Below, piece after piece: positions 1 through 64,000 of a DNA stretch of 64,000 nt (the first letter of the stretch is position 1; each line of letters begins with the position of its first letter). The translations under genes were made by a program, and so were the position numbers. The stretch is taken from positions 177,452 through 241,451 of the forward strand of contig JBEKVV010000004.1 in assembly GCA_049513715.1 (NCBI GenBank). The letters run 5' to 3'. The notes under the pieces were generated by a model that did no database searches, was not told where the DNA came from, and was given only the letters and a program-made list of their open reading frames with translations. This DNA comes from Candidatus Bathyarchaeia archaeon (lineage in GTDB: Archaea; Thermoproteota; Bathyarchaeia; 40CM-2-53-6).

Positions 1-169
1 ACTCCGCTATTCTAGCCGTGCCGATTGGATTGAGCAATGCCCGGCGTATCTCGGCGGCGTTACTGTCAACAGGAGTTGTCTTAGAAATGTCGCGAACGGT
101 TACGTCGACGGCGTCATCGAAGGAGATCGGAAGTTGTTTCTTTCCGTAGGGTATCTTAACTTGAACCAT
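1..169 (-). CDS. larA: Lactate racemase LarA-family protein, N-terminal part (runs off window)
   Basis: Manual translation from ATG at 169: MVQVKIPYGKKQLPISF...EIRRALLNPIGTARIAE; PYG and ALxNPIG are typical of the LarA N-terminus. Confidence 0.7.
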   Translation of the reverse strand, partial: MVQVKIPYGKKQLPISFDDAVDVTVRDISKTTPVDSNAAEIRRALLNPIGTARIAE

Positions 170-243
170 AACTGCTTGAAACCTCGAACTTGACCGGATA
201 CATGCACTTACCAGAACTCACTGAAAGCTTCATCCGGTTGTCC

Positions 244-684
244 CTATTCCGGGCGTAAGGTAAATGCGTAGCTCGGCCCATACTCAGAAATCCCTGTCAC
301 CAGACTCACCCGCGCTCCAACTTTCACATCATCCGGCTTGGCGTCGTTCAACCAAGCTAGAACTCTGACGCCTTCCTTCATCTTGACGAGCACAACTGTA
401 TATGTTGCTTGACCTGCAAAACTCGCAGGCTTTATGGCAATGCGTGTGAAGCTCTCGATCTCGCCGGTTCCATCGAGTTTTACCCATTTCGGTTCCGAGT
501 TGAGGCAACGTGGGCAATCGGCCACAGGCGGGAAGCTAGTGTATCCGCATTTGCTGCATTTTGACGCGCATAATTCACCTTTCTCAAGCCGGCTCCAGAA
601 CTCGGAGAGCTTCTGAGTTGGGATTTCTGAAGCAAAAGTTAAGGGCCTGGTCTTGCGTGCAGCCTTTGGTTGATTGAGCGTCAT
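244..684 (-). CDS. DUF35 Zn-ribbon/OB-fold protein (thiolase partner)
   Basis: CSKCG...PP..DCPRC Zn ribbon plus OB-fold; directly downstream of thiolase. Confidence 0.9.
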   Translation of the reverse strand: MTLNQPKAARKTRPLTFASEIPTQKLSEFWSRLEKGELCASKCSKCGYTSFPPVADCPRCLNSEPKWVKLDGTGEIESFTRIAIKPASFAGQATYTVVLVKMKEGVRVLAWLNDAKPDDVKVGARVSLVTGISEYGPSYAFTLRPE

Positions 685-688
685 TTTC

Positions 689-1846
689 TCAGCTCCTCAG
701 GATTGTCACGTAGCAGTAATGCCCTGTACCACCCACATTATGCGCTAACGCTAAACCATTCTTGATTGGTGCTTGACTTTTCCCAGCCTGGTTACGTAGC
801 TGTCGAGTCAGTCCCACTATCATTGAAGTTCCCGTAGCCCCGAGAGGGTGTCCTTTGGACTTGAGGCCCCCGTCTAAATTAACGGGAATCTTTCCCCCGA
901 TCTCTGTTTGGCCCTCATCTATCATTTGCCCGCCTTTGCCCCTTTCGCAGAATCCTAAATCCTCATAGGCAAGAATCTCGGCTATCGTGAAGCAATCATG
1001 CACATCCGCAACGTCAAGTTGCTTAGGCTGGACATGGGCTTTCTTGAATGCACTCTGTGCCGCATTCACAGACGCACGTAGCCCGAGCAAATCCCCGCGC
1101 TTGGTGATATTTGCGGTATCCGACGAAATTCCCGTTGCCTCAACCCAAACCGGGCTGTCGGTTAATGACTTTGCCTTCTCCTCTGAGGCCACTATCACCG
1201 CGGCAGCCCCATCGCTGACCGGGCAGCAGTCATAGAGTTTCAGCGGCCACGCCACAACACGTGAGGAAAGAGCATCCTGCAGGGTCAACGGTCGCTGGAA
1301 ATGGGCGTTCGGGTTAAGGGCGCCATACTTATGGTTCTTGACGGCCACCTCCGCCAACTGTTTCTCAGTTGTTCCGTACCTCTTCATGTGCTCAGTTGCA
1401 TAGAGAGCATAGTAGCCTGGGAACGTCATTCCAAAGTTGTGAAACTCCCACAAGTAGTAGCCAGCGCGCCCTATCACCTCGGTCATTGTCGGCCCATCGA
1501 TGCCGAACATTTTCTCGACGCCTAACGCCATCGCGACGTCACTCTGGCCGCCCCTGATCATGTTGCAGGCCGTGACCAATGCAGCACTCCCCGTGGCGCA
1601 GGCTGCCTCACACCTGACAAGCCCCTTGCCCTCCAAGCCCAAGTATTCTGAAACAAGTACCGCGGGCAGGAAATCCTCGTACCATGTACCGGCGATGCCA
1701 ACGCTCAGAAAGTCAACATCTTTTGGAGTTAGGTTAGCATCCTGGAACGCCGGTTTGGCTGCTTCGAATGCGAGCTCAGGAAGGCTCACATCACGCCGGT
1801 CACCGAACTTTGAGTGACCCACGCCCACAATTGCCACGCGAGTCAA
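689..1846 (-). CDS. Archaeal/SCP2-type thiolase (acetyl-CoA acetyltransferase)
   Basis: EAACATG, VHDCF, GHPLGATG and HNVGG motifs. Confidence 0.92.
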   Translation of the reverse strand: MTRVAIVGVGHSKFGDRRDVSLPELAFEAAKPAFQDANLTPKDVDFLSVGIAGTWYEDFLPAVLVSEYLGLEGKGLVRCEAACATGSAALVTACNMIRGGQSDVAMALGVEKMFGIDGPTMTEVIGRAGYYLWEFHNFGMTFPGYYALYATEHMKRYGTTEKQLAEVAVKNHKYGALNPNAHFQRPLTLQDALSSRVVAWPLKLYDCCPVSDGAAAVIVASEEKAKSLTDSPVWVEATGISSDTANITKRGDLLGLRASVNAAQSAFKKAHVQPKQLDVADVHDCFTIAEILAYEDLGFCERGKGGQMIDEGQTEIGGKIPVNLDGGLKSKGHPLGATGTSMIVGLTRQLRNQAGKSQAPIKNGLALAHNVGGTGHYCYVTILRS

Positions 1847-1949
1847 GAATTATCCCGCCGTTTCGCTGAGCCGATTCTAAGGATTTAAAGCCCTAAGGCT
1901 CGGGAGCCATTCTTCGATTGAATAAGTCGGAAATTGTAGGTCCAAGATT

Positions 1950-3884
1950 TTGTCGGCGCCTGAGTCAGGTCCACGGGGTGGAAGAATTGAATATCCTCCT
2001 GAATTGAAGTCGATGCTCAAGCGTGCCCTTGAAGATCCAGAAGGATTTTGGGGCGACGCAGCGAAGGAATTGCACTGGTTCAGGCGCTGGGACCGCGTAT
2101 TTGAATGGAACTATCCGAATTTCTCATGGTACAAAGGAGCAACCACAAACCTAGCCTACAACTGCCTAGAACGCAACATCGATAATGGAAGAGGCAACCA
2201 CCCAGCCATAATATGGGAGAACGGCGAGGGGTTTCCTTCGCGCTCCTTAACCTACAGTCAACTGTTGGATGAAGTCAAACGATTCGCCAATGCGCTGAAA
2301 GCCCTTGGAGTAAACCGAGGCGACAGAGTAACAATCTACATGCCTATGGTGCCTGAAGCTGCAATCGCGATGCTGGCGACGGTAAGAATTGGCGCGATAC
2401 ACTCCGTTGTGTTTGGAGGTTTCGGGTACGGAGCCTTGTCGGACAGATTATTGGACGCAGGTTCCACGCTTATCGTTACAGCGGATGTTGGCTACAGACG
2501 CGGAAGCCCAATTAAACTCAAGGAAGTTGTCGACGAATCCCTCAGAACCAGCGCGACCAAAGTACGGAAGGTCATAGTGCTAAAACGAGCCGAGAACGAC
2601 TTACCGATGGTCTCGGGGAGAGACATCCTCTGGCAAGACGCGTTGGAACAGGGGAAGGGAGCTGATGCTCAAGTCGAGAAGGTGCGTGCTGAAGAACCAG
2701 TCTTCATCCTTTACACTTCTGGAACCATGGCTAAACCGAAGGGCACCGTTCAGCCTCACGGGAGTTACCAAGTTTACATCCATGCCATGGGCAAATGGGT
2801 CTACAACATGGATGAGACCGATATCTGGTGGTCCACCTCGGACATTGGCTGGATCGTCGGTCATAGCTACGTTGTGTATGCACCATTGCTCTTCGGTTGC
2901 ACGACGATAATGTATGAGGGACTGCCGGACCATCCTTCACCTGACATATGGTGGCGGATAATCGAAAGGAACAAGGTATCGAGGTTCTGGATCTCACCTA
3001 CGGGTGTTCGTGCCCTAATGAAGTACGGGGACGACTACCCGAAGAAATACGACCTAAGCTCACTCAAACTCGTCGCGTGCGCCGGTGAAGTTCTCAACCC
3101 ACCTGCATGGGAATGGCTCCAGAAGAAAGTGCTCGCGGACAGAATCCCCGTAATCGATCATATGTGGCAGACGGAAACAAGCGGCCCAATAGTCGGAAAC
3201 CCGGCTGGGATTGCACTGCTGCCAATAAAGCCCGGCTCAGCAGCAATCCCACTCCCAGGGGTAGATGCAGAAATTGTCGACGACGAGGGAAAGCCAGTTG
3301 CACCCGGAATCGAAGGGACCTTCGTCCTGAAGAAACCTTTCCCCGGGTTGACCCCAACTCTATGGTGCGACCACGAACGATACGTGGAAAGCTACTGGAA
3401 CAGATTTCCAGGCCTCTACACGACTGGCGACGCAGCCATGAAAGACGAGGACGGTTACATCTGGTTCCTAGGGCGAGTTGACGAGGTCATCAAGATCTCC
3501 TCACACAGGATCGGAACGATCGAAATTGAAAGCGCGCTACTTCAAGACTCGAACGTGGCTGAAACCGCGGTTGTGGGGCGCCCCGACCCTCTCAGGGGAG
3601 AGACTGCATGTGCATTCGTTGTTCTGAAAGAAAGCTCAAAGGCAACGGACGATTTGAAGCAGGCGCTGAGAAGCCTCGTTAGAAAGACCTTGGGACCCAT
3701 AGTCGTAATTAGCGACATTTACTTCGTCAACAAGCTACCCAAAACACGAAGTGGTAAAATCATGCGACGCCTGATCAAGGCTGTAATTTCGAACAAGCCC
3801 CTTGGAGACTACTCTACGATAGAAGATGAATCTTCAATAGAGGAACTCAAGAAAGCTGCTTCGAATTCTCACAACCGGTCATAG
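1950..3884 (+). CDS. acs: AMP-forming acetyl/propionyl-CoA synthetase
   Basis: YTSGTMAKPKG, WQTETSG, GRVDEV and LPKTRSGKIMRR motifs. Confidence 0.9.
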   Translation: MSAPESGPRGGRIEYPPELKSMLKRALEDPEGFWGDAAKELHWFRRWDRVFEWNYPNFSWYKGATTNLAYNCLERNIDNGRGNHPAIIWENGEGFPSRSLTYSQLLDEVKRFANALKALGVNRGDRVTIYMPMVPEAAIAMLATVRIGAIHSVVFGGFGYGALSDRLLDAGSTLIVTADVGYRRGSPIKLKEVVDESLRTSATKVRKVIVLKRAENDLPMVSGRDILWQDALEQGKGADAQVEKVRAEEPVFILYTSGTMAKPKGTVQPHGSYQVYIHAMGKWVYNMDETDIWWSTSDIGWIVGHSYVVYAPLLFGCTTIMYEGLPDHPSPDIWWRIIERNKVSRFWISPTGVRALMKYGDDYPKKYDLSSLKLVACAGEVLNPPAWEWLQKKVLADRIPVIDHMWQTETSGPIVGNPAGIALLPIKPGSAAIPLPGVDAEIVDDEGKPVAPGIEGTFVLKKPFPGLTPTLWCDHERYVESYWNRFPGLYTTGDAAMKDEDGYIWFLGRVDEVIKISSHRIGTIEIESALLQDSNVAETAVVGRPDPLRGETACAFVVLKESSKATDDLKQALRSLVRKTLGPIVVISDIYFVNKLPKTRSGKIMRRLIKAVISNKPLGDYSTIEDESSIEELKKAASNSHNRS

Positions 3885-3987
3885 TTCCTCTATTCCACAT
3901 CGTGCCTGGTTCTGCCTCTCGAAGGGCTCCTCCACTGACAAGTTATCGTATCCCTTTTACTTGTCAAGCGCTGGATAATCCATCCAG

Positions 3988-4533
3988 GTGTATCTGATGC
4001 TGAACAAGACGAAAACTCTCACTTTGATCGCAGCCCTCTCCGCAGCGAATGTGGCTTTCAGGTTTGCGTTGGCGGGCGGTCCCCCTAATGTCAAACCAAC
4101 AGCGTTCTTGGTTATTGTTGCAGGTATCATTGGGGGGCCGATTTCCGGTTTTGCTGTTGGTTGGCTCAGTATGACTGTCAGCGATTTGGCGGCTTTCGGC
4201 GCAGGAATCTGGACAATCGAGACCTCTGGGGGTATGGCAATTGTTGGACTGCTGGCCGGGTTCATATGGCACCGCGTCGCCCTACTCAACCGCTGGAAAA
4301 TGGCGTTAGGGGGATTTCTTCTAACCGTAGTCTATGATGTTGGTACGTCTATTGTGGATGCGTTGCTCTTCAGCTACCCAGTAAGGTCAGCTATTCTCGG
4401 CCTATACGTTCCATTTCTGGCTGGAAGCGTAAGCCCATACCCATTCGGCCTGGTCCATGAGCTCACAACTGCTATCCTGCTTGGCACAATCGGCCCGTCG
4501 CTCATCACACAAATCAGAAGAGTCTACCGCTAG
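3988..4533 (+). CDS. ECF transporter S component (orphan)
   Basis: Hydrophobic 181 aa protein with PNVKP and GPISGFAVG motifs. Confidence 0.8.
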   Translation: MYLMLNKTKTLTLIAALSAANVAFRFALAGGPPNVKPTAFLVIVAGIIGGPISGFAVGWLSMTVSDLAAFGAGIWTIETSGGMAIVGLLAGFIWHRVALLNRWKMALGGFLLTVVYDVGTSIVDALLFSYPVRSAILGLYVPFLAGSVSPYPFGLVHELTTAILLGTIGPSLITQIRRVYR

Positions 4534-4626
4534 GTCTCACCGATTCTGAATGTATCCGAATGCTTTCAATGAGGAGCAACACCTAAACACCGGCAAAGTC
4601 GGGTTCTCGCTGAGTTTGGTGGGAGC

Positions 4627-5094
4627 TTGCCTAAAGTTGGAGATAAGGCGCCTCGTTTCCATTTGTTGTCAGGTCGGGGGGAGTATGTATCTCTGGATGA
4701 TTTTCTCGGTAAACGAAGCCTTGTGGTGTATTTCTATCCGAAGGATTACACGGCCGGCTGCGTAAGAGAAGCGGTTTCGTTCCGGGATGCTTACTCGACA
4801 TTGGTGGCGTTGGGTGCCGAGGTTGTTGGAATAAGCAGAGATCCTCCGAGCTCTCACGAACGATTTGCGAGAGACGAGCGCTTGCAGTTTCCTCTCGTGA
4901 GCGACACGGATGGCTCAGTTAGGAAAGCCTATGGTGTGAAGTCAACTTTCGGAATTAGTGGCCGGGTCACCTTTGTAATCGATAAGCAGGGAATCATTAG
5001 GCACGTATACTCGTCCCAAGTGCATCCGAGTAAGCATGTTGAGGAAGCGGTCCGTGCGTTGAATCGTTTGGTTGAGTCTGCCAAAACAGATTGA
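4627..5094 (+). CDS. bcp: Peroxiredoxin BCP/PrxQ (single Cys)
   Basis: YFYPKDYTAGCVRE; RVTFVIDK. Confidence 0.9.
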   Translation: MPKVGDKAPRFHLLSGRGEYVSLDDFLGKRSLVVYFYPKDYTAGCVREAVSFRDAYSTLVALGAEVVGISRDPPSSHERFARDERLQFPLVSDTDGSVRKAYGVKSTFGISGRVTFVIDKQGIIRHVYSSQVHPSKHVEEAVRALNRLVESAKTD

Positions 5095-5123
5095 AAACCA
5101 AAAGCTGGCGTGAATAGTTCTCT

Positions 5124-6284
5124 TCAAGCTGGCTTGGTTTTCTTCCATTCTTCAGCCAGCCTGATTCGCCTCGATGAAGAAGGATGGGTGTAGAAGAAGA
5201 ATTCAACAGCCGGGTTCGGCTTATCAACTGAGAGGCTCAAGTCTGCCAGCCGTTTCTCGGCTGATGCCTGGGCATCGGCGTCGTCCGCGGCCCGTAGAGC
5301 GAACTCGTCCGCTTGGCGTTCAACAACCCTGGAATACGAGTTGGAGATTGGTTGCAGAATGAAATTCACACAAATCAACACAGCGAAGATTATCGGGGCG
5401 CCCGCAGGATCCGCTATTCCACTGAAGCCGAGGCTGACGGCGTTTTGTCTGAGCACGTAGTCTGCGAGAAAGAAAGGTGGAATCGCTAACAAACCTGATG
5501 CGACCGCTTCCTTCCAAATATCCCTGTTCACATAATGCCCAAGCTCATGTGCGACGACCGTGACGACTTCTCTCCGGGTAAATTTGTCGATCAGAGTGTC
5601 AAACAGGACGATTGTCTTGCTCTTTCCAATTCCGGAAAACATGGCGTTCGCGCGGATAGACTTCCGGCTTTCATCTGCCACCAGAACTCGATCGATGTTT
5701 CTTGCACCCATCTTCCGAGATATCTCAAGTAGGTTGTCCTTGAGTGCGGAGTCAGTGAGGGGTGTGACTTTGTAAAAGATCGGCATGATCACGTACGGCA
5801 GTATTATCGAAATTAGAATCGAGAATATGGCGAAGAGGGCTGCTGCCACAAGCCACCAAATATCCGTTGACAGGATCAGATAATACAGAAGCGACCCTGC
5901 AAGAATCCCTATTGCCAGTTCAAGTCCTAGGCCCTTCAGCTCATCCATGAGCCAATCCTTCACCCCTTGCATGGAGAGGCCGAATTTGTGGTCCAGAATG
6001 TATCCGGAATAGAATGAGAGGGGTGACTCTAAGAGTCCAAGGAAGAGAAAGAAGACCAGGAAATATGCGACGACCGTCATCCAGTAGGAGCCTGAAATCA
6101 GTTGAAGGGACTTACTAAGGATGAGTGAGGCACCGGAGAAAACCAAGAGCAAGCAAATAACGACGGGAACAACCGTTCCGCCCACGATGTCCAAAGCTAG
6201 CCTCACATTTTCGTATCTGTTTGCGAGGGCCCGCTTTTTCTCATCGTACTGGTAGGATGGCTCTCCTTGCTCCGGTTCTTGCAT
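5124..6284 (-). CDS. M48 zinc metallopeptidase (Ste24-like)
   Basis: Multiple TM helices; AHELGH, ERQADEFA and THPS motifs. Confidence 0.9.
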   Translation of the reverse strand: MQEPEQGEPSYQYDEKKRALANRYENVRLALDIVGGTVVPVVICLLLVFSGASLILSKSLQLISGSYWMTVVAYFLVFFLFLGLLESPLSFYSGYILDHKFGLSMQGVKDWLMDELKGLGLELAIGILAGSLLYYLILSTDIWWLVAAALFAIFSILISIILPYVIMPIFYKVTPLTDSALKDNLLEISRKMGARNIDRVLVADESRKSIRANAMFSGIGKSKTIVLFDTLIDKFTRREVVTVVAHELGHYVNRDIWKEAVASGLLAIPPFFLADYVLRQNAVSLGFSGIADPAGAPIIFAVLICVNFILQPISNSYSRVVERQADEFALRAADDADAQASAEKRLADLSLSVDKPNPAVEFFFYTHPSSSRRIRLAEEWKKTKPA

Positions 6285-6599
6285 CTGGTACCATTCCGGT
6301 GGCTGGGCGAATCGCCCAAGACTGACTAGAGACTGTCGTAGATAAGGACGAATCCTCTGAGATCGTTCGGATAGTTGTGTTCAGCTCGGTGAAGAGTGTG
6401 AGGCGCCCGGACGTGGTTCCTCTCTCTTTTTCTTCGGCTTTCTGACCATTTTTGGGTTTCCCAATCTAAATCACATTAAGTGTTGTTCGAAGGTGATAAA
6501 ATAGGTATTGGCATTTGATATGGCGGCTTTGTCGTCGGGTGCTGTGAGGGATGGCACTAGCCTCAATGGCCTCTGCTCTCCCATGGAAGCGCTGGCTCG

Positions 6600-7067
6600 T
6601 CAAGATAGTGCGGAGGCATAAACGTACTCCTGCTCGGGCCCTCCGTTGCTGGCAATTTTGTAGGTTATGTGCACTTTCACGGAGTCGTTCAGCATCGCTC
6701 TCACTGAGCAGTACTTCTCTTGTGAGAGACGTATTGCTCTCTCAACGTCATCCTTTCGGAGGTTGGGTCCAGCAATTGTGTACTCCAAATCTACCTCATC
6801 GTAGTACTTTGGATCCTCGTCGCGTCGCGTGCCTGTCGCGCAAACCTCGAACTTGTCAACTTTCTGCCTTTGCCTTTCCATGATCCATTGCACGTCCATT
6901 GCTGTGCATCCGGCCAACGCGGCCAGAAAGAGTTCCATGGGCGTGAACGATTGGCCCATCTGTTCAGATGAGTCTAGTTTCACCATGCGGCCGTCGTGCA
7001 GTTCCACACTGAATTTCATTTCATCGATGTGCTTGAGCTTCAACTCGACTGACGGTGTCGTTTTCAA
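6600..7067 (-). CDS. OsmC/YhfA family protein
   Basis: PMELFLAALAGCTAMDV and SQEKYCSV. Confidence 0.88.
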   Translation of the reverse strand: MKTTPSVELKLKHIDEMKFSVELHDGRMVKLDSSEQMGQSFTPMELFLAALAGCTAMDVQWIMERQRQKVDKFEVCATGTRRDEDPKYYDEVDLEYTIAGPNLRKDDVERAIRLSQEKYCSVRAMLNDSVKVHITYKIASNGGPEQEYVYASALS

Positions 7068-7172
7068 TCAACCCACAGAATCTATACTAGCATTGAGAAT
7101 ATCAATTGATGACGCGTTGAAGCATCAAAGTAAGTATTGATATAAGCACCCTCCAAAGCACGCTCGGATGAC

Positions 7173-7949
7173 TTGGAATTGGAATCACTCAGGGATCGCA
7201 TTGTTCTGATCACGGGTGCAAGTAGCGGTATTGGGGCGGCCTGTGCACGTGTCCTTGGGAAGGATGGGGCGCGGCTAATTCTTAACGCGCGCCGGAAGGA
7301 ACGGTTGGATGCGTTGGCCTCTGAGCTACGCGAACGTTATGGAACCGCCACTCACGTGTGCTCGTTCGACGTGCGGGATTTCGCACAAGTGAAAGGCGTC
7401 GTTGAGAAGCTGCCCGCGGAATGGCAGGCTATTGACGTTCTGGTTAACAACGCGGGGCTGGCGCGGGGTTTCGATACACTACATGAGGGTCAAATTGAGG
7501 ATTGGGATGAGATGATTGACTGCAATGTCAAAGGGCTTCTCTACATGACCCGTTTGGTGGTTCCCGGCATGGTCAAGCGTGGCCGGGGCCATGTTGTGAA
7601 CATAGCCTCCATTGCGGGCATTCAGACCTATCCGAAGGGGAACGTGTACTGCGCGTCGAAAGCGGCTGTGAGGGCTATTTCAGATGGTTTGAAACAGGAT
7701 TTGACGGGGACCCCAGTACGAGTCACAACCATCAGCCCCGGGCTTGTTGAGACGGAATTCGCTGAGGTAAGGTTCCGAGGCAACAAGGAACGTGCCGCCC
7801 AAACCTACAAGGGCCTCACACCGTTGACAGGAAATGACGTCGCCGACGCGGTGCATTACTGCCTAACAAGGCCGCCACACGTGAACATTAACGAAGTTGT
7901 CCTTATGCCCGTAGATCAGTCAAGTGCAACCTTGGTCCACCGCAGGTGA
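7173..7949 (+). CDS. NADP-dependent short-chain dehydrogenase (YdfG-like)
   Basis: TGASSGIG, NNAG and YCASK motifs. Confidence 0.9.
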   Translation: MELESLRDRIVLITGASSGIGAACARVLGKDGARLILNARRKERLDALASELRERYGTATHVCSFDVRDFAQVKGVVEKLPAEWQAIDVLVNNAGLARGFDTLHEGQIEDWDEMIDCNVKGLLYMTRLVVPGMVKRGRGHVVNIASIAGIQTYPKGNVYCASKAAVRAISDGLKQDLTGTPVRVTTISPGLVETEFAEVRFRGNKERAAQTYKGLTPLTGNDVADAVHYCLTRPPHVNINEVVLMPVDQSSATLVHRR

Positions 7950-8162
7950 ACGGGACAGGAGTAGTAGGTGTCCGGCACCTTCCTCAAAAGTAATTAGGCA
8001 CTTACCACGTACTGTTGAGCTGTCGAGAAAACTTCCGGGCTTAATTTGCACAGGCTTGAGGGGCTCGGTTGTTTAGCGGAGCACTTGTACTGGCCCAACC
8101 TTTATTAGCGTGGGTCCGGTGGTTCTATGGAAAGTTTCTGAAAGGCTCATGCTAAGAGCTGG

Positions 8163-8456
8163 ATGAATCTTTTCTCCGCGGAGAGAACACTTAGATTGAA
8201 AGATACCGAAAAAGAAGAGAGGCCATACGATCTTTTCGCGCACGATTTCGTTCCAAAGCATGAACTTCTCTCAAAGAAGGAGGCTGAGGAATTGATGCGC
8301 GAGTTCCATATCAAGCCGTACCAACTCCCATACGTCAGAACAAGCGATCCTGCGGCTGAGACCTTGGGCGCTAAGATGGGAGATGTTTTACGTGTAACGA
8401 GAAAAAGCGCGACTGCTGGCCAAGTTGTCGTTTACCGTTATGTCGTTGATGGGTAA
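8163..8456 (+). CDS. rpoH: DNA-directed RNA polymerase subunit H (Rpo5); start may be TTG at 8196
   Basis: HDFVPKHELL...QLP...SDP...YRYV; first gene of the RNAP operon. Confidence 0.95.
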   Translation: MNLFSAERTLRLKDTEKEERPYDLFAHDFVPKHELLSKKEAEELMREFHIKPYQLPYVRTSDPAAETLGAKMGDVLRVTRKSATAGQVVVYRYVVDG

Positions 8457-8465
8457 TGTGATTTC

Positions 8466-11400
8466 ATGACAATGACATCAACCGCAACCGTGAGCCCACA
8501 AATATGGGACCTGATCAAACATTTCCTTGAAGAGAAAGGACTGGTCAGGCAGCATGTCGATTCCTACAACGAATTTATTGAGACTGGGCTGCAAGCCATA
8601 GTCGACGAATCATCCGAAATCCCTATCGAGATCGAAGACTACCCGCTCAAAATCAAATTGGGTAAGATTGAGATCGGGACGCCGCGAGTAACCGAAGTTG
8701 ACGGCTCGGAACGGCAAATATTTCCGACCGAAGCGAGGATTCGTAATCTTACTTACGCAGCCCCACTCCATTTGGAGATGACCCCTGTCATCGGGGAGAG
8801 GGAAGGCCAAACTGAGATTGTGTATATTGGCGATTTTCCCGTCATGCTTCGTTCTAAGATCTGCCCGTTGTCGCGCATGACCCCAGAGGAACTCATCAGC
8901 ATTGGAGAGGACCCGCTGGACCCTGGTGGTTATTTCATCGTAAACGGGGCAGAGAGGGTCGTAGTTGCTCTGGAGGATTTGGCGGCTAACCGAATCTTGG
9001 TGGATAAGGAGCAGACGGGCGTTCACCCAACCTACAAAGCTAAGATTTTCTCGACGACAGTTGGTTTCAGGGCACGCACGGAAGTCACCATGAAGACTGA
9101 TGGCGCAATTTACGTCACCATGCCAGGCGTCCCAACCGACATTCCAATAGTCGTCATGATGAAGACACTGGGCTACGAAGAGGATTCGAAGATTGCGGAG
9201 TTGATCTCCACCGCTGATCCTCTCCAAAACCAACTCGCCTCAACCTTCGAGAAATCCATTGGAGTCGTAACCCAACGGGACGCGCTCCTCTACATTGGTA
9301 ACAGGTTAGCGCCAGGCCAAGTCGAAGACTACAGGCTGAAGAAAGCAGAAGCGGCTATAGACAGAAACTTCCTACCCCACATAGGGCGCAACCCAGAAGA
9401 CCGGAAAGAGAAAGCTGCGTGCCTTGCTGAAGTTGGCTGTCGCGTAATTGAACTCAAACTCAAAATGCGACAACCCGACGACAAAGACCATTACGCGAAC
9501 AAACGTCTAAAACTCGCAGGATCACTGCTCGCGGAGCTTTTCCGAATCTCATTCAGAAACCTCATCCGCGATCTCAAGTACCAGCTTGAGCGGATCACTA
9601 TACGCAGACACGCAGAGCTCTCAATCAGTAACGCAATCCGACCGGGCATAATCACTGAAAGGATACAACACGCAATTGCCACGGGCAATTGGGTTCGCGG
9701 GCGCGTTGGCGTGACGCAACTACTTGACCGCACAAACTTCTCCTCCACCCTAAGCCACCTACGCAGGCTCCAATCACCCCTAAGCCGAAGCCAGCCAAAC
9801 CTTGAGGCCAGAGACCTACACCCAACACACTGGGGAAGGCTCTGCCCGAGCGAAACACCTGAAGGATCAAACTGCGGCCTCGTCAAAAACTTGGCATTGA
9901 GCGCGGTCATCTCCATAGGAGTTGACTCACATGAATTCGTCTCCAAACTTAGAAGAATGGAAGTCGTCGGAATGGAAGTGGCCGACAGAAAGCTCCGGGA
10001 AACAGGAGCGAAGGTTTTCGTTGACGGCTTGATAGCAGGTTATGTGAACGATGCAGAGAAGTTAGCTCAAGAACTCGTCAGAATGCGAAGAAACGGCGAG
10101 ATAAGCTCCGAAGTCAACATCGCCCACTCGCCGCCACAATTCGAGGGCGCTCGGCCCGAGTTGTATGTGAACTGCGACCAAGGCCGAGTGAGAAGACCGA
10201 TCATAATTGTTGAAAATCAAAAGCCACGGCTTACCAGGGAACATGTGGAATCGATTCAGCGTGGCGAGATGCGTTGGGAGGACCTGATCGACCGTGGAAT
10301 CGTCGAATACCTCGACGCCGATGAAGAAGAGAACGCCCTTATTGCGCCCGCACCTAACCGCATCAACGAGAAGACAACTCACCTAGAGATAGCGCCTTAC
10401 ACGATACTCGGGATCGCCGCGTCGCTCATTCCATACCCAGAGCACAACCAGTCACCCCGAAACGCCTACGAATCAGCAATGGCGAAGCAGGCGTTGGGAG
10501 TTTTCTGTGTCAATTACGCTAACCGAGTCGATTCACGCGCCCACATCCTACACTACCCACAGGTGCCCGTGGTTCGAACTAAGCCCATGGACATCATCAA
10601 GTACGACAGCCGCCCCGCAGGCCAGAACTGCGTCGTCGCTCTTCTCTGCTACCAAGGCTACAACATGGAGGACGCCATCATCATCAACAAATCCTCCGTG
10701 GACCGAGGCCTCTTCCGCTCAACATTCTACCGTGTCTACGAAGGTGAATGCAGACAATACCTCGGAGGTCTGAGAGACAAATTCGAAGTGCCTGAAGCAG
10801 GAATCAGAGGCTATAGAGGGGACAGGTACTACCGACTCCTAGAAGAAGACGGCGTGATCTCAGTCGAATCAGAAGTCACAGGCAACAGCGTACTAATTGG
10901 AAGGACAAGCCCACCGAGATTCCTCGAAGAATATAGAGAGTTCGAAGTCAAAGGCCCAACCAAGAGAGACTCATCCGTCGGCATGCGCCCCTCAGAGGAA
11001 GGAATTGTAGACGCCGTTTTTCTAAGCGAATCAATTGAAGGAAACCGCCTAGTCAAATGCAGAGTCCGAGACATAAGAATCCCCGAATTAGGCGACAAAT
11101 TCGCGTCACGGCACGGACAGAAAGGAGTCATCGGAACCCTGATCCCACACGAGAACATGCCCTTCACCGAGCAAGGCGTCGTCCCGGATGTCATAATCAA
11201 CCCGCACGCAATCCCGTCACGTATGACCATCGGCCAATTTGTAGAGGCAATCGCGGGCAAAGTCGCAAGCTTGCGCGGCGAAGCAGTCGACGGGACCGCC
11301 TTCAGCAACGAAAGGCCTGGAACACTCCGCGAAATGCTTCTTGAATTGGGCTTCCAACACAGCGGGCGAGAGGTTCTCTATAACGGAGTCGACGGCAGAA

Positions 11401-11828
11401 AACTCGTTGCCGACGTCTTCGTGGGCGTAGTGTACTACCAAAAGTTGCACCACATGGTCGCAGACAAGATGCACGCAAGGGCCCGCGGCCAAGTGCAAAT
11501 GCTCACTCGCCAACCAACCGAAGGGCGCGCAAGAGGCGGAGGGCTTAGGTTTGGCGAAATGGAACGTGACTGCTTGATCGGTCACGGCGCGTCAGCATTG
11601 CTTAGAGACCGCCTGCTGGAAGAGTCGGACAAGTACATGGTCATGATTTGCGAAACCTGCGGCCTCATAGCGTACCATGATGTGAAGCAGAACAAGTACA
11701 TCTGCCGTATAGACGGCGACAAAGCGGTAGTCTCTCCAGTTCAACTCTCGTACGCATTCAAACTGCTATTGCAGGAACTGATGGCGCTGGGGATTGCCCC
11801 GCGCCTAGAAGTATCGGAGCGTGCATAG
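8466..11828 (+). CDS. rpoB: DNA-directed RNA polymerase subunit B (Rpo2, unsplit)
   Basis: GDKFASRHGQKG, GGLRFGEMERD, C-terminal Zn site. Confidence 0.98.
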   Translation: MTMTSTATVSPQIWDLIKHFLEEKGLVRQHVDSYNEFIETGLQAIVDESSEIPIEIEDYPLKIKLGKIEIGTPRVTEVDGSERQIFPTEARIRNLTYAAPLHLEMTPVIGEREGQTEIVYIGDFPVMLRSKICPLSRMTPEELISIGEDPLDPGGYFIVNGAERVVVALEDLAANRILVDKEQTGVHPTYKAKIFSTTVGFRARTEVTMKTDGAIYVTMPGVPTDIPIVVMMKTLGYEEDSKIAELISTADPLQNQLASTFEKSIGVVTQRDALLYIGNRLAPGQVEDYRLKKAEAAIDRNFLPHIGRNPEDRKEKAACLAEVGCRVIELKLKMRQPDDKDHYANKRLKLAGSLLAELFRISFRNLIRDLKYQLERITIRRHAELSISNAIRPGIITERIQHAIATGNWVRGRVGVTQLLDRTNFSSTLSHLRRLQSPLSRSQPNLEARDLHPTHWGRLCPSETPEGSNCGLVKNLALSAVISIGVDSHEFVSKLRRMEVVGMEVADRKLRETGAKVFVDGLIAGYVNDAEKLAQELVRMRRNGEISSEVNIAHSPPQFEGARPELYVNCDQGRVRRPIIIVENQKPRLTREHVESIQRGEMRWEDLIDRGIVEYLDADEEENALIAPAPNRINEKTTHLEIAPYTILGIAASLIPYPEHNQSPRNAYESAMAKQALGVFCVNYANRVDSRAHILHYPQVPVVRTKPMDIIKYDSRPAGQNCVVALLCYQGYNMEDAIIINKSSVDRGLFRSTFYRVYEGECRQYLGGLRDKFEVPEAGIRGYRGDRYYRLLEEDGVISVESEVTGNSVLIGRTSPPRFLEEYREFEVKGPTKRDSSVGMRPSEEGIVDAVFLSESIEGNRLVKCRVRDIRIPELGDKFASRHGQKGVIGTLIPHENMPFTEQGVVPDVIINPHAIPSRMTIGQFVEAIAGKVASLRGEAVDGTAFSNERPGTLREMLLELGFQHSGREVLYNGVDGRKLVADVFVGVVYYQKLHHMVADKMHARARGQVQMLTRQPTEGRARGGGLRFGEMERDCLIGHGASALLRDRLLEESDKYMVMICETCGLIAYHDVKQNKYICRIDGDKAVVSPVQLSYAFKLLLQELMALGIAPRLEVSERA

Positions 11829-14800
11829 AATGGCAATGGCTGAAGAAGCGACAAAAGTAATCGGCAGTATACACTTCACACTAATATCCCCAAGCGAAAT
11901 CCGGAAACTTTCGGCTGTTGAAGTTCAAACGGCCGACACGTACGACGAAGATGGAGTTCCTATCGTATCGGGTTTAATGGACGGACGACTTGGCACACTT
12001 GAGCCGCGCCAGAAATGCAAAACCTGCGGCAACACGGCTTCAGCCTGCCCGGGTCACTTTGGGCACATTGAACTCGCAGAACCCGTTGTACACGTTGCCT
12101 TCGCGAAACTCCTTCACAAGCTGCTGCAGGTAACGTGCCGAAACTGTGGACGGGTTCTTCTCTCGGCAGACAAGATCAAAGCTTACAATGAGAGGATGCA
12201 ACGGGAGCAGAAGCAGCTTAACGAAATCCCTTCCACCTTTTACGAGGCCGTAATGAAGGACGCGAAGAAAAGCCAAGAGTGCCCGAACTGCGGAGCCCGC
12301 CAATACCCAATAGAGCACGCTAAGCCCACCACATTCCACGAAATGATAGAGGGCGGCGCCTCGAGACTGAACCCGAGTCAGATCAGGGAGCGCTTAGAAC
12401 GCATTCCCGACGACGACCTTCGGCTTCTTGGAATGGAGTCCACCGCCGCCAGACCTGAATGGATGATTCTACAAGTTCTTCCTGTTCCAGCAGTCACCGT
12501 ACGCCCCTCGATCACCCTTGAATCCGGTATCCGCTCAGAAGATGACCTCACCCACAAGCTAGTCGACATTATCCGAATCAACCAGAAGCTAAAGGAAGCC
12601 CTAGATTCAGGTGTCCCCGTAAACATCATCCAAGAACTACACGAACTCCTACAATACCACGTCACAACTTACTTTGACAACGAAGTCTCCGGCCTTCCAC
12701 CAGCCCGCCACAGATCCGGCAGAGCCCTCAAGACTCTGAGCCAACGCCTCAAAGGCAAGGAAGGAAGGTTCAGAGGTAACCTGTCAGGGAAACGTGTTGA
12801 CTTCTCGGCTAGAACTGTCATATCCCCCGACCCTAACATTGACATTAACGAAGTTGGCGTGCCAATTGATGTTGCGCAACGTCTCACCATCCCAGAACGT
12901 GTCAACCCTTGGAACATTGAAGACCTGAAGAACCTCATCAGGTCCGGCCCCGACCAGTATCCGGGTGCACTTTACATTGTGCGCCCCGACGGCCGAAGGG
13001 TAAGGCTTGAGTTCGTTACAGAGCGCGAGAGCCTAGCAGAGGCACTGCAACCAGGTTTCATAGTGGAACGCCACATCAGAGACGGCGACATTGTACTCTT
13101 CAACCGACAACCCTCGCTGCACCGCATGTCCATAATGGCGCACACCGTGAAAGTTCTACCCTACAAGACCTTTAGGCTCAACCCGTGCGTTTGCCCACCC
13201 TACAACGCCGACTTCGACGGAGACGAGATGAACCTACACGTCCCGCAGGGAGAGGAGGCGCGCACCGAAGCCAAGTTGCTAATGCAAGTACAAGACCAGA
13301 TTTTGTCCCCACGCTACGGAGGACCCATCATAGGAGCAAAGACGGACCTGCTCACAGCCGCTTACCTCTTGACGAGAAAATCAACTTACCTTCCGAAGGA
13401 AGAGGTGGGGAAGCTCATAACCGCGGCCGGGTACATGGGTGAACTTCCAACCCCAGAAATCAAGAAACCCGTTGAGCTCTGGAGTGGCAAACAAATATTC
13501 AGCCTGTTTCTACCAGCTGGTTTCAACTTCGTCGCAAAATCAAGCATGGTCACAAAGGAAGACGGCGCCTCAGTCGTTGTGAAAGACGGGCGGCTTGTTG
13601 AAGGCGTAATCGACAAGAACACAATTGGCGCAGAGCGTTCTGAGACCCTCTTCCACCGCGTCGTCAAGGACGCCGGGTCTGAAACTGGCAAGAATTTCCT
13701 GAACGGCCTAATCAAACTCTTAGACAGGTTCATCACACTGCGCGGATTCTCATACGGAATCAACGAACTCGACATTCCAGAATCTGTGCGAGACAAAATA
13801 TCCAAAGCAATCAAGAAGGCCGAGGACCATGTTCAAGAGCTGATAGACCAATACAAGAGAAGAACCTTAGAAAGGCTTCCAGGACGCTCCTTGGAAGAAT
13901 CGCTTGAACTCCGAATTATGGATGAGTTGTCGAAAGCACGCGACCAAGCAGGCGAATTGGCGGAACAGTACCTGATGACGGAGACCGACAATGCGGGTGT
14001 AATCATGACCAAAACGGGCGCCCGTGGGTCAATGCTCAACATAGCGCAAATGGTTGCCAGCGTGGGACAGCAGTCAATTCGAGGTCAGCGAATTCGACGG
14101 GGGTACAGAGGCAGAGCCCTCTCATTCTTCGACCGAGGCGATGCAGGAGCTGAAGCCCGAGGGTTCGTTTACGCCTCATACCAAGAGGGGCTGACGCCTG
14201 TTGAGTTCTTCTTCCACTCCATGGGAGGCAGAGAAGGCCTAGTCGACACGGCAGTACGAACACAGCAAAGCGGCTACATGCAACGTCGACTCATCAATGC
14301 CCTCGAACACATACGAGTCGAATACGACGGAACAGTCCGAGACTCTAGAGGAGACATAATCCAATTCAGGTACGGCGAAGACGGCGTAGACACAGCGAAG
14401 AGCGACCACGGCAAGGCCGTGAACACGGAGCGCCTCGTTGAGCGTGTCGAACTCACAATCGAAAAAGGAGCGAAGGCAAGCAAGGCCTACATTGAGAAGA
14501 AGGTCGATGATGTCGAGGACGACCTTACCCCGAGTTTATCTCAGCAGCTTAAGGGCAGCCTCACCAAAGCGAAGCTAACGCGCAAGGGCGTCGATCAAGC
14601 AGTTAAGGAGGCAGTGAAGAACTACGGGAAGTCAATGATCGAGCCCGGCGAAGCGGCCGGTATTGTATCGGCTCAGTCCATCGGTGAACCGGGTACTCAG
14701 ATGACCCTGAGAACTTTCCACTTCGCTGGTGTAAGAGAGCAAAACGTCACCTTGGGCCTGCCAAGGCTGATCGAGATAGTTGATGCAAGAAAGATTCCTT

Positions 14801-15642
14801 CCACTCCAAGCATGATTGTTTACTTGGACAAGAGATATCGCGCCAGCCGTGAGAAAGCGCAAGAAGTGGCCACGAGCATAACGCACACAAATCTCGCCGA
14901 CATCGCCTCAAGCATCGAATCAGACATCACCAAGATGCGCATCATTGTGACCCTGAACACGGAGGCCATGAAGGAGAGGGATGTAGGCCTGAAGGATGTG
15001 AAGGCCGCGGTGACTCCGGGCGGATGCAAAGTGGAGGTTGAAAGGAACACAGTGCATATCACACCGCAGGAAATGGAGATCGCACAATTCAACAGGCTCG
15101 TCTTGCGCTTACCGTTGATGCATATCAAAGGGCTACCACAAGTCAAACGCGCACTTGTCATGGAAGAGAAGGCGGGCGACAAGAACGAATGGGTAATCCG
15201 CACCGAAGGATCGAACCTTGACCTAACCCTCCGGACCCCAGGCGTCGATACCGTGAGGACAATATCGAACAACATGCACGAAGTGGCGGAGGTACTTGGA
15301 ATAGAGGCAGCCCGCAACGTAATCATAAAGGAAGCAACGGCGGTGCTCGAAGAACAAGGCCTCGACGTTGACGTAAGGCATGTAATGCTCGTTGCTGACG
15401 CAATGACCGCCTCAGGTGAAGTTCTTCAAGTCGGAAGGCACGGTGTCAGCGGGGAGAAAGCGAGCACCTTAGCCAAAGCCGCATTCGAAATCACAATACC
15501 AACGATCGTCGACGCAGCAATCAAAGGAACCCGAGACACACTACGTGGCGTCGCCGAGAACGTCATAGTAGGGCAACAGGTTCCAATGGGAACAGGTTTA
15601 ATCGAAGTCTACATGTCTATGCCAGAGAAGGCGAAGAAGTAA
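11821..15642 (+). CDS. rpoA1: DNA-directed RNA polymerase largest subunit, A' and A'' fused (Rpo1)
   Basis: NADFDGDEM catalytic motif plus A'' motif AQSIGEPGTQMTLRTFH in a single 1273 aa ORF. Confidence 0.98.
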   Translation: MHRMAMAEEATKVIGSIHFTLISPSEIRKLSAVEVQTADTYDEDGVPIVSGLMDGRLGTLEPRQKCKTCGNTASACPGHFGHIELAEPVVHVAFAKLLHKLLQVTCRNCGRVLLSADKIKAYNERMQREQKQLNEIPSTFYEAVMKDAKKSQECPNCGARQYPIEHAKPTTFHEMIEGGASRLNPSQIRERLERIPDDDLRLLGMESTAARPEWMILQVLPVPAVTVRPSITLESGIRSEDDLTHKLVDIIRINQKLKEALDSGVPVNIIQELHELLQYHVTTYFDNEVSGLPPARHRSGRALKTLSQRLKGKEGRFRGNLSGKRVDFSARTVISPDPNIDINEVGVPIDVAQRLTIPERVNPWNIEDLKNLIRSGPDQYPGALYIVRPDGRRVRLEFVTERESLAEALQPGFIVERHIRDGDIVLFNRQPSLHRMSIMAHTVKVLPYKTFRLNPCVCPPYNADFDGDEMNLHVPQGEEARTEAKLLMQVQDQILSPRYGGPIIGAKTDLLTAAYLLTRKSTYLPKEEVGKLITAAGYMGELPTPEIKKPVELWSGKQIFSLFLPAGFNFVAKSSMVTKEDGASVVVKDGRLVEGVIDKNTIGAERSETLFHRVVKDAGSETGKNFLNGLIKLLDRFITLRGFSYGINELDIPESVRDKISKAIKKAEDHVQELIDQYKRRTLERLPGRSLEESLELRIMDELSKARDQAGELAEQYLMTETDNAGVIMTKTGARGSMLNIAQMVASVGQQSIRGQRIRRGYRGRALSFFDRGDAGAEARGFVYASYQEGLTPVEFFFHSMGGREGLVDTAVRTQQSGYMQRRLINALEHIRVEYDGTVRDSRGDIIQFRYGEDGVDTAKSDHGKAVNTERLVERVELTIEKGAKASKAYIEKKVDDVEDDLTPSLSQQLKGSLTKAKLTRKGVDQAVKEAVKNYGKSMIEPGEAAGIVSAQSIGEPGTQMTLRTFHFAGVREQNVTLGLPRLIEIVDARKIPSTPSMIVYLDKRYRASREKAQEVATSITHTNLADIASSIESDITKMRIIVTLNTEAMKERDVGLKDVKAAVTPGGCKVEVERNTVHITPQEMEIAQFNRLVLRLPLMHIKGLPQVKRALVMEEKAGDKNEWVIRTEGSNLDLTLRTPGVDTVRTISNNMHEVAEVLGIEAARNVIIKEATAVLEEQGLDVDVRHVMLVADAMTASGEVLQVGRHGVSGEKASTLAKAAFEITIPTIVDAAIKGTRDTLRGVAENVIVGQQVPMGTGLIEVYMSMPEKAKK

Positions 15643-15956
15643 TGCAAACCGCCAAGGTCGATGTGAATAAGCAAATTCAGATTACAGTGAAGACTGGCAA
15701 AGTTTCCTTTGGGGTCAAGGAGGCCATTGATGCTGCAAGGTTCGCGAAAGCGAAGCTCCTAATACTCGCCGCCAATTGCCCCGCACAAGGTAGGACAGAC
15801 ATAGCCCAATACGCCAAGCAATCAGAAGTTCCAATCTTCAACTACGCAGGAACAAGCTTGGACTTGGGAGCAGCATGTCTGAAACGTTTCGTCGTTGCTG
15901 CATTGACTGTCAAAGAACCAGGGGATTCCGAGATACTGAAACTGGTAGCGCGCTAA
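15642..15956 (+). CDS. rpl30e: 50S ribosomal protein L30e
   Basis: KTGKVSFG, GTSLDLGAAC, EPGDSEIL; conserved operon position. Confidence 0.95.
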   Translation: MQTAKVDVNKQIQITVKTGKVSFGVKEAIDAARFAKAKLLILAANCPAQGRTDIAQYAKQSEVPIFNYAGTSLDLGAACLKRFVVAALTVKEPGDSEILKLVAR

Positions 15957-15959
15957 AAC

Positions 15960-16397
15960 ATGTCCACTTCAAGAATAAAGCTGGGCGGAGAAGAGATGCG
16001 GCTCATCGCCCTCTTCGAGAACATCACCGGTGCAACAGCCAACGACTGCGTAATCGACGCCGAAGACGACCGAATAATCTTCATCGCCAAACCCGGCGAA
16101 ATGGGATTAGCCATCGGCAAAGCGGGCAAGAACATCAACATGCTTCGCCAAATGACCGGGAAGCCAATTGAAGTTGTGGAATTCTCCGAAACCGCCGAGG
16201 GCTTGGTTAGGAATTGCTTGGCCCCAGCTAAAATCAAAGAGATCAGGGTCACCGAACGCCCTGACAGGAAGATCATCGTGGTCGAAGTCGACCCCAAGGA
16301 CAAGGCGCTAGCCATCGGCAAAAACGGGAGAACGATCGACAAAACCCGAATGCTCGCCAAGCGTTACTATCAAATCGACCACGTCCAAATCGCCTAA
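15960..16397 (+). CDS. nusA: Archaeal NusA (KH domains)
   Basis: Two AIGKxG KH motifs; follows L30e. Confidence 0.95.
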   Translation: MSTSRIKLGGEEMRLIALFENITGATANDCVIDAEDDRIIFIAKPGEMGLAIGKAGKNINMLRQMTGKPIEVVEFSETAEGLVRNCLAPAKIKEIRVTERPDRKIIVVEVDPKDKALAIGKNGRTIDKTRMLAKRYYQIDHVQIA

Positions 16398-16531
16398 CCC
16401 TCACACAGACAAGGTTTTGCGGCTCCACACGGCCGTTAATCGTGTGAATGACCGATAACTGCTTGCCCTATTTTGTGGGCATTTGAGCTTTTATCGCACT
16501 ACGAACCGCTTAGGCAAAGAGGCCTGCGATA

Positions 16532-17446
16532 GTGGATAAGGTAAGCAAGATTTGGATTAACGGCAACCTCGTTAACTGGGACGATGCTAAGATTCATGTC
16601 CTAACCCACGCGCTGCATTATGCGACAGCGGTCTTTGAAGGACTTAGATGCTACAAGACAGACCGTGGGCCAGCAATTTTCAGACTCTATGACCACGTTT
16701 GGCGGCTCATTAACAGCGCGAAGATTTACCTCATGGCCCTTCAATACAAGCCTGATGAGATCGCAAGCGCAATCAAATCAGTCGTTAAGGCCAACGGCCT
16801 CGAACAGTGCTACATACGCCCAATTGCCTTCTACGGCTACGGTGAAATGGGCGTAAACCCGCTACCCAACAAGGTGGAGATGGCAATTGCGGCTTGGCAA
16901 TGGGATGCCTATCTCGGAAAAGACGCCGCCACGAAGGGAGTTCGATGCATGGTTTCCTCCTGGCGTAGGATCAGCCCCCTAACTTTGCCGCCCCAGGCCA
17001 AATCGTCAGCGAACTATGCCAACGGCGCACTGGCCAAGATTGAGGCTCTAAAGGGAGGATACGATGAGGCCATACTGCTCAACTCCAATGGCATGGTTTC
17101 GGAGGCCACTGGGGAAAACATATTCCGCGTCAAACGAGGCGCTCTCTCCACGCCACCAGCATCGGCCGGTATACTCCGTGGAATCACGAGAGACAGCGTG
17201 ATTCAACTTGCCTCAGATGTCGGCGTCGAGTGTAGGCGCATAGACATCTCCCGCGAAGAACTGTACACGTCTGACGAGCTATTCCTCTGCGGGACCGCAG
17301 CGGAGCTCACTCCCATCCGAGAAGTTGATGGAAGGAGTGTCAGCGATGACACCTATCCTATCACACGCAAACTCCAAGCTGCCTACAACGATGCTGTCCG
17401 GGGAAGAAACCAGAAATATTCGCAGTGGCTAGATTACGTGACCTAG
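16532..17446 (+). CDS. ilvE: Branched-chain amino acid aminotransferase
   Basis: HALHYATAVFEG, EATGENIF, ILRGITR, GTAAE. Confidence 0.93.
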   Translation: MDKVSKIWINGNLVNWDDAKIHVLTHALHYATAVFEGLRCYKTDRGPAIFRLYDHVWRLINSAKIYLMALQYKPDEIASAIKSVVKANGLEQCYIRPIAFYGYGEMGVNPLPNKVEMAIAAWQWDAYLGKDAATKGVRCMVSSWRRISPLTLPPQAKSSANYANGALAKIEALKGGYDEAILLNSNGMVSEATGENIFRVKRGALSTPPASAGILRGITRDSVIQLASDVGVECRRIDISREELYTSDELFLCGTAAELTPIREVDGRSVSDDTYPITRKLQAAYNDAVRGRNQKYSQWLDYVT

Positions 17447-17556
17447 CCGCCAGGATCATCTGTGGTTAGGAAATCGCTGTGGGGGATTGGGTTAACCCTA
17501 CAACACCTAGATGCCTTGGCCAAGCGCCTTCAACTCCAAGGCCCAAAATTCGGCAA

Positions 17557-17877
17557 TTAGGTGTTGCCTGTTCCACCACAGGTGTCGCAGGCGAGTTTTC
17601 TCCCGCACAATCTGGCCGCGAACGGGGGCCGGGGTCATTCGCTATTTCAGAAAATTCTCTTGTGCGGTCTTGACGACATGCTCGTAATCACTTTCGGACG
17701 CGAGTGCTACCCTCGGTATCACCGAGCCATCGATCGAGGTTACAACAGGGAGAAGTTCACGGTCTCGGGTGTCGTTCCAGTAGTCTGGGCCAGCGCATGC
17801 GCCAGAGTTCGTTTCTTGGATCCCTAACTCTCGAAGGAACGGGAACCTCTCTTGGTTTGAGATTAGAGTCGTCTTGA
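17557..17877 (-). pseudogene. N-terminal fragment of an ALDH7/piperideine-6-carboxylate dehydrogenase-like gene with internal stop, joined to a CxxCxGxG remnant
   Basis: Manual translation: FLRELGIQETNSGACAG...SIDGSVIPRVALASESDYEHVVKTAQENFLK*RMTPAPVRGQIVRE (TAG at 17642-17644 where Trp is expected), then KLACDTCGGTGNT* in another frame. Confidence 0.7.
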
Positions 17878-17991
17878 TGATCGGGCAGACTCCTGTACCG
17901 GGACATTGCGCCCGGCTTTATCCTTGCCTCCCAGTTCCGCTTACGAGTACGCTAACCTCACGCATGGGGCGGTTATGTTTTCTTCGCAGCC

Positions 17992-18270
17992 TTACTCAGG
18001 CGGGACCTCTATGTCGCTCTCTTTGCCCCCGGTTCCGCCGCATGCTTCACAAACGAGTTTTCCGCCACCGAAACACTCGTTACACTTGATGGACACGACG
18101 CCGCTGCCATTGCAAATATCGCATTCCAATACACCCTTCTCAGTGGTCAGTTTCCCAGTGGCCTTACATTCGTCACATTTGGAAGGGACAGAACCGGTGC
18201 CCTTGCATTTGCTGCAACTAACTTCGCCCGTACCATTACAAGTGGTGCATACCAAAATGGAAAACCTCAC
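17992..18270 (-). CDS. Small DnaJ-type Cys-rich zinc-finger protein (CxxCxGxG repeats)
   Basis: Six CxxCxxxG repeats in 92 aa; no J-domain. Confidence 0.75.
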   Translation of the reverse strand: MRFSILVCTTCNGTGEVSCSKCKGTGSVPSKCDECKATGKLTTEKGVLECDICNGSGVVSIKCNECFGGGKLVCEACGGTGGKESDIEVPPE

Positions 18271-18386
18271 TCTGACTTATCCGGTCAGTAGGCTTACAGG
18301 GGGTTCGCAGTCAACGCTTTTGAACTTTACGTAACCGACCGAAATACCTCAACCAATTCGCCATTGGTCAACTTCCTCAATTCCTC

Positions 18387-18704
18387 TTGGTCAATTCCGA
18401 AGACGGCGTTGTAAGGAGAATTCCTAAAATCTGCTTGGATCATTGTAATACTAATCTTAGCCTTCTCGAGCTTATTCGCACGGCTCTGAAGGACGCGCTG
18501 GGTATTGAAGGAAGGTTCTCCTCTCAGAAGGACACAAGGTCAAATCGGAAGGTAATCTATCAGTTGCGCATATACCGAAAGGATGCCGTCAGAAAATTCC
18601 TATTGAACGTCGAGACTCCAAAGCTTAAGCGCGAGAAGATGAAATATGTGGAAAATTGGTTGCAAGAAAAAAAGGAGAGAAAGGAAGTAGAAATTACTTC
18701 CTAG
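18387..18704 (+). pseudogene. LAGLIDADG homing-endonuclease-like domain fragment
   Basis: NSEDG...NTNLSLLELIRTAL...LGI...YQLRIYRKDAVRKFL; N-terminus appears missing. Confidence 0.55.
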
Positions 18705-19302
18705 CTTTTTCGAATCTGGCTGCCACATCGTCCCAGTTTGTAACCTTCCACCACTCATCGACGTATTTTGCCCGGTCGTTTTTATAGACCAAATAATACG
18801 CGTGTTCCCATACGTCGAGGCCTAGGAGGATTGGGAGTTGGGCTAGATGCATGAAGTTTTGCTTCTCGACTTGGGTGAGTAGCAGTTGATCGGACATGTT
18901 GTCGTAGAGTAGGAGTGCCCAGCCTGAGCCTTCGACGGTTTTGGCTGCGTCGGAGAATTGTTGCTTGAACTTGTCGAAGCCGCCGAAGTCTGCTTTGACT
19001 TTGTCTCCTAGTGCTCCGCCTGGTGTGCTGCCGCCTTTGCCTGGTGGTGCCATGTTGGGCCAGAAGATGCTGTGGAGCACGTGGCCGCCGAAGTTGAAGC
19101 TGAAGTCTCTCAAGGTTGCTTTCATGTCGACCTGCAATTCGCCTTTTCTTGCTTTGTCGAGTTTCTCGAGTGCTGCGTTGGCGCCGTTAACGTATGCAGC
19201 GTGGTGTTTGTCGTGGTGGAGCATCATGATTTGTTCAGAGATTACTGGTTCGAGGGCATTGTACTTGTATGGTAATTCCGGAAGAACGTATTTGTTTGAC
19301 AT
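18694..19302 (-). CDS. sod: Fe/Mn superoxide dismutase
   Basis: HHDKHHAAYV, HSIFW, DVWEHAYY. Confidence 0.97.
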   Translation of the reverse strand: MSNKYVLPELPYKYNALEPVISEQIMMLHHDKHHAAYVNGANAALEKLDKARKGELQVDMKATLRDFSFNFGGHVLHSIFWPNMAPPGKGGSTPGGALGDKVKADFGGFDKFKQQFSDAAKTVEGSGWALLLYDNMSDQLLLTQVEKQNFMHLAQLPILLGLDVWEHAYYLVYKNDRAKYVDEWWKVTNWDDVAARFEKARK

Positions 19303-19384
19303 GGGCGCTCACGTTTGCCACGTCCAATTTAACCTTTTCATTAAACTAAGAAAACTATTTGACGTGAAAAATCTGCAGAGTTGC

Positions 19385-19792
19385 CTAGACCAGTTGCTTC
19401 ACGTCGTCTGTGACGGCTTGGCCTAGGAATCCGTAGACCCCGAGCTTCAGAACCTTCAACCCTAGAAGGGCGCATTTGATTCTTGTTGGTCCAGGGTCGA
19501 TTCCGAGCAGGTTAAGGACGTCGGGTTTGCTTAGGGCTTTGACTTGGTCGAGTGTCTTGCCTTTGGCGGCTTCGGTCAGCATTGAGGCGGATGCTTGGCT
19601 GATGGCGCAGCCTCTGCCCTTGAACCGCAGATCCTCAACCTTTCCATCCTTGATCTTCAGTTGCATTTCGATGATGTCGCCGCAGAGGGGGTTTGAGTCT
19701 TTGACGCGAACATCAGGGTCTTGAAGGTCGCCGAAGTTGCGCGGGTTTCGGTAGTAGTCGAGGATAATATCCTTGTAGATGTCCGAACTCAT
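19385..19792 (-). CDS. sufU: SufU/IscU Fe-S scaffold or sulfur-transfer protein
   Basis: NPLCGD, GCAISQASAS, RIKCALL. Confidence 0.92.
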   Translation of the reverse strand: MSSDIYKDIILDYYRNPRNFGDLQDPDVRVKDSNPLCGDIIEMQLKIKDGKVEDLRFKGRGCAISQASASMLTEAAKGKTLDQVKALSKPDVLNLLGIDPGPTRIKCALLGLKVLKLGVYGFLGQAVTDDVKQLV

Positions 19793-21033
19793 CTGTCGAA
19801 TAGCTTCCTGGCTTTCTCGAGGGCGTTGATGAACACATCAACTTCCTCTTTAGTGTTATAGATGTAGAAGCTGGCCCTAGTCGCTGCGGGTATGTCCAAG
19901 AATTCCATTAGCGGTTGGGCGCAATGGTGCCCCGACCTCACCGCAATCCCATCCTCGTCGAGGATTGAGGCAAGATCGTGGGCGTGGATGTCCCCCAAGT
20001 TGAAGGAGAGTACACCGACTCTGCGATTGACATCTTTGGAGCCGTATACAACTGTGCCCTTGACACCTGCCATTTTGTCCAGCGCGTAAGCGGTAATCTG
20101 CTTTTCGTGGTCGAGCACATTCTGCATGCCTATCTTCCGGAGATAGTCGACTGCAGCTCCAAGTCCTATGGCACCGGCGATGTTCGGCGTCCCAGCCTCG
20201 AATTTGTACGGAATCTCCTTCCAGGATGCGCCGGTCGTGTGAACCTCCTTAATCATCTCCCCCCCACCGAGAAACGGGGGCATCTTCTCCAAAATGTCAC
20301 GCTTGCCGTAGAGGACGCCGATTCCTGTAGGCCCCAGCATCTTATGCCCAGAGAACGCCATGAAGTCACAATCAATATCTTTGGCGTCGACGCGCATGTG
20401 CGGAACGGACTGGGCTGCATCAACGAAACACAGGGCGCCTACCCGGTGCGCTGCTTTCGCAATATCCTTTACAGGGTTAATTGTTCCGATCACATTAGAT
20501 GCGTGAACCACGCAAACAATCTTGGTTTTCTCATCGATTAGTTCCTGAATTTCGTTCTCCCGTAGGAATCCGTTTTGGTCAATTTTGATGAATTCGACCT
20601 GAGCCTCCTTCTCTTGAGCGAGTAACTGCCATGGAACAATGTTGCTGTGGTGTTCCATTATGGTTAGAACTATTTTGTCGCCTTTCTCAATGTTGGTGCG
20701 GCCCCAGGCGTAGGCCACTAGGTTCATGGCCTCAGTCGCATTTCGGGTAAATACAATCTCCTCGGTGTGCTTGGCGTTTATGAACTTCCCAACGTTCTCC
20801 CGAGCATTCTCATGTGCGACTGTCGCTTCCTCAGCAAGTTTGTGGATGCCGCGGTGAATGTTTGCGTTGTACTCCAGGTAGAACTTATCCATGGCATCGA
20901 TTACGCAGGTTGGTTTTTGGGAAGTTGCGGCGTTGTCGAAGTATACGAGAGGTTTCCCGTTGACGTGCCGCTTGAGTATTGGGAAGTCCTCTCGAATTTT
21001 GAGAACGTTTATGGTTTCGAGCTTCTCCACCAA
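19789..21033 (-). CDS. sufS: Group II cysteine desulfurase
   Basis: YFDNAATSQKP, SGHKMLGPTG, RSGHHCAQP. Confidence 0.96.
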   Translation of the reverse strand: MVEKLETINVLKIREDFPILKRHVNGKPLVYFDNAATSQKPTCVIDAMDKFYLEYNANIHRGIHKLAEEATVAHENARENVGKFINAKHTEEIVFTRNATEAMNLVAYAWGRTNIEKGDKIVLTIMEHHSNIVPWQLLAQEKEAQVEFIKIDQNGFLRENEIQELIDEKTKIVCVVHASNVIGTINPVKDIAKAAHRVGALCFVDAAQSVPHMRVDAKDIDCDFMAFSGHKMLGPTGIGVLYGKRDILEKMPPFLGGGEMIKEVHTTGASWKEIPYKFEAGTPNIAGAIGLGAAVDYLRKIGMQNVLDHEKQITAYALDKMAGVKGTVVYGSKDVNRRVGVLSFNLGDIHAHDLASILDEDGIAVRSGHHCAQPLMEFLDIPAATRASFYIYNTKEEVDVFINALEKARKLFDR

Positions 21034-21050
21034 AGCTTAGGCCTACTGGT

Positions 21051-21392
21051 TCACGTAATACTCGTTGAAATAACGTACGGCATACCCCTATAAACACTCA
21101 ACTTAACGGTTCTGTCAAGTCTGTGGTTGGTGTTGTCGTCTCGGTCGGGTGTAAATTTCCGTTTGGCAGGTACAGGCATTACCTCAAGCCACAGCACATC
21201 ATCGGCGAATGTTCGGGCATATATGACGGCGTGCCCCTCCTTTGATTTCATCTCGAAGTAGTATTGGATGGGTATGTTCTTGACTTGCATTAGTCTGGGC
21301 TTTCTGCTGCATTCGTGTGCTTCAAGTTGTTCTGCGATTAAGGTCTCTCCACACGTTTGACACTTTACCATGTTGCCGTGAATGTCAATCAT
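21051..21392 (-). CDS. Hypothetical passenger protein with CxxC..HxC motif; ORF reads through the left TIR
   Basis: CQTCGETLIAEQLEAHEC; probable ATG at 21392 (ORF track starts at 21458). Confidence 0.55.
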   Translation of the reverse strand: MIDIHGNMVKCQTCGETLIAEQLEAHECSRKPRLMQVKNIPIQYYFEMKSKEGHAVIYARTFADDVLWLEVMPVPAKRKFTPDRDDNTNHRLDRTVKLSVYRGMPYVISTSIT

Positions 21393-21975
21393 TTTTCTTC
21401 TCACCTCTTTCAAGACCTGTTGTAAACTTGTCTTTGTTGAGTTGGTCGAGGAAATCATGTTTCTCTTTCAAATCTTGGTAATCGGCTTTCAACTTTTGAA
21501 TCTCAACCTTAAGCTGCTCATTCTCTGTTCTCAGTGCCTTGTTCTCGCCTCGCAGATGATCAATGTCTGAATCAGATATTTCGTCGAGAACTCCTAGAAC
21601 TCGCGCTTGCTCCACAGCTTTGTTGAGGTAGTCCGTCATTCTAGAGAGCCCTGCATCCTCGCGATTGAACAGTATTCTGTAGTGATGTTTCCACTCATCA
21701 TCCGTTGCCTCTTTGAATTTCTGTAGGTGCTGCTCGCGAGCATTTCTGAGTTCCTTGAAGTCTGCAATCAGGTCGCCAAGCAGTTTCGCGAGGTTTACAC
21801 GGTCTCTCATGTCGAGCTGGTTGGGATTTTCAACCTCATGTTTCGCTGCTTCTGGTTTGACCTTAGTTAAGTGCGCGTCATATCTTCTACAAAACTCCGA
21901 CGCTGTATTGAGTGATGCTTCCACTATTATTGAGTGGAGTTCCAACAGGCTATCACTTGTGTTTCGGTTTTGCAT
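21385..21975 (-). CDS. Hypothetical coiled-coil passenger protein
   Basis: 196 aa ORF with C-terminal heptad repeats; overlaps neighbouring ORFs. Confidence 0.6.
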   Translation of the reverse strand: MQNRNTSDSLLELHSIIVEASLNTASEFCRRYDAHLTKVKPEAAKHEVENPNQLDMRDRVNLAKLLGDLIADFKELRNAREQHLQKFKEATDDEWKHHYRILFNREDAGLSRMTDYLNKAVEQARVLGVLDEISDSDIDHLRGENKALRTENEQLKVEIQKLKADYQDLKEKHDFLDQLNKDKFTTGLERGEKKND

Positions 21976-22165
21976 TTTTGGCTGGGGCTTGAGGAAGTGG
22001 AGCTTTGCGTACTATTGCTATTCGTTCTCCGCTTTGTACGTCCATTCGCCATTCGAGTTTGTCGCCTTCCGTGAGTTGGAGGAACGCTACCATGCCTTCT
22101 GGTACGGTTGCGCGAAGCGACTTAGCCCCTGTTCTTGCTATTCCCACTGTAGATTGTAGGCTCAT
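21953..22165 (-). CDS. AbrB/SpoVT-like DNA-binding protein
   Basis: SLRATVPEGMVAFLQLTEGDKLEW; divergent from the transposase. Confidence 0.75.
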   Translation of the reverse strand: MSLQSTVGIARTGAKSLRATVPEGMVAFLQLTEGDKLEWRMDVQSGERIAIVRKAPLPQAPAKNAKPKHK

Positions 22166-22304
22166 AGCTGCTAGGTATGTGGATTGTAGTTCTTAAATTT
22201 ACCTACCAGAGCGCACTTAGGGCGTATGGTAGAGCGATAGATGTGTAGATGTGTTTTAATACCAGATGTATACAATATGTAGGTAGATAGGAAGGCGCAC
22301 CGAT

Positions 22305-23447
22305 ATGATGGCTATAACACGAGAACTCAGGGGCAAAGAAATAGCGGCTGCACCCAACCAAATCGAGCGTGTTGGCAATGTTTCGTACAAAGTGAAGTCT
22401 CAATCGGGTAACGGCTGCTATGATGTTACATTCTCGACTGTGAATGGTTGGGATTGCACTTGCCCCGACCATGTATTCCGCTTGGTGGAGTGTAAGCACA
22501 TTTGGGCCGTAATGTGCAGCTTCGCCATCAGAAAGGAAGTTGAAGCCAACGTAATCGAACCGATAGTAGATGTTCACGCTTGCGTATTCTGCAAATCTGA
22601 AAATCTCATACGATTTGGTTTGAGACATAACAAGTGCGGCGATCTACAGAAGTTCTCCTGCAAGTCATGCGGAAAAATATTCACGGTAAATCTGGGTTTC
22701 GAGCGCATGAAGCACAATCCACAAGGAATCACAACCGCTATGCAACTCTACTTCAGCGGAGAAAGTCTACGGAACGTAGCCAAATCACTCAAGCTAATCG
22801 GCGTTCAAGTAAGCCACCAAACGGTCTACAACTGGATATCTAAATACACCACCCTAATGGAAAAGTACCTAGACAAAATCACTCCACAGGTCGGCAATAC
22901 TTGGAGAGCCGATGAACTATTCCTCAAAGTCAAAGGGAACATGAAGTATCTCTACGCCCTCATGGACGACCAAACACGATTCTGGATAGCACAAGAAGTA
23001 ATGAACACCAAATACGTTGCAGATGTTCAACCGCTATTTGCAGAAGGCAAACGCAGAACAGGCATAGAACCAAAATACATCATAACTGACGGTGCAAGAA
23101 ATTATGACAAAGCGATTCGGAAAGAGTTTCACGGCAACTTCCGCTACGCTGGCCCGAAACACATTCGGGACATCAGATTCGATGGAACAACCCACAACAA
23201 CAAAATGGAACGCATGAATGGAGAAATCCGAGACCGAGAAAAAGTCATGCGGTCACTCAAGAAAGCGGACACGCCAATCCTAACAGGGCTCCAAATCTAT
23301 CACAACTACGTGCGCCCACACATGGGCTTAAATGGAAAGACACCCGCAGACCTATCGGGAATAACCATCCAAGGTAACGACAAATGGTTGACAATGATAC
23401 AAAACGCTGCACAGCGCACCCCAAGGGAGAAGAAAAGTGAAAGTTAG
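22305..23447 (+). CDS. IS6-family DDE transposase with N-terminal SWIM finger and Zn ribbon
   Basis: CTCPDH..CKHIWAV (SWIM), CVFC..CKSC, HTH SHQTVYNWI, WRADE / ITDG / NNKMERMN. Confidence 0.9.
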   Translation: MMAITRELRGKEIAAAPNQIERVGNVSYKVKSQSGNGCYDVTFSTVNGWDCTCPDHVFRLVECKHIWAVMCSFAIRKEVEANVIEPIVDVHACVFCKSENLIRFGLRHNKCGDLQKFSCKSCGKIFTVNLGFERMKHNPQGITTAMQLYFSGESLRNVAKSLKLIGVQVSHQTVYNWISKYTTLMEKYLDKITPQVGNTWRADELFLKVKGNMKYLYALMDDQTRFWIAQEVMNTKYVADVQPLFAEGKRRTGIEPKYIITDGARNYDKAIRKEFHGNFRYAGPKHIRDIRFDGTTHNNKMERMNGEIRDREKVMRSLKKADTPILTGLQIYHNYVRPHMGLNGKTPADLSGITIQGNDKWLTMIQNAAQRTPREKKSES

Positions 23448-23778
23448 CGCAACTGGCATAGAGGCCACATCCGAACCTACAGACAAAGAGTTCGAGGGTC
23501 TCCTTAGAGATGAATTGAAGAGATACTTGCAAGAAAAACTTGGAGCTATGAAAACAATCAAACTAGATAGAACTCAGAGTTTCGACCTCAAGACCGTGAG
23601 GCTGAAAATGTCGGAACAAATCACCAAGCCTGAGTTCGCCTCAGTTGTTGCTGCCTATGTCTCGCTACTGTCACAAGAGAAGCAGGCAAGAACGAACATG
23701 ATGCTGGAAGGGATGATGCTTCTGCTTACTGGCGCAAGTGTGTTAATCTTGATAGTGCAACTTTTTGGTCACCGCTGA
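23437..23778 (+). CDS. Hypothetical passenger protein with C-terminal TM helix
   Basis: Overlaps the transposase stop; hydrophobic C-terminus. Confidence 0.55.
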   Translation: MKVSATGIEATSEPTDKEFEGLLRDELKRYLQEKLGAMKTIKLDRTQSFDLKTVRLKMSEQITKPEFASVVAAYVSLLSQEKQARTNMMLEGMMLLLTGASVLILIVQLFGHR

Positions 23779-23854
23779 GTCCCGAAGACGAAACAGAACC
23801 GAGGAAATAGTTCTTTTTAGGCAGCCATGTTGGTCTTTCCTCTGGGAAGCAACA

Positions 23855-24112
23855 ATGCCGAAAGTCACCTTCAAGGTTCACAAGGCAGGATTTCAGCCGG
23901 AAACAGAGGATTTGACCAGATTAGTGGATAAAGAAGTGGAACTGTCAGAGCTGAACGCTAAACGTTTCTTACTAGACCCACATCAAGAGACGCTGTGGGA
24001 CACTTGCCGATTCTCTGAAACTAAGTTGCCCTTTGACGAGTGGTTGACAAAGTGCGGCAACTGGAATAATGAAACGAAAATGTTCCAAGTTACAAGAACC
24101 CCGTCAAGGTAA
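23855..24112 (+). CDS. Hypothetical passenger protein
   Basis: ATG at 23855 (MPKVTFKVHK...); ends just before the right TIR. Confidence 0.5.
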   Translation: MPKVTFKVHKAGFQPETEDLTRLVDKEVELSELNAKRFLLDPHQETLWDTCRFSETKLPFDEWLTKCGNWNNETKMFQVTRTPSR

Positions 24113-24362
24113 GCCCACCAAACGAAAGTTGACAGCCCTAAGAATCACTCTTACCAACCATAGACTTGACAGTACCAACTTAACGGTTCTGTTAAGTTCT
24201 AGGATGTTGGTTCGACTGTTAAGCATCGGGTGATGCCCCCTATCTTAGACTATTAGTTGTTTGTTTAGTCGGCTCTGTTCGGTTTATGGCTGTTCGATGA
24301 AGCTGTTCGGGCATCGGTGGATGTCCATTCAGAACACCCTGTATCGTGCGCACAAAAATCAT

Positions 24363-24406
24363 GGTTCAAATTTGGCTGCCCGCACCAGTAGACCCACACA
24401 CACGAA
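24363..24406 (+). repeat. CGCACCA-core repeat A1 (tRNA-3'-like left arm, CACACACAC right arm)
   Basis: GGTTCAAATTTGGCTGCCCGCACCAGTAGACCCACACACACGAA. Confidence 0.75.
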
Positions 24407-24423
24407 AGACCCAAGCTGTTGCC

Positions 24424-25122
24424 CTACTTCTCTACAGCGACTTCGAACTTATCGCTGACTTTCAAGTGATGCCATCGTGAGTCAAAGCCTACGTTGCGCA
24501 TATTTCTGACTCGGATGAGGTTCCGAGTCTCGTCACCTGCTTCCTCAAGTTTGAAATCGACGGTGCCATCTAGCGCAGCCTCCAGCTGTTTGCATGCCCA
24601 GTCACTATGAACGCCTCTGATAATTCCCATGATTCCTATTTCTCCTCCCGGGAGGACCGCTGGAATGGCTCGGGTGAGCGCGAACTCGACCCACGCTTTC
24701 TCATCGTTGAATCTGGCTATTGTCGAAAAGTTGTCCACGATGTTCAGCCAAGCCCCGGTGGGTGGACCTTTCAGGAATTGCGAGAACCAGATGCTCAGAT
24801 CTGCGACCCTCAATGAATCACGCGCGAACTTCTCCTGGGACTTTCGGCCAAGCGTGACCGTGTACCAGTCGATGATTCTCAGAAGGTCATCTCTTTCGAG
24901 AACATCTGTATTCAGTCCTAACTGTTTCAGTCGCAAGCGAACCTTGTCAGGAGGTTGAGTGCTAACATAGTACGCGAGGGGGCCTCCAGTTCTTAGCCAT
25001 TCAGCCGCGATTGTTAGGGAGGCATTGTACCATTGCGATGATGCGTCATACTCCACCAGGATAGAAGAACCGGGCTGAATTGGCCCAGTGGTCAAATCTT
25101 CGATTAACGGAATCTTGGGCAC
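24424..25122 (-). CDS. RAD55/KaiC-like RecA-fold protein with degenerate Walker A
   Basis: Probable GTG start at 25122 (VPKIPLIEDL); EYDASSQW at the Walker A position; DGTVDFKL..RVRNMR C-terminus. Confidence 0.7.
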   Translation of the reverse strand: MPKIPLIEDLTTGPIQPGSSILVEYDASSQWYNASLTIAAEWLRTGGPLAYYVSTQPPDKVRLRLKQLGLNTDVLERDDLLRIIDWYTVTLGRKSQEKFARDSLRVADLSIWFSQFLKGPPTGAWLNIVDNFSTIARFNDEKAWVEFALTRAIPAVLPGGEIGIMGIIRGVHSDWACKQLEAALDGTVDFKLEEAGDETRNLIRVRNMRNVGFDSRWHHLKVSDKFEVAVEK

Positions 25123-25174
25123 GGCATAAACACAGAAACAGGATGGAAGGAACTGCAAGTTGTGGCTTTTGGTT

Positions 25175-25206
25175 GTGTGTGTGGGAATGGTGGTGCGCAC
25201 GCACAC
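25175..25206 (-). repeat. CGCACCA-core repeat A2
   Basis: Reverse complement GTGTGCGTGCGCACCACCATTCCCACACACAC. Confidence 0.7.
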
Positions 25207-25275
25207 TTTTTCCAACGACGGACGATGACGATTCGTTTTCAGAAGTACTGCACAAACAAGAACAATGATCGGTGG

Positions 25276-25473
25276 CTATTGCGGTCGTTCGCCTATTTCT
25301 AGGTGAACGAGCTTGTTCCAGTGTCGTTGGCCACAGATAGGGCATTTGACATAATACCATGCGTAGCCGGGAATTCCTCCGATGCCTGCTCTCGCTCCGA
25401 TAATCCAGCCGGTCTTTTCGAATGAAGTGCGACATTTGGCACATAGCAGGGTCCATTTCGGGGGCAATTTCAC
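25276..25473 (-). CDS. Small Zn-ribbon protein
   Basis: CAKC...YYVKCPICGQRHW. Confidence 0.6.
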   Translation of the reverse strand: MKLPPKWTLLCAKCRTSFEKTGWIIGARAGIGGIPGYAWYYVKCPICGQRHWNKLVHLEIGERPQ

Positions 25474-25587
25474 TAGCTCTTTGTTTTCGAATGGGCGTCT
25501 GCGCGCAATTAGCGTTACTTCGTCTAGTCGTGTGCGGCTACCAGTGGGGGGGGAGCACCATAATTTGAACGGTCGTTTCAGGCGTTT

Positions 25588-25627
25588 TTCGTGTGTGTGC
25601 GCACCACAACTAGGCCACTAACACAAA
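25588..25627 (+). repeat. CGCACCA-core repeat A3
   Basis: TTCGTGTGTGTGCGCACCACAACTAGGCCACTAACACAAA. Confidence 0.75.
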
Positions 25628-25657
25628 GTCATACGAAAACCGTTAGACTCATTCTGA

Positions 25658-26500
25658 CTAGACTGAATGAGGGCGGCTTGAATATGCCCCGCTCAGCGAG
25701 GATTTTCTAGTCCTCCTCAAGAAAGTCGCCACGACTAAGAGTGCTAATAAGAGAACTGGCACAACTTCGGGGAATTCGGAAATTGGCACCGACGTAGTCT
25801 GCAGACTACCCCAAGTACTTGGAATCTTGAAGTTCGCATCGCCGGGATAATCAGCCGCGAGGTCGGTGTGAGTGGCGTCTTTCATGTAAAGATAGAGACC
25901 GATTGTTCCAGGAACATGCGTCTTCAAGCTTGCAAAAGCCAGGGCAATTCGCGCTTCTACGATCATGTGAGTTGTTTTTGAATTCGGAGAGAAGCTGTAC
26001 GATAGTGCCGCCTTGATGTCAGTGCCTGTGTACGTAGTCCAGTCGGTCCAGCCCCCGGAGCTTGTTCCTTCAGAGGCATAGATATTGACCAGAAATCCTC
26101 CGACATCAGCGAAGTCCAAGCGATACACATTCTGATTCAGTGAGTTTGACTTCTGATTTGACGGATCTAGGTACATACCGACCTCATTCCGATCGTCGGT
26201 CCCGCCGTAAGGAGCTTGGCAGCCAACGAAATCCCAAACAACATACAAGTAGTTCGAATCGTACTTCGCCGCGAAGTATCCTACAATCCCAGAGACTCCG
26301 GCCTCCATGGGGAGGGCAATTGTATCACTCCATTCCTTCGCCGTCGTATACGTTCCGTCAAGTATAACCAGATTGACGAGTGGATACAGAACGAGCGTCC
26401 CTTGTGAGTGCGCGTGAGGAATTTGTATGGCGAGAAACAGTATGGCTACGATAGCCAGTTTGGCCACGCGTAATTTCATGCTACGCCGCCAGATTCTCAA
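25658..26500 (-). CDS. Secreted/cell-surface protein with PEF-CTERM-like anchor (possible DOMON/CBM9-like domain)
   Basis: Signal peptide, LDG..EWSD, AKYDSNYLYV; C-terminal ISEFP, TM helix and RRTRK. Confidence 0.65.
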   Translation of the reverse strand: MRIWRRSMKLRVAKLAIVAILFLAIQIPHAHSQGTLVLYPLVNLVILDGTYTTAKEWSDTIALPMEAGVSGIVGYFAAKYDSNYLYVVWDFVGCQAPYGGTDDRNEVGMYLDPSNQKSNSLNQNVYRLDFADVGGFLVNIYASEGTSSGGWTDWTTYTGTDIKAALSYSFSPNSKTTHMIVEARIALAFASLKTHVPGTIGLYLYMKDATHTDLAADYPGDANFKIPSTWGSLQTTSVPISEFPEVVPVLLLALLVVATFLRRTRKSSLSGAYSSRPHSV

Positions 26501-26575
26501 GTAAATTCCTAAAGCCGTTAAAAGCCTTCTCGTGTGCGTACTGTATTACAAGACACCAATATTGGATCGCAATTC

Positions 26576-26622
26576 TTCGTGTGTGTGCGCACCATTAGAC
26601 CCGCGCCCACAAGATTTGAACC
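26576..26622 (+). repeat. CGCACCA-core repeat A4
   Basis: TTCGTGTGTGTGCGCACCATTAGACCCGCGCCCACAAGATTTGAACC. Confidence 0.75.
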
Positions 26623-26681
26623 TGACATAGCCGCGATGGGAATTAGCCCAACGTTATGACAGAACGCACACATAGCCTGAG

Positions 26682-27143
26682 TTAGGCGTCTCTCTTTTCA
26701 TCTTTGTAGTTACTTTCCGCTTGGGTCTTGAGGTTTCGCAACCACGTATCCAGCGAATTATCGAGAAACTTTGGCATTATGAGTTTCAACAACCTAACCG
26801 ACCAGCCTTCCATGGACTCTTCTGTCGTAACCAGCGTGCCGTTGTTTTGCGGTGTGAATTTCCAAATATGTTTGGCTTGGGCACCCAGCGATTTGCCTGT
26901 CCAGCCAATCAAGTCATTCGGCTCGAGCACTTGGACAGTGGAAGTTACATTCAGACCCCCGGTTCTCCACCGAAAGACAGAGCCGACGGCGAGAGGGCTT
27001 CCGAGCTTGGATGCTGTTGTGGCAGGTTGCCACTTACTCCAATTGTTGATGTCTGTTTGGATGTTCCAGACGGTTTGAGGCGGCGCCTCGATGAAGATAT
27101 CCTTGTGGGCGAACAAGGGAGCATCCTTATTGACTTCCATCAA
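26682..27143 (-). CDS. SRPBCC/START-family protein
   Basis: IFIEAPPQTVW..DINNWSKWQP; HIWKF..GTLVTTEE. Confidence 0.85.
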   Translation of the reverse strand: MMEVNKDAPLFAHKDIFIEAPPQTVWNIQTDINNWSKWQPATTASKLGSPLAVGSVFRWRTGGLNVTSTVQVLEPNDLIGWTGKSLGAQAKHIWKFTPQNNGTLVTTEESMEGWSVRLLKLIMPKFLDNSLDTWLRNLKTQAESNYKDEKRDA

Positions 27144-27146
27144 TTT

Positions 27147-27422
27147 TCACTCTGTTCGCTGTCCGTGTTGCCGCCGAGATATGAAGCGTGTGTGCGCACC
27201 AGTAGACCTCCTGTATCGTGGACGCCAATACAGATAGTTGATTGCTATTGCGAGTGTCGCGGGAACAATGATTGCAAAAACCATTACAGGCACAACATTC
27301 CATGTCGCTCCGAACTTCTGTATCAGCAGAATCGCCGTCACCACTGAAATCGACACAGTAACGGCGCTCACGATAAGCAATCTAGCAACGAGACTTATCA
27401 TATGCTCCTTTGACTTTGTCAT
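27147..27422 (-). CDS. Small two-TM membrane protein
   Basis: Two hydrophobic segments; 3' end runs through repeat A5. Confidence 0.5.
   Translation of the reverse strand: MTKSKEHMISLVARLLIVSAVTVSISVVTAILLIQKFGATWNVVPVMVFAIIVPATLAIAINYLYWRPRYRRSTGAHTRFISRRQHGQRTE
27187..27208 (+). repeat. CGCACCA-core repeat A5
   Basis: CGTGTGTGCGCACCAGTAGACC. Confidence 0.65.
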
Positions 27423-27599
27423 TCGGCCTCACTTCTCCTTCTGCTCTTCTTCCCTACATTCCATGTTTGATATCCACCGAAGGTTAACAACAATGCCAAA
27501 GGCTCATCCACTTAACAGAACCAACTTAACAGGAGGCAGCTTTCCAATGTTGGAAAACGTGTTGGCGCTTAATAGTGCGATTCTTCTCTCCGACCACGC

Positions 27600-28277
27600 A
27601 TGAACGACAGGACTCTATTGGGCGTCGCAATCCTCACATTAGTGATCGCAGGCGCGTCCCTGACGCAAACTTTTCTCCTAACCGCGGCGGTGACCGACCA
27701 AAATAGGCATATCAATCAGCTGGCCTCACAATTTGGAGACCTTGCAGGTCTAGTATCGTCTCTCATGACGCAGAGCAGTCCCAACACTTCATCGAACAAC
27801 GTCGTATACTTGGAGGTCGTTCCCGATTTCGGTGGGTCCACTTATGACGCTTTTGTTCTGCCCACATCCCTCAGTGGTAACACGCCAAACGCATCATCTA
27901 ATGTCGGCGCCGCGCCAAACAACAACATAACTGTACAGCACGGTGTACCGATCAAATTCGTTATCAGCAACTTAGATACCGCACTGCTACAGAACTTCAC
28001 CAGTCAAGTCTCAGTGCCCTTCACACTCTACAACAATACCGATTCCGGCCAAGTGGCCCTACAGTACACCCAGGGTGAGACAGTATCCAACATGGCGATC
28101 AGCCACACGTTCAGCATCCCCGATCTGCAGGTGAACATCCCCATACCCCCTGACACAATGGTCGTGTTCACTTACACCTTCACCACACCCGGTGTCTACG
28201 CATACGTCTGTGTTACTCCATGCGGGCCGGGTATGGGATTAGCGGGCTACATGCTAGGTTACGTAACAGTCACGTAA
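27600..28277 (+). CDS. Membrane-anchored cupredoxin-domain protein
   Basis: N-terminal TM; HTFSIPDL...FTTPGVYAYVCVTPCGPGMGLAGYM. Confidence 0.75.
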   Translation: MNDRTLLGVAILTLVIAGASLTQTFLLTAAVTDQNRHINQLASQFGDLAGLVSSLMTQSSPNTSSNNVVYLEVVPDFGGSTYDAFVLPTSLSGNTPNASSNVGAAPNNNITVQHGVPIKFVISNLDTALLQNFTSQVSVPFTLYNNTDSGQVALQYTQGETVSNMAISHTFSIPDLQVNIPIPPDTMVVFTYTFTTPGVYAYVCVTPCGPGMGLAGYMLGYVTVT

Positions 28278-28296
28278 CCACGATCGGTGGCTCCAG

Positions 28297-29106
28297 ATGG
28301 GGTTCTCTAGGCGTCAATTCCTCACAGTTGCGGCTTCAGCCGCGGGAGGAGCTGCATTTGTCAGCATAATGGAAAACCTTCGGCCCTTGACCGCTGCAGA
28401 AACAACCCAGCTTACTAGCGTCCAGGATCCAAGCGTCAAGAAATGGATCTGGGTAATCGATCTGGGGAAATGCAACGGATGCATGAAATGCACGGAAGCT
28501 TGCACAGTTGAGATGCGAGTTCCGCCGGCTTGGGGCGAACCAGAATATGAAGGCTACCAACCATGGATACAAGTCTTCGGCACAGTAGGTTCGGATCAAC
28601 GAGCCTTCTTCATGCCTGTTCCATGCCAGAACTGCCAGAACGCGCCCTGCGTGAAGGTGTGCCCCGTGGGGGCTAATTACTACAGTGATGACGGTATCGT
28701 TCTCGTCGACCAGCTTAGATGCGTGGGAACCAGGATTTGTATAGGCGCATGTCCGTACCAGAGACGTTTCTTCAACTGGTTCGATCCTCCCGTTTCTGAA
28801 GAAGAGAAGAGCATACCGTACTCACCCGACTACAACATTCCCCACCGGAGGGGTGTTGTGGAAAAGTGCATTTGGTGCAGGCACCGTATCGTTGACGGTA
28901 AAGTTCCTGCATGCGTAGAAGGTTGCGCGAAAGCTGGAATGAAGGTACTGTGGTTTGGAGACGCTGCCCAAGACGCTGTAAGTGACGGGGAGGAAGTGGT
29001 TAGCCTGTCCCAGATGATCAAAGATAGAGGAGCATACCGACTGAAGGAGGACCTTGGGACGGACCCGCGAGTACTCTACCTCCCGCCCCAGGGAGGCTCT
29101 AGCTGA
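28297..29106 (+). CDS. Tat-exported Fe-S protein (NrfC/DsrO/ActB2-like)
   Basis: SRRQFL; CNGCMKCTEAC, CQNCQNAPCVKVCP, CVGTRICIGACP, CIWC..PACVEGC. Confidence 0.9.
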   Translation: MGFSRRQFLTVAASAAGGAAFVSIMENLRPLTAAETTQLTSVQDPSVKKWIWVIDLGKCNGCMKCTEACTVEMRVPPAWGEPEYEGYQPWIQVFGTVGSDQRAFFMPVPCQNCQNAPCVKVCPVGANYYSDDGIVLVDQLRCVGTRICIGACPYQRRFFNWFDPPVSEEEKSIPYSPDYNIPHRRGVVEKCIWCRHRIVDGKVPACVEGCAKAGMKVLWFGDAAQDAVSDGEEVVSLSQMIKDRGAYRLKEDLGTDPRVLYLPPQGGSS

Positions 29107-31034
29107 TGCACCAGGCAAAGGATAACACCGAACTGCTCCTAGATCCACTCACCCGTCGTTCGAATAGCTACTACCTGTTAGTTTCCGTGCTCCTCGCCAT
29201 AGTCGGCTGGGGAGCCTACGCCTATGCTGTCCAAGTTACAAGCGGCATCGGCGTAGCGGGCATTAGGAGCGAAGTGATGTGGGCGATTTACATAACAAAC
29301 TTCGTTTTCTTCATAGGCATAAGTCACGTTGGCGCATTAATGTCCGCTATACTTCGACTGACGAGCGCCGATTGGAGAAAACCAATCACAAGGCTTGCTG
29401 AGGTTGTGACATTTGCGTCTCTGATCGTAGCTGTCACGTTTCCCATTATTCATTTAGGAAGACCCGATCGTTGGATTAACCTATTCATCTACCCGAAACT
29501 CCAGTCTCCGCTCGTGTGGGACCTACTTTGCATAGGAACTTACATGATAGGCAGCACCATTTTCCTTTACCTACCGTTGATACCTGATATCGCAACGTGC
29601 AGGGACAGACTGCCAAACGTCTCAAGATTCAGGCGACGAATCTACTCTGTCCTCTCACTTGGTTGGACAGGCTCAGAATCTGAAATGCAATCCTTGGAGA
29701 AAGCCATTGGGATCATGACGATCCTGATCATACCCATCGCGATTTCAGTTCATACGATCGTATCGTGGGATTTTGCGATGCAGCTTAGGACAGGATGGAA
29801 CAGCACGATATTCGGACCGTACTTCGTGGCTGGGGCACTCCTGTCCGGCGTCGCTACTGTACTTCTGGTAATGGCAGCGTTAACCAAATTCTACCATCTT
29901 AATGACTTCATTACGCGTAAGCATTTCGACAACATTGCAACACTCCTGCTTGCGCTTGACATCGTGATGGTATACCTCACGATTAACGAGTATATGGTTC
30001 CAGGGTACAAGGTATTAGGCCAAAATAACTTGGAAGGGCAATGGCTCAGCAGTCTTCTTTGGGGACTTTATTGGCCCAGATTCTGGTTCCAGATACTAGC
30101 CGGGTTGATCATGCCCGCCATCATTTTAGCAGTACCCAAAACTAGGACAATCACAGGTTACTTGGTAGCTGCGCTTCTTGTTGATATTGGGATGTGGGTA
30201 GAGCGATTTGACATAGTGGTCCCAACCCTGGCATTACCACAGTTACCCTACGCGTGGGGACAATATTCGCCTAGTTGGGTCGAGATCTCGATAACGGCAG
30301 CCGCATTCGCAGGCTTCGCACTTATCTATCTAGTTTTCACCAGAAACTTCCCCATAGTCTCAATGTGGGAGACTGCCGACCAGTCACCGCACGAGGAATT
30401 CTCCGCGAAAACCCTCCCTGAACCTACCAGAACTCTGATCGGGAGGAGCGATTCTGCTTTCGCCTCCCGCAGACGCTTCCTGAGCTATGGCGCCATGATG
30501 GTAGCAGGATTCGCGCTTGGCTCCCTTTCACCTAGCATTGCAACAGCTATGGTTCGCGGTGTGAAAAAGAGCTCATCTGATGTCATCGTACCGATTTCGA
30601 ACCTTGGCGAAAGTGTTTCGGTCAACGATGTCAGGTCGATGGCGAAGTTTCAGGTGGAGAAACCGGCGAGAATGCCGACGGGAAGCAGGCTCGACGACGT
30701 AAGAGTTGGAAATAACGGGGAACTAGTTACATTGCTTTACGTCAACCCAACCGTTCCAACGATCCCTACGTATTCCTCCGCCGTGGGCTTTGCAATCCTA
30801 GAGATGCTTGATCCTAAGCTGGATAGTCCACCAACGTATTTACCGAATGGGTTCAAGCGAGTCAAAGTCAACTTGAACAGTGGTTTCGCAAGGGAATCCA
30901 GTGACGCAGAATTCGACAACAGAGGCGAGCCTGGCCAGCTTCAATGGTGGCAGGGCGGAGTACACTTCGTGATGCTCGCGAACATTCCCATCGAACAACT
31001 CAGGCAGATAGCGGAATCGATGGAGCCAATCTAA
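29106..31034 (+). CDS. NrfD/PsrC-family (ActC-like) quinol-interacting membrane subunit with C-terminal extension
   Basis: ITNFVFFIGISH, HLGRP, SPLVWD, VHTIVSWDFA, PYFVAGA; extra ~200 aa tail. Confidence 0.88.
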   Translation: MHQAKDNTELLLDPLTRRSNSYYLLVSVLLAIVGWGAYAYAVQVTSGIGVAGIRSEVMWAIYITNFVFFIGISHVGALMSAILRLTSADWRKPITRLAEVVTFASLIVAVTFPIIHLGRPDRWINLFIYPKLQSPLVWDLLCIGTYMIGSTIFLYLPLIPDIATCRDRLPNVSRFRRRIYSVLSLGWTGSESEMQSLEKAIGIMTILIIPIAISVHTIVSWDFAMQLRTGWNSTIFGPYFVAGALLSGVATVLLVMAALTKFYHLNDFITRKHFDNIATLLLALDIVMVYLTINEYMVPGYKVLGQNNLEGQWLSSLLWGLYWPRFWFQILAGLIMPAIILAVPKTRTITGYLVAALLVDIGMWVERFDIVVPTLALPQLPYAWGQYSPSWVEISITAAAFAGFALIYLVFTRNFPIVSMWETADQSPHEEFSAKTLPEPTRTLIGRSDSAFASRRRFLSYGAMMVAGFALGSLSPSIATAMVRGVKKSSSDVIVPISNLGESVSVNDVRSMAKFQVEKPARMPTGSRLDDVRVGNNGELVTLLYVNPTVPTIPTYSSAVGFAILEMLDPKLDSPPTYLPNGFKRVKVNLNSGFARESSDAEFDNRGEPGQLQWWQGGVHFVMLANIPIEQLRQIAESMEPI

Positions 31035-31036
31035 CA

Positions 31037-32035
31037 ATGATCAGAAACATCGCCCGCGTACTTGTTCTGCTTCTGCTCGCAATAATGGCAATGGGGTTTT
31101 CCACACTTTCGGGTTACGCCACCGGAATCGCCTCCCATTCAGGATCAATGACCATAATCACCGGTCAAACGACCGGAGAAGTTCCCGGGTTCAAAATATT
31201 CACCGTGATCGTTAGTAGCCGCGGATTCAACGGTTCATCCAACACGCTCAACCTCCCTGTTTCCCAGGGAGACCAGGTCAGCATAACATTCGTGTACGAC
31301 GACCCGACAGTCAATACCGCTCACGAGATGGCAATCGTAGGTTACAACATTCGGACCGCTATAATCGACCAGGCCAACCCGATTAGCAAAATTCAGTTCG
31401 TAGCCGGACAGGTAGGAAGTTTCCAGATCCAATGCATTATTCCATGCGTGGGAATGGACAACCTTCAAAACGCATGGCTACTCGTCAAACGATCAACCGG
31501 GACGTCAATAGGAACGACTTTAACGTTACGAAATGGGCTCTCACTGGCTCTCAATGGCTCTCTACTCAACATCAAAGCACGTGTGACTGACAGAGCAGGA
31601 AACCCGATAACCGGCCTTATCGTCAGCTTCTATGTTAGCACCGACTTCGGTATGATGAAAATCGGCGACAACGTAACTGACACAAGTGGTTTGGCTCACT
31701 TTGCTTACCCGTTACCCTCAGTTCGCAATATGACGGTTGCAGCGTACTTCCCCGGAAGCGGCATCTACCAGAGCGGAAATGCAACCGCTTCCTTAATCCC
31801 ACCATCGAACTCAGGCACAGGTCTCGTTTCCATTGGCGGTGACACTAACCATCCCCCCGGCGGGGAAGGCGCCTTTTTCGATCCCCGACTGATCGGTGTC
31901 CCCACCGATGTTAGTGTGGTTTTGGCTGCGCTCGTGTTGGTTGTCATCATCTGCGTTTGGTCAACATTCGCATACGTGATAAGTCTGGTCTTGAAAATAA
32001 AGAGACAAAACTCGAGGAAGATTGGAGGCAGCTAG
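31037..32035 (+). CDS. Surface protein: cupredoxin domain, Ig-like domain and C-terminal TM
   Basis: Probable ATG at 31037; AHEM...GSFQIQCIIPCVGMDNL; TDTSGLA Ig-like segment; TM followed by KIKRQ. Confidence 0.7.
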   Translation: MIRNIARVLVLLLLAIMAMGFSTLSGYATGIASHSGSMTIITGQTTGEVPGFKIFTVIVSSRGFNGSSNTLNLPVSQGDQVSITFVYDDPTVNTAHEMAIVGYNIRTAIIDQANPISKIQFVAGQVGSFQIQCIIPCVGMDNLQNAWLLVKRSTGTSIGTTLTLRNGLSLALNGSLLNIKARVTDRAGNPITGLIVSFYVSTDFGMMKIGDNVTDTSGLAHFAYPLPSVRNMTVAAYFPGSGIYQSGNATASLIPPSNSGTGLVSIGGDTNHPPGGEGAFFDPRLIGVPTDVSVVLAALVLVVIICVWSTFAYVISLVLKIKRQNSRKIGGS

Positions 32036-32039
32036 TGAC

Positions 32040-32582
32040 ATGAAGTCGAACATTCTGTCCGACAAGAATAGGAAGTATATTGTACTCGCACCAATCGTCG
32101 TTCTAGCCCTAATGATGCTCTTTACTCAAGGGTTCTTCCTGAGCCCCTGGCTCAATGAGCGGAAGATGTCCAATGAGGCCGATTTCTGCCCGCAGACCTT
32201 ATGCTTAGTCAACTACAACTACAACAGGGATCTCATCCAAATCTCCGTAACACTGTACAACGCCGGCACCGAGCCTCTGACGATAATGGATGTATTCTAT
32301 GACGGAAACAGGCTTACGGAAGGTTTTGTGGGAGCGCCTAATGACCCTACGATCATGCCTCTCCCGGGGCCTTCCATGAATTCTAACGACATCATTTTTC
32401 CAGCGGCTAGCCAGTGGAACATGAACACAGAAGGCCCCACGACTCCAACTATATTGCCCGGAGGCATCGCAACTCTATACCTCGGCGTTGCCACCTTCAA
32501 CACGGGGTCGCCACATATCCTGAAGATCGTTGTACAAGGTGGAAGCTATGCGTTCATCATCGAGTCCAAGCCATTGGGCTGA
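32040..32582 (+). CDS. Membrane-anchored hypothetical protein
   Basis: N-terminal TM; YNAGTEPLTI..TILPGG beta-rich domain; last gene of the operon. Confidence 0.65.
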   Translation: MKSNILSDKNRKYIVLAPIVVLALMMLFTQGFFLSPWLNERKMSNEADFCPQTLCLVNYNYNRDLIQISVTLYNAGTEPLTIMDVFYDGNRLTEGFVGAPNDPTIMPLPGPSMNSNDIIFPAASQWNMNTEGPTTPTILPGGIATLYLGVATFNTGSPHILKIVVQGGSYAFIIESKPLG

Positions 32583-32768
32583 AGTTGGGCTAGTTCCGAG
32601 TGCTTAGGTGCAGATTCTGCATTCCACAGGCTGACTTTCTAAAGCAAGCGTTATTCACAACAGTTGTCGAAGTATGAACCAACCCGTGTTTCGCTACTGA
32701 ATCAGTTGCAGAAATTCCACTTCTTTTGAATGTAAGTTATGAAGTGACCTTCAGGAAATCGGTCGACA

Positions 32769-33122
32769 CTAGCCTCCCGCAACGATCGGTATGAAATTAA
32801 CCACGTCTCCGTCGTTCAAGGTAGAATCCAGCCCTGTGGCAGGAGCATTGTTTACGAGTATTAGCATCGTGGTCATCATCTGTGGCGATAGGGACGAGTG
32901 CCTCTGCACGATGGTATTCAACAGGTTACGAAGTGAAGCATGGTCCGGCAGGTCATAGTACTCATCGCTTATGTTAACAAACTGCTGCATCTGGAAGTAG
33001 ATGACTTTGACGGTGACGAGTGCAGGCCGTTGAAGAAAACTAATCAAGTTAACCGTAGTAAGAGCGGCTCCTCCCGCGATTACCGAACCAATTACCCATC
33101 GCAGGAAACTTCGTCTCTCCAA
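32769..33122 (-). CDS. MoaD/ThiS/SAMP ubiquitin-like protein with twin-arginine leader
   Basis: Probable TTG start at 33122: ERRSFLRW plus hydrophobic helix; ILVN..LNDGDVVNFIPIVAGG C-terminus. Confidence 0.8.
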   Translation of the reverse strand: MERRSFLRWVIGSVIAGGAALTTVNLISFLQRPALVTVKVIYFQMQQFVNISDEYYDLPDHASLRNLLNTIVQRHSSLSPQMMTTMLILVNNAPATGLDSTLNDGDVVNFIPIVAGG

Positions 33123-33280
33123 TTGCCAACCCCAGCTTTCGTCAGCGAGGCAACGCGCTCCGCCGAACCATATTAGCCTATTGAATGGGTTAATAGTCAA
33201 CCTACATAATGCAGGATGACATATAGGCGAATACGAAGACCGATGTAACCTAATTCCAAGTTTGGAAATCAGCGATTACG

Positions 33281-33643
33281 ATGCAAATCAACGAAGACGA
33301 TCGAAAGAAGGCTGTAATCCGAGCCTTGCTAGATGATCACTCAAGATTAATACTTACTTCGACGATGCTTGTTCCCAAATCAGTGATCGACATCACGCGC
33401 GAGCATGAAATTCCGATAACGTCGGCTTATAGGAAAGTCAAGGAGCTGAAAGAATTCGGGTTGTTGAAAGTTGACCGCATCGTACTGACCCCGGATGGCA
33501 AGAAATTCGAGATGGTGAGGAGCACGATAAGGTCAGCCAGCGTTCAATTTGATAAGGGAACGTTAAGTGTAGATGTAACAGCTGGCATTGAGGCAGACGA
33601 GAAGCTGGTAAAACGATTCTTTGCGCTCAGAGAGGTGAGATAA
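33281..33643 (+). CDS. Winged-helix transcriptional regulator (archaeal ArsR-like)
   Basis: PKSVIDI..IPITSAYRKVKELKEFGLL..DGKK. Confidence 0.8.
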   Translation: MQINEDDRKKAVIRALLDDHSRLILTSTMLVPKSVIDITREHEIPITSAYRKVKELKEFGLLKVDRIVLTPDGKKFEMVRSTIRSASVQFDKGTLSVDVTAGIEADEKLVKRFFALREVR

Positions 33644-33918
33644 TGCAGGACATTTACGTGCTGCGCGCCCTCAAACTCGTCATAGTTATCCTCGGATCAA
33701 TTTTGGTGTATCTGGGTGTCAAGGGTTATCGTAAGAACCGGGGTAAGGACATGGTATTCTTGACGGTTGGATTCGCGCTCATCACCGCGGGGTCAGTCGC
33801 TGCTGGTGTGCTGTTCGAATTTCTGGGGTTCCAGTTAATCGACGTTGAGATCGTCGAATCAACGATGGTAATTCTTGGGTTTGCTTCTTTGATCTATTCG
33901 ATTTTTGGGTTTGACTAA
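33643..33918 (+). CDS. Small three-TM membrane protein
   Basis: Translationally coupled to the HTH gene; hydrophobic. Confidence 0.7.
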   Translation: MQDIYVLRALKLVIVILGSILVYLGVKGYRKNRGKDMVFLTVGFALITAGSVAAGVLFEFLGFQLIDVEIVESTMVILGFASLIYSIFGFD

Positions 33919-33920
33919 AC

Positions 33921-34187
33921 TTGCCTGACTTTTTCGAACTCACAAGCTTTCTTCTAATGTTTTACGCAGCCGGGATTTCATTCTACATTGCGAAGCGGGC
34001 TGTTATTGTGGGACGCCGGTACCTGTTCCTGTCTCTTTTGCTCGCTTTTATGGTTCTGTCCCATGGCATCCACCACCTATTCACTTTTCTTCAGTACGTA
34101 GACTTGGAACAGGTTTTCGAATTCGCCGCTTCCGTGTTTGCGTTGGCCTTGGCGCTTGATTACGTGTATGTTTCGAGGCGACCATGA
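33921..34187 (+). CDS. Small three-TM membrane protein with His cluster
   Basis: SHGIHHLF within a TM segment. Confidence 0.65.
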   Translation: MPDFFELTSFLLMFYAAGISFYIAKRAVIVGRRYLFLSLLLAFMVLSHGIHHLFTFLQYVDLEQVFEFAASVFALALALDYVYVSRRP

Positions 34188-34191
34188 AACC

Positions 34192-34470
34192 ATGGAGCAG
34201 TTAATCGTTAGTGCAACATTGGTACTGCTCATAACGGCTGCTCTGATTTTCGCGTTTCAAACGTTCCGTCAGGCCAAGAGAAGTTCGCATAAAGACGCAA
34301 GCTTCCCTACTGTACTTCTGCTTGCCCTGGTGGGTTGGATTGCTACTGAAGCAGTAAGTGATTCAGTCGGGGCCTCCTTAGGAGATGTCGGAAGATGGAC
34401 GCACATGTCGGTAATGATTCTTTTTGCTGGAGCTGTGACATTTCAACTGAAACGCGCTCGAGAAGCATGA
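34192..34470 (+). CDS. Small three-TM membrane protein
   Basis: ATG at 34192 just after the previous stop. Confidence 0.6.
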   Translation: MEQLIVSATLVLLITAALIFAFQTFRQAKRSSHKDASFPTVLLLALVGWIATEAVSDSVGASLGDVGRWTHMSVMILFAGAVTFQLKRAREA

Positions 34471-34499
34471 ACAGCCATGCGGACGGTTAATGCCGCGGC

Positions 34500-34838
34500 T
34501 CATCTGCGGCCTGACAGCGTTTTCTTTGCCTGCTCTATGTAGTCTTCGAGCGCATAGTTGGGCGTCTGAACGAACGTCAAATTCAGCCTACCGTAGAGCT
34601 TTCTCGCCACGTCGTCTCCGATTGTTTTTGCTCCAATCACATCGAATTTGGTCTCAAGAACCTGATAGAGCACACTAAGTCGGTAGGGAATCTCGTCTGG
34701 ACCTATGTCGTAATGATCTTTCAAATGCGCGTACAGAGTTTCCAAATTACGACGCCCCAACAGTTCTGAAAGGAGATCATCTATTGACTTCAGGACCTTT
34801 TGGTTGAAGTCCCTCTGAGAACTGAATGGTATTGACAA
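34500..34838 (-). CDS. Hypothetical helical protein (archaeal DUF3227-like)
   Basis: IDDLLSELLG..LYAHL..EIP..LETKF..GAKTI pattern. Confidence 0.55.
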   Translation of the reverse strand: MSIPFSSQRDFNQKVLKSIDDLLSELLGRRNLETLYAHLKDHYDIGPDEIPYRLSVLYQVLETKFDVIGAKTIGDDVARKLYGRLNLTFVQTPNYALEDYIEQAKKTLSGRR

Positions 34839-34950
34839 GATTTGAAGTTCGAAGATTCCTTCTCAATAATAAACGGGTACTCCCTAGAATGTCGCAGATA
34901 ACGAAACTTCAGGTTAATTACCCAGAGAATCGTTTGGCGGATTACGTTAG

Positions 34951-35661
34951 TTACTCACGGAATGCCTCGACGCTCTCCTTTCCGACAAACGCTAGAATTA
35001 TAGCTGTAGCCAAATAATCGACCCAGCCTAGTTTGAAGAAATAGTTAACGAGCAAGCCTCCAAGCAAGGCAAGAGCCATGAGGAAGCAGGTGGCGGATTC
35101 TATGGCATCGATAGAAAGAGGTACGCAGTTTGTCTCCCTTCCTATCTTTCTCTTCTCAATCCATAGGATAGGCATGATTAACACCGCACCTATGGCCACC
35201 GCTATACCGAGAGGAGAGGATTCAGGTCGTATGCCCGCGAAGTACGAATAAGCAGCACCCAAGCTGATTACTGGAATCAATGCAACGAGAAGCAGTTTCG
35301 TAAGTTTCTCGGCTCTTTCACCTCGCTCGCTCGAACCCCCAGAATTACCTTTCAGATGACTTAGAACTATGAACCCAGAAATCAATTCGACAAGGCTATC
35401 GCTTCCAAATGCGATCAGAGCCAAACTACTCAAAAACAACCCGACACCAATTGAACCGATAACCTCAACAGCCATCCACCCCAAACTAAAATATTCCACC
35501 ACAATCCCAAGATGAATCCTTCCAAGCCTCCAAGAGATGTGAGTCGGCGAACAGCAACAAGAGACACAGCTTGCACATTCGCTAGGGTTCAGGCAATTCT
35601 CGCATGACTCAGCCTCACACTCACAAATCGTGCAGGTGGAGCCATCTTGCATGGGGGCCAT
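34951..35661 (-). CDS. CDF-like (TMEM163-type) cation transporter with Cys-rich N-terminus
   Basis: ALIAFGSDSLVE, LSIDAIES; 10 Cys in the first 37 aa. Confidence 0.8.
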   Translation of the reverse strand: MAPMQDGSTCTICECEAESCENCLNPSECASCVSCCCSPTHISWRLGRIHLGIVVEYFSLGWMAVEVIGSIGVGLFLSSLALIAFGSDSLVELISGFIVLSHLKGNSGGSSERGERAEKLTKLLLVALIPVISLGAAYSYFAGIRPESSPLGIAVAIGAVLIMPILWIEKRKIGRETNCVPLSIDAIESATCFLMALALLGGLLVNYFFKLGWVDYLATAIILAFVGKESVEAFRE

Positions 35662-35703
35662 TTTCTAGAATGCCTCGGCTCCCTCTCTTCCTCAATGGAT
35701 CGT

Positions 35704-36543
35704 TTAAGCGCCCCCAAGTGTCACTATGAGATCTGTTAGAAATCCTGCGCACAATCCGACGAAGATTCCAAGCATAAGAAGGTCGTTTGCTGCCTGTCTC
35801 CTTGCCACATTGTACATCAGCAGGGAAACGTAAATCAGCGAACCGCCCGCAATTGACAGGAACAGTATGTATGCCTGAGTGGAAATCCACAGGCTGCCGA
35901 CAACCGTTCCGATGAATGTTGGGCCTCCGCCAATAAGTCCCGCCTTCAACAGGAAACTTATGCTTGGCCTTTCCGCAAGTCCTGTTAGAGGTCCCGCTAT
36001 CCCAAACCCCTCTGTGGTATTGTGGGCTCCGAAACCAATGATCAGGAGTACTGCCAGACCCATTGCTCCAGAGGCGTATGACTGGCCTATGGCAAGCCCC
36101 TCACTGAAGTTGTGAGCCCCGATTCCTATGGCAATCATCATTGCAAACCTGTATGCGTTTCTTCGTTCCAGTATTAGCGACTCCGATGGACTACCGGCAG
36201 CTTTCGGTGAAACGGGCAATCTTTCCTTCATCATGTACCGGGTTTCATACCACACCAACCCCAAGAGTCCAATTGCAAGCCCACCAAACACAGCCAGGAG
36301 GTCCAAAACAGCATCGCTTGGCGGTAACTGCCCCGCAAAAGCTCCAGCAGCAACGTTAGCCGCTGATTCCCAACCATGACTGAAAACATCGATGATGAGG
36401 AAGATCAGAATACCTATCGCAAGTGCGTTGAGAAACCCCTTCTTTCTCAAACTGATGTTCTGGAGAACTACAAGAGGTAAACCAAGAAATATCGTAAAGC
36501 CAGCGATAGCTCCGAGTAACAGCAAATCTGTGTAGTTCATCAA
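35704..36543 (-). CDS. ZIP-family divalent metal transporter
   Basis: GIGAHNFSEGLAIG, GFGAHNTTEGFGI. Confidence 0.92.
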   Translation of the reverse strand: MMNYTDLLLLGAIAGFTIFLGLPLVVLQNISLRKKGFLNALAIGILIFLIIDVFSHGWESAANVAAGAFAGQLPPSDAVLDLLAVFGGLAIGLLGLVWYETRYMMKERLPVSPKAAGSPSESLILERRNAYRFAMMIAIGIGAHNFSEGLAIGQSYASGAMGLAVLLIIGFGAHNTTEGFGIAGPLTGLAERPSISFLLKAGLIGGGPTFIGTVVGSLWISTQAYILFLSIAGGSLIYVSLLMYNVARRQAANDLLMLGIFVGLCAGFLTDLIVTLGGA

Positions 36544-36691
36544 CTTCTCTTTTCAACGAATCCGCATATGACATAAGCCATATTTAGGAGCGTGGGGGGG
36601 ATGAAATCACGGGACCTGCCGAACTCTCGTTGCCGATAAAACTGACATTTTCTATCACTGCCAGCCACTTGTTTTCTACCTCAACTGTGAT

Positions 36692-36773
36692 AACCGTAGA
36701 CCTACAGAACCAACTAGACGGTTCTGTCAAGTGTTAGTTTGGTAGCATAGGGTTTGGGGAGAAGCTGTCAAGG
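36692..36773. mobile_element. Back-to-back IS6-type ends separated by an 8-bp spacer AACTAGAC
   Basis: ...AACCGTAGACCTACAGAACC (ends 36711), AACTAGAC (36712-36719), GGTTCTGTCAAGT (starts 36720, identical to the unit 1 left end). Confidence 0.7.
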
Positions 36774-36797
36774 ATCGTGTGGTCAAGCTCCCACCTA

Positions 36798-37028
36798 TCA
36801 AGTGTCGAAGAGATGTAAGATAGGGAACACTGGACGCCAGTGTTTAGTAACTTTCTTCGTTTTCTTGTCGCTCTCTAATTTGTTGTAGCAGTCTCCGCAG
36901 TAGCCAGAGTATTCGGCTGGGTTCTTATGGCACATTTTGCAGAGAGAAAGCTCTCGTTCCCGCCTAAGTTCTTCTATAAACGCTTGTCCTAAGTTGATGT
37001 TCCACTGCGTTTGAGGATTGCCACTCAA
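36798..37028 (-). CDS. Small hypothetical Zn-finger protein
   Basis: CKMC..YCGDC; lies just inside an IS6-type end. Confidence 0.5.
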   Translation of the reverse strand: MSGNPQTQWNINLGQAFIEELRRERELSLCKMCHKNPAEYSGYCGDCYNKLESDKKTKKVTKHWRPVFPILHLFDT

Positions 37029-37351
37029 TCTGAGTACTAGCTACTTGTTCTTTGTGAGATGTTGTTGTATTAGGGTTGTTTGTCTGTGCCTCTTTTGGTG
37101 TGGTTGCGAGCGCTTGACCCCTGGGCTAAGGGATGCTGGAATCATACAGTCGAGAGCAGAACTTCGAGTATGGCAAATGCTCCTTCAAAGACCGGGGGGT
37201 CGGTATTTCTCCCCATGTTTTCCAGTTTGTTCCCTGCTTTTTGTGCTATCGTTGGCTAGTGAATCTCACGTTTGGGCATAGTATTTTCAGTATTTACAAT
37301 GCTTTCCCAATTCTTGAATGACCAATTCGCAACCAGTTCCACCGTGGAACA

Positions 37352-38488
37352 ATGGATTTCTCACGCAGCAAACGGCAGGAAGACGTCGCGAGAAAGGCTA
37401 GACGTTTCGTTGAGGACCACGTTCAGGCTAAGGCTGACCGTTGGGACAAGAGCAACAAGTTCCCGCTTGAAGCATGGCGCGCTCTAGCAAAGGCAGGACT
37501 GGCAGGGATACCCATTCCTCGTAAGTATGGGGGAGGTGGGGAGGACGTCGTCAGCTATGCTCAGGTTGTGGAAGAAATCTCGCGTGCCTCAGCAGCGCTG
37601 GGGGTCACGTTGGCTGTGCATGTATCACTCGTCAGCCAACCGCTGCTGTGGTATGGAACTGAGAGACAGAAGATGCGCCACCTCAAACCCCTCGCCCAAG
37701 GAAAGCAGTTCGGATCCTTCTGCCTAACCGAACCCGGGGCGGGCAGTGATGTTGTTTCCATGGAAACCAAAGCAGTCCCGGACGGGGAGGATTATGTCAT
37801 TACTGGCCGGAAGTATTTCATCGTCAACGCGCCCTTGGCAAGCACGTACTTAGTGTTCGCGATGACCGACAAATCCCTCGCACACCGTGGCATGTCATGC
37901 TTCATTGTCAAACGAGAGATGCCTGGCGTTAAGATTGGGAAGATATTCGACAAGATGGGCATTCGTTCATCGATGGTCTCGGAGGTTATCCTAGATCATG
38001 TTCACGTCCCAGCCGAGAACATGCTCGGCCAACGCGGGGACGGATTCAAAATTGCAATGGACACACTGGATTGTGGACGAATCAGCATCGCCGCGCAGGC
38101 GGTTGGAATCGCTCAAGCTTCACTTGATGCAGCCGTCCGATATGCTCGGTCGAGGGTTCAGTTCGGCAAACCCATCTCGGACTTGGAGGCGATCAAATGG
38201 ATGATTGCCGATATGGCCACCGATATTGAAGCAGCCCGCCTCCTCACGTACAAAGCAGCGTACCTCACTGATCGGGGGCGCAAGCATACGAAGGAAGCTA
38301 GCATGGCGAAATTGTTCGCTGCGTCGACGGCTGTTGAGGCGACGAGGAAGGCGCTTCAGATTCACGGCGGGTACGGTTACATGACCGACCTACCACTGGA
38401 GCGGTACTACCGGGACGCTAAGATTACGGAAATTTACGAGGGCACCTCAGAAATTCAGCGACTGATTATCTCCAACGAACTCCTCTAA
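37352..38488 (+). CDS. Acyl-CoA dehydrogenase (butyryl-CoA dehydrogenase-like)
   Basis: CLTEPGAGSD, RVQFGKPI, QIHGGYG, IYEGTSEIQ. Confidence 0.95.
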   Translation: MDFSRSKRQEDVARKARRFVEDHVQAKADRWDKSNKFPLEAWRALAKAGLAGIPIPRKYGGGGEDVVSYAQVVEEISRASAALGVTLAVHVSLVSQPLLWYGTERQKMRHLKPLAQGKQFGSFCLTEPGAGSDVVSMETKAVPDGEDYVITGRKYFIVNAPLASTYLVFAMTDKSLAHRGMSCFIVKREMPGVKIGKIFDKMGIRSSMVSEVILDHVHVPAENMLGQRGDGFKIAMDTLDCGRISIAAQAVGIAQASLDAAVRYARSRVQFGKPISDLEAIKWMIADMATDIEAARLLTYKAAYLTDRGRKHTKEASMAKLFAASTAVEATRKALQIHGGYGYMTDLPLERYYRDAKITEIYEGTSEIQRLIISNELL

Positions 38489-38504
38489 GGAGCAAAAAGC
38501 AGCC

Positions 38505-39929
38505 ATGAAAACAAAACAACAGTACTTGCAAAGCATGAGGAAACTGAACGCAGAAGCCTACATGCGCGGCAAGCGCATCTCGGATGTGACCAAGAATTCG
38601 TTCACGCGGTTGGCTTTGGAGGGGATCGGCCAAATCTACGACCTATCAGAGAAGAAAAGATTCGCCAGCCTGTTGACCAGAAAAAGAGAGAATGGGGCAT
38701 GGATTAGTGCGTACTGTTCAATTCACCGGTCCAAGGAGGATCTAGTGAACCGCGTTCGCGCCGCGCGGCTTGTCTGTCAAGAGACGGGGGTTTGTACTGC
38801 CAGCCGTTGTTGCGGGTGGGACGCTTTGAATGCCTTGTGGTATACGACCCATGAAATCGACACGCACCTTGGGACGAATTATCACAAGCGGCTCAGGCGT
38901 TATGTGGCGATGGTGCAAAACAAAGACCTGACCTGCGCAGGGGCGTTGACGGACCCGAAGGGAAACCGATCCCTGAAGCCCAAGCATCAGCCAGACAAGG
39001 ACGTCTACCTCAGGGTGGTTGACGAGAACAAGAAGGGAATCGTTGTGCGAGGGGCCAAGAGCATGATTGGTGGAGCCATTGGCTCGCACGAAATCATCAT
39101 CCTGCCAGGAACCGGGTTCACTGAGGCTGAGAAGGAGCACGCCGTTGCCTTCGCTATACCGCTCAACACCAAAGGGATCGTTCAGGTTGTGAACATGCAA
39201 GCGGGCGCGGAGAGAAAGATGCAGAACGGTTTCGATAAGGGTAATGTGAACTTCGGCTCCTCCGAATCCCTAGTCATCTTCGACGACGTCTTCATTCCCA
39301 AGGAACGCGTGTTCATGAACGGTGAGTACGAGTACGCTGCAGAGGCTGTTGCGAAGTTCGTTTTGTTGCACCGCATGGTGCTGGGTGGCTGCTTGGCCGG
39401 CTGCGGAGACGTACTAACAGGCGCGGCTGCGCTCCTCGCCGAATACAATGGCCTTTCCCGGCAACAGTCGGAACGGTTAACGGAGATGACGTACCTGTCG
39501 GAGGCGTTGTACTCGCAGGCTTTGGGCTCTGCCCATGAAGGACAGGGAACGCCTTCAGGCGCGTGGTTCCCCGACCCACTCCTTGCAAACGTCACCAAGA
39601 TCAGTGTGGCACGCCTGCCCTACGAGATTCAGAAGATAGCCGAAGACATTGGAGGCGGCATGGTCTCCAGCATGCCATCAGAACTGGACCTGAAGAATGC
39701 TCGAGTCGGCCCCTTGGTTGAGAAATATTACCGAGGAACGGGCGGTGTTGCTGCTGAGAAGAAGCTGAGGGCGGCTAAATTGATTGAGAGCATGATCGCA
39801 GGCCCCGGAAGGCTTGGAGCCTTATGCATGCACGGAGGCGGGTCCCCCGCAGCGGCCCAAATGACCGTCAGGCAGCTTGCGGAACTAGAGCGAAAGAAGG
39901 AACTGGCCAAGAAACTCTCAGGAATCTAA
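38505..39929 (+). CDS. 4-hydroxybutyryl-CoA dehydratase (AbfD)/HpaB family protein, divergent
   Basis: TDPKGNRS, VVRGAK, VIFDDVFIP, HR..GGC, MHGGGSP. Confidence 0.85.
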   Translation: MKTKQQYLQSMRKLNAEAYMRGKRISDVTKNSFTRLALEGIGQIYDLSEKKRFASLLTRKRENGAWISAYCSIHRSKEDLVNRVRAARLVCQETGVCTASRCCGWDALNALWYTTHEIDTHLGTNYHKRLRRYVAMVQNKDLTCAGALTDPKGNRSLKPKHQPDKDVYLRVVDENKKGIVVRGAKSMIGGAIGSHEIIILPGTGFTEAEKEHAVAFAIPLNTKGIVQVVNMQAGAERKMQNGFDKGNVNFGSSESLVIFDDVFIPKERVFMNGEYEYAAEAVAKFVLLHRMVLGGCLAGCGDVLTGAAALLAEYNGLSRQQSERLTEMTYLSEALYSQALGSAHEGQGTPSGAWFPDPLLANVTKISVARLPYEIQKIAEDIGGGMVSSMPSELDLKNARVGPLVEKYYRGTGGVAAEKKLRAAKLIESMIAGPGRLGALCMHGGGSPAAAQMTVRQLAELERKKELAKKLSGI

Positions 39930-39940
39930 CCCTACACCCG

Positions 39941-40082
39941 GGTCAAGAGTTCGGATCCTCCCGGACCCGCCACATCACCCGTCATTTCTGCCGGCAAGTT
40001 GGGTTCAGCTCTCCTCCCCCGCACCACAAATTGGACGCCGCACCGACTTGAGACGCGGTTCGAAATCCCTGCCCCATCTCTC
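39941..40082 (+). repeat. Three stacked degenerate tRNA-3'-end-like sequences
   Basis: GTTCGGATCCTCCCGGACCCGCCA; CCGGCAAGTTGGGTTCAGCTCTCCTCCCCCGCACCA; GGTTCGAAATCCCTGCCCCATCTCT. Confidence 0.65.
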
Positions 40083-40453
40083 TCAATATTCCCCTAGAAT
40101 TGGTGGAACTTTCTTCCTAAGCACGCTATGAGTTTCGGATCGAGTTTGCTGTTTCATATCCCATGATTCTACCCATTTCGCGGAATATGTCCCCAGCTTA
40201 GATCGAAAAGTATGAGACCTTAACGTGTGCCCAGCTCTTGCTTGATTACTTAGGAAACATCATTCGAACAGTTTTATCTTTGCGGGACCCTTGTCTCAAG
40301 CTGAGTCGATAGATGATGGGCATGTTAGCTTTCACGCTCCTAGGGGCAGTGATCGCAGAAGTGCTTGCAAGATATTTGATCTGGCGCGGCCGGTCAGAAA
40401 CTTAGTTCATGAGAGAGAGTCGTTTTCCGATTTTCCAAATGGAGATGGGACGA

Positions 40454-41416
40454 ATGAAGAGGATAGCCGTGGTTACAACTGGTGGAGATGCGCCTGGCAT
40501 GAATGCTGCTATCAGAGGCGTTGTCCGTATTGCGTGTTCAAAGAAGTTTCAAGTTGTGGGTTTCAGGAGAGGGTGGGAAGGCTTGATTACAAATACGTTT
40601 ACCCAGTTGACGCCTCGATCCGTAGGCGGCATTCTACAGTTAGGTGGAACAATTCTGCATACATCAAGATGCCAGGAGTTCGAAAAGAGAGAAGGAATCA
40701 GGAAAGCTGCGGAAACTCTCGCATTGAATCATATTGACGGACTTGTGATCATTGGCGGTAACGGCTCTTTCAAGGGCGCTCTTGACCTTAGCGCATACAC
40801 GGATACAATGATGGTTGGAATTCCTGCGTCAATCGACAACGATGTCTTTGGAACAGATGAAACCATAGGTTTTGACACGGCTGCAAACACAGCAGTCGCC
40901 GAAATCGATAAGATCCGAGACACGGCAGTTTCCCATGAGAGAGTTTTCATGATTGAAGTGATGGGGCGAGAAAGAGGTTTTCTCGCGTTGGAGATCGGCC
41001 TCACCGTTGGCGCGGAGATAATTCTAGTTCCAGAAGTGAAATATCAAAACGAGAACCTCTTCGAGACCGTAAGAGAAAACATGGCCAAAGGAAAGAAGTC
41101 AGGCCTGATCGTGGCGGCTGAAGGAATAGGAGACACTCGTCTTCTTGCAGGGCAGATCCAGCGAAACACAAAGGCAGAGGTCAGATTGAGCATCATAGGC
41201 TACGCTCAAAGAGGCGGCAATCCCACGGCGAGGAGCAGGCTCTTGGCGAGCTTGTTCGCAGACAAAGCGATCCAGCTATTGTCACAGAAAGACGGTGGCA
41301 GAGTAGTCGGATTGCAAGATGGCGAGATTGGAAGTGTGGAGCTTCAGAAATCATGTAATACGAAGAAGGTTTTGGATCCAAATCTACTTAGACTGGCTAA
41401 TTTACTTGCAACATGA
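40454..41416 (+). CDS. pfkA: ATP-dependent 6-phosphofructokinase (bacterial PfkA type)
   Basis: TGGDAPGMN, GGTILHTSR, GGNGS, PASIDND, EVMGR. Confidence 0.92.
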   Translation: MKRIAVVTTGGDAPGMNAAIRGVVRIACSKKFQVVGFRRGWEGLITNTFTQLTPRSVGGILQLGGTILHTSRCQEFEKREGIRKAAETLALNHIDGLVIIGGNGSFKGALDLSAYTDTMMVGIPASIDNDVFGTDETIGFDTAANTAVAEIDKIRDTAVSHERVFMIEVMGRERGFLALEIGLTVGAEIILVPEVKYQNENLFETVRENMAKGKKSGLIVAAEGIGDTRLLAGQIQRNTKAEVRLSIIGYAQRGGNPTARSRLLASLFADKAIQLLSQKDGGRVVGLQDGEIGSVELQKSCNTKKVLDPNLLRLANLLAT

Positions 41417-41527
41417 AAACACAACCAACGCCTTCGCGTAGGGTCTTGATACGATAGCGAAGCTATGTCAGACTGAGATAATGATATAGAGAAGACCTCG
41501 GTTCAATGGAGAAGGAAGTATTATTTC

Positions 41528-42295
41528 TTGAGCATGAATGTCTTCCTCACTAAAAATAGGGGTTTGCTCCTTGCATATGATCAGGGGCTCGAGCATGGGC
41601 CTACGGATTTCAATGAAAAGAATGTTGATCCAGCCTTCATCATGAACCTCGCAGTTGAGGGGAGGTTCAGTGGAGTAATATTCCAGAAGGGATTGGCTGA
41701 GAAGTACTACGACGGTAAGGTACCCCTAATCGTTAAGGTCAACGGGAAGACGAACCTCGTCAAAGGAGAACCATTGGCAAGACAATTATGCAGTGTAAAA
41801 AGGGCAGCCGAGATTGGTGCGAAGGCGGTCGGATACACGATTTTTGCAGGTAGCGCTCACGAGAGCCTCATGTTTGAGGAGTTTGGAAGAATACAGGAAG
41901 AGGCTCATAGACTCAATATGGCAGCGGTCACGTGGGTTTACCCTCGTGGAGCAGCAATAAAGAATGATACGGCTCCTGAGATTGTTGCCTACGCCGCGAG
42001 GATAGGTCTAGAGGTCGGCGCCGACGCTGTCAAGATAAAGTATCCGGGTGATGTTGAATCGTTCAAATGGGCGGTAAAGTCCGCCGGAAAAGTGAAGGTC
42101 TTCATGTCGGGCGGACCGAAAGCTGCGTCGGAAACTGACTTCCTAAAGCAGGTTAGAGGGGCGCTCGACGCTGGTGCCACAGGGCTGGCAGTGGGTCGCA
42201 ACGTATGGCAAAGTTCGGATCCTGTAAGAATGGCCCACGCGCTGAGAAGATTAGTTATTGAAAATCGTTCTGTGAAGGAAGCGCTTCGGGCTTGA
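41528..42295 (+). CDS. fba: Class I (DhnA/archaeal-type) fructose-bisphosphate aldolase
   Basis: AYDQGLEHGP, WVYPRG, GADAVKIKY, AVGRNVWQ. Confidence 0.92.
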   Translation: MSMNVFLTKNRGLLLAYDQGLEHGPTDFNEKNVDPAFIMNLAVEGRFSGVIFQKGLAEKYYDGKVPLIVKVNGKTNLVKGEPLARQLCSVKRAAEIGAKAVGYTIFAGSAHESLMFEEFGRIQEEAHRLNMAAVTWVYPRGAAIKNDTAPEIVAYAARIGLEVGADAVKIKYPGDVESFKWAVKSAGKVKVFMSGGPKAASETDFLKQVRGALDAGATGLAVGRNVWQSSDPVRMAHALRRLVIENRSVKEALRA

Positions 42296-42336
42296 AGATT
42301 GGAAGGCTTCAAGCATGGACATAATGAAGTGACGAT

Positions 42337-43266
42337 ATGAGAGTCAAGCTGGTCCGAAGCCCCAAGAATCCCATCATTGAACCAAGATCCGAGGTAGCAT
42401 GGGAAATCATGGCCACCTTCAATCCCGGAGCTGCAAAAAACGGTGAGGTTATTCACATACTGTATAGGGCGGTCAACGAACACAACATTTCGTCCCTTGG
42501 CCATGCAACAACGAAAGACGGCGAAACGATCGTTGACCGATCTCTGGAACCTGCCCTCGCCCCGGTTGACACTTGGGAAGAACTTGGCTGTGAAGACCCG
42601 CGCATAACAGCCTTCGATGGAGGATTCTACGTTTTCTATACGGCGTATTCGCGACGAGGCCCTCGAATTGCCTTGGTCTCGACAAATGACTTTAGGAGAT
42701 ACGAACGCTACGGATTGGTAGGTCCGAACTACGACGACAAGGACGCCGCCCTCTTTCCTCAGCTCATCCGCGGGAAATTCGCCGTTGTACACAGAATAGA
42801 ACCAAACATCGAATTGGCTTTCTATGATAGCATCAAGCAGATGGAGAAAGTTTCGCAAAATCCATACTCGAAGAACTACCTCAAACGCATCGAAGCAGAC
42901 ACTATCATGAAACCAAAGTGGAAGTGGGAAGAGAAGAAGGTTGGAATTGGCCCCCCGCCGATCCGAACCAACGCTGGATGGATAGTCATCTATCACGGCG
43001 TGGATTCTAACACTGTATATCGTGCAGGGGCAGCCCTCCTTGATCTTGAAAACCCATTCCGAGTGATCGCCCGAACTCCGGAACCCATCCTAGAACCGGA
43101 AGAAGAATTCGAAAGGGTCGGAGTGGTACCTAATGTTGTTTTCCCGGAAGGTGCAGTCGTGGTAAAGGATGACCTCAAGGTCTTCTACGGCGGAGCAGAC
43201 AGAATCTGCTGTGTCGCGAGTGTCCCAATGAAATTGCTGATAGAAGCCTTAGAAAGCTACAGCTAG
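42337..43266 (+). CDS. GH130 glycoside phosphorylase/hydrolase
   Basis: FNPGA, LYRA, GCEDPRIT, KDAALFP, YHGV, NVVFP, YGGAD. Confidence 0.9.
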   Translation: MRVKLVRSPKNPIIEPRSEVAWEIMATFNPGAAKNGEVIHILYRAVNEHNISSLGHATTKDGETIVDRSLEPALAPVDTWEELGCEDPRITAFDGGFYVFYTAYSRRGPRIALVSTNDFRRYERYGLVGPNYDDKDAALFPQLIRGKFAVVHRIEPNIELAFYDSIKQMEKVSQNPYSKNYLKRIEADTIMKPKWKWEEKKVGIGPPPIRTNAGWIVIYHGVDSNTVYRAGAALLDLENPFRVIARTPEPILEPEEEFERVGVVPNVVFPEGAVVVKDDLKVFYGGADRICCVASVPMKLLIEALESYS

Positions 43267-43283
43267 AATCCGTCCTATCAAAG

Positions 43284-44066
43284 CTGGTAAATTCCATATC
43301 GCATAGGAAAATCATCATCTTCGATCTTGACGGTACTCTGACAAAGAGCAAGTCAGACCTTGATCATGAAATGGCTTCGCTGATTTGCGAACTGCTCCGG
43401 CTAAGATACGTTGCAGTGACCTCAGGCTGTTCTTTTCAACAGTTTGAAAGCCAATTCCTGAGTGGACTGCCAGGGAGCAGCAACCTACGCAACTTGCTCA
43501 TGTTTCCGACCTGCTCGGCCAGTGGTTACTATTTTGACAGAAAACGGCGTCGTTTCTCTCAAGCTTACACTAATCTCCTGTCCGCACAGGACATCAAGAA
43601 AATACTCAGATCATTCCAAAGAGTCTTCGCGGAAACCGACTATGTTCACCCAGCAAAGACATACGGACCAGTTTTCGAGAACCGGGGGAGTCAGCTCACA
43701 TTCTCCGCCCTAGGCCAGAAGGCTCCGCTGCGTTTCAAACGTAAATGGGATCCCAATCAGCAGAAGCGTCTGAAGATCAGAAGGCTCCTGAGAACGCGGC
43801 TGCCCGACTTCGAGATATCTATTGGCGGAACCACCTCCATCGACGTCACGAGAAAAGGCGTTGACAAGACATTATGCGTAAAGAAGCTGAAAGAACATCT
43901 CGGTGTGGAACGGAAAGACATGTTGTTTGTCGGGGATGCTCTGTTCAGAGGTGGGAACGACTACATCATGAAGAGCACGGGTATTAGGTGCATATCAGTC
44001 TCGGGCCCGAAGGAAACGAAGGAACTGATAAGAAGGATAATTCAGAACGTCAAAGTCGTACCTTGA
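43284..44066 (+). CDS. HAD-IIB phosphomannomutase (eukaryotic PMM-like); start upstream of the first ATG
   Basis: In-frame KIIIFDLDGTLT upstream of ATG 43371; ENRGSQ, GGTTSIDV, FVGD..GGND. Confidence 0.85.
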   Translation: MVNSISHRKIIIFDLDGTLTKSKSDLDHEMASLICELLRLRYVAVTSGCSFQQFESQFLSGLPGSSNLRNLLMFPTCSASGYYFDRKRRRFSQAYTNLLSAQDIKKILRSFQRVFAETDYVHPAKTYGPVFENRGSQLTFSALGQKAPLRFKRKWDPNQQKRLKIRRLLRTRLPDFEISIGGTTSIDVTRKGVDKTLCVKKLKEHLGVERKDMLFVGDALFRGGNDYIMKSTGIRCISVSGPKETKELIRRIIQNVKVVP

Positions 44067-44403
44067 TGTTGAAGGTAAAGACGCATGAATCCAAGCCGTA
44101 CCTCGACCTGTTCACCAAGTTCAAAAGCCATCCTTGCCTACATCGATGGAAACCACGATATGTGAGGTGTCGTATCCCATTGGCCCCATGGCAGCTTCAT
44201 CCTCAAAACATGTCTAAAAGCCCCTGACTTTCAGGATAACGAAACTAAACTCTATTGTTAAATGAATGGGAAGGTGCGTTTAGTTCAGGTAACTCGTGAC
44301 TAACGGTAGCACTTCAGCGGCTTCTGGCTTGAGAACTAGGGTTTCCACTGGTTACTCTGCGCGAAGCGGCTTCGGAGACCAAACGATTCCCCTTCGATCA
44401 GGC

Positions 44404-45357
44404 TCAGGCTTCGACGTGAAGGCATTGTCGTACTTTGTTTTTCTCAAGGTCGATGACGTATCCTCTCAAGATTCCGCTCTGGTACTCGCTCCCAGCGTTG
44501 AAACAAATTGTCTTGCCTATCTTCACTTCTCCCGGTGACTCATGAATATGTCCATGCATGCCGACCAAGGGCTGGTATTCTTCGATGGCCTTCAGAACCG
44601 CCGTGCTTCCTACAGGTATCTTCATCAGTTCTCCTGTGGCGACGACTGGTCGCAAATCTTTGTCAAGTTTGGGCGCTGTATCTAGGCCAGTGCCAAATGG
44701 GGGGCAGTGGAAGTTGAATATGCTGTTCTTGGCGTCTTTCAGCATTGACGCCATGTGGTCGATTTTCGCTTTGAGTTCTTCTTCTGAACATTCACGGGGT
44801 GTTTTCCATGGGGTCGGATTACTGTAGCCTGTGCTTATCATTTCATGGCCTTCGCCAATCTCAAGGGCTTTGTCCTCCGGGTTCACAATGAAACCCGACT
44901 TGTTGATAATTTCTCCAATCTCAGTTGTATCGTCGTTTCCGGGCATCATGTAGCAGGCAACGCCGGTGCCTTTCAATCTCTCTTCGGCGATTCGAACCCA
45001 GCGTTCCATTTCCTCAAGCACGTGTTTATGCAAGGTGGCCCCCTGCTGAGCAGGGTTTGCCCAAATTTCTTCGTGCCGCTGTTTAGTTACAGTGTCATAG
45101 TAGTAGCCGACGTTCCTAATTCGTTTGATGAGATCTTGGAGTTCTTGCTTCGAGGTGACAATTTCCTTCGAGCCTAGAAACGTGGTTTCATACGTCCCAT
45201 TCTCCAAATCGACAATCGGTACCATTGCCTTCCCGGTTAGATCTCCTGAAGCGATTACGACTTGGGCTTTGTAAATCTTCAATTTGGCTGCGTTCACGAA
45301 TTTCAGGAACGTGCTCTCAGAGCCATGAAGGTCACAGGCGTAGTAGATTCTTATCAT
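44404..45357 (-). CDS. Calcineurin-like metallophosphoesterase (Icc-related)
   Basis: DLHGS, GDLTGK, PGNDD, HCPP, GHIHE. Confidence 0.88.
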   Translation of the reverse strand: MIRIYYACDLHGSESTFLKFVNAAKLKIYKAQVVIASGDLTGKAMVPIVDLENGTYETTFLGSKEIVTSKQELQDLIKRIRNVGYYYDTVTKQRHEEIWANPAQQGATLHKHVLEEMERWVRIAEERLKGTGVACYMMPGNDDTTEIGEIINKSGFIVNPEDKALEIGEGHEMISTGYSNPTPWKTPRECSEEELKAKIDHMASMLKDAKNSIFNFHCPPFGTGLDTAPKLDKDLRPVVATGELMKIPVGSTAVLKAIEEYQPLVGMHGHIHESPGEVKIGKTICFNAGSEYQSGILRGYVIDLEKNKVRQCLHVEA

Positions 45358-45438
45358 CCGACTGGCCTTTCCAATTCATGTGATTGATGAATCGTTTATA
45401 CCGGTTATGGTTGAGTTGCAGGGATAACAGGGTTGGCT

Positions 45439-46830
45439 TCACACGCAGAACTCAACAGCAGTTCTGAAATATGTTTTGGCGAATCCCGTTAGCTCTTTCG
45501 CATCAACGTTCTCATCGTAGCCGTGGATTACTGTCATGTTGCCTGGGCCGAACCAAACAGTAGGTATTCCTCTGAGCCTGAAGGCGTGGGCGTCGCTTGT
45601 TCCGGTTGAAAGAAAGGGCTTCGGATCGCTTCCCATGATTGAGTGAGAAGCCTTCCCCAAGATGTTGATGAATTCAAGTTTGGGAGAAGTGAAATTTGGA
45701 TCCGACTCGAGCAGTTTCTCGACCACAACACCAGTGTTTGCTAGGAGCTCTGTTGTGCGCTCCATCGCCTTGGCCGCCGTGATGCTGGGCGCAAGACAAA
45801 GTGCAATATCGGCTTCCGCGCTGTCTGGTACCATGTTGATCATCGTTCCTCCTCGTATTGTTCCTATGTTCACGGAGGTGTGAGTGAGTAGCTTTTTCGC
45901 CTCCATAAGTCGCCCTGCCGCTCCCATCATGGTTGCGTATTGTTCCACTAATTCCTCTGAGAATGGAAGAACCTCTTTTACCTCTCCTGGGATGGGTGGT
46001 TCATCGTTCCAAATGGCAGCGAGTGCGTCGAGTGCCCCATTTAACCTCAGAATCGCGCTGTCCCCGAGGACTGGTGAGGAACCATGAGCCGGTTTGCCAG
46101 TGGCTTTCAACCTTAACCAAAGGTCTCCTCTATCCCCCACCCCAATCGCATCCTGGCCTGTGGGCTCTCCCATGATGCAACCCTCGCCAGCAACAACTCC
46201 GGCGTCTATCAGTTTATAGAGAAGTTTTCGAGCAGGATCGAAGTTCTCTTCGTCAGGTACTGTAATTAACTGCAGGTTCTTTCGAAGCTTGATGTCCAGT
46301 TGTCCTAATACCTTGAAGGCTAAGAGGAGCGCCGCTAAGCCCCCCTTCATGTCTGAGGCTCCTCGTCCCAGAACCTTTCCATCAGTTGTTGTCTTCCCCG
46401 AGTATGGGGGAAAGCTCCACCGCTTCCGGTCCCCTGCAGGAACAACATCAGCATGGCCGTAGAAGACGAGGCCGGGCTCGGCTTTTCTGCCGAGGTTCGA
46501 GACGAGATGTTCCTTGCCTTTCTCTTTCGAGTGGATTCGTGAGGAGACGCCATAATCTTTCAACCAATCTCTAATGAATTCGGTGATCTCGGTCATTATT
46601 GCTGGCGGGTTTTCCGTCGGAAATCGAATGAGCTGACCACAAAACCTTGCCAGAGATTTGGATTCGCGTTCTATTTGCTTCAATCCTCTTTCCAACAATC
46701 GCGACTTATCTGTTGTACCTCTAGCTGACAATTGAAAACTAACCCGAAATTTCGCTGTCTCTCGTCTGATGTCAAAACACTTTCGTACATACTCTACTTT
46801 CCTTGGGAGTTCAACCACGAATACGTCCAA
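45439..46830 (-). CDS. M20 metallopeptidase (ArgE/DapE family); true start probably about 46730
   Basis: GHADVV, GRGASDMKGG, DEE, HGS, GPG..HGYDE. Confidence 0.9.
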   Translation of the reverse strand: MDVFVVELPRKVEYVRKCFDIRRETAKFRVSFQLSARGTTDKSRLLERGLKQIERESKSLARFCGQLIRFPTENPPAIMTEITEFIRDWLKDYGVSSRIHSKEKGKEHLVSNLGRKAEPGLVFYGHADVVPAGDRKRWSFPPYSGKTTTDGKVLGRGASDMKGGLAALLLAFKVLGQLDIKLRKNLQLITVPDEENFDPARKLLYKLIDAGVVAGEGCIMGEPTGQDAIGVGDRGDLWLRLKATGKPAHGSSPVLGDSAILRLNGALDALAAIWNDEPPIPGEVKEVLPFSEELVEQYATMMGAAGRLMEAKKLLTHTSVNIGTIRGGTMINMVPDSAEADIALCLAPSITAAKAMERTTELLANTGVVVEKLLESDPNFTSPKLEFINILGKASHSIMGSDPKPFLSTGTSDAHAFRLRGIPTVWFGPGNMTVIHGYDENVDAKELTGFAKTYFRTAVEFCV

Positions 46831-46893
46831 TCCTTTTTATCATCAGGAAAAGATATTCGCCACCGACTGCAATGGTCGGGCTGCTAATACAAC

Positions 46894-47655
46894 TTGCAAA
46901 ACAATGATTCCGGGCAAGACGTCTTTTTCAGGGAAATAGACAAGATTCTCTCTTTGGCTAAAGACGAGGCCGTCACGCTTAGGCTCCTTGGGGCAACCGC
47001 GATTCGAAGCCGCAGTGAAACTGCTAAGAAGATGTCCCAGAGTCGCAAGCTTACTGACTTGGATTTTGTTGCCTACAAGAAGGATCGTAAGAAGATAGAG
47101 GGGATCTTCGCTCACCTTGGTTACGCGCCGAATTCAACCTTCAATATGCTTCACGGGGACGAGCGACTCATGTTCTTCGGCAGCGATTTCAAAATTGACG
47201 TCTGGCTCGAAGTCTTCAGGATGGCTCACACTTTCAACTTCAAAGACAGGTTGGCAGTCGACAATCCAACACTTCCCCTTTCGGACCTACTGATGACAAA
47301 ACTGCAAATTGTCGAGCTGAATGAGAAGGACGTAAGGGACCTTATCTGCCTCTTGAACGACCACGACCTCTCCCAAAATGATGAGAACCGGGAAATGATC
47401 AATGTCGGACGCTTAGCAGATGAGTGCTCAAAAAACTGGGGTGTATACAAGACTTTCACTGTGAACCTCAACAAGATCAAAACACTACTCCCAAAGTACC
47501 AAGCCGAAGCGACACCGGTGGATTCTAAGATCATCCTAGATGGAATTAACCGAATCTTAAGCTCACTAGAGGCGGCTCCTAAGAGCTTGGGATGGAAGAT
47601 GAGAGCTAAAGTCGGGGAAAAGAGACCCTGGTACGAAACCCCTGACGTACGGTAA
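46894..47655 (+). CDS. Uncharacterised nucleotidyltransferase-fold protein
   Basis: LLGATA...TDLDF...KIDVW (Pol-beta-like G..DxD..D pattern); LLMTKLQ..EKDVRD. Confidence 0.7.
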   Translation: MQNNDSGQDVFFREIDKILSLAKDEAVTLRLLGATAIRSRSETAKKMSQSRKLTDLDFVAYKKDRKKIEGIFAHLGYAPNSTFNMLHGDERLMFFGSDFKIDVWLEVFRMAHTFNFKDRLAVDNPTLPLSDLLMTKLQIVELNEKDVRDLICLLNDHDLSQNDENREMINVGRLADECSKNWGVYKTFTVNLNKIKTLLPKYQAEATPVDSKIILDGINRILSSLEAAPKSLGWKMRAKVGEKRPWYETPDVR

Positions 47656-47720
47656 GGATCAAGTTCTCCCGTAGGGCGCTCGGCCTATGAATTGACGTTG
47701 ATTCTGCTGGCTTTGTGGAT

Positions 47721-49355
47721 CTACTCTGGGGGCACTGTCTTGAAAAGCAGATCTGTATCGATTCCATGGCGCTTGTTATACCATCTCGACAAATAGTAGA
47801 CTCCAATTCCTGCAACAGTTACGCCGACGAAAAGCACCAAACCAGTTGACAATGCAACATTGAAAACACCCGCTATGTGCTGTCCGTAGCTGGCGCCAAT
47901 GATGGGCCAAAACGCGTACAGGAAGAACAGCGGTATGCTGAAAAGGAGCCATATTATTCCGAGGATTGTTATCAGCGGAATACCGTATGTTCTTCTCATG
48001 GACTTTGGAATTAGCTCGTAGATGTCGGGCCGTCTGTACGGTAAGAGCACAGCATTTACCCCGGGCAGTATCCAGACGAACATTGAAAGCAAAATGCTCG
48101 TTAACGATCCTGTAATGAATGTGTAACCGTAGACGGACCCCATGAAGGAAACGTACCAGATCGCAACGAAGAGGATTATCAGTCGCATTGGTTGCTTGGT
48201 TCTGCTATTGATCGTAGATAAGCGGGTCGGTATGAGCCTGTCCATGGCCCATGCAAAAGCCGTCCTACTAGCTGTTGCGATCCAAGCTATGGCGAGTCCG
48301 AATCCGATCAGAAACGACCCGAGTGCCGAGATAGCCATGAGTCCCGCCACATCGGGCTTAGCGATCGCGACGTAGGCTTGAGCGAGGGGCAAGAAGGGGG
48401 CCGTCCCCGTAGTATAGAACAAATAGGACAAAGCAGCAAGGAAATTGAAACCGAAAGTGTTGACGAAAACCTGAACGAAGACGGTGTGGATTACAATGAC
48501 AACAAGACATGTGACGCTGAATGCAATGACTATGCTCTTGCCCACATTGCCTTTAAGCTCTCCAGCGATGAAGCCAGTGTATTGGAAGCCAACGAATTCC
48601 AGTAGGCCAACGCCTAGTACGAGGCCAATTGTACTCCAACTGAATGTTCCTACGCTAAAACCGGCGGAAGTGGCCTCGTTGATAAGGCCTTGGACTGTCT
48701 TTCCCGTATAATGCTGAAGGTTGGTCGCAAATACGTTGGTGTTAATGCCGAACATGAATGGGATAATCAAAGCGGACAGGATTAGCCCGGTGAACACTAT
48801 GATTGCGTTTATGGTGTGGAATCTTCGTGTGGGCTGTATGGATACGATCAATATCACCGCCATCACAATCGTACCAACAATAGTCATTCCAGTGGGCTGC
48901 GAAAGGAAGGTAGACCAAGTATTCCAAGGCTCAGGGGATGAAAATCCTATGATTTGCATCGCCCCACTGATATTGTAGATAAGGACGCTGAGTCCATATC
49001 CCATAAAGGCAAATATCGAGAAGATGAATGTCCAACTCTCTACGAAACCCATTAAGGGAGACGTGATTCTTGTCGTGTAAACTTGGTCGCCACCGCTTCG
49101 CGGCAACGCAGAAGCCAAAACCGCATAAATCGGCGAAAGAATAAACATCGTGAATATTCCCGCCACTAGAACACCCCAGCTCAGTGATGACCAACCTGCC
49201 ACCAAGAATGCCGGGAGTAAGGTGAAAAACACTAGTACCCACGCAGGTTCCCAGGCAACAGCTGCACCAAGACTGAAAGCAAGTGCTTTCGTTGCGCTGA
49301 CTTCTCTAACTAGACCAGAAGCGGCTCTTACGTACAGTTTCGGTTCTTTGTCCAT
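47721..49355 (-). CDS. APC-family amino acid permease
   Basis: RAASGLVRE, PRSGG, SRTAFAWAMDRLIP; 12 or more TM helices. Confidence 0.9.
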   Translation of the reverse strand: MDKEPKLYVRAASGLVREVSATKALAFSLGAAVAWEPAWVLVFFTLLPAFLVAGWSSLSWGVLVAGIFTMFILSPIYAVLASALPRSGGDQVYTTRITSPLMGFVESWTFIFSIFAFMGYGLSVLIYNISGAMQIIGFSSPEPWNTWSTFLSQPTGMTIVGTIVMAVILIVSIQPTRRFHTINAIIVFTGLILSALIIPFMFGINTNVFATNLQHYTGKTVQGLINEATSAGFSVGTFSWSTIGLVLGVGLLEFVGFQYTGFIAGELKGNVGKSIVIAFSVTCLVVIVIHTVFVQVFVNTFGFNFLAALSYLFYTTGTAPFLPLAQAYVAIAKPDVAGLMAISALGSFLIGFGLAIAWIATASRTAFAWAMDRLIPTRLSTINSRTKQPMRLIILFVAIWYVSFMGSVYGYTFITGSLTSILLSMFVWILPGVNAVLLPYRRPDIYELIPKSMRRTYGIPLITILGIIWLLFSIPLFFLYAFWPIIGASYGQHIAGVFNVALSTGLVLFVGVTVAGIGVYYLSRWYNKRHGIDTDLLFKTVPPE

Positions 49356-49558
49356 CGACTTGAACCGAAGCGTACTCGCCCGTTTGGCTTATGTCACTTT
49401 GGTCCTGTCTCTATATGTCTTACAAAATTGTATATGCCTGCCAGCGTGCCCTACATAGAAGTTGAAGTGAGCAAGTAGGAGTGCCTGCCTGGCCACTCCA
49501 ATCGATGCATCCACCAGGTTCGGCGCCTTCAAACCACGTAGTGTAGCATTACTGGCGA

Positions 49559-51133
49559 TCATTCTGTCCACGAAGAATGCTTCTCGTAAACCGTGTTTCC
49601 GGCAACTATTGTCATTAGGACTCCGATGTCTCTGATTTCTTCTGGGTTGCAGGCGTATGGGTCGTTAGATAAGACCACTAGGTCAGCGAATTTTCCAACC
49701 TCGATACTGCCTTTTTCATGCTCTTCAAATGCTATTTTGGCACCGTTTATTGTGAACATTCTCAACGCGTCTTTCACACTTACGCGTTGCTCGACATTAG
49801 GATGATTGACCAGTGAGTGAATCCCAAATATCGGGTTCCAACGTGTCACGGGGCTGTCTGAGCCGCCAGCGATCACTATTCCCAATTTCAAGAGGTCGTT
49901 GTAGGAGTGCGCTCGCTCCATTCTTTCCTCCCCTAGGTACCCCTTGTACTTGCCCTCTTTTCCGCCCCAAAGATAGATGAAGGCGGGTTGCATCGACAGG
50001 TACACTCCAAGTCTAGCCACCCGGCTATTCTGTTCACTGGTCGCGAGTTCGTAGTGCTCGAGTCTGTGACGGTGATCGTTTCTTGGGTGCTTCTTGAGAG
50101 CCGTTTCGTAAGCGTCTAGCACCTGGTCAATTGTCGAATCAGATTCACAGTGTATTGCAAGCTGCAAACCAGCTTTGTGGACCTTCAGGACAAGGTCGTT
50201 CATCGCTTCCTGCGTGTAGTAGAGCATGCCTTTTGTGGACTGGTCGTCAGTATACGGCTCAAACAGGGCAGCGGTATGCGTTTCAATAGCTCCGTCCGCC
50301 AGCACCTTCACTCCAGCCTTTGTGCGTGTTGATTCAATGTCTCTGTCAATGTCTCCGGTCACGAATGGGTACAATACCACTCTCACGGGCAGTTGCCCGG
50401 CCACTTCTTCGATTATCCGCACGTTTCGTGTGCCAAGTGGTTCTCCCACAGTTTGAATGGTCGTAAGCCCGATCTTCGTCGCGTCATCCGCTGCCAGTCT
50501 AATTACTTGCCTGAAGTCGTCATCGGTCATCAAACCCATTAGCTTGGGATGGGCGGTTTCTATCACTGGGTCCCTCAATACACCGGTAGGTGCCCCTGTT
50601 TTGGGATCTTTGTCGACGCCGGGCTCGTTGCCCGACAAGCCGAGATACTGCAAGCTTTTCGTGTTAATGGCAGACGAGTGGGCAGTAACGTGCGTGATCA
50701 TGACCAAGTGATTTGGCGCTACCTCATCCAGTTCGAATCTTGTAGGATACCTTTTTTCGGGATATTTGGCATCGTCTAAGCCGAACCCCAAGAGCAACTT
50801 CTTTTCAGGAAGCCTTTGGGCGTACTCCTGCACCTTTTCCAAGAGACTCTTGACAGATTGTATATCGAACAAATTTAGTGAAGAAAGGAACATACCCGTG
50901 TACGTCAAATGTGCATGCGCGTCTATGAATCCGGGCAGTACCGTTTTTCCCTCAATGTCTATGACCTTTGTTGTCTCGCTTATTGAGCGAGAGATCTCTT
51001 CCTTTGACCCGACAGCAAGAATCTTGCCGTCCCGAATGGCGACGCCTTGGGCCCGTGAGTTGAAAGAATCCATTGTAATGACGTTGGCATTTACAAGAAC
51101 AGTGTCTGCTTTCTCCTGATCACTGCCCAACAT
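49559..51133 (-). CDS. YtcJ-like amidohydrolase (amidohydrolase 3)
   Basis: PGFIDAHAH, KVLADG, RLEH, GSDSP, GKFADLVVL. Confidence 0.9.
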   Translation of the reverse strand: MLGSDQEKADTVLVNANVITMDSFNSRAQGVAIRDGKILAVGSKEEISRSISETTKVIDIEGKTVLPGFIDAHAHLTYTGMFLSSLNLFDIQSVKSLLEKVQEYAQRLPEKKLLLGFGLDDAKYPEKRYPTRFELDEVAPNHLVMITHVTAHSSAINTKSLQYLGLSGNEPGVDKDPKTGAPTGVLRDPVIETAHPKLMGLMTDDDFRQVIRLAADDATKIGLTTIQTVGEPLGTRNVRIIEEVAGQLPVRVVLYPFVTGDIDRDIESTRTKAGVKVLADGAIETHTAALFEPYTDDQSTKGMLYYTQEAMNDLVLKVHKAGLQLAIHCESDSTIDQVLDAYETALKKHPRNDHRHRLEHYELATSEQNSRVARLGVYLSMQPAFIYLWGGKEGKYKGYLGEERMERAHSYNDLLKLGIVIAGGSDSPVTRWNPIFGIHSLVNHPNVEQRVSVKDALRMFTINGAKIAFEEHEKGSIEVGKFADLVVLSNDPYACNPEEIRDIGVLMTIVAGNTVYEKHSSWTE

Positions 51134-51248
51134 ACCGCGATGATTGGCTTTGGTTGGATAAGCGTTTTACCGTCATGAAACCTCGGGCCTCGTCCCCGCT
51201 TTCGAAAGCTTAACTAGAGCATTCTCAGCAACGAACTGGGAGAAGTAT

Positions 51249-52466
51249 TTGGATCCCAAAGTTCTCAGACGTAAAAGAGAACGCTCCGTGAGATTACTGA
51301 AAGAGCTTATTGCGATACCTAGCTCGAACCCACACGTCTCTGATAAAGACGAAAGGGAGATTGCGAGATTCCTCCGAGAAGAACTCGAAAACTCCGGTCT
51401 GGAAGTCAAGCTTCAACAGGTTACAAGCAAGCCATACTGGGCGTATGAGGGAGGAAGAAGCCGTACTCGTCCCAACGTAATTGCGAGGACTGGAACAAAA
51501 GGAGGGAGAAAACTGATCTTGAACGGCCACATCGACACCGTCTCAGGCTCCACAATGAAACACCCATTTGAACCCCGCGCCGAAGGCGATAGATTGTATG
51601 GGCGGGGTAGCGCCGATATGAAAGGGGGAGTCGCGGCCATTGTCGCTGCTGCGGAGGCGATTCAACAGTCAGGGCGGAATTTGAAAGGTGAACTCGTGCT
51701 CTCGCTGGTAGTAGATGAGGAAACACTCGGAAAAGGAACAATTGACTTCTTGAAAGCAGAGCAGGGTGATTTCGCAATTGTAGCTGAACCCACCCAGAAT
51801 ACACTGGGCATCGCGCAAGCGGGCTATCTCGACTTCAACATCTACTCCAAAGGCGATTCTAGGCATGGCCAAACAACGCTCCCCAGCGCATGGGCGAGCG
51901 CCTTCGTTGAGGCAACGAACGTTTGCAACAAGATACTATCTGATGATAAGATCATCCGGGAGAGACGCGGCCGCCTAGGGATGGAAACAACATTCAACTT
52001 CTCGCCGACTACCTTCACGCCACCTCCGTCGCTCGCCTGGATGACAATGGAAGAGTTCAGGGTCAACTGCCTTCTCGGACTCATTCCGGAGAGGACGCTC
52101 GCAAGGTCTGCAAGAACCGCGAAAGCAATAGTGAGGAGGATCAAAGATATGATCCGGGAAACCAACAAGGAGGGCCAAAGAAACACGTTCGAACTGGTGG
52201 ACCTGAAGCCTGGATTCGTTCAGCGGAGAAACGCATACACAAAAGCCTTTGAAAACGCCATGCAAAGGGTTCTGCGGCATCACAAGCATAGCTACGTGCT
52301 AAGTTTCTGTGACGCCACATACATTTATCGTGCAAACATACCGACAATTCTCTTCGGCCCAGGAAAGATGGAGTTAGGGCACAGTACCAATGAATACACT
52401 AGCATCCGACAAGTGAAAGACGCGACCAGCGTTTTCGCGCATGCGATCGACAACATTCTGGGATGA
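51249..52466 (+). CDS. M20 metallopeptidase (acetylornithine deacetylase-like)
   Basis: NGHIDTV, GRGSADMKGG, DEE, AEPT, GPG..GHSTNE. Confidence 0.88.
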   Translation: MDPKVLRRKRERSVRLLKELIAIPSSNPHVSDKDEREIARFLREELENSGLEVKLQQVTSKPYWAYEGGRSRTRPNVIARTGTKGGRKLILNGHIDTVSGSTMKHPFEPRAEGDRLYGRGSADMKGGVAAIVAAAEAIQQSGRNLKGELVLSLVVDEETLGKGTIDFLKAEQGDFAIVAEPTQNTLGIAQAGYLDFNIYSKGDSRHGQTTLPSAWASAFVEATNVCNKILSDDKIIRERRGRLGMETTFNFSPTTFTPPPSLAWMTMEEFRVNCLLGLIPERTLARSARTAKAIVRRIKDMIRETNKEGQRNTFELVDLKPGFVQRRNAYTKAFENAMQRVLRHHKHSYVLSFCDATYIYRANIPTILFGPGKMELGHSTNEYTSIRQVKDATSVFAHAIDNILG

Positions 52467-52658
52467 CATGAGCCTCCTGTGAATCTACAGAGTCGCGGCC
52501 CGTCTAGATACACCATCTAGGTAACTGACGACGTGCGCCTCGGGACGATACTTTCCGACTTAGATGCTAGTAAGGATTAACGCGCTACTCCTGCGGATCT
52601 CTTCAGCTGGTTTCAACCAAAGCAATTACATGCGTGGCTCACTTGATTGACAAAGTAG

Positions 52659-53186
52659 GTGGGTTACGTGAAAACGGTCGGTATTGATGAAAGGACGGTC
52701 GAAGACCGGAGGGAAATGGAGGAGATACTTCTCGCTGCCAAGGTAGGTCGTTTGGGCATATGCTGGAATGGTCAACCGTTGATTATCCCGGTGAATTTCG
52801 TCTACGAAAACGGTGCTATCTACTTCCATGGTTCAGATCTGGGGTTGAAAACTGAATTCCTACGAAGAAATCCTGATGTCTGCTTTGAGGTAGACGAATT
52901 CTGGGGCACGGTCCCCGCATCGGTACCTTGCGAATACGATACTGCGTACCGAAGCGTTGTTGTTTCTGGTACGGCTCAGGTTCTGTCAAGTCCGGAGGAG
53001 AAGACGGTTCCACTTCGACTCATTGTCGCGAAATATGCCGGGCAGGATGCGGCCAAGGGTTTGACACCTCTCATGGTTGAAGAGTATCGTTCCTCGCGTG
53101 GCCGGGAAACAGCGGTCGTAAAAATCAGAGTCAAGGCAATGACCGGCAAACGCTCAACCGAGAAACCCACAAGAAAAGTTGAATGA
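52659..53186 (+). CDS. Pyridoxamine 5'-phosphate oxidase-like (NimA-type) flavin-binding protein
   Basis: IYFHGS..G.K..NPDVCFEVD..YRSVV..MTGK. Confidence 0.85.
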   Translation: MGYVKTVGIDERTVEDRREMEEILLAAKVGRLGICWNGQPLIIPVNFVYENGAIYFHGSDLGLKTEFLRRNPDVCFEVDEFWGTVPASVPCEYDTAYRSVVVSGTAQVLSSPEEKTVPLRLIVAKYAGQDAAKGLTPLMVEEYRSSRGRETAVVKIRVKAMTGKRSTEKPTRKVE

Positions 53187-53242
53187 CACAGATCTACCGT
53201 TAAATTGTGGTATGCTTGCCTCCGATTTCATGATAAGGAGCC

Positions 53243-53290
53243 TATATGTACCGGTAAATTGGGGTTGAAATCCCCTTCTCCATCTCTGAG
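53243..53290 (+). repeat. Repeat B1
   Basis: TATATGTACCGGTAAATTGGGGTTGAAATCCCCTTCTCCATCTCTGAG. Confidence 0.9.
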
Positions 53291-53500
53291 GATTGGAGTC
53301 AGGGTTGTATCGGCTAGATGCCTAGATAATCGAACGAACTTGTGTGTAGTCTTCTTCTCGAAAGGAACGTTCTTGACTCAATCCTGTGTCGGGGCCTGAC
53401 AGGTTCGCGTAATAGCTGCCCTGCCGCTCTATGATCCGTTGGCTGTGAAGTTGCGAGCAAAGTTGGTATTCGTCGTTCACCAAGATTGTAACGGTATCCA

Positions 53501-54106
53501 GTGTCATCCTCATTCTCTTCAAGGCTCGAGAGCAGGTTGGGTATTCACCAGCGACCACTCAAAGAACAATTAGCTGTAGTTATCTACCGAATTCGAACTC
53601 AACGCAACAAGATCGAATCCATGAACCTAATGATGCAGCATCGCGACAAGGAGTTCTTCGACAAATGTGTCGCAGCCCGCTCCGTAGGCGACATGCCACG
53701 CGCCAACCTCTACGCGGAGGAATGCGCTGAGGTCAGGAAGATGGCTAAAATCGCCCTAAACTCCGAACTTGCACTGGAACAGTTGATCTTCAAACTCGAG
53801 ACGGCTGAAATGATGGGCGACATAGCTTACTTGGTCCACCCAATCAAGAGCGTGGTTGCCTCCGTTGGACAGCAAATTCAACAAATGATGCCTGACGTCT
53901 CCTTCGAGCTAAATCAAATCAATGAAAGCCTGGAAGGCATAGTCGTCAACGCTGGTGAGGTGACGGAAAGCATGGCGCCCGCAGGTTTCCAATCGCCTGA
54001 AGCGGATAAGATAATGCAAGAAGCTGACACGCTCGCTGAGCAGAAGATAAAATCCAGATTCCCAGAACTCCACCCCATCCCCACCGCTGAATCCACAGGT
54101 AGCTGA
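53501..54106 (+). CDS. ESCRT-III/Snf7 (CdvB-like) paralogue
   Basis: RDKEFFDKCV..RANLYAEECAEVRKMAK..LALEQ..KLET..EADKIMQEA..FPEL. Confidence 0.85.
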   Translation: MSSSFSSRLESRLGIHQRPLKEQLAVVIYRIRTQRNKIESMNLMMQHRDKEFFDKCVAARSVGDMPRANLYAEECAEVRKMAKIALNSELALEQLIFKLETAEMMGDIAYLVHPIKSVVASVGQQIQQMMPDVSFELNQINESLEGIVVNAGEVTESMAPAGFQSPEADKIMQEADTLAEQKIKSRFPELHPIPTAESTGS

Positions 54107-54154
54107 AAAGAGCCTAGCTTAGCCTAAGCCCTAGGGGACCTACGCGACTCACTC

Positions 54155-54202
54155 TATATGCACCGGTAAATTGGTGCTGAAATCCCCTGCTCCACCGCTG
54201 AG
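54155..54202 (+). repeat. Repeat B2
   Basis: TATATGCACCGGTAAATTGGTGCTGAAATCCCCTGCTCCACCGCTGAG. Confidence 0.9.
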
Positions 54203-54301
54203 CTCAACTGAGATAAGATAGTGGGCGTATTGGATTTGCTTCTTCGTAGAGACTGAATTCAACGGACTTGATTCGGTCTGCAAGGCAGGGATACTGAAAC
54301 A

Positions 54302-54649
54302 ATGCCTAAGGTGCTTTTTGTCTGTACAGCCAATCTTCAACGAAGTCCTACTGCAAAGGACCTCTTTCAAAACTGGAATGGAGTATGGGAAACGGAATCG
54401 GCGGGAACAATGCCCTTGCCGGGACGCAACGATTTGACTCAACAGCTAGTCGACTGGGCGGACTTAATCATAGTTATGGAACCACACCACGCCGAACACA
54501 TTCAAACTCATTTCAAAACCAATCCAGACAAGATCAAAGTACTGAACATACCTGACAGATACTTCCGCAACGAACCTGAACTCGTTCAAGAACTCAAGAA
54601 CAAAGTCACCCCAATTCTCGAAACCTGGAAGCCCAATTCCAAACTCTAG
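54302..54649 (+). CDS. Low-molecular-weight phosphotyrosine phosphatase-like protein
   Basis: VLFVCTANLQRSPTA, ESAG, WADLIIVME, LNIPD. Confidence 0.88.
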   Translation: MPKVLFVCTANLQRSPTAKDLFQNWNGVWETESAGTMPLPGRNDLTQQLVDWADLIIVMEPHHAEHIQTHFKTNPDKIKVLNIPDRYFRNEPELVQELKNKVTPILETWKPNSKL

Positions 54650-54659
54650 AAAGAGGAGG

Positions 54660-54696
54660 AAATTGGGGCCAAAATCCCCTGTTAGATCTCTGAGGA
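54660..54696 (+). repeat. Repeat B3 (5'-truncated)
   Basis: AAATTGGGGCCAAAATCCCCTGTTAGATCTCTGAGGA. Confidence 0.75.
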
Positions 54697-54782
54697 CTGA
54701 CAAAGGGACCTGTGGATCTCATTGTTGGCATCGAAGTGCTACAAGTAAATCCTACGATATTCCGTGATCGAGAGGAGTCCCG

Positions 54783-55226
54783 ATGTCAGAAGCTTACAGG
54801 TCTAGTGTTAGATTGTATTGGATGGCGAAAGAAACAGATGAACCAAACCGGGCGTTTAATGTCGAGTCCGCAAGGCTGTCCGTTCATGAGAACTATCACA
54901 ACTGCCTGAGAATTCTGGCCATTTACAGCAGGACGCATGGAGGTTCAGTTGTGGCGCATGGAATATGGGGTGGCCGCAAAATACTGGGGCTTGGATTCCA
55001 AGGTAAGAACGTGACAATTGGAGTTGTGCAAGGAAGCCGTATCGAGCGAGGAATAACACACGAGATTAGGAATCCCTATGATCTAAGAAGGTACCTGGAA
55101 AACACGGTAGGTTTTTCAGTAGCGAATCTCAACGAACGGACCTTCGAAAAGGCCTTGGAGCAATTGAAGAAGATCGAATCTGAATGGAACATCGAGATTT
55201 CTCCTGAGGAAACCAAGAAATGGTAG
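54783..55226 (+). CDS. Hypothetical protein
   Basis: 147 aa ORF between repeats B3 and B4; no recognisable motif. Confidence 0.55.
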   Translation: MSEAYRSSVRLYWMAKETDEPNRAFNVESARLSVHENYHNCLRILAIYSRTHGGSVVAHGIWGGRKILGLGFQGKNVTIGVVQGSRIERGITHEIRNPYDLRRYLENTVGFSVANLNERTFEKALEQLKKIESEWNIEISPEETKKW

Positions 55227-55295
55227 CCCACAACTCCCGCAGCGACTTTTCCAGCAAAGACCTCAAGCACTGACATTCCTGACTACCGGCTGATC

Positions 55296-55336
55296 TGTAC
55301 CGGTAAATTGGGGTCAGAATCTCCTCCCCCGCACCA
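55296..55336 (+). repeat. Repeat B4 (ends in CCCCCGCACCA)
   Basis: TGTACCGGTAAATTGGGGTCAGAATCTCCTCCCCCGCACCA. Confidence 0.85.
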
Positions 55337-55611
55337 AAATGAAAAATGAAAATAATACTGGCCTGTGAGACCTGCAGCCCAAAGAGAGGACACCATATTC
55401 ATTGGTGCAAACGCTTTTCGTAGTTTCCATTGTTTTCCGGAGGTCACTAAGAACACTGGGCTATGCTTGGTTTTCATTTCGATGGACGTGTGATTCTCTT
55501 TCGTGGAGTTGCACAGAAAGCCCTCTATATTGAGAACATTTCCCCTAATCAAGAGCTGCAATGCCGCGTCTGTGTTCTTGTAGGCAGGGCACATTGGAAG
55601 GTTGACGGAAA

Positions 55612-57495
55612 TTGGTGTACGGGTATAATGGCAAGATAGCCCGAGTGAACCTTCAAGCGCGGACCATGAAGGTTGAGAACCCGGACGATGCAGTGTATAA
55701 ACAATATCTTGGCGGAAGAGGGCTAGGCGCGTATTATTTGTTCCGCGAGCTTACCCCGAAAATTGATCCGTTGGGACATGAGAATATCATTATTGTGGCT
55801 CCGAGCGTTATCACGGGAATTCCCATCGCTGGAATGTCTAGGTGTAGTATAGTCTCGAAATCGCCGTTGACAGGTACCTACGGTGAGACGGAAGCTGGCG
55901 GATTTTTCGGCGCAGAACTGAAAGCCGCAGGATTCGACGCGCTGATCATCGAAGGTCGGTCAGAGAAACCTGTTTACTTGTTCGTGCATGATGGAGAGAT
56001 AGACTTCAACGACGCCTCAACCATGTGGGGCAAGACGACTAAAGATGCTCAAACCGAAATACGCGAGCAAGTGAAAGACCGACACGCTCGCATCGACCTG
56101 ATTGGCCCGGCAGGCGAGAACCTTGTTCGATACGCATGCGTACTCAACGAGCTAAAATTCGCGCATGGCCGCGGTGGTCTCGGCGCCGTGATGGGTTCAA
56201 AGAAACTAAAAGCAATCGCAGCCCGTGGAACTAAGAAACCTGAACTAGAGGATCCAGAGGCGATCCAACAAATTGCGAGGTGGATGGCGTCTCATTGGAA
56301 AGAGTTTCCTGGAGCTCTTACACGAAGTTCCCTTGGCACAGCCGATGCCGTGTTGCCCTTGAACGCCTTGGGCATACTGCCCACGAGAAACTTCCAAGGC
56401 GGGTTCTTCGAGCAGGCCTCAGCCGTGTCGGGACAGAAGATGGCCGAGACCATATTGACTCGAACCGATGGTTGTTACGCGTGCCAGATCAGGTGCAAGA
56501 GAGAAGTCACCGCGACCGAACCCTACGAAACCGAGCCTGAATATGGTGGCCCAGAATATGAAACAATAGTGGCTTTTGGTCCACTCTGCGACGTAGGCGA
56601 TTTGGGCGCGGTGTCGAAAGCGAATGAACTCTGCAATAGTTACGGGTTGGACACGATAAGTACTGGGAGCTCAATAGCGTTCGCTATAGAATGTTACGAG
56701 AACGGACTGTTAACCAAGACGGACACTGACGGTTTAGAACTGAACTGGGGAAACGCAGACGCAATCCTTCAACTAATCGACATGATAGCACATCGCCGGG
56801 GCATAGGAATCCTGCTCGGGGAAGGAGTCAAACGAGCCTCTGAAAAAATCGGGAAGGGCTCGAATCGATTCGCGCTTCACACGAAGGGAAAGGAGCTAGC
56901 TATGCATGACCCACGCGGCAAAACTGGAGTCGGCATAGGATACGCTGTGTCCCCCTCAGGGGCAGATCATATGCAGGCAGCACATGATCCCGTTTTTGGT
57001 AAGCCAACTAAATTCATGGAAATGGCAGGGATAACCGCGACTGTCGACACGCGTGACTTGGGCCCTGACAAGGTTAGAGCGTTCTTGTACGCACACCTGT
57101 GGTGGGGATTACTCGACTGTCTCGGGGCATGTAAGTTCGTATTCATCCCACACAATGCTGGCGTTCTAGACACGCAGCAACTCGTTGACATGGTCAATGC
57201 CTCAACGGGTTGGCAGATGAGCCTATGGAGCCTGATGAAGGCCAGTGAACGAGCCTTGAACCTGGCACGCGCATTCAATGTGCGGGAAGGATTCACCGCA
57301 TCCGACGACACATTACCCCCAAGGCTATTTGAGGAGATTCAGTTCGGCCCCAGCAAAGGCGCTAAGATCGACCGAGAACAATTCCAAAACGCGTTGCATC
57401 AATACTATGAGATGATGGGTTGGGATCGAATCACTGGTGCACCTACGGCCACAAAACTTCTTGAACTCGGACTTGGCTGGACCATCAATTCTTGA
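55612..57495 (+). CDS. aor: Tungsten-containing aldehyde:ferredoxin oxidoreductase family
   Basis: YLGGRG, KSPLTG, IGPAGEN, GRGGLGAVMGSK, CYACQIRC, PEYET, DTIS. Confidence 0.93.
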   Translation: MVYGYNGKIARVNLQARTMKVENPDDAVYKQYLGGRGLGAYYLFRELTPKIDPLGHENIIIVAPSVITGIPIAGMSRCSIVSKSPLTGTYGETEAGGFFGAELKAAGFDALIIEGRSEKPVYLFVHDGEIDFNDASTMWGKTTKDAQTEIREQVKDRHARIDLIGPAGENLVRYACVLNELKFAHGRGGLGAVMGSKKLKAIAARGTKKPELEDPEAIQQIARWMASHWKEFPGALTRSSLGTADAVLPLNALGILPTRNFQGGFFEQASAVSGQKMAETILTRTDGCYACQIRCKREVTATEPYETEPEYGGPEYETIVAFGPLCDVGDLGAVSKANELCNSYGLDTISTGSSIAFAIECYENGLLTKTDTDGLELNWGNADAILQLIDMIAHRRGIGILLGEGVKRASEKIGKGSNRFALHTKGKELAMHDPRGKTGVGIGYAVSPSGADHMQAAHDPVFGKPTKFMEMAGITATVDTRDLGPDKVRAFLYAHLWWGLLDCLGACKFVFIPHNAGVLDTQQLVDMVNASTGWQMSLWSLMKASERALNLARAFNVREGFTASDDTLPPRLFEEIQFGPSKGAKIDREQFQNALHQYYEMMGWDRITGAPTATKLLELGLGWTINS

Positions 57496-57631
57496 TGCAT
57501 AAAATTGCGTTGATGTAATGTATCGGCGAATGCCCCCTTAAATTATAGCATACTTCAAGAAACAACGACGATTCAAGCGGATTCAGTCTAGCCATGTTTC
57601 GTTCAGTTCTTCGCGATTTCCATCAATGGCT

Positions 57632-57678
57632 TATATGTACTGGTAAATTGGCGCTGAAATCCCCTGCCCCATCTCTGA
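57632..57678 (+). repeat. Repeat B5
   Basis: TATATGTACTGGTAAATTGGCGCTGAAATCCCCTGCCCCATCTCTGA. Confidence 0.9.
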
Positions 57679-57679
57679 T

Positions 57680-58840
57680 TCAACTCTCTGCTTCTTCCGG
57701 TTTAATCTTTAGAACAAGAAGTGCACTAGCGAATAGAGCGGATGAACCCACTAAGAAAATGGACACGGGGCTGAAGGTGTTCCAGACAAACCCCAAGACC
57801 AGAGGACCAATAATGAAACCTAGGTCTTCAAAGGACCCGTACATTCCTATTGCTGTGCCGTGTGATTTGTCGAATGTGATTTCTGGAATTACGGCCAGGA
57901 GAAGTGAGAGCGCAGCAAGCCCCAAGGACACGAGCACCGATACCAGGAATAACTGGTCCTGAGTTCTTGCTACCAGATAGAAAAGAAACATCCCAGAAGA
58001 TGATAGAAGTCCGACCCCGGCTATTCTTCGTCTCCCAAACTTGTCCGACAACCACCCGAACAACGGCATCGCCGCTAACTGCGCCGCATAGATAATACTG
58101 AGAAGTAGGCCAACCTGAACGGTTGACATGTTCATTTGCTCTAACACGTAAAGCGGCAGGAAGGATTTCACCAACGACAGCGCGATGAACCCGAAAACTG
58201 CCGAGAGAAACAGAAAGCCTGCCGAGCGCATATGAAAGGTCGACCTAACACGAGGCGCATCTTGCACAGTCGCACGCGGCTTTGACTTTGGGAGAGTGAA
58301 CATTATGATACAAGCTAACACTAGAGCCAACGCAGACGACGCATAGAATGAACAGCTGAACGAGCAAGATGCAGCTAGATATGCGCCAACCAACGGGCCT
58401 ATTATGCGCCCCAATGTCGAAAATGACCACCACAGACTTGCGAACAATCCGACCGATTTCAGCGGTGACTCATCGGACACATAGGCTCTGGTTGTGGGCC
58501 CCAAAGCTACACCGACTACGCCCCAAGAGAACTGCACGAAGATGAAATAGGGAACAAGTGACCTGACTGTATACAACGGGAAGATGATGCTCATCCCTAG
58601 AACGGAGAGAAACATGAGGAGCCGTCGATCAACTCGGTCAGAGATTCTACCCCAAATCCATTCGAACAGGAACATGCCGAGCGCGGCTGATGTGGCGAGA
58701 AAACTCCAATCGACAACCCCTATTCCCAGCGATTGAACATAAAGAGGTAATATTGGCCCGTTAACAGAAGCACTGGTCAAGACGCTCCACAAAAGAAGGA
58801 TCAGATAGATTGGCAACATTCGACAAAGGTTGCGGTTCAA
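57680..58840 (-). CDS. MFS transporter
   Basis: WGRISDRVDRR and GWLSDKFGRRR motif A copies; about 12 TM helices. Confidence 0.9.
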   Translation of the reverse strand: MNRNLCRMLPIYLILLLWSVLTSASVNGPILPLYVQSLGIGVVDWSFLATSAALGMFLFEWIWGRISDRVDRRLLMFLSVLGMSIIFPLYTVRSLVPYFIFVQFSWGVVGVALGPTTRAYVSDESPLKSVGLFASLWWSFSTLGRIIGPLVGAYLAASCSFSCSFYASSALALVLACIIMFTLPKSKPRATVQDAPRVRSTFHMRSAGFLFLSAVFGFIALSLVKSFLPLYVLEQMNMSTVQVGLLLSIIYAAQLAAMPLFGWLSDKFGRRRIAGVGLLSSSGMFLFYLVARTQDQLFLVSVLVSLGLAALSLLLAVIPEITFDKSHGTAIGMYGSFEDLGFIIGPLVLGFVWNTFSPVSIFLVGSSALFASALLVLKIKPEEAES

Positions 58841-59137
58841 GTGCTTTCATGTCCTGGATCGGATCTGTGAGCCCTAGGATCCCATGCTTGGTTCGGAGAC
58901 ATGATTCGATGTGTGTCGGGGGACGGTCAGATCTAAGTGCCTTCCTTGGTTCGGAGCATTCGTATCTTCAATAGCCCAAGCTAATCTCGACTGCTCTCTG
59001 ACTTTGTCAGCTTCATCTTGCCTAAATCGGCGGCAAGAGTTTAAGTGAATCATAAATGCTCCCAAAATATGATGTAGAGAATAAAGAGTAGCTGTGATTC
59101 CTTAGGCATTCGATATGAGCAAAGTCCACACTCTGCT

Positions 59138-59184
59138 TATATGTACCGGTAAATTGGGGCTGAAATCCCCTACCCCATCTCTGA
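59138..59184 (+). repeat. Repeat B6
   Basis: TATATGTACCGGTAAATTGGGGCTGAAATCCCCTACCCCATCTCTGA. Confidence 0.9.
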
Positions 59185-59293
59185 AACCGACTATACATTG
59201 ATAGGTGTACTTCTCGATTCTGTTGGCCTTTGTGACATAAAAATAAACACTGCCTTTTTAGAGTCAGCTTCGACAAAACTATGTGAGGGGTTA

Positions 59294-59881
59294 GTGACGC
59301 CACCCGCTGCTGTCAAAACGTTGCGAGAGCTGATCTACTGGCAGTATGCGAAGATCATCTCCAACTCTGCTGGCATGGGGAAGAAGCAGTGGGGTTTCGT
59401 TATGGACCGGTTCGAGAAGCTCAGAGACGAAAATATTTTCTGGAATAGCATAAGAGAGTATATCAAGGAGAGAGAAACGTCCGAAAAATGTTCTTTTTGC
59501 GGTTCCTCCGGCCAACTCTCGCTTGAGCATCTCTTTCCCAGAACTCTTAACGGACCTGACGATGAAAAGAACGTTACTTGGATTTGTCGTCGATGTAATT
59601 CCTCAAAAGGCGCAAGAAGGCCATATGAGTATTGGACACTGCGTGATGGCCTGAAAGCTGCGAAGTACGACATGCCACGACTTGTGGAGGGGAAGTACCT
59701 CAAGTTCGTGTTTGAGACACTGTCAGGAACAGATTACCTGGATCTTTCCATGACCGAGATCGAAAAGCGAGTGTGTCCAACCTGCGACCTTACCCCGTTA
59801 TGCAGAAAGGAACGGACTGTCAACAAGCTGTCGCCTCTTTGCATAGACGGAATAACCACGCTTCAGCTTATGAAGGCGTAA
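59294..59881 (+). CDS. HNH endonuclease
   Basis: CSFCG..EHLFP..GPD..NV..CRRCNSSKG; probable GTG start at 59294. Confidence 0.85.
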   Translation: MTPPAAVKTLRELIYWQYAKIISNSAGMGKKQWGFVMDRFEKLRDENIFWNSIREYIKERETSEKCSFCGSSGQLSLEHLFPRTLNGPDDEKNVTWICRRCNSSKGARRPYEYWTLRDGLKAAKYDMPRLVEGKYLKFVFETLSGTDYLDLSMTEIEKRVCPTCDLTPLCRKERTVNKLSPLCIDGITTLQLMKA

Positions 59882-60225
59882 TGTAATGGTGAGCCAAGCG
59901 TCGGCTCGGAAGTCAATCCTAGGTCTTATTGTTCTCACACTCGTTCTGAACCGCTTTGCCTATTCAGCTCTGAAAGCGTTTGCTTGAAACTTGCTGAGCT
60001 ATGAAACATGTCGTGGTTACGATCCCAAAACGTACGCCTGTATTAACCCGACAATCTCACGCAGCATAATGAGGGAGCTTATTGAAGAGTAGCATCAGTT
60101 ATCCAAACACAACTACACACAAGGGGAGGGACGGTCGAAACGAATTTCGCCTAAGCCTCAGTTAACCGATATGGCTGATTACTATCCTTCTACCAACGAA
60201 TATGTTTAGTTTTGAAGCTGCATCT

Positions 60226-61599
60226 CTATTTCTGTGAAACCAAATCAAAGAAGCGGATGTAGGCTTCGATGCCACGATAGTAGGTGGGAAGGTGCTGTCT
60301 CTCGTTAGGGGCGTGGATATTGTCGTCAGGCAGGCCGAATCCCAACAGAACTGAGTCAACGCCAAGTCTGGTCTTGACCATGTTCACCACGGGAACGCTG
60401 CCTCCTGCCAGTTGAAACAGCGGTCTAACTCCAAAAGTGGCTTGTAGGGCTGACGCAGCTGCTCGCATAGCTGGCGTATTGCGATCAACAAGAACAGCCG
60501 GGGCACTCGTGAGATTCTTGACCTCCCAGGTCACGGTTTGAGGCGCATTCTTGCGCAAATACTCCTTCAACTGATTCTCCACAGCCCCATTGTCCTGTTC
60601 GGGAACAAGCCGCATGGAAATCTTTGCCATGGCTTTCGCGGGCAAGACGGTCTTCGATCCCTCGCCAGTGAAACCAGAGAGGAAACCGTTTACTTCGAGA
60701 GTAGGTCGCCCCCCAATCCGCTCCACAGTCGTGAATCCTTTCTCTCCGTACAGCAGCTTCGTCCCGGTCATCTCTTGCCAAGCTTCGTCGGAAATTGGAA
60801 TGCGCGCCAATTCGACGCGTTCTTCTTTTGAGAGAACTCGGACTTTATCGTAAAAGCCCGGCAAAGTGACATGCCCATTTGCGTCATGCATTCCTGCAAT
60901 TAATTCACAGAGCACCTGCGCCGGGTTGTGGACTGCTCCTCCAAAACCCCCTGAGTGCAGGTCACTCTTCGCCCCGTAAACCCAGACCTCGAAGTATCCC
61001 AGACCACGAAGCCCGTATACCAGAGAGGGCACGTCAGGTTTTAGGATATGTGAATCGCAGTTCAGGACAAAATCGCATTTCAGTTTGCTCTTGTACTTTT
61101 CCACAAATGGTTCGAGATTTCGTGAACCAATCTCCTCTTCACCCTCGAAGAACATCTTCACGTTGACCGGCAAGCCGCCTGATTTCAGCCATGCCTCCAA
61201 GGCCTTTAGAACTGCATGACCTTGCCCCTTCATATCAGAAGCCCCACGAGCGTAAATGTTGTCTCCCCGCACCGAAGGTTCAAACGGAGGTGAAGTCCAC
61301 TCGTTCAGTGGATCAACTGGCTGAACATCATAATGGCCGTAGACTAAAACGGTGGGTTTGCCTGGAGCGTTAAGCCACTCACCGTAGACAACTGGATGCC
61401 CAGCAGTGGCAAGAACCTCAACATTCTTGAAACCTATACCGTACAGCTGATTTGCAAGCCACTCAGCGCAACGTTGAACGTCTTGCTTATGTTCAGAAAG
61501 TGTAGAGATACTCGGAATTGAGAGGTACTCTCTGAATTCCGTTAGATAACGATCGTGATCACGCTTTGAGGATTCGAGAACTTGCTGTACGGAGGTCAT
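60226..61599 (-). CDS. M20 dipeptidase (Dug1/CNDP2-like)
   Basis: YGHYDVQP, ARGASDMKG, EGEEEIGS, DLHSG, HAPNE. Confidence 0.92.
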   Translation of the reverse strand: MTSVQQVLESSKRDHDRYLTEFREYLSIPSISTLSEHKQDVQRCAEWLANQLYGIGFKNVEVLATAGHPVVYGEWLNAPGKPTVLVYGHYDVQPVDPLNEWTSPPFEPSVRGDNIYARGASDMKGQGHAVLKALEAWLKSGGLPVNVKMFFEGEEEIGSRNLEPFVEKYKSKLKCDFVLNCDSHILKPDVPSLVYGLRGLGYFEVWVYGAKSDLHSGGFGGAVHNPAQVLCELIAGMHDANGHVTLPGFYDKVRVLSKEERVELARIPISDEAWQEMTGTKLLYGEKGFTTVERIGGRPTLEVNGFLSGFTGEGSKTVLPAKAMAKISMRLVPEQDNGAVENQLKEYLRKNAPQTVTWEVKNLTSAPAVLVDRNTPAMRAAASALQATFGVRPLFQLAGGSVPVVNMVKTRLGVDSVLLGFGLPDDNIHAPNERQHLPTYYRGIEAYIRFFDLVSQK

Positions 61600-61822
61600 G
61601 GATGCTCATTTGGGTCGGATAGATTAAGTGATATTTCATCTTTGCATTCTAGCTTGAGGCCAAGCAATCATTCCGCGTCAGTGAATTTGCTGGTCACCAG
61701 GGTTCCGACATGAGACCCTCTGGTGGCGCATCAGCATACCCACACTCCATCGCCAGAGAATGATTGTGTGAAGTTACGGTTCTACTTTGTACCGTCGTAC
61801 GCATACTAGTTCGATGCGGGTT

Positions 61823-62323
61823 TCAGAATCTGTTGTAGCTTACGGTTTCATTCAAAGGCTTCCTTGGAGTCGTGGCTGGTTTTTCTTCTGGACACCCGAA
61901 GCTGAGGAGCGCTAGGATCTTCCAGTCATTTGGCACACGCAGTAATTCTCTCACTTCTGCCTCGTCAAAGTCGCCTACCCAACATGAACCGATCCCGAGC
62001 CCCCAGGCTGCGATGACCATGTTCTGCATTGCTATGGTGGTATCGACTGTTGACCATTTACGAGCGTACGCACTTCCTTCGTATGCACAACCGACAATCG
62101 CGAATGCGGAGTCTCTGATGAACCCGCTCCATTGCCTGTGGGACAGCTTTTCCTTAACCTCTGGGTCAGTGAGTACGATGAAACGCCATGGTTGCCCGTT
62201 GCTGGCGGAAGGAGCGTATCTCCCGGCCTCAAGAATTTTCTGTATGGTGTCTTGGGGAATCTGCTCCGCCTTATATTTCCGGATGCTCCTTCGAGATAAC
62301 AGTAGGTCAATAACTGACATCAA
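61823..62323 (-). CDS. Nitroreductase family protein
   Basis: RRSIRKY, APSASNGQPW, GIGSCW. Confidence 0.92.
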   Translation of the reverse strand: MMSVIDLLLSRRSIRKYKAEQIPQDTIQKILEAGRYAPSASNGQPWRFIVLTDPEVKEKLSHRQWSGFIRDSAFAIVGCAYEGSAYARKWSTVDTTIAMQNMVIAAWGLGIGSCWVGDFDEAEVRELLRVPNDWKILALLSFGCPEEKPATTPRKPLNETVSYNRF

Positions 62324-62400
62324 CGTTCAAGGAATCTGTCTCACTCGAACTAGTAGCTCTTACGACAGATATTCACGTTTGAATGTTTATTGATTGGGGC

Positions 62401-62494
62401 GGTGTGTGTGGTATCAGTGGTGCGCACACCACACAAAACCGACTGAACTTACGGTTCAATTCTGGACGCCCGCACCAAGAGAATCACACACACC
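62401..62494. repeat. CGCACCA-core repeats A6 (minus strand) and A7 (plus strand)
   Basis: GGTGTGTGTGGTATCAGTGGTGCGCACACCACAC; GGTTCAATTCTGGACGCCCGCACCAAGAGAATCACACACACC. Confidence 0.7.
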
Positions 62495-62622
62495 GATGCA
62501 TGCTGCTCGCTTCGCTCGCATAACCAACCAAAATCCATCCAAAATGCAGCTCATCTTATCCAGCAGACTGAGGTTCAGATCCAGCGCCGTCTAGCTCGCA
62601 TGATTAAGTCGTTGATCTCATG

Positions 62623-62817
62623 CTAGTCTAGTTCCGGATGCTTCTTCGTGTATCGGCAACCGCAGACTGCACAGCCATGAAATCCTGAGTGAAATCGACG
62701 CAAATGATGACAAACATCACAGCACGAATCTCGATGAGCTGTCCAATGATGTTCATGAAGTTGGTCGTTTGATCGAAATATCTTAGCTGGTTGACACAGT
62801 TTACAATAGTGGCTCAT
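62623..62817 (-). CDS. Small Cys/His-rich Zn-finger protein
   Basis: CKLC..F..L.EHHW..H (C2H2-like) plus CDVCHH..H..CAVCGC. Confidence 0.55.
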   Translation of the reverse strand: MSHYCKLCQPAKIFRSNDQLHEHHWTAHRDSCCDVCHHLRRFHSGFHGCAVCGCRYTKKHPELD

Positions 62818-62918
62818 TGATTGAAACCAAACCTCAATCCAAACTCAACCCGCCACCTGCCTGTTTATTGCTTTCGCTAATTAGGCGGCCAAGTTTCAGT
62901 TTTCTGGGGGGGTACTAA

Positions 62919-62944
62919 TGGTGCGGGCGACTGAATTTGAACTC
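62919..62944 (-). repeat. CGCACCA-core repeat A8 (tRNA-3'-like)
   Basis: Reverse complement GAGTTCAAATTCAGTCGCCCGCACCA followed by TTAGTACCC. Confidence 0.7.
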
Positions 62945-63233
62945 AACATTGTCCGATGCCGACCTAAACATTTTCTGTAAGATATGCCATATGGAGAGCG
63001 TGAGTCTGTTGTCTGACGAGAAAAGCTCCGCTTCCGACAATCATCCGGTGTTCATCCAGCCAAGCACAGGAAATACGGGGGTTCAAATCCGGCCCCCTAC
63101 ACTTTCTGATGAACCTAGTACACTCATTTCCACTGGATAACTGCGAGCCTTGACCAAGGCAGCGGTAAGGCCAGCCTAGTCGGATTTTCTGCGACGATTC
63201 AAGTCCGCCGTAATGTCTCCTTCTAGGCGGGAA

Positions 63234-64000
63234 TCAGGTGTAGTCCAGAATGCTTGTCTTTTTGCCTGCTGTTCGTACTCCGGTTTGACTGATGCGCTTG
63301 AGAATTGAGTGCATCTTCTGTTCTTTGCGAATGCTGCTCCAATAGTATGCTTCGTCAACCGTATCTTCAGCCATCAAGACTGTGACCTTGCCAATCCTGG
63401 TTCTTCCAGTTCTCCCCCTTCGCTGAATGGTTCGTATTTCGGATGGCACTGCTTCATAGAAGATGACGTGGTCCACGTCCGGAACGTGTAGGCCTTCTTC
63501 GCCTATGCTTGTGGTTACGAGGATGTTGAACTTGCCAGACTTGAAGTCCTCCAAGGTTTGCACTTGCTCTTTCTGTGATAGGCCTCGACTGGAATCTTCG
63601 CTTGTTGCGTGGCCGACGAAGCGAACCGGACGCGAGCCCTCCTGTTCCAGTTTCGTTACGATCAGCTCTACGGTGTCTCGATATTGCGTGAACACTATGA
63701 TGCGACTGGTTTGGTTCATCCTCAATTGTTCGATGATCAAGTTGGAGAGGAGGTTCAATTTCGGATGTGACGTGTGAATAGTATCGGTTAACTGGATGGC
63801 TGTTTGAACTCGGGGGTCTTTCAGTAGGCTTTTGATGGTTCGTTTCGGGTTTTCTGACATGCGGGTGAAATACTGCTTCAGATTCTGGATGTCTTGGGTT
63901 TCGAGGAGTTCTATGCCGTGGAGTAGGGAGATGGCTTGCGCTTGGAGTGTTAGGGCGGCGAAGATGTAACCCGAACGTCTCTTCCGAAGCCTTATGATTA
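63234..64000 (-). CDS. Hef/FANCM/MPH1-like SF2 helicase, C-terminal part (starts outside window)
   Basis: Frame open to the window edge; HGIELLETQ, HPKL, FTQYRDT, TSIGEEGL, QRRGRTGR. Confidence 0.9.
   Translation of the reverse strand, partial: IIRLRKRRSGYIFAALTLQAQAISLLHGIELLETQDIQNLKQYFTRMSENPKRTIKSLLKDPRVQTAIQLTDTIHTSHPKLNLLSNLIIEQLRMNQTSRIIVFTQYRDTVELIVTKLEQEGSRPVRFVGHATSEDSSRGLSQKEQVQTLEDFKSGKFNILVTTSIGEEGLHVPDVDHVIFYEAVPSEIRTIQRRGRTGRTRIGKVTVLMAEDTVDEAYYWSSIRKEQKMHSILKRISQTGVRTAGKKTSILDYT

Follow-up and report, generated by a model that had tools for sequence, protein, structure and literature searches.

What places the same short repeat between one gene and the next in a 2.9-kb block of an archaeal chromosome? 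The block lies in a 64,000-nucleotide stretch of DNA from Candidatus Bathyarchaeia archaeon (contig JBEKVV010000004.1), the whole of which was analysed and is called the window here. A preliminary description had reported five copies of the core CGCACCA between successive cargo genes, the last overlapping a transmembrane-protein ORF. All five copies were found, at 24381 (+), 25191-25197 (−), 25600 (+), 26588 (+) and 27195 (+), where they separate ORFs for KaiC/RAD55-like, Cys-pair, secreted-type, SRPBCC and membrane proteins, the membrane-protein ORF overlapping the last copy. A second cluster of the same repeat family occupies 62402..62943 (no strand assigned), with cores at 62424 (−), 62471 (+) and 62925 (−), the first two standing back to back.

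Bare CGCACCA is mildly enriched in the window, with 14 occurrences observed vs. 7.95 expected, a number reached in 1 of 100 shuffles. When arms and core were scored together (score ≥ 24), we identified 126 sites genome-wide vs. 1 in the reversed genome that served as control; the site matrices were trained on this same genome and the count, about 120 sites in round terms, takes in ordinary tRNA ends. Viral contigs gave one match. The core had been described as invariant, whereas it is exact in just 93 of the 136 sites with a score ≥ 22 in this genome, and the repeat unit is not 7 but 14 bases long (CGCACCA + 7), with either short inverted ends (CACACAC/GTGTGTG) or a tRNA-like leader beside it. 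The arms are interchangeable insofar as every combination is present genome-wide, in mixed site orientation; the right arm, however, is the reverse complement of the GTGTG left arm, and the two are therefore the same element end viewed from opposite sides. In the window the right arm is decayed after 25600 and 26588 and absent at 27195. The inverted ends are about 9-15 bases long and of low complexity, with CGCACAC a common variant among relatives. CACACAC-type, CCGCCG-type and GGGGATAT-type ends were distinguished. The features of the insert and its host gene are the following.

24338..24348, no strand: left copy of the 11-base host duplication (CCTGTATCGTG) that encloses the entire insert; present twice in the window, once at empty sites
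24349..24358, plus strand: short variant inverted end (CGCACAAAAA) opening the insert; the empty-site alignment breaks exactly here
24363..24380, plus strand: leader ('landing pad'), a tRNA T-loop mimic GGTTCAAAT + 9 bases; conserved spacing and positions
24381..24394, plus strand: 14-base target copy CGCACCAGTAGACC, left; identical to 27195-27208
24395..24408, plus strand: inverted end CACACACACGAAAG at the start of the 2.8-kb composite and of module 1; from the sequence and the end profile
24424..25128, minus strand: cargo 1, KaiC/RAD55-like ATPase gene (Pfam PF06745, E = 4e-6)
25175..25206, minus strand: junction of an end, the 14-mer CGCACCACCATTCC (25184-25197, minus strand) and an end; from the sequence and the site scan
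25277..25456, minus strand: cargo 2, small Cys-pair gene, putatively Zn-ribbon-like from its Cys pairs; open frame extends to 25046, no Pfam match
25586..25613, plus strand: end TTTTCGTGTGTGTG + 14-mer CGCACCACAACTAG, then a decayed end; from the sequence and the site scan
25658..26500, minus strand: cargo 3, gene for a secreted/surface-type protein; no Pfam or NCBIfam match
26573..26613, plus strand: end + 14-mer CGCACCATTAGACC (26588-26601) + decayed end; from the sequence and the site scan
26682..27143, minus strand: cargo 4, SRPBCC gene (PF10604, E = 6e-18)
27147..27422, minus strand: interrupted membrane-protein gene, now reading into the insert; from comparison with empty sites
27187..27208, plus strand: short end CGTGTGTG + right target copy CGCACCAGTAGACC (27195-27208); identical to the left copy
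27210..27220, no strand: 11-base host duplication, right copy; two copies in the window

Comparison with relatives shows that the block 24349-27209 (2.9 kb) interrupts the membrane-protein gene within its last codons and that 11 bases were duplicated on insertion. The empty site is seen in four relatives (G014 at two loci, G004, G001 and G013), where the 11-base sequence is single-copy, with some base differences in G004, G001 and G013. The membrane protein ends in WRPRYRVL-stop at the empty sites of G014 and G004, whereas the version in the window continues for 21 residues beyond WRPRYR. The inner 2.8 kb of the block is bordered by identical 14-mers (24381 = 27195); the host duplication itself is 11 bases long, not 14, and its right copy has no inverted end abutting it. 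A reading of this host junction as a 12-base duplication, with CG as part of the element end, was overturned by the paired 14-mers in relatives.

As the preliminary description had anticipated, gene presence and absence among relatives is bounded at the sites. Cargo 2 has DNA homologues in G013 (twice), G018, G002 and G016, all in other contexts, and an 88%-identical copy of cargo 4 adjoins a different site in G013. Sites flank the KaiC/RAD55-like gene on both sides in 8 of the 15 homologues from the fetched loci, which were partly picked for having sites; homologues of cargo 3 were absent from these loci. The array was intact at flat depth in four read runs, no excision was seen, and empty-site joins came solely from low-depth divergent contigs. 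Read joints from 24403 to 26579 had 24 bases on their short side and were taken as other repeat copies.

The 14-mers at the two ends that enclose a unit were compared in a pair test. Within this genome the pair test was weak, both in its first form (3/43 exact vs. 1/28) and subsequently (3/32 identical vs. 1/18). Among relatives, 22 of the 205 enclosing pairs had identical 14-mers, compared with 6 of the 197 wrong-way pairs (Fisher p = 0.003, the pairs not being independent) and 1.9% of all-vs-all comparisons, and the identity between paired ends spans 14 bases, not 7. One 14-mer occurs three times in succession at each of four loci (L198, L090, L095 and L137), and enzyme-less units of 0.5-2 kb with intact ends and identical 14-mers were found at L119, L140, L145, L095 and G000:C5. 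One module is present twice in the genome, with two different flanks, identity beginning at the end tip and a depth of about 2x in 4 of 4 runs. Most adjacent 14-mers differ, those of same-orientation modules in relatives being identical in 8 of 62 cases, and 14-mers of opposite orientation were found in 70 of 132 modules in relatives and 15 of 23 in this genome; orientation that is opposite in over half of modules is evidence against a plain duplication model, which cannot produce it. A search for 14-mers standing back to back, as at the right junction in the window, gave no clear second case.

We further compared the leaders with tRNA 3' ends, whose use as sites had been proposed and is borne out, since real ones are so used: ends follow them after 7 bases in 10 of 38 genus loci, as read by eye. 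Neither a tRNA nor an Rfam family was found in the window, which means that the leader at 24363 does not belong to a tRNA gene. Spacing between the T-loop motif and the core is exactly 9 in 39 of 40 cases, leader positions −17 to −12 are conserved at 92-99%, and the T-stem is mostly lost. The conserved positions correspond to what the casposases of M. mazei (bp 12-17) and A. boonei (TCAAATC, 8 bp upstream) require, and TCAAAT(T) in the leaders lies at the same distance as the A. boonei motif; recognition positions kept while the T-stem is lost suggest selection of the mimics as targets. Many ends have a leader mimic 34-53 bases inside them, and an end lies ≤70 bases upstream of 21 of the 38 leader mimics in this genome and of 86 of the 139 in relatives. 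No tRNA-like leader has one there (0 of 10 and 0 of 7), and the rate for random windows is 3.9%. The dominant ends are GTGTG-3', unlike the TCCCC-3' required by the A. boonei casposase; a GGGG(A)TAT start follows the 14-mer at three loci of relatives. The core had also been thought to link this family with repeat B4, of which it forms the end; at 55330 it forms a tail of tRNA type that no CACAC end follows, and the use of a tRNA 3' end is all that the two share.

Casposase genes accompany the sites. In this genome no intact one was found, only fragments, at five places, four of them no more than 2.5 kb from a site, a distance within which 7.7% of the genome falls; the fragments were missed by Pfam Cas1 and recovered with a profile built from relatives. 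Cas1 is present in 12 of the 22 genus genomes, with no match in the site-rich G012, G016, G018 and G021, of which G021 has a C-terminal fragment by the relatives' profile. In relatives, casposase genes of 404-414 aa lie inside site-bounded units, and among solved structures they match the M. mazei casposase 6OPM best (E = 7e-71, residues 9-404), the next Cas1 following at 3e-25. Full-length casposase loci had a site within 7 kb in 16 of 20 cases and no site in the fetched DNA in 4 of 20; of the 10 with a site on either side, 3 are flanked by identical 14-mers, and in four units bounded on both sides the longest ORF is 404-410 aa. Cas2 was absent from all five casposase-bearing genomes tested, and no cas genes occurred among the casposase neighbours scanned. 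PolB was not found among 60 ORFs from 12 casposase loci, the Pfam scan of casposase-locus ORFs covering all but one at L089 (373 aa). Genus PolB matches, in a search that excluded G149, lay on other contigs, far off or beyond the closing site, the exception being G017:C5, with PolB 26 kb from the casposase and no closing site found. An MCM-like ATPase is encoded in 7 of 20 casposase elements, and matches to HNH (one), HEAT-repeat (one) and HTH (three) proteins adjoin different casposases, never together. The 109-aa block protein, which we tentatively take to be primase-like from its motifs, folds as a generic small alpha/beta protein (best Z 6.3, with no primase among the matches listed) and has no useful PDB or PHROGs match.

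Taken together, these findings indicate that the region is probably a stack of four small enzyme-less modules in a host gene, with junctions made by a casposase predicted to act in trans. The site geometry, inverted ends with a 14-base duplication, agrees with the published target and duplication geometry of casposases, and the junctions probably represent 14-base target duplications together with the short inverted ends that this Cas1-family transposase leaves behind. Published accounts describe a casposase that reads an upstream T-loop motif, cleaves one strand at CGCA and the other 14-15 bases further along, and joins the element 3' ends to the target, whose 14-mer is duplicated; in M. mazei, a synthetic element of ends and target copies alone is reported to move in vivo (PMC6977970, PMC4779613, PMC10359463). 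Any DNA between two CACACAC ends might be movable, and a leader mimic inside an end would offer a new target for the next insertion, so that insertions would nest and arrays grow away from tRNA genes. In the window, the end-plus-leader unit probably entered the membrane-protein gene first, followed by the 2.8-kb composite entering that unit. Opposite 14-mers could arise from casposase-driven inversions or from ends bearing their own 14-mer. Casposase activity on these ends is a prediction. Counting against this reading are the want of an intact casposase in this genome and of a Cas1 match in four site-rich relatives, the differing or opposite 14-mers of most modules, the weak pair test in this genome, the 11-base length of the host duplication, the tips of the dominant ends, the four casposase loci with no site in the fetched DNA, and an array that is intact in all four runs.

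Opposite 14-mers would also be expected if a casposase acted conservatively, staggered cuts at two 14-mers freeing a circle with one 14-mer that re-enters in either orientation and replaces the resident one. This departs from duplication solely in junction chemistry, and we consider it unlikely. It accounts for non-identical and inverted 14-mers and the shared 7-base consensus, and M. mazei elements leave a single target behind on excision, with one re-insertion found to bring the element's own target along in reverse complement (a possible artefact, according to its authors). That study, however, detected no circle; identical rare 14-mers (L137, L112 and L140) and the host duplication show true duplication, and a tRNA end has the same 7-mer after it whether an element is present or absent (G006 vs. 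G010, of unchecked orthology).

Less probable again is an origin as passive debris, with decayed casposons and solo ends piled up, genes trapped by deletion or inversion, modules immobile and leader mimics mere leftovers. In its favour, M. mazei is known to have solo ends, the clusters are strewn with casposase fragments, many ends are decayed, most neighbouring 14-mers differ, and four runs went without excision. Debris does not readily explain enzyme-less 0.5-2 kb units that retain intact ends and identical 14-mers, a duplicated module with identity from the end tip, or leader mimics that keep the recognition positions and lose the T-stem.

The preliminary description had favoured a gene-cassette array recombining at att-like sites. 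The sites do delimit mobile modules, but att-type crossover at a fixed 7-base core is unsupported, and the supposed carrier, 'unit 2', is bounded by IS6-type ends unrelated to these sites. A tyrosine recombinase swapping arms at CGCACCA (attB/attP/attL/attR), as in pdif modules or tandem tRNA islands, was already disfavoured and is very improbable: all arm combinations, mixed orientation and two such genes in this genome would suit it, whereas those genes are found in 10 and 13 of the 22 genus genomes, mostly as distant matches, were not found in G014, G016 and G018, and so do not track the sites across relatives, although a gap in an incomplete genome or a divergent enzyme may account for some of these absences. 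G018, 98% complete, has 19 strict sites and no PF00589 match. Tyrosine-recombinase spacers measure 6-8 bases, of which 14 is twice; paired-end identity here spans 14 bases, not 7, and target duplications are present. Scarcely credible is another transposase (IS110/IS1111 or DDE), casposases having merely inserted in the same regions, since although an IS6-type transposase lies 0.9 kb from the array, it bears its own, unrelated ends, the genome has no IS110 match (PF01548, DEDD recombinase), 0 of 93 proteins near sites match a transposase or recombinase family, and the casposase genes too lie between these ends and identical 14-mers.

The casposase reading can be extended, tentatively, to a Cas1-driven gene-capture platform; it is possible, if short of an even chance, that a PolB-less casposon lineage supplies the casposase to hundreds of 1-kb modules. 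Such a lineage would replicate with the MCM-like ATPase and the small primase-like protein, each module would bring a fresh tRNA-mimic target, and leader-repeat-gene-repeat arrays could self-seed anywhere in the chromosome.

Among known systems, the M. mazei family 2 casposons (PMC6977970, PMC4779613, PMC10359463) are described as sharing the 14-base duplication starting with CGCA, the targeting of tRNA 3' ends that need a motif 12-17 bases upstream, repeated insertion in tandem at a single target, and the casposase C-terminal extension seen here in the enzymes of relatives. As described there, they are 6-16 kb long, with PolB, HNH and two HTH genes (one HTH protein having HEAT repeats), ends of at least 25 bases and few loci; terminal inverted repeats in the founding casposon set are given as 25-602 bases. 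The present system has about 100 sites per genome, enzyme-less modules of about 1 kb with unrelated cargo, shorter ends (some 9-15 bases) that have another tip, leader mimics lying inside them, sites in both orientations, and casposase elements in which PolB was not found. The family 2 hallmark, a casposase with a C-terminal HTH inside the element, is lacking in the window modules and present in relatives. AciBoo-C1 of Aciduliprofundum boonei (PMC5137440, PMC6614799) shares the TCAAATC-type leader 8 bases upstream and a 14-15-base duplication at a tRNA end; its accounts present one complete PolB-carrying element with GGGGA-type ends and, in the parts concerned with it, describe no cargo modules or internal targets. 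The proposed 'family 5' hot-spring casposases (PMC9755687) share Cas1-solo genes mostly without PolB; they are placed near type I-A Cas1, without a C-terminal HTH, and the sections of that paper describing them mention no target duplication, tRNA target or cassette arrays. The enzyme here, unlike these, aligns with 6OPM through its C-terminal region. We found no description of such arrays in the literature; supplements of casposon papers may list small elements. Integrons, CALINs and Xer-pdif modules also hold single varied genes between repeated sites served by an enzyme in trans, pdif with mixed orientation; there, attC hairpins or 28-base dif sites are recombined by tyrosine recombinases and no target is duplicated, whereas the associated enzyme here is a Cas1 homologue and the site a duplicated tRNA-type target. 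Judged from sequence, the target and duplication geometry is the known part, and the enzyme-less modules of about 1 kb, the leader mimics just inside the ends and the casposase elements in which PolB was not found differ from described casposons.

Casposons, the proposed ancestors of CRISPR adaptation, have reportedly been described so far as rare, large and polymerase-carrying. If the reading given here is true, one casposon lineage has become a genus-wide system for shuffling accessory genes, in arrays of leader-repeat-insert-repeat form, and hundreds of natural junctions would bear on casposon excision and copying and on array building by a Cas1 transposase. Its very short ends and portable 32-base target would also make such a casposase a candidate site-specific insertion tool. 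Should the platform reading hold as well, the system would be an integron analogue that works through the chemistry of CRISPR adaptation, and would offer a living model of how a casposon could become a CRISPR array.

The five copies of the CGCACCA repeat that the preliminary description had placed in the window were confirmed at their positions. The window lies on contig C4 of the source genome (2.79 Mb, 11 contigs), in which a position-weight scan, with matrices trained on this genome itself, identified 126 sites at a score of at least 24, ordinary tRNA ends included, vs. 1 in the reversed genome. Of the 136 sites with a score of at least 22, 93 contain the exact core; 42 combine a tRNA-like left arm with the right arm, 23 combine a GTGTG left arm with the right arm, 30 and 26 have a left arm only, 14 have the right arm only, and 1 has neither. 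A strict site pattern had matches in 18 of 22 genus members; outside the genus it matched neither of 2 further genomes from the family and 2 of 16 from the order's other families, and the reversed control gave zero matches. Searching one genome per species for two ends separated by 14 bases yielded 68 loci, of which 61 are labelled Bathyarchaeia, 3 archaeon only, and the remaining 4 lie on short contigs labelled bacterial (labels as given; mis-binning is possible). Nine of the 11 contigs of the source genome have a site no more than about 2.7 kb from one or both ends, so short-read assemblies probably under-count such arrays. A site also lies near the end of one 51.7-kb contig from a viral collection (L170).

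In the arm profiles, the left arm TTTT(C)GTGTGTGTG read on the opposite strand gives the right arm CACACACAC(G)AAAA; judged by these profiles, the GTGTG left arm and the right arm are a single element end viewed from two sides. The spacing between ends is 14 bases, CGCACCA followed by 7 semi-variable bases (the 14-mer). In the tRNA-like left arm, GGTTCAAAT precedes the core by exactly 9 bases in 39 of 40 cases, a tRNA-like spacing. Most of these leaders are not tRNAs: no more than 3 of the 5 T-stem pairs survive in 38 of 53 leaders of the source genome and in 139 of 162 from relatives, whereas positions −17 to −12 show 92-99% conservation. An element end lies at most 70 bases upstream of 21 of these 38 leader mimics (at 34-53 bases) and of 86 of the 139 in relatives; the frequencies for tRNA-like leaders are 0/10 and 0/7, and that for random windows is 3.9%. 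Segments with two ends span 135-4362 bases in the source genome (n = 23); in relatives (n = 132) their median length is 1053 bases. Most contain one or two unrelated genes. The targeted tRNAs with the end GGCGGCCGCACCA, which we take to be tRNA-Gly in the source genome, were called Val and Pyl by ARAGORN, which mislabels the introns present in most tRNAs of this genome.

The window array (24349-27209) is an insertion: position 24348 is joined straight to 27210 in four relatives (G014, at two loci, G004, G001 and G013), and the 11 bases at this join occur in two copies in the window (24338 and 27210). The interrupted membrane-protein gene ends in WRPRYRVL-stop in G014 and G004, and in the window its reading frame extends into the insert. 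The insert consists of a short end and a leader, followed by a 2.8-kb composite whose flanking 14-mers (24381 and 27195) are identical. For 3 of the 4 cargo genes, homologues in relatives adjoin other sites; those of the KaiC-like gene have sites on both sides in 8 of 15 loci and on one side in 3 of 15 (loci chosen partly for having sites). In four metagenome runs, each possibly the source of the assembly, the array has flat depth, and in two of them a single contig covers 22970-27239 with zero differences. Empty-site joins in the four runs come from low-depth, divergent contigs only and, together with the flat depth, give no sign of current excision.

Other repeats and integrases occur in the window or elsewhere in the source genome.

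Repeat families and integrases near the array or in the source genome
53240-59184 (window): six copies of a second repeat family (B4 of the preliminary description)
21108-24176 (window): IS6-family element, with DDE transposase at 22305-23447 and inverted ends at 21108-21131 and 24153-24176
L002:6961-8070 (fetched locus, contig C1 of the source genome): tyrosine integrase of 369 aa that has a zinc ribbon at its C-terminus, flanked by CTP synthase on one side and a restriction-modification-like block on the other

End copies related to the IS6 element lie at 27505 and 36704 of the window. B4 has 43 copies in the source genome vs. 0 in the reversed control; at the T-loop, its left half is interchangeable with reversed tRNA 3' ends; its copies, too, separate single genes. 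B4 may be a separate att family of a tyrosine integrase. A 319-aa integrase adjoins a tRNA end bearing the B4 arm (contig C5 of the source genome, 218588-220123), and three loci have the B4 arm immediately ahead of a casposase-type leader. The 369-aa integrase is patchy across the genus.

As the enzyme acting on the sites, tyrosine recombinases were rejected: the source genome has two, their distribution does not track the sites, and Pfam profiles found none in one relative (G018). Neither IS110 nor, by Pfam profile, Cas1 had a match in the source genome. Among relatives, Cas1 matched in 12 of 22 genomes, as many as 11 times in one, and the nearest solved structure is the casposase of M. mazei (6OPM; E = 7e-71, residues 9-404). 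Twelve copies share 41-73% identity with the first and retain E171, H240 and E257, presumably the catalytic residues; Cas2 was found in 0 of 5 genomes searched. Among 20 full-length casposase loci, a site lies at most 7 kb away in 16, and none was seen in the DNA fetched for the other 4; in the fetched DNA, 10 have bounding sites on either side, and in 3 of the 10 the bounding 14-mers are identical and on the same strand (8.6, 7.2 and 17.5 kb). One of these three units has CCGCCG-type ends, so end types vary. The source genome has C-terminal casposase fragments at five positions; in four cases a site is at most 2.5 kb away.

Casposase-associated features in fetched loci of relatives
L198:13518-15173 (also at eight further casposase loci): block of three genes, for an MCM-like ATPase, a basic protein of 125-150 aa and a protein of 110-150 aa whose motifs are primase-like
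L200:8591-15749, L196, L193, L243, L191 and L098: the same 14-mers with other ends, CCGCCG-type around casposase elements or with a GGGG(A)TAT start as in classic casposons

The casposase units of relatives yielded no PolB, nor did 60 ORFs from 12 casposase loci; the largest ORF in four bounded units is at most 410 aa, and PolB matches in the genus lie away from casposase units, except perhaps in one case (G017, contig C5). The three-gene block is common to 7-9 of 20 casposase loci in several genera. Its 290-aa protein has a predicted fold resembling the MCM ATPase domain (pLDDT 68; Foldseek E = 2e-6, TM 0.57), and its 109-aa protein, for which the fold search was uninformative, contains DxD and SxKGxH-like motifs that we take to be reminiscent of archaeo-eukaryotic primases. 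By these likenesses, the block might have a role in replication. The founding definition of casposons includes PolB together with ends 25-602 bases long and, in the case of family 2, a size of 6-16 kb (PMC4046053), whereas the casposase units here yielded no PolB and in part carry this block instead.

Comparison of 14-mer pairs in relatives (loci L063-L210, duplicates dropped by 65-base context) shows that the whole 14-mer is shared by 22 of 205 unit-enclosing same-strand pairs vs. 6 of 197 wrong-order pairs (Fisher p = 0.003, with overlapping, non-independent pairs) and 1.9% of all pairs. The shared 14-mers include rare ones, and four loci hold one 14-mer three times. Within the source genome the test is weak (3/32 enclosing vs. 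1/18). A plain duplication model is opposed by the adjacent same-orientation pairs, of which only 8 of 62 are identical, and by the modules between oppositely oriented 14-mers (70/132 in relatives, 15/23 in the source genome). One segment, which begins at an end tip, occurs with two distinct flanks in the source assembly (99.5% identity) and has about twice its neighbour's depth in all four runs, which suggests recent movement. A 784-base module plus flank also occupies two places in the assembly (97.6% identity).

Published work describes related behaviour of casposases. The M. mazei casposase generates a 14-base duplication beginning CGCA and requires upstream bases 12-17 (PMC6977970); that of A. 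boonei requires TCAAATC, 8 bases upstream (PMC6614799; PMC5137440). Casposons arranged in tandem and solo ends have both been described (PMC4779613; PMC6563490). In vivo, tandem insertion of a synthetic mini-casposon was seen, excision left a single target, and one insertion brought along its own target, reversed (PMC10359463). A proposed "family 5" comprises PolB-less Cas1-solo genes lacking HTH (PMC9755687). In the literature within reach, which mostly excludes subscription papers, searches listed no account of such arrays or of casposons in Bathyarchaeia. Taken together, the feature functions like a casposon junction and very probably has a casposase origin. The window modules are outside family 2 by the gene-content definition of that family; they are likely to be mobile, enzyme-less cargo modules that carry their own targets.

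Follow-up and report, generated by a model that had tools for sequence, protein, structure and literature searches.

A candidate haem-free quinol:cupredoxin oxidoreductase encoded by a five-gene archaeal operon

On balance, a five-gene operon in the window (the whole 64,000-nucleotide stretch of archaeal DNA analysed here) probably encodes a minimal membrane complex, free of haem and molybdenum, that would act as a quinol:cupredoxin oxidoreductase. Quinol would be oxidized at the NrfD subunit, and the electrons would pass through the Fe-S subunit to tethered CuA-like copper domains at the outer face. With electrons running from quinol to copper, their transfer to a terminal oxidase (aa3 in most carriers) may go through gene 1 or a different CuA or blue-copper protein anchored in the membrane, and protons may be released or pumped. 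More tentatively, the operon may represent a new NrfD family with a plug-in Ig adaptor for copper, haem-b or cytochrome c heads, one branch of which re-evolved the site of alternative complex III (ACIII) and became a copper-only, energy-conserving complex III without ActD and ActF. The quinol site of this sub-lineage would have been retuned towards ACIII by convergence, first at Asp253 and then at His139 together with [3Fe-4S].

If the complex works as a quinol:cupredoxin oxidoreductase, it would be a third, cytochrome-free wiring of the quinone pool in archaea that abound in soil and hot springs. For bioenergetics, it would also serve as a small test system in which the ActC residues are found apart from ActD, ActF and haem maturation; PMC6303296 and PMC13059093 describe proton pumping by ActC-type subunits as a proposal still to be confirmed. 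As natural variants exist (Cys/Asp/Ile, Cys/Asp/Asp and Thr/His/Asp), the roles of His139, Asp253 and [3Fe-4S] in direction and coupling are directly testable. We found no published description of the operon in the main texts of mostly open literature; supplements may list such loci.

Operon layout and the five proteins

The five ORFs lie on the same strand and are separated, in order, by 19, -1, 2 and 4 nt.

27600-32582, + strand: five-gene operon, ORFs of 225, 269, 642, 332 and 180 aa
27600..28277, + strand: gene 1 (P0001), 225 aa, N-terminal membrane anchor and CuA-derived cupredoxin (CuA profile match)
28297..29106, + strand: gene 2 (P0002), 269 aa, NrfC/PsrB-type Fe-S protein with Tat signal (SRRQFL) and 15 Cys
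28720..28740, + strand: CVGTRIC motif in gene 2, Thr145 in place of Cys, predicted [3Fe-4S]
28957..29010, + strand: clade-specific Fe-S insertion, gene 2 residues 221-238, predicted docking site for the gene 4 Ig domain
29106..31034, + strand: gene 3 (P0003), 642 aa, 10-helix NrfD-family quinone-site subunit (residues 1-425) and tail
30468..31031, + strand: NrfD C-terminal extension with SRRRFL motif, 11th helix and DUF4367-like domain
31037..32035, + strand: gene 4 (P0004), 332 aa, signal peptide, cupredoxin (about residues 50-153, with H96, C133, C137, M140 and L143), Ig domain (157-256) and C-terminal membrane helix
31640..31663, + strand: gene 4 Ig hairpin, residues 202-209 (T-D-F-G), predicted contact with the Fe-S subunit
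32040..32582, + strand: gene 5 (P0005), 180 aa, N-terminally anchored protein, no Pfam family

The earlier note had listed this content (a cupredoxin, a Tat Fe-S protein, an NrfD subunit, a cupredoxin/Ig protein and an anchored protein), and it was confirmed. The six motifs quoted there were also recovered: CVGTRIC at residue 142 of P0002 and, in P0003, ITNFVFFIGISH at 63, HLGRP at 116, SPLVWD at 134, VHTIVSWDFA at 215 and PYFVAGA at 238. Judged from relatives, gene 4 most likely starts at 31037 rather than 30944. A sigma-70 promoter and terminator scan, a model ill-suited to an archaeon, stayed at or below chance. Genes for ZIP and cation-efflux transporters lie 2-4 kb from the operon, within the window.

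Gene 1: The ligand pattern is H169...C204-x-x-P-C208-G-x-G-M212...M218, in which Met occupies the second-His position of CuA. In a profile search, the ba3 CuA domain ranks first among solved structures (E 1.4e-5) and its ligands are in register; the structural neighbours of the Atlas model are cupredoxins. Another model, from a 6-row alignment (pLDDT 38), was set aside. Among 121 homologues (50-96% identical), H169, C204, C208 and M212 are kept in all and M218 in 120.

Gene 2: Fifteen Cys are arranged in a four-cluster layout with Thr145 at the place of the 16th, which predicts three [4Fe-4S] clusters and one [3Fe-4S] cluster. The Fer4_11 match is above its cut-off; matches to the DsrO (176/200), QrcC (137/400) and NrfC families each fall under theirs. 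The best PDB match is ActB (6f0k_B, E 6.3e-28).

Gene 3: The PF03916 match (E 1.7e-29) is above cut-off, the best PDB match is ActC (6btm_C, E 1.9e-68), and 10+1 hydrophobic segments are present. H116, S134, D139 and D222 are equivalent to ActC His139, Ser164, Asp169 and Asp253, as read by eye from an alignment to 6f0k_C against Table 2 of PMC8076601. The quinone-site residues of ActC are kept (4/4), as are 12/13 N-side channel residues and the equivalents of Glu394-Arg395. The tail of about 215 aa, absent from the earlier note, contains a twin-arginine-like motif, an 11th helix and a DUF4367-like domain (E 5.7e-4 here, 1.6e-5 in relative G064), which is probably external and has no Cys or His ligands. 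An RR or KR motif is present in the tails of 9/9 relatives compared.

Gene 4: The AlphaFold2 model has a mean pLDDT of 74. Its cupredoxin domain matches the NosZ CuA domain (VIA Z 11.5, rmsd 2.5 Å, 106 aligned) and, in the fold search, a multicopper-oxidase domain (Z 12.3) and the Cu(I) chaperone CupA (4f2e, Z 9.6). H96, C133, C137 and L143 occur in 51/51 alignment rows; position 140 is Met in 43 and His in 8. Pfam cupredoxin matches for genes 1 and 4 fall under cut-off; gene 1 is assigned from its CuA profile match and gene 4 from the fold search. The full CuA set is His...Cys-x3-Cys-x3-His-x2-Met; the His and both Cys are in register here, and the second His is replaced by Met. Both proteins are candidates for copper binding, and CuA-like sites with this His-to-Met exchange would add a new type to the natural copper sites.

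Gene 5: This protein has no Pfam or NCBIfam match and no conserved metal ligands. Its Atlas look-alikes are archaeal pilin/archaellin-like clusters (0.90-0.92), which is a lead only. It is likely a structural subunit.

Docking, relatives and NrfD phylogeny

In the complex model, the gene 4 Ig hairpin is predicted to dock on the clade-specific Fe-S insertion. The model scores 0.72, compared with 0.01 for the best of 3 controls; the mark set for this score is attained by 116/157 solved pairs and 2/215 mismatched pairs. At least 95% of contacts recur between runs, and the partner pLDDT is at least 84. The hairpin residues are conserved (T 45/51, F 45/51, G 49/51). The cupredoxin domain makes no confident contact in the model; as the Ig domain grips the insertion, the copper domain is predicted to be held nearby on its linker. 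Insertion and Ig partner occur together in 23 loci (one a duplicate). The insertion is found in 0/60 scored MopB-containing loci, and MopB and the Ig adaptor share a locus in 0/92 scored loci (19/111 were left unscored, and the insertion regex skipped L045 and L046). In related loci, the partner of the same Ig and helix adaptor is a cupredoxin, a DOMON domain or a cytochrome c encoded next to it; each of these is a known electron-carrier fold.

The five-gene order is kept in 13 archaeal genomes from several Thermoproteota families, with gene 5 last in 13/13. Slot 1 is filled in 6/13 operons by a different cupredoxin family with a His-containing CuA-like motif; what is conserved is therefore the slot, not the particular gene. 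Gene 1 is also found apart from the operon in 5 genomes. The earlier note would have been contradicted by cupredoxins failing to co-occur in homologous loci, and they do co-occur. Pairwise dN/dS among operon copies is 0.06-0.35.

The operon NrfD proteins form one separate Mo-free clade (support 100/99), and ACIII together with the pentahaem/MopB-split loci forms another (100/100). Placing the operon NrfD inside the ActC clade is rejected by the AU test (p 9.8e-5). In this tree, ActC rows were named by gene context, and solved ActC structures, true QrcD and PsrC were left out. As all Mo-free loci jointly receive weak support (81/74), their monophyly is not claimed. MopB-linked Bathyarchaeia NrfD paralogues fall in a different clade, and DsrP is distant.

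The ACIII-typical motifs that the earlier note recognized are present here, but the combination of Thr and His139 occurs in only 5/13 five-gene operons; the others have CIGCR. These five genomes are a sub-lineage nested among Cys/Asp relatives, and Asp stands at the His139 position in 8/13 operons and 11/11 three-gene relatives. Since Thr and His need two origins on the tree, the ACIII-like traits look convergent, and the likeness to ACIII seems to have arisen anew instead of by descent. The two traits, scored from alignment columns, supply no more than 2 independent pairs (sign test p 0.5); their co-evolution therefore lacks statistical support. With NrfD outside ActC and Thr/His confined to the nested sub-lineage, the proposal of an ACIII core with its cytochromes swapped for cupredoxins is not supported.

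Genome context and alternative readings

The source organism is a soil-type archaeon. Its genome (G000, 99.4% complete) has no match for the Mo-bisPGD subunit (PF00384), a search that gave matches in 11/14 genomes as a control, and none for PF07732 or PF00116. Cytochrome c maturation (PF01578) has no match in 13/13 operon carriers, G000 included, and 0/5 operon proteins carry CxxCH. Hence, a haem-c-free membrane complex linked to copper-type domains, without a molybdopterin catalytic subunit, is what is supported from the earlier note, apart from its ACIII core; a search for a catalytic partner elsewhere in G000 also found none.

A-family coxA is complete in 11/13 carriers and partial at a contig end in one. 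In G000, two separate deletions removed the aa3 operon in place, leaving a coxA remnant of about 30 codons and a 70-aa coxC. What remains is a bd oxidase and a gNOR-like HCO whose subunit II lacks CuA, both expected to take quinol directly; the route to an aa3 oxidase implied earlier cannot run in this genome. A-family oxidases occur in 22/37 genomes of the family (E<1e-100), and their co-occurrence with the operon is therefore of little diagnostic value. Four cytochrome b genes are present in G000 as well; three adjoin a Rieske gene, and a CuA carrier accompanies one of these three. A second complex III therefore looks redundant. A stand-alone CuA protein of G000 lies at C1:755540. In the quinone-synthesis search, futalosine MqnA/D was not found. 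There are three NiFe large subunits, and no Tat-exported small subunit among 11 Tat-motif candidates; four of the candidates were scanned (2 Rieske proteins, 1 solute-binding protein, 1 without assignment).

An inward, Qrc-like flow is unlikely in our judgement. The copper domains would take external electrons (candidate donors are reduced humic quinones, Fe(II) and sulfur species), and the Fe-S/NrfD pair would reduce quinone for the bd or gNOR-like enzyme. The quinol-type terminal enzymes left in G000 fit this, as does the Asp at the His139 position of most operons, where QrcD carries Asp120 (PMC8076601, Table 2). Qrc, which reduces quinone, likewise has a proximal [3Fe-4S] according to the accessible part of PMC6303296. 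However, the His/Asp/[3Fe-4S] combination of the G000 copy is elsewhere the mark of quinol-oxidizing ACIII, and for QrcD the NCBIfam score reaches 65.9 where 570 is required. As CuA-type sites usually have a much higher potential than menaquinone, the inward electron step would run uphill.

We hold it just as improbable that quinol is oxidized and the copper heads are the end point, serving an extracellular acceptor (Cu(II), Fe(III) chelates or humic quinones) or providing the reducing power with which surface cuproproteins are loaded with copper. Despite the aa3 deletion, the operon has stayed intact and shows purifying selection, the two-Cys, Met-rich sites resemble Cu(I) chaperones such as CupA, and metal transporters are encoded nearby. 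Yet in the listed relatives no such transporter genes adjoin the operon, the ligands are in register with CuA, and the His-containing gene 4 versions are nearer still to it.

Very little weight goes to an orphan NrfCD module for a catalytic enzyme whose gene lies elsewhere (compare Psr, Nrf or Hyb), with the cupredoxins as accessories. NrfCD modules can act alone with soluble partners, as the available text of PMC6303296 has it, and gene 1 is not always operon-linked. The missing Pfam matches in G000, the lack of an exported NiFe small subunit among its Tat-motif candidates and the separation of MopB from the Ig adaptor argue against it. Least weight goes to a relic in G000 that once fed the lost aa3 oxidase and has yet to decay: the aa3 deletion, the changes in gene 4 on the G000 branch (5 synonymous, 12 non-synonymous; rough ratio 0.64, small numbers) and frameshifts in the G006, G018 and G352 copies (which may be sequencing errors) favour it, but none of the five frames is broken and no ligand is lost, the Fe-S gene shows 14 synonymous changes and 1 non-synonymous change on the same branch, and the aa3 operon was hit by two separate deletions.

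The quinol:cupredoxin reading has to accommodate the loss of aa3 beside quinol-type oxidases, a [3Fe-4S] also found in quinone-reducing Qrc, a cupredoxin outside the confident interface, two non-canonical copper sites and gene 1 copies without the operon.

Comparison with known systems

NrfCD-type dimers: As in QrcABCD, NrfCD, PsrBC, DsrOP and HybAB, a four-cluster Fe-S protein adjoins a cofactor-free, NrfD-family membrane subunit with a quinone site. The operon differs in lacking a multihaem cytochrome and a Mo or NiFe subunit, and Table 1 of PMC8076601, which covers 13 complexes, includes no copper subunit. Qrc was rejected on the QrcD and QrcC scores and the absence of QrcA and QrcB, DsrOP/DsrMKJOP on the distant DsrP clade and a DsrP score of 114 against 350, and an orphan CISM module (Psr, Dms, Ttr, Arr) on the absence of PF00384 from the nearly complete genome.

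Dual Sec/Tat-integrated membrane proteins: In the available text of PMC5449189, such proteins have a polytopic part, then an internal twin-arginine helix and finally an external domain, as in gene 3 with its NrfD tail. The tail differs in having no cofactor ligands, and it may depend on Tat.

CuA domains: Genes 1 and 4 share the cupredoxin fold and His...Cys-x3-Cys in register with ba3/aa3 subunit II and N2O reductase. They differ in the Met for the second His and in the axial Met, which is Leu in gene 4 and comes six residues later in gene 1, and they belong to neither an oxidase nor NosZ.

ACIII (ActABCDEF; 6F0K, 6BTM, 6LOD, 8K9E): Both core subunits find their best PDB matches here and share the external orientation, the 10-helix NrfD, the quinone-site residues with Thr145 and the predicted cluster set. 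The operon has a stand-alone Tat Fe-S subunit of 269 aa rather than the ActB fusion of a Mo-free MopB-like and a four-cluster domain, and copper domains with an Ig adaptor instead of ActA, ActE, ActB1, ActD and ActF. Pentahaem ActA and monohaem ActE are absent, no two-helix ActD-like gene is in the operon, and the single NrfD match in the genome leaves none for ActF; with NrfD outside the ActC clade, membership was rejected. A survey lists 0 archaeal ActB in 3,464 hits (PMC10100899, Table 2, the part available). The ACIII [3Fe-4S] is proximal to the quinol site at +140 mV in the accessible text of PMC5928083. In the source available, Roseiflexus ACIII has a cupredoxin, auracyanin, as known acceptor, and this is a precedent for the quinol:cupredoxin reading.

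The operon and its neighbours

The window spans C4:177452-241451 of the source genome, G000. Five open reading frames fill the operon, with intergenic gaps of 19, −1, 2 and 4 nt.

22305-23447, + strand: IS240/IS6-type DDE transposase whose N-terminus carries a SWIM finger, some 4 kb upstream of the operon
27600-32582, + strand: operon for a cupredoxin (gene 1, P0001), a Tat Fe-S subunit (gene 2, P0002), an NrfD protein (gene 3, P0003), a cupredoxin with Ig domain and C-terminal helix (gene 4, P0004) and an anchored protein (gene 5, P0005)
32769-33122, − strand: MoaD/ThiS-fold protein with a GG C-terminal end and a twin-arginine-like N-terminal anchor
33281-36543, downstream: genes for an HTH regulator, three small membrane proteins and two transporters (cation-efflux and ZIP)

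All six motifs quoted in the earlier note were found in the translated proteins and, as it claimed, none of the five proteins carries CxxCH. P0003 matches the Pfam profile of NrfD (PF03916, E 1.7e-29) and P0002 a four-cluster Fe-S family. The nearest solved structures are ActC for P0003 (E 1.9e-68) and ActB for P0002 (E 6.3e-28), both from alternative complex III (ACIII). Neither protein reaches the curated thresholds of the DsrO/DsrP and QrcC/QrcD families. In 9/9 relatives compared, the NrfD C-terminal tail opens with an RR or KR motif plus a helix, resembling dual Sec/Tat proteins in the available text of PMC5449189.

The MoaD/ThiS-fold protein is a candidate exported sulfur-carrier or ubiquitin-like protein. 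The genomes in which its gene sits beside the operon are precisely the five with the Thr/His combination at the Fe-S ligand and ActC His139 positions (the source genome G000, G006, G010, G016 and G019); more distant copies occur close to MopB-NrfD operons. In G014, G016, G018 and G019 too, the HTH gene is next to the operon.

Phylogeny and convergence of the NrfD subunit

The trees draw on 106 NrfD rows, 72 of them in a quick version and 44 in a careful one, after removal of near-identical sequences and long-branch ones (ActF, NrfD and HybB of E. coli, unassigned rows); solved ActC, true QrcD and PsrC are outside this set, and ACIII rows were recognised by a locus that holds both a fused ActB and an ActF. 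The NrfDs of the five-gene operons form a single clade in the careful tree (support 100/99), with molybdopterin-free (Mo-free) three-gene loci nearest (97/96). ACIII and pentahaem/MopB-split loci form a separate clade (100/100), and DsrP is distant. All Mo-free loci as one group reach only 81/74. Constraining the operon NrfD and its sister to the ACIII clade was rejected (AU p 9.8e-5), and the ACIII-like core of the earlier note is not supported. The operon belongs to the NrfCD redox-dimer family; membership of the ACIII, Qrc, Dsr or CISM enzymes is rejected.

Compared with Table 2 of PMC8076601 through a 6f0k_C alignment read by eye, P0003 keeps 4/4 ActC quinone-site residues and 12/13 N-side residues, the exception being Thr100 to Ala. 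Tyr270, Glu326, Glu394 and Arg395 are also kept, Glu338 probably so, and Tyr323 is lost. We scored the Fe-S ligand and the His139 and Asp253 positions of ActC as a triple; both genes could be scored in 76/86 loci. Thr/His/Asp occurs in 35 of the 76, Cys/Asp/Ile in 25, Cys/Asp/Asp in 8, Cys/Asp/Val in 7 and Ile/His/Asp in 1. The 13 five-gene operons divide into Cys/Asp/Asp (8) and Thr/His/Asp (5), and the three-gene relatives have Cys/Asp/Ile in 11/11. Each trait requires two changes on the tree, and the surroundings of Thr145 in P0002 match its own clade (RIC..ACPY), not ActB (RYC.NNCPY). The simplest reading of these residues is that the operon may have converged stepwise on the ACIII site, which is a pattern and not statistical proof because it rests on just two independent pairs (p 0.5).

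Copper-type domains, assembly and distribution

Gene 1: Aligned to the ba3 CuA domain, H169, C204 and C208 are in register and Met212 occupies the position of the second His. These four are invariant in 121/121 homologues (the query plus the best 120 of 277 matches, 50-96% identical) and M218 is kept in 120. In the homologues P0071, P0075, P0080 and P0116, an IscA-like domain (PF01521) precedes the membrane anchor, joining a cytoplasmic Fe-S-carrier-like domain to an external cupredoxin. Gene 1 is found apart from any NrfD in five genomes.

Gene 4: The model (pLDDT 74) shows a cupredoxin and an Ig domain. The cupredoxin matches the NosZ CuA domain (Z 11.5, rmsd 2.5 Å, 106 aligned), tied with a multicopper-oxidase domain (Z 12.3). 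H96, C133, C137 and L143 are kept in 51/51 rows. The putative sites of both genes would bind copper.

Fe-S subunit and gene 4: Residues 45-266 and 48-256, respectively, were modelled as a complex, which scored 0.72 against 0.01 for the best control; the mark for this score is reached by 116/157 solved complexes and 2/215 mismatched pairs, counts that are approximate for the alignments used here. Runs share at least 95% of contacts, with partner pLDDT of at least 84. The predicted interface places Ig hairpin 202-209 against residues 221-238 of the Fe-S subunit, and no confident contact involves the cupredoxin domain. These Fe-S residues form an insertion which, scored by pattern in 92/111 loci, occurs together with an Ig partner in 23 of the 92 (L039 duplicates L027) and in 0/60 scored MopB loci; L045 and L046 have it by eye, overlooked by the pattern. 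Since the loci are kin, this co-occurrence is to be taken as a single evolutionary event.

Thirteen genomes have the five-gene order: the source genome, 6/60 relatives, 5/400 genomes sampled from the phylum, and G064. In 6/13 operons the gene 1 slot is filled by a cupredoxin of another family, whose CuA-like motif contains His, and in 5 of those 6 gene 4 carries His at the P0004 Met140 position. A GTDB scan gave at least 601 matching stretches, 558 of them confirmed. Among the best 80 of the 558, the closest are Mo-free loci, from Methanomassiliicoccales, Thermofilaceae and Nitrososphaerota in the archaea and from Dehalococcoidia, Limnocylindria, Symbiobacterium and Acidobacteria elsewhere. 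These share a Tat Fe-S protein, NrfD and an Ig-plus-helix protein, which bears a cupredoxin or DOMON, adjoins cytochrome c, or is fused to NrfD; the remainder of the 80 are mostly pentahaem plus MopB-like loci or canonical ACIII.

In acidobacterial L045, L058, L089, L093 and L101 the Ig adaptor is fused C-terminally to NrfD, adjoined by multihaem cytochromes in at least the first three. Large IPT/TIG-repeat surface proteins accompany the three-gene loci L027/L039, L043, L044 and L091, in archaea and Dehalococcoidia alike. The archaeal L259 and L260 (family f61) encode a trihaem cytochrome, a Tat Fe-S protein, NrfD and further proteins that by eye look like DsrK/HdrD and DsrM.

Electron transfer and comparison with known complexes

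We lean modestly towards a quinol:cupredoxin oxidoreductase as the best reading. NrfD would oxidise quinol at its outer-face site, the predicted proximal [3Fe-4S] cluster would receive the electrons (+140 mV in ACIII, in the available part of PMC5928083), and tethered CuA-like domains would ferry them to a copper-accepting oxidase. A-family coxA is complete in 11/13 operon carriers and partial in 1/13, which is weak evidence because 22/37 family genomes have it anyway (E<1e-100). PF01578 (cytochrome c maturation) is found in 0/13 carriers and above cut-off in 1/37 family genomes.

The electron sink is the weak point of this reading: the source genome (99.4% completeness, 8.8% contamination by markers) lost aa3 and kept the operon. 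The A-family aa3 operon of relatives is deleted in place between syntenic flanks, with remnants at C1:314156-315391 (about 30 codons of the coxA end and a 70-aa coxC). A-family respiration was lost here within a lineage where it is common. The sole haem-copper enzyme (C9:7961-10183, L036) carries Asp where the first CuB His would be, and its subunit II lacks CuA ligands; these are traits of gNOR, proposed as quinol-oxidising in the accessible text of PMC11214002. Its motif is also present in G001, G021 and G231. The genome encodes a bd oxidase, four cytochrome b genes (3/4 adjoining a Rieske gene), four UbiA-family genes and three NiFe large subunits; genome searches for cytochrome c maturation, multicopper oxidase/NirK, COX2 (COX2/NosZ-type) and futalosine MqnA/D gave zero matches. 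That the complex instead reduces an external metal or humic acceptor, or serves to load copper, is unlikely, and an inward, Qrc-like direction is improbable to the same degree.

Two further arrangements lie in this genome. At C1:753442-756909, a Rieske protein, cytochrome b, a stand-alone canonical CuA protein and haem o synthase read as a Rieske/b complex that is free of cytochrome c, has a CuA carrier and lacks oxidase subunit I. An operon of a DOMON-like anchored protein, Rieske and cytochrome b is at C3:417693-420975 and L020:3127-6372, and sits immediately downstream of the five-gene operon in G006.

A catalytic partner not yet seen is very improbable. The molybdenum catalytic subunit is missing, as had been noted, and a genome search for Mo-bisPGD enzymes gave zero matches; P0003 is the only NrfD. 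Of 11 Tat candidates from a motif scan, four were then scanned for identity and included no catalytic partner (two Rieske, one solute-binding, one without family assignment). A relic operon is the least probable. The operon is intact in the source genome, with pairwise dN/dS of 0.06-0.35; in G006, G018 and G352 the copies are frameshifted, perhaps through sequencing errors.

No published description of the five-gene operon was found in the literature searched, supplements being outside its scope. On aerobic soil Bathyarchaeia, the available text of PMC10321748 names only cytochrome c oxidase. A copper subunit occurs in 0/13 complexes tabulated in PMC8076601, and archaeal ActB numbers zero in the MopB survey as presented in the accessible part of PMC10100899. 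Overall, the operon is real and conserved, and as a version of a known module it seems to be undescribed so far.

What the first reader, a model, noticed from the sequence alone, without database searches (positions are those of the whole stretch)
53243..59184. Cassette-like array: a ~47-bp tRNA-3'-like direct repeat separates unrelated single genes
Seen: six same-strand copies of TATATGTACCGGTAAATTGGGGCTGAAATCCCCT(N)CCCCATCTCTGA at 53243, 54155, 54660, 55296, 57632 and 59138. Exactly one gene lies between each pair: CdvB-like, LMW-PTP, hypothetical, AOR, MFS. A NimA-like gene and an HNH gene sit just outside the ends. Most copies contain a TACCGGTA palindrome and a GGGG-N7-CCCC hairpin resembling a tRNA T-arm; B4 ends in CCCCCGCACCA like an acceptor end. 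Related copies occur at 39.99-40.08 kb. Known: many integrases use tRNA 3' ends as attB and leave a 3' fragment behind. Inference: a gene-capture array built by serial single-gene integration at a tRNA-derived site, analogous to an integron but without attC. No integrase is in the window.
Basis: partly seen in the sequence, partly recalled or inferred. Interest (0 to 1): 0.85.

Follow-up and report, generated by a model that had tools for sequence, protein, structure and literature searches.

The report
Integrase docking-site repeats joining single-gene modules
The six repeats are copies of a docking site used by mobile elements that insert at leucine and serine tRNA genes of this peat archaeon, and here they join five unrelated single genes into a stack that looks like an integron but is built from different, mostly familiar parts.

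Summary
Six same-strand copies of a ~50-bp repeat sit at the stated places with one real gene between each pair.

The repeat has three parts: a conserved 17-bp arm (TATATGTACCGGTAAAT), a T-arm-like core, and a tail. The genome holds 49 copies, mostly in co-oriented arrays near contig ends.

In relatives, the same arm plus a true tRNA tail forms the right junction (attR) of elements inserted at class II tRNA genes. The left junction is the tRNA tail followed by the inverted arm, then a XerA-like tyrosine integrase. One intact integrase of this family lies on another contig, at the head of a 17-copy array.

The cassette genes lie scattered in congeners. One joint elsewhere in the genome is a recombinant that switches inside the repeat.

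It is not an integron: there is no IntI signature, no attC fold and no gene-orientation bias. I saw no excision, and the array is identical in 24 of 24 metagenome runs listed.

Most copies carry a conserved non-tRNA tail that I cannot explain.

This scan noted the same kind of array before, in this genome and in other Bathyarchaeia. My literature searches found no paper on it.

The parts
53240..53289 (+). Repeat B1. Arm TATATGTACCGGTAAAT, core GGGGTTGAAATCCCC, type-A tail TTCTCCATCTCTGA.
53501..54106 (+). Module 1: a CdvB/ESCRT-III-like gene. It is a fourth, divergent paralog, 38-48% identical to the three copies at C1:731-736 kb.
54152..54201 (+). Repeat B2, type-A tail. The palindrome and core stem each carry one change (CACCGGTA, GGTG).
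54302..54649 (+). Module 2: a low-molecular-weight phosphotyrosine phosphatase-like gene.
   Evidence: The homolog in G017:C5 (81% aa) has a decayed repeat upstream.
54644..54693 (+). Repeat B3, truncated. The 5' arm is missing. Only AAATTGGGGCCAAAATCCCC plus an A-like tail remains, starting at the stop codon of the phosphatase gene.
54783..55226 (+). Module 3: a 147-aa ORF with no Pfam or NCBIfam family. Homologs are 55-73% identical at unrelated places in 6 congener loci.
55289..55338 (+). Repeat B4, type B. The arm and core are followed by a true tRNA 3' end, CCCCCGCACCA.
55612..57495 (+). Module 4: aldehyde ferredoxin oxidoreductase, one of 10 paralogs in the genome.
57629..57678 (+). Repeat B5, type-A tail (TACTGGTA, GGCG).
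57680..58840 (-). Module 5: an MFS transporter, on the strand opposite to the repeats.
59135..59184 (+). Repeat B6, type-A tail. It is the copy closest to the genome-wide consensus.
52659..53186 (+). Left neighbour: a PNPOx/NimA-like gene. No homolog was found beside the relatives' copies of other modules.
59198..59881 (+). Right neighbour: an HNH endonuclease-domain gene that starts 14 nt after B6. It is the only copy in the genome.
60210..61663 (-). M20 peptidase gene module. It is 93% identical to G013:C6, and the likeness stops at the ends of the gene.
39937..40082 (+). Cluster of decayed tRNA-tail and repeat fragments, including a degenerate type-B copy. It lies right after a core gene whose likeness to 7 of 7 relatives' loci stops at 39901-39914. 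This is the probable left edge of the variable island.
61692..61747 (+). Copy of a second boundary motif (GGTTC..CGCACCA-like..CCCACAC). The same motif sits inside the long terminal inverted repeats of the tRNA-targeting elements.
   Evidence: read by eye
62396..62493 (+). Pair of the same second motif in inverted orientation.
   Evidence: read by eye
62900..63106 (+). A ~200-nt repeat (second motif plus another tRNA-tail fragment). It has 8 copies in the genome and flanks the X1/X2 module in G014 as direct repeats.

Best explanation
Each repeat is a copy of the recombination site of a family of integrative elements. These elements insert at the 3' end of class II tRNA genes. ARAGORN calls one target tRNA-Ser(GCU); I read the other by hand as tRNA-Leu. 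The elements use a XerA-like tyrosine recombinase.

The site has three parts. The first is a 17-bp arm that is the inverted copy of the element's other end and is presumably bound by the integrase. The second is a T-arm-like core shared with the tRNA, where strands are exchanged. The third is a tail.

The window holds a stack of five modules, detached from its tRNA. Each module has one gene and no integrase, and the modules are joined by these sites. I infer that the modules were added one by one by recombination between a site on an incoming circle and a resident site. The integrase would act in trans, for example the intact one at C5:218588-219544.

Shown: the site, its tie to tRNA tails, its identity with the right junction of integrase-bearing elements, the arrays, the scattered homologs, and one recombinant joint.

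Inferred: that single genes moved as circles, which enzyme did it, and where the strands cross.
For: 1. Copy number and layout. The genome holds 49 copies at E<=0.01, in co-oriented arrays: C4 6 of 6 on +, C5 17 of 17 on -, C7 8 of 8 on +, C10 4 of 4 on +. The conserved block is about 50 nt with sharp edges on both sides.

2. True tRNA tails. 7 copies end in CCCCCGCACCA and 2 in CCCACCCCCGGCGC(CA). These are the exact tails of real tRNA genes of this genome.

3. The integrase in this genome. On C5, a tRNA with the first tail is followed at once by TTTTACCGGTACACATAATAG, the inverted copy of the repeat's arm. A 182-aa ORF and a 319-aa integrase follow. The integrase scores 96.5 bits on PF00589 and 181.6 bits on NCBIfam XerA_Arch. 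Its R, HxxR and Y motifs align to XerA structure 5hxy.

4. The integrase in relatives. Homologs (51-66% identical; the 51% match is partial) lie about 600 nt after such a tail plus (A/T)TTTAC(C/T)(G/A)GTA in 6 of 7 loci. The seventh locus has too little upstream DNA.

5. Complete junction pairs. These are G002:C2 (~19.7 kb), G003:C2 (~28.7 kb), G016 (2.2 kb, two glycosyltransferase-like ORFs read by eye and not scanned against a family library, no integrase) and own C3:421967-427373 (5.4 kb, P-type ATPase, no integrase).

6. Joined form. Eight metagenome contigs (5 distinct) carry arm, core, tail and inverted arm together, the predicted joined form.

7. Scattered homologs. Homologs of the CdvB-like, phosphatase and 147-aa module genes lie on different contigs or far apart in congeners. 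None of 19 relatives' loci holds two of them.

8. Recombinant joint. C6:4217-5000 matches C5:175801-175026 at 97.6%. C6:4964-5092 matches C5:182645-182517 at 93%. The switch lies inside the repeat.

9. Cargo. 0 of 116 ORFs in the other arrays hit an integrase or transposase family.
Against: - No sign of movement. 24 of 24 listed runs (2017-2025) hold all sampled words of the array. Contigs of 4 runs are colinear with it at flat depth. Every 'joint' lies at a repeat and is explained by other copies. Contigs can hide rare variants.
- The integrase family was found in only 6 of 23 genomes of the genus. Repeats were listed in at least 16 of 22 congeners.
- 32 of 49 copies end in TGCCCCATCTCTGA. 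This is not tRNA sequence and is not the element's other arm. I cannot derive it from the model.
- Only two inverted arms follow a tRNA tail in this genome, against about 45 right arms.
- The M20 module shows gene-sized mosaicism with no such repeat at its edges.
- Only 2 of 19 relatives' homologs have a detectable repeat within 700 nt.
- The switch point in the C6 joint lies left of the loop. The identity pattern of the G016 and G002 junctions starts right of the loop. These do not point to one fixed crossover.
Confidence: 0.55

Rival explanations
1. Graveyard. The repeats are inert scars. Full-size integrase-bearing elements piled up at tRNA genes. Deletions and rearrangements then whittled them down and moved the stack away from its tRNA. 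The one-gene units never moved as such.
For: - The array is fixed and identical across 24 of 24 runs.
- Several window copies are decayed: B3 lacks the arm, and B2 and B5 have changed palindromes.
- Decayed fragments lie at 39.94-40.08 kb.
- The integrase is missing from 17 of 23 genomes of the genus.
- Units range from 350 bp to 7.5 kb with 1 to 8 genes in either orientation.
- Tandem arrays with decayed members are well known (PMC5704250 and PMC3146451, passages read).
Against: - 32 copies keep the same non-tRNA tail and sharp edges while everything between them differs. The same tail is kept in other species. Random deletion would not spare 50 bp each time.
- Internal joints of decayed tandem elements should keep the inverted left arm. 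Such joints are seen in metagenome contigs but hardly at all in this genome.
Confidence: 0.28
2. The 50-bp unit is itself a small non-autonomous mobile repeat (MITE- or REP-like). It has sprinkled into intergenic spacers of a pre-existing variable region.
For: It is short, has sharp edges, is always intergenic and has many copies.
Against: - Copies are co-oriented in arrays and nearly absent from the rest of 2.8 Mb.
- The genes they separate are not neighbours in any of the 19 relatives' loci examined, so no 'empty' ancestral cluster is seen.
- 9 copies carry true tRNA tails and match junctions of integrase elements.
- The flanks show no conserved or duplicated target (consensus only; target duplications were not tested copy by copy).
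Confidence: 0.07
3. A regulatory or RNA element: a promoter with a TATA-like box, a terminator, or a small tRNA-like RNA attached to each gene.
For: TTATATG resembles an archaeal TATA box (recalled knowledge). The core looks like a T-arm.
Against: - Gene orientation relative to the repeat is random. Downstream: 22 same, 19 opposite, 8 none. Upstream: 21 same, 25 opposite, 3 none. Distances to co-oriented starts run from 3 to 367 nt.
- There are no compensatory changes in the GGGG/CCCC stem; pair 3 is broken in 6 of 40 copies.
- Folding z-scores are -1.3 to +1.5.
- No Rfam family matches.
Confidence: 0.04
4. A true integron or a cluster of attC sites lacking an integrase (CALIN).
For: In the window there is one gene per unit, co-oriented sites, and 4 of 5 genes on the same strand. 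Integrons are reported in Archaea (10.1101/2022.02.06.479319, passages read).
Against: - The integron-integrase models score far below cut-off: TIGR02249 42.5 against 265, NF011946 24.2 against 435.
- There is no attC-like single-strand hairpin.
- There is no orientation bias genome-wide.
- The site is a tRNA-tail att site.
Confidence: 0.01

Closest known systems
Tandem ssrA genomic islands of Dehalococcoides (McMurdie et al. 2011, PMC3146451; passages read)
   Same: - Many islands are stacked behind one small-RNA gene and parted by direct repeats of its 3' end.
- A conserved non-gene motif lies just upstream of each repeat.
- The inferred crossover is in the T-loop.
- 15 islands lack the integration module and were read as cis-mobilizable.
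   Different: - Those use a serine recombinase and the tmRNA gene, hold multi-gene islands and stay attached to ssrA.
- Here the system is archaeal and uses a XerA-like tyrosine recombinase at class II tRNA genes.
- Units go down to one gene.
- Arrays are detached from any tRNA.
- The dominant site variant has a non-tRNA tail.
CIMEs and site-specific accretion in streptococcal ICE/IME families (review PMC5704250; passages read)
   Same: Units bounded by att sites, without integrase or transfer genes, are stacked at the end of a tRNA gene. They are thought to be movable by an integrase supplied by a neighbour.
   Different: - CIMEs are defined as decayed ICEs or IMEs, are few per locus and keep attL and attR.
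- Here there are dozens of units, each with a single site of one type.
- No decay series is seen and there is no conjugation context.
Tycheposon-built islands of Prochlorococcus (Hackl et al., bioRxiv 10.1101/2020.12.28.424599; passages read)
   Same: tRNA-targeting integrases, cargo of niche-adaptive cellular genes, islands seeded at tRNA genes, partial tRNA copies between neighbouring elements, and remnants scattered through the islands.
   Different: - That preprint reports on average 1-2 elements per genome, found through their integrases. It shows experimental excision and tandem junctions.
- Here there is one integrase for 49 sites and no observed movement.
- I did not test whether the integrases are related.
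Integrons, including archaeal ones (Ghaly et al., 10.1101/2022.02.06.479319; passages read)
   Same: One site per cassette, co-oriented sites, single promoter-to-stop genes in the window, and accessory cargo.
   Different: - No IntI-specific signature and no folded attC.
- No attI next to the integrase in the integron sense.
- No gene-orientation bias.
- The site is double-strand tRNA-tail DNA.
Integrated elements at archaeal tRNA genes: cryptic integrated elements of Thaumarchaeota (Krupovic et al. 2019, PMC6563490; passages read) and 'gene capture' (recalled, not read)
   Same: Tyrosine-recombinase elements at tRNA genes, tandem arrays, and cargo of cellular genes.
   Different: Those elements are defined by their integrase and have a median size of 17 kb. 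One-gene integrase-less units with a dedicated site are not described in the passages I read.

Membership tests
Integron | Integron integrase (IntI) with the extra domain around patch III | tested here: not met
   The only nearby integrase scores 42.5 bits on TIGR02249 (cut-off 265) and 24.2 on NF011946 (cut-off 435). Its best model is XerA_Arch, 181.6 bits (cut-off 220).
Integron | attC: an imperfect palindrome that folds as a single strand | tested here: not met
   Five 61-nt folds (four window copies; B6 folded on both strands) have z-scores between -1.34 and +1.54 against shuffles. The only stem is a 4-bp one.
Integron | Cassettes mostly co-oriented with the sites | tested here: not met
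   4 of 5 in the window. Genome-wide the downstream gene is on the same strand in 22 cases and on the opposite strand in 19.
tRNA-targeting integrative element (tyrosine recombinase) | Integrase gene next to a tRNA gene whose 3' end is repeated at the far end of the element | tested here: met
   Met for the family: own C5, 6 of 7 integrase loci, and junction pairs in G002, G003, G016 and own C3. Not met inside the window, which has no tRNA gene and no integrase.
tRNA-targeting integrative element (tyrosine recombinase) | The repeat is identical to the host tRNA's own 3' end | tested here: inconclusive
   True for 9 of 49 copies (types B and C). 32 of 49 have the type-A tail, which matches no tRNA tail found by regex in this genome. 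8 are unclassified.
CIME / accretion array | Units bounded by att sites and lacking integration and transfer genes | tested here: met
   The 5 window modules have no such genes. 0 of 116 ORFs in the other arrays have them.
CIME / accretion array | Units are decayed descendants of autonomous elements and move in cis with a neighbour | not testable with these tools
   No decay series was seen. No movement was seen in contigs of 4 runs.
Tycheposon | Integrase belongs to the tycheposon recombinase families | not tested
   No comparison with tycheposon integrases was run.
MITE / REP-type repeat | Dispersed copies in ordinary intergenic DNA, inserted into existing gene neighbourhoods | tested here: not met
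   Copies are clustered and co-oriented. The separated genes are not neighbours in 19 relatives' loci. Target duplications were not tested copy by copy.

The most novel reading that the evidence does not exclude
Bathyarchaeia of this genus run a true gene-cassette system. A XerA-like integrase is anchored at a class II tRNA gene. It captures, stacks and reshuffles circles of one gene with its own promoter through a dedicated 50-bp double-strand site (arm, T-arm-like core and the conserved tail ..CCCATCTCTGA). That site is distinct from the tRNA att site, much as attC is distinct from attI. This would be an independent, archaeal invention of the integron principle. Some cassettes may be copied from the host's own genes: a kinase/regulator module in the C5 array is 91-92% identical to a copy at C5:98-101 kb.
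Probability: 0.25. Interest if true: 0.8.

Novelty: new variant of a known kind. Interest (0 to 1): 0.55.

Why it matters
Bathyarchaeia are abundant, uncultured archaea of peat and sediments, and how they acquire accessory genes is largely unknown. This finding gives a concrete, testable system: one integrase family, a defined 50-bp site and its tRNA targets. It also gives dozens of natural substrates carrying transporters, redox enzymes, phosphatases and extra copies of cell-division and transcription factors.

If single genes really move through this site, it would be a second, independent route to integron-like gene stockpiling, and a possible tool for site-specific insertion in archaea. 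If they do not move, the arrays are still a marker of variable islands that break assemblies and mislead tRNA finders.

Searches for tycheposon, for Bathyarchaeia with integrase and tRNA, for integrons in Archaea, for cis-mobilizable accretion, and for Bathyarchaeota gene cassettes turned up no paper describing this in Bathyarchaeia.

Tried and rejected
- RNA families. Rfam at gathering score found nothing in the window or in 6 array loci.
- tRNA in the window. ARAGORN found no tRNA.
- Expression. No RNA holder was listed by the look-up of sequencing runs.
- Excision. Contigs of runs X1, X5, X9 and X10 gave only ambiguous joints at repeats and loose ends that match other copies. This is not evidence on excision either way.
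- Free viral forms. The 16-mer hit 13 IMG/VR contigs, and 0 of 13 continue as the repeat.
- Integrase behind joined sites. tblastn of the integrase and the 182-aa ORF found nothing within 3 kb of the 8 metagenome joints.
- Repeats beside relatives' homologs. A sensitive nhmmer scan found a repeat at 2 of 19 loci.
- Isotype of the tail-B tRNAs by tool. ARAGORN default found 0 genes in 8 of 9 loci. Rfam in E-value mode gave no tRNA call. A brute-force removal of putative introns followed by ARAGORN gave many conflicting calls and is not decisive (one search failed on a script error). 'tRNA-Leu' is therefore my hand reading: anticodon loops CUUAAGA, CUUAGGA and CUGAGGC, with discriminator A. Earlier notes of this scan say tRNA-Ser.
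- Split-tRNA half or C/D-box RNA. I considered these and dropped them. The T-loop lacks C56, the acceptor tail of type A cannot pair with a normal 5' end, and there are no boxes.
- HNH gene as the mobilising enzyme. It has a single copy in the genome.
- Long palindrome as an attC-like fold. z = -1.67 for one type-B copy and -0.16 to -2.31 for three type-A copies. This is weak.
- A Pfam call failed on a wrong frame. I repeated it with proper ORFs.
Full report
**Observation.** The window holds six direct, same-strand copies of a 50-nt repeat at 53240, 54152, 54644, 55289, 57629 and 59135. A 27-nt core pattern finds 4 of them at up to 3 mismatches, and 0 of 100 shuffles gave any hit.

One substantial ORF lies between each pair:
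- a CdvB-like gene
- an LMW phosphatase
- a 147-aa ORF without family
- an aldehyde ferredoxin oxidoreductase
- an MFS transporter, on the opposite strand

A PNPOx/NimA-like gene and an HNH gene flank the array. The exact TACCGGTA palindrome and the exact GGGG-N7-CCCC are each present in only 3 of 6 copies. B3 lacks the whole 5' arm. ARAGORN and Rfam call no tRNA in the window.

**Genome-wide picture.** The window is C4:177452-241451 of a 2.79-Mb, 11-contig genome. Earlier notes of this scan call it a peat Bathyarchaeia.

A profile of the six copies finds 47 hits. A profile of 40 good copies finds 49 at E<=0.01. They form co-oriented arrays, mostly near contig ends: C4 6 of 6 on +, C5 17 of 17 on -, C7 8 of 8 on +, C10 4 of 4 on +, C6 4 on - and 1 on +.

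The conserved block is about 50 nt with sharp edges. It consists of:
- an arm, GCTTATATGTACCGGTAAAT
- a core, TGGGG-N7-CCCC, with a variable loop
- a tail

Tails fall into three types. Type A is TGCCCCATCTCTGA (32 copies). Type B is TCCCCCGCACCA (7 copies). Type C is ACCCCCGGCGC(CA) (2 copies). Eight copies are decayed or unclassified.

Runs of type A tend to end in a type-B or type-C copy. The window reads A A A B A A. C5 reads A A A C, then A ... B, then seven A and a B. This is a description, not a statistical test.

Units between neighbouring copies are 350 bp to 7.5 kb and hold 1 to 8 ORFs.

**What the tails are.** Tails B and C are letter-for-letter the 3' ends of real, intron-rich tRNA genes of this genome. 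ARAGORN calls tail C's gene tRNA-Ser(GCU) in this genome (C2:77367-77448) and in G002.

The tail-B genes are class II tRNAs. I read them by hand as tRNA-Leu, from anticodon loops CUUAAGA, CUUAGGA and CUGAGGC and discriminator A. No tool confirmed this. ARAGORN's intron mode labelled one of them Ser(gga), and earlier notes of this scan speak of tRNA-Ser.

The type-A tail matches no tRNA tail that my regex scans found.

**Link to an integrase.** Of 5 PF00589 matches in the genome, the strongest is at C5:218588-219544. It lies at the head of the 17-copy C5 array.

Read on the minus strand, the order is as follows:
- a multi-intron tRNA ending ..GGGGTTCAAATCCCCTCCCCCGCACCA
- immediately after it, TTTTACCGGTACACATAATAG, the inverted copy of the repeat's arm
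- a 182-aa ORF
- the 319-aa integrase

The integrase is XerA-like: NCBIfam XerA_Arch 181.6 bits (below its cut-off of 220), and PDB XerA 5hxy at E 2e-16 with the R, HxxR and Y motifs aligned.

Homologs 63-66% identical occur in 4 congeners and a partial one (51%) in a fifth, so 6 of 23 genomes including this one. In 6 of 7 loci the integrase lies about 600 nt after a tail-B or tail-C tRNA end followed by (A/T)TTTAC(C/T)(G/A)GTA. The seventh locus lacks upstream DNA.

**Complete elements.** Four junction pairs show that the repeat with a tRNA tail is the right junction (attR) of this element family.
- G002:C2: the tRNA-Ser tail plus inverted arm is matched 19.7 kb on by arm, core and tail C.
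- G003:C2: the same layout, 28.7 kb apart.
- G016: a 2.2-kb element with two glycosyltransferase-like ORFs (read by eye, not scanned against a family library) and no integrase. It sits between a tail-B tRNA plus TTTTACCGGTAC and an arm-core-tail copy whose tail carries that genome's own variant, TTCCCC.
- Own genome: C3:421967 (tail C plus ATTTACCGGT) and C3:427339-427373 (arm, core, tail C) bracket 5.4 kb. The cargo is a peroxiredoxin-like protein, a DsbD-like protein and a P-type ATPase, with no integrase.

The predicted joined form (arm, core, tail, inverted arm) exists in 8 metagenome contigs, 5 of them distinct. It is followed by cargo genes, not integrases.

**Are the window's units independent modules?**

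Evidence for:
- A 12.9-kb query around the array finds the module genes in congeners at unrelated contigs or distant positions. None of 19 fetched loci holds two of them.
- G004:C25 carries the CdvB-like gene inside its own 5-repeat array with other neighbours. That contig also carries modules that in this window lie at 40.1-44.1 kb.
- The phosphatase homolog of G017 (81% aa) keeps a decayed repeat upstream, and its likeness ends at the stop codon, where B3 begins.
- The window's variable region seems to begin at about 39.92 kb. The likeness of a core gene to 7 of 7 relatives' loci stops at 39901-39914, right before a cluster of decayed tail fragments.
- Elsewhere in the genome, C6:4217-5092 is a chimera: the DNA upstream of repeat C5:175012 (97.6%) joined to the DNA downstream of repeat C5:182602 (93%). 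The switch is inside the repeat, between AAAT and the loop.
- A GDSL-lipase module is shared by arrays on C3 and C7. It shares the arm variant GGTACATT downstream of it, but the loops differ.

Evidence against:
- 24 of 24 listed runs from 2017-2025 hold all sampled words of the array.
- Contigs of four runs are colinear with the array at flat depth, and show no joint that other copies cannot explain.
- The M20 peptidase gene at 60210-61663 is 93% identical to G013, with the likeness confined to the gene and no such repeat at its edges. Gene-sized mosaicism is therefore not tied to this repeat alone.
- Other boundary repeats are present nearby at 61692-61747, 62396-62493 and 62900-63106.

**What it is not.**
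- Not an integron. The integron-integrase models score far below cut-off. Single-strand folds are no better than shuffles.
- Not a promoter, terminator or structured RNA. Genes show no orientation bias relative to the sites: 22 same against 19 opposite downstream, 21 against 25 upstream. The 4-bp stem shows no compensatory change.
- Not a sprinkled MITE-like repeat. This follows from the clustering, the tRNA tails and the lack of any conserved gene neighbourhood.

**Cargo and spread.** 116 ORFs from the other arrays are ordinary accessory genes. They include transporters, redox enzymes, three LMW phosphatases, phosphoesterases, stress proteins, a TFIIB and a TFS paralog, and a kinase/regulator pair. 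None hits an integrase or transposase family.

Repeat hits were listed in at least 16 of 22 congeners and in 0 of 18 genomes of other genera. Copy number differs widely. With up to 3 mismatches, five congeners have 1, 3, 3, 7 and 13 copies.

Across one genome per species, the exact 17-mer occurs in 54 loci:
- 27 are from archaeal records (25 titled Bathyarchaeia or Bathyarchaeota).
- One is labelled Aminicenantes and carries the full repeat.
- The remaining 26 are bacterial and match only the 17-mer. By my arithmetic, chance alone predicts about 69 such hits.

**Reading.** The core claim is that these are att-type sites of a class II-tRNA-targeting, XerA-like integrase family. I hold this at about 0.85. 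That the one-gene units entered as separate circles recombined in trans is inferred, at about 0.5-0.55. The main rival is an inert graveyard of whittled-down elements.

The conserved non-tRNA tail of most copies and the near absence of left arms fit a dedicated cassette site better than decay. I cannot derive that tail, however, and no movement was seen.

**Comparison with known systems.** The closest are the tandem ssrA islands of Dehalococcoides, CIME accretion in streptococci and tycheposon islands. This scan has noted like arrays before in this genome (e1-7819932, e1-7819922) and in other Bathyarchaeia (e1-6521383, e1-6521134, e1-6521058). My literature searches found no paper describing them.

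Noticed in passing
window 40140-41460 and 42323-44064: Two gene modules are 93% and 96% identical to G014:C1. There they are adjacent and flanked on both sides by direct copies of a ~200-nt repeat that equals window 62900-63106. In G004 they lie on the same array contig as the CdvB-like module.
   Followed up: partly
window 60210-61663: The M20 peptidase gene is 93% identical to G013:C6. The likeness is limited to the gene plus 16 and 64 nt, and the neighbours are entirely different.
   Followed up: partly
genome C5:206446-210687, C1:888639-892385, C5:98130-101228: A histidine-kinase and response-regulator module occurs three times. The copy inside the C5 array is about 96% identical to one at the end of C1. 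The copy at C5:98-101 kb, outside any array, is 91-92% identical to the C1 copy. This hints that array cargo can be copied from resident genes.
   Followed up: partly
genome C6:3259-5008: Two repeat copies lie in inverted orientation and bracket 1.7 kb (an HhH-GPD glycosylase-like gene and a 164-aa ORF) that is 97.6% identical to DNA beside C5:175012. This looks like a recombined or inverted segment.
   Followed up: partly
genome C5:~220112-220330 (L004 8116-8330, minus), C1:124547-124746, C9:~7127-7260: Class II tRNA genes with two or three introns at unusual positions are missed by ARAGORN default and by Rfam. ARAGORN's intron mode mislabels them.
   Followed up: partly
window 53501-54106: The CdvB/ESCRT-III-like gene in the array is a fourth, divergent paralog. 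It is 38-48% identical to three copies in the cell-division cluster at C1:731-736 kb. Close relatives (69-85% aa) exist in four congeners.
   Followed up: partly
window 63234-63998 (contig end) and C3:527584-528358: Contig ends share near-identical DNA, here a helicase C-terminal gene at 94.6%. Other contig ends pair up likewise (C10 with C1, C11 with C7, C9 with C11), so the arrays may belong to fewer, larger islands than the assembly shows.
   Followed up: partly
genome C11:6269-8422 (L010): A 717-aa ORF with internal repeats has a weak Pfam hit to the ribosome-inactivating-protein domain (32 bits) next to a repeat copy. A paralog lies at C3:516.9-519.2 kb.
   Followed up: no
genome C1:892200-892345 and C5:206500-206640: Several different tRNA 3'-end fragments lie head to tail just upstream of repeat copies. 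This suggests that att scars of other element families share the same hot spots.
   Followed up: no
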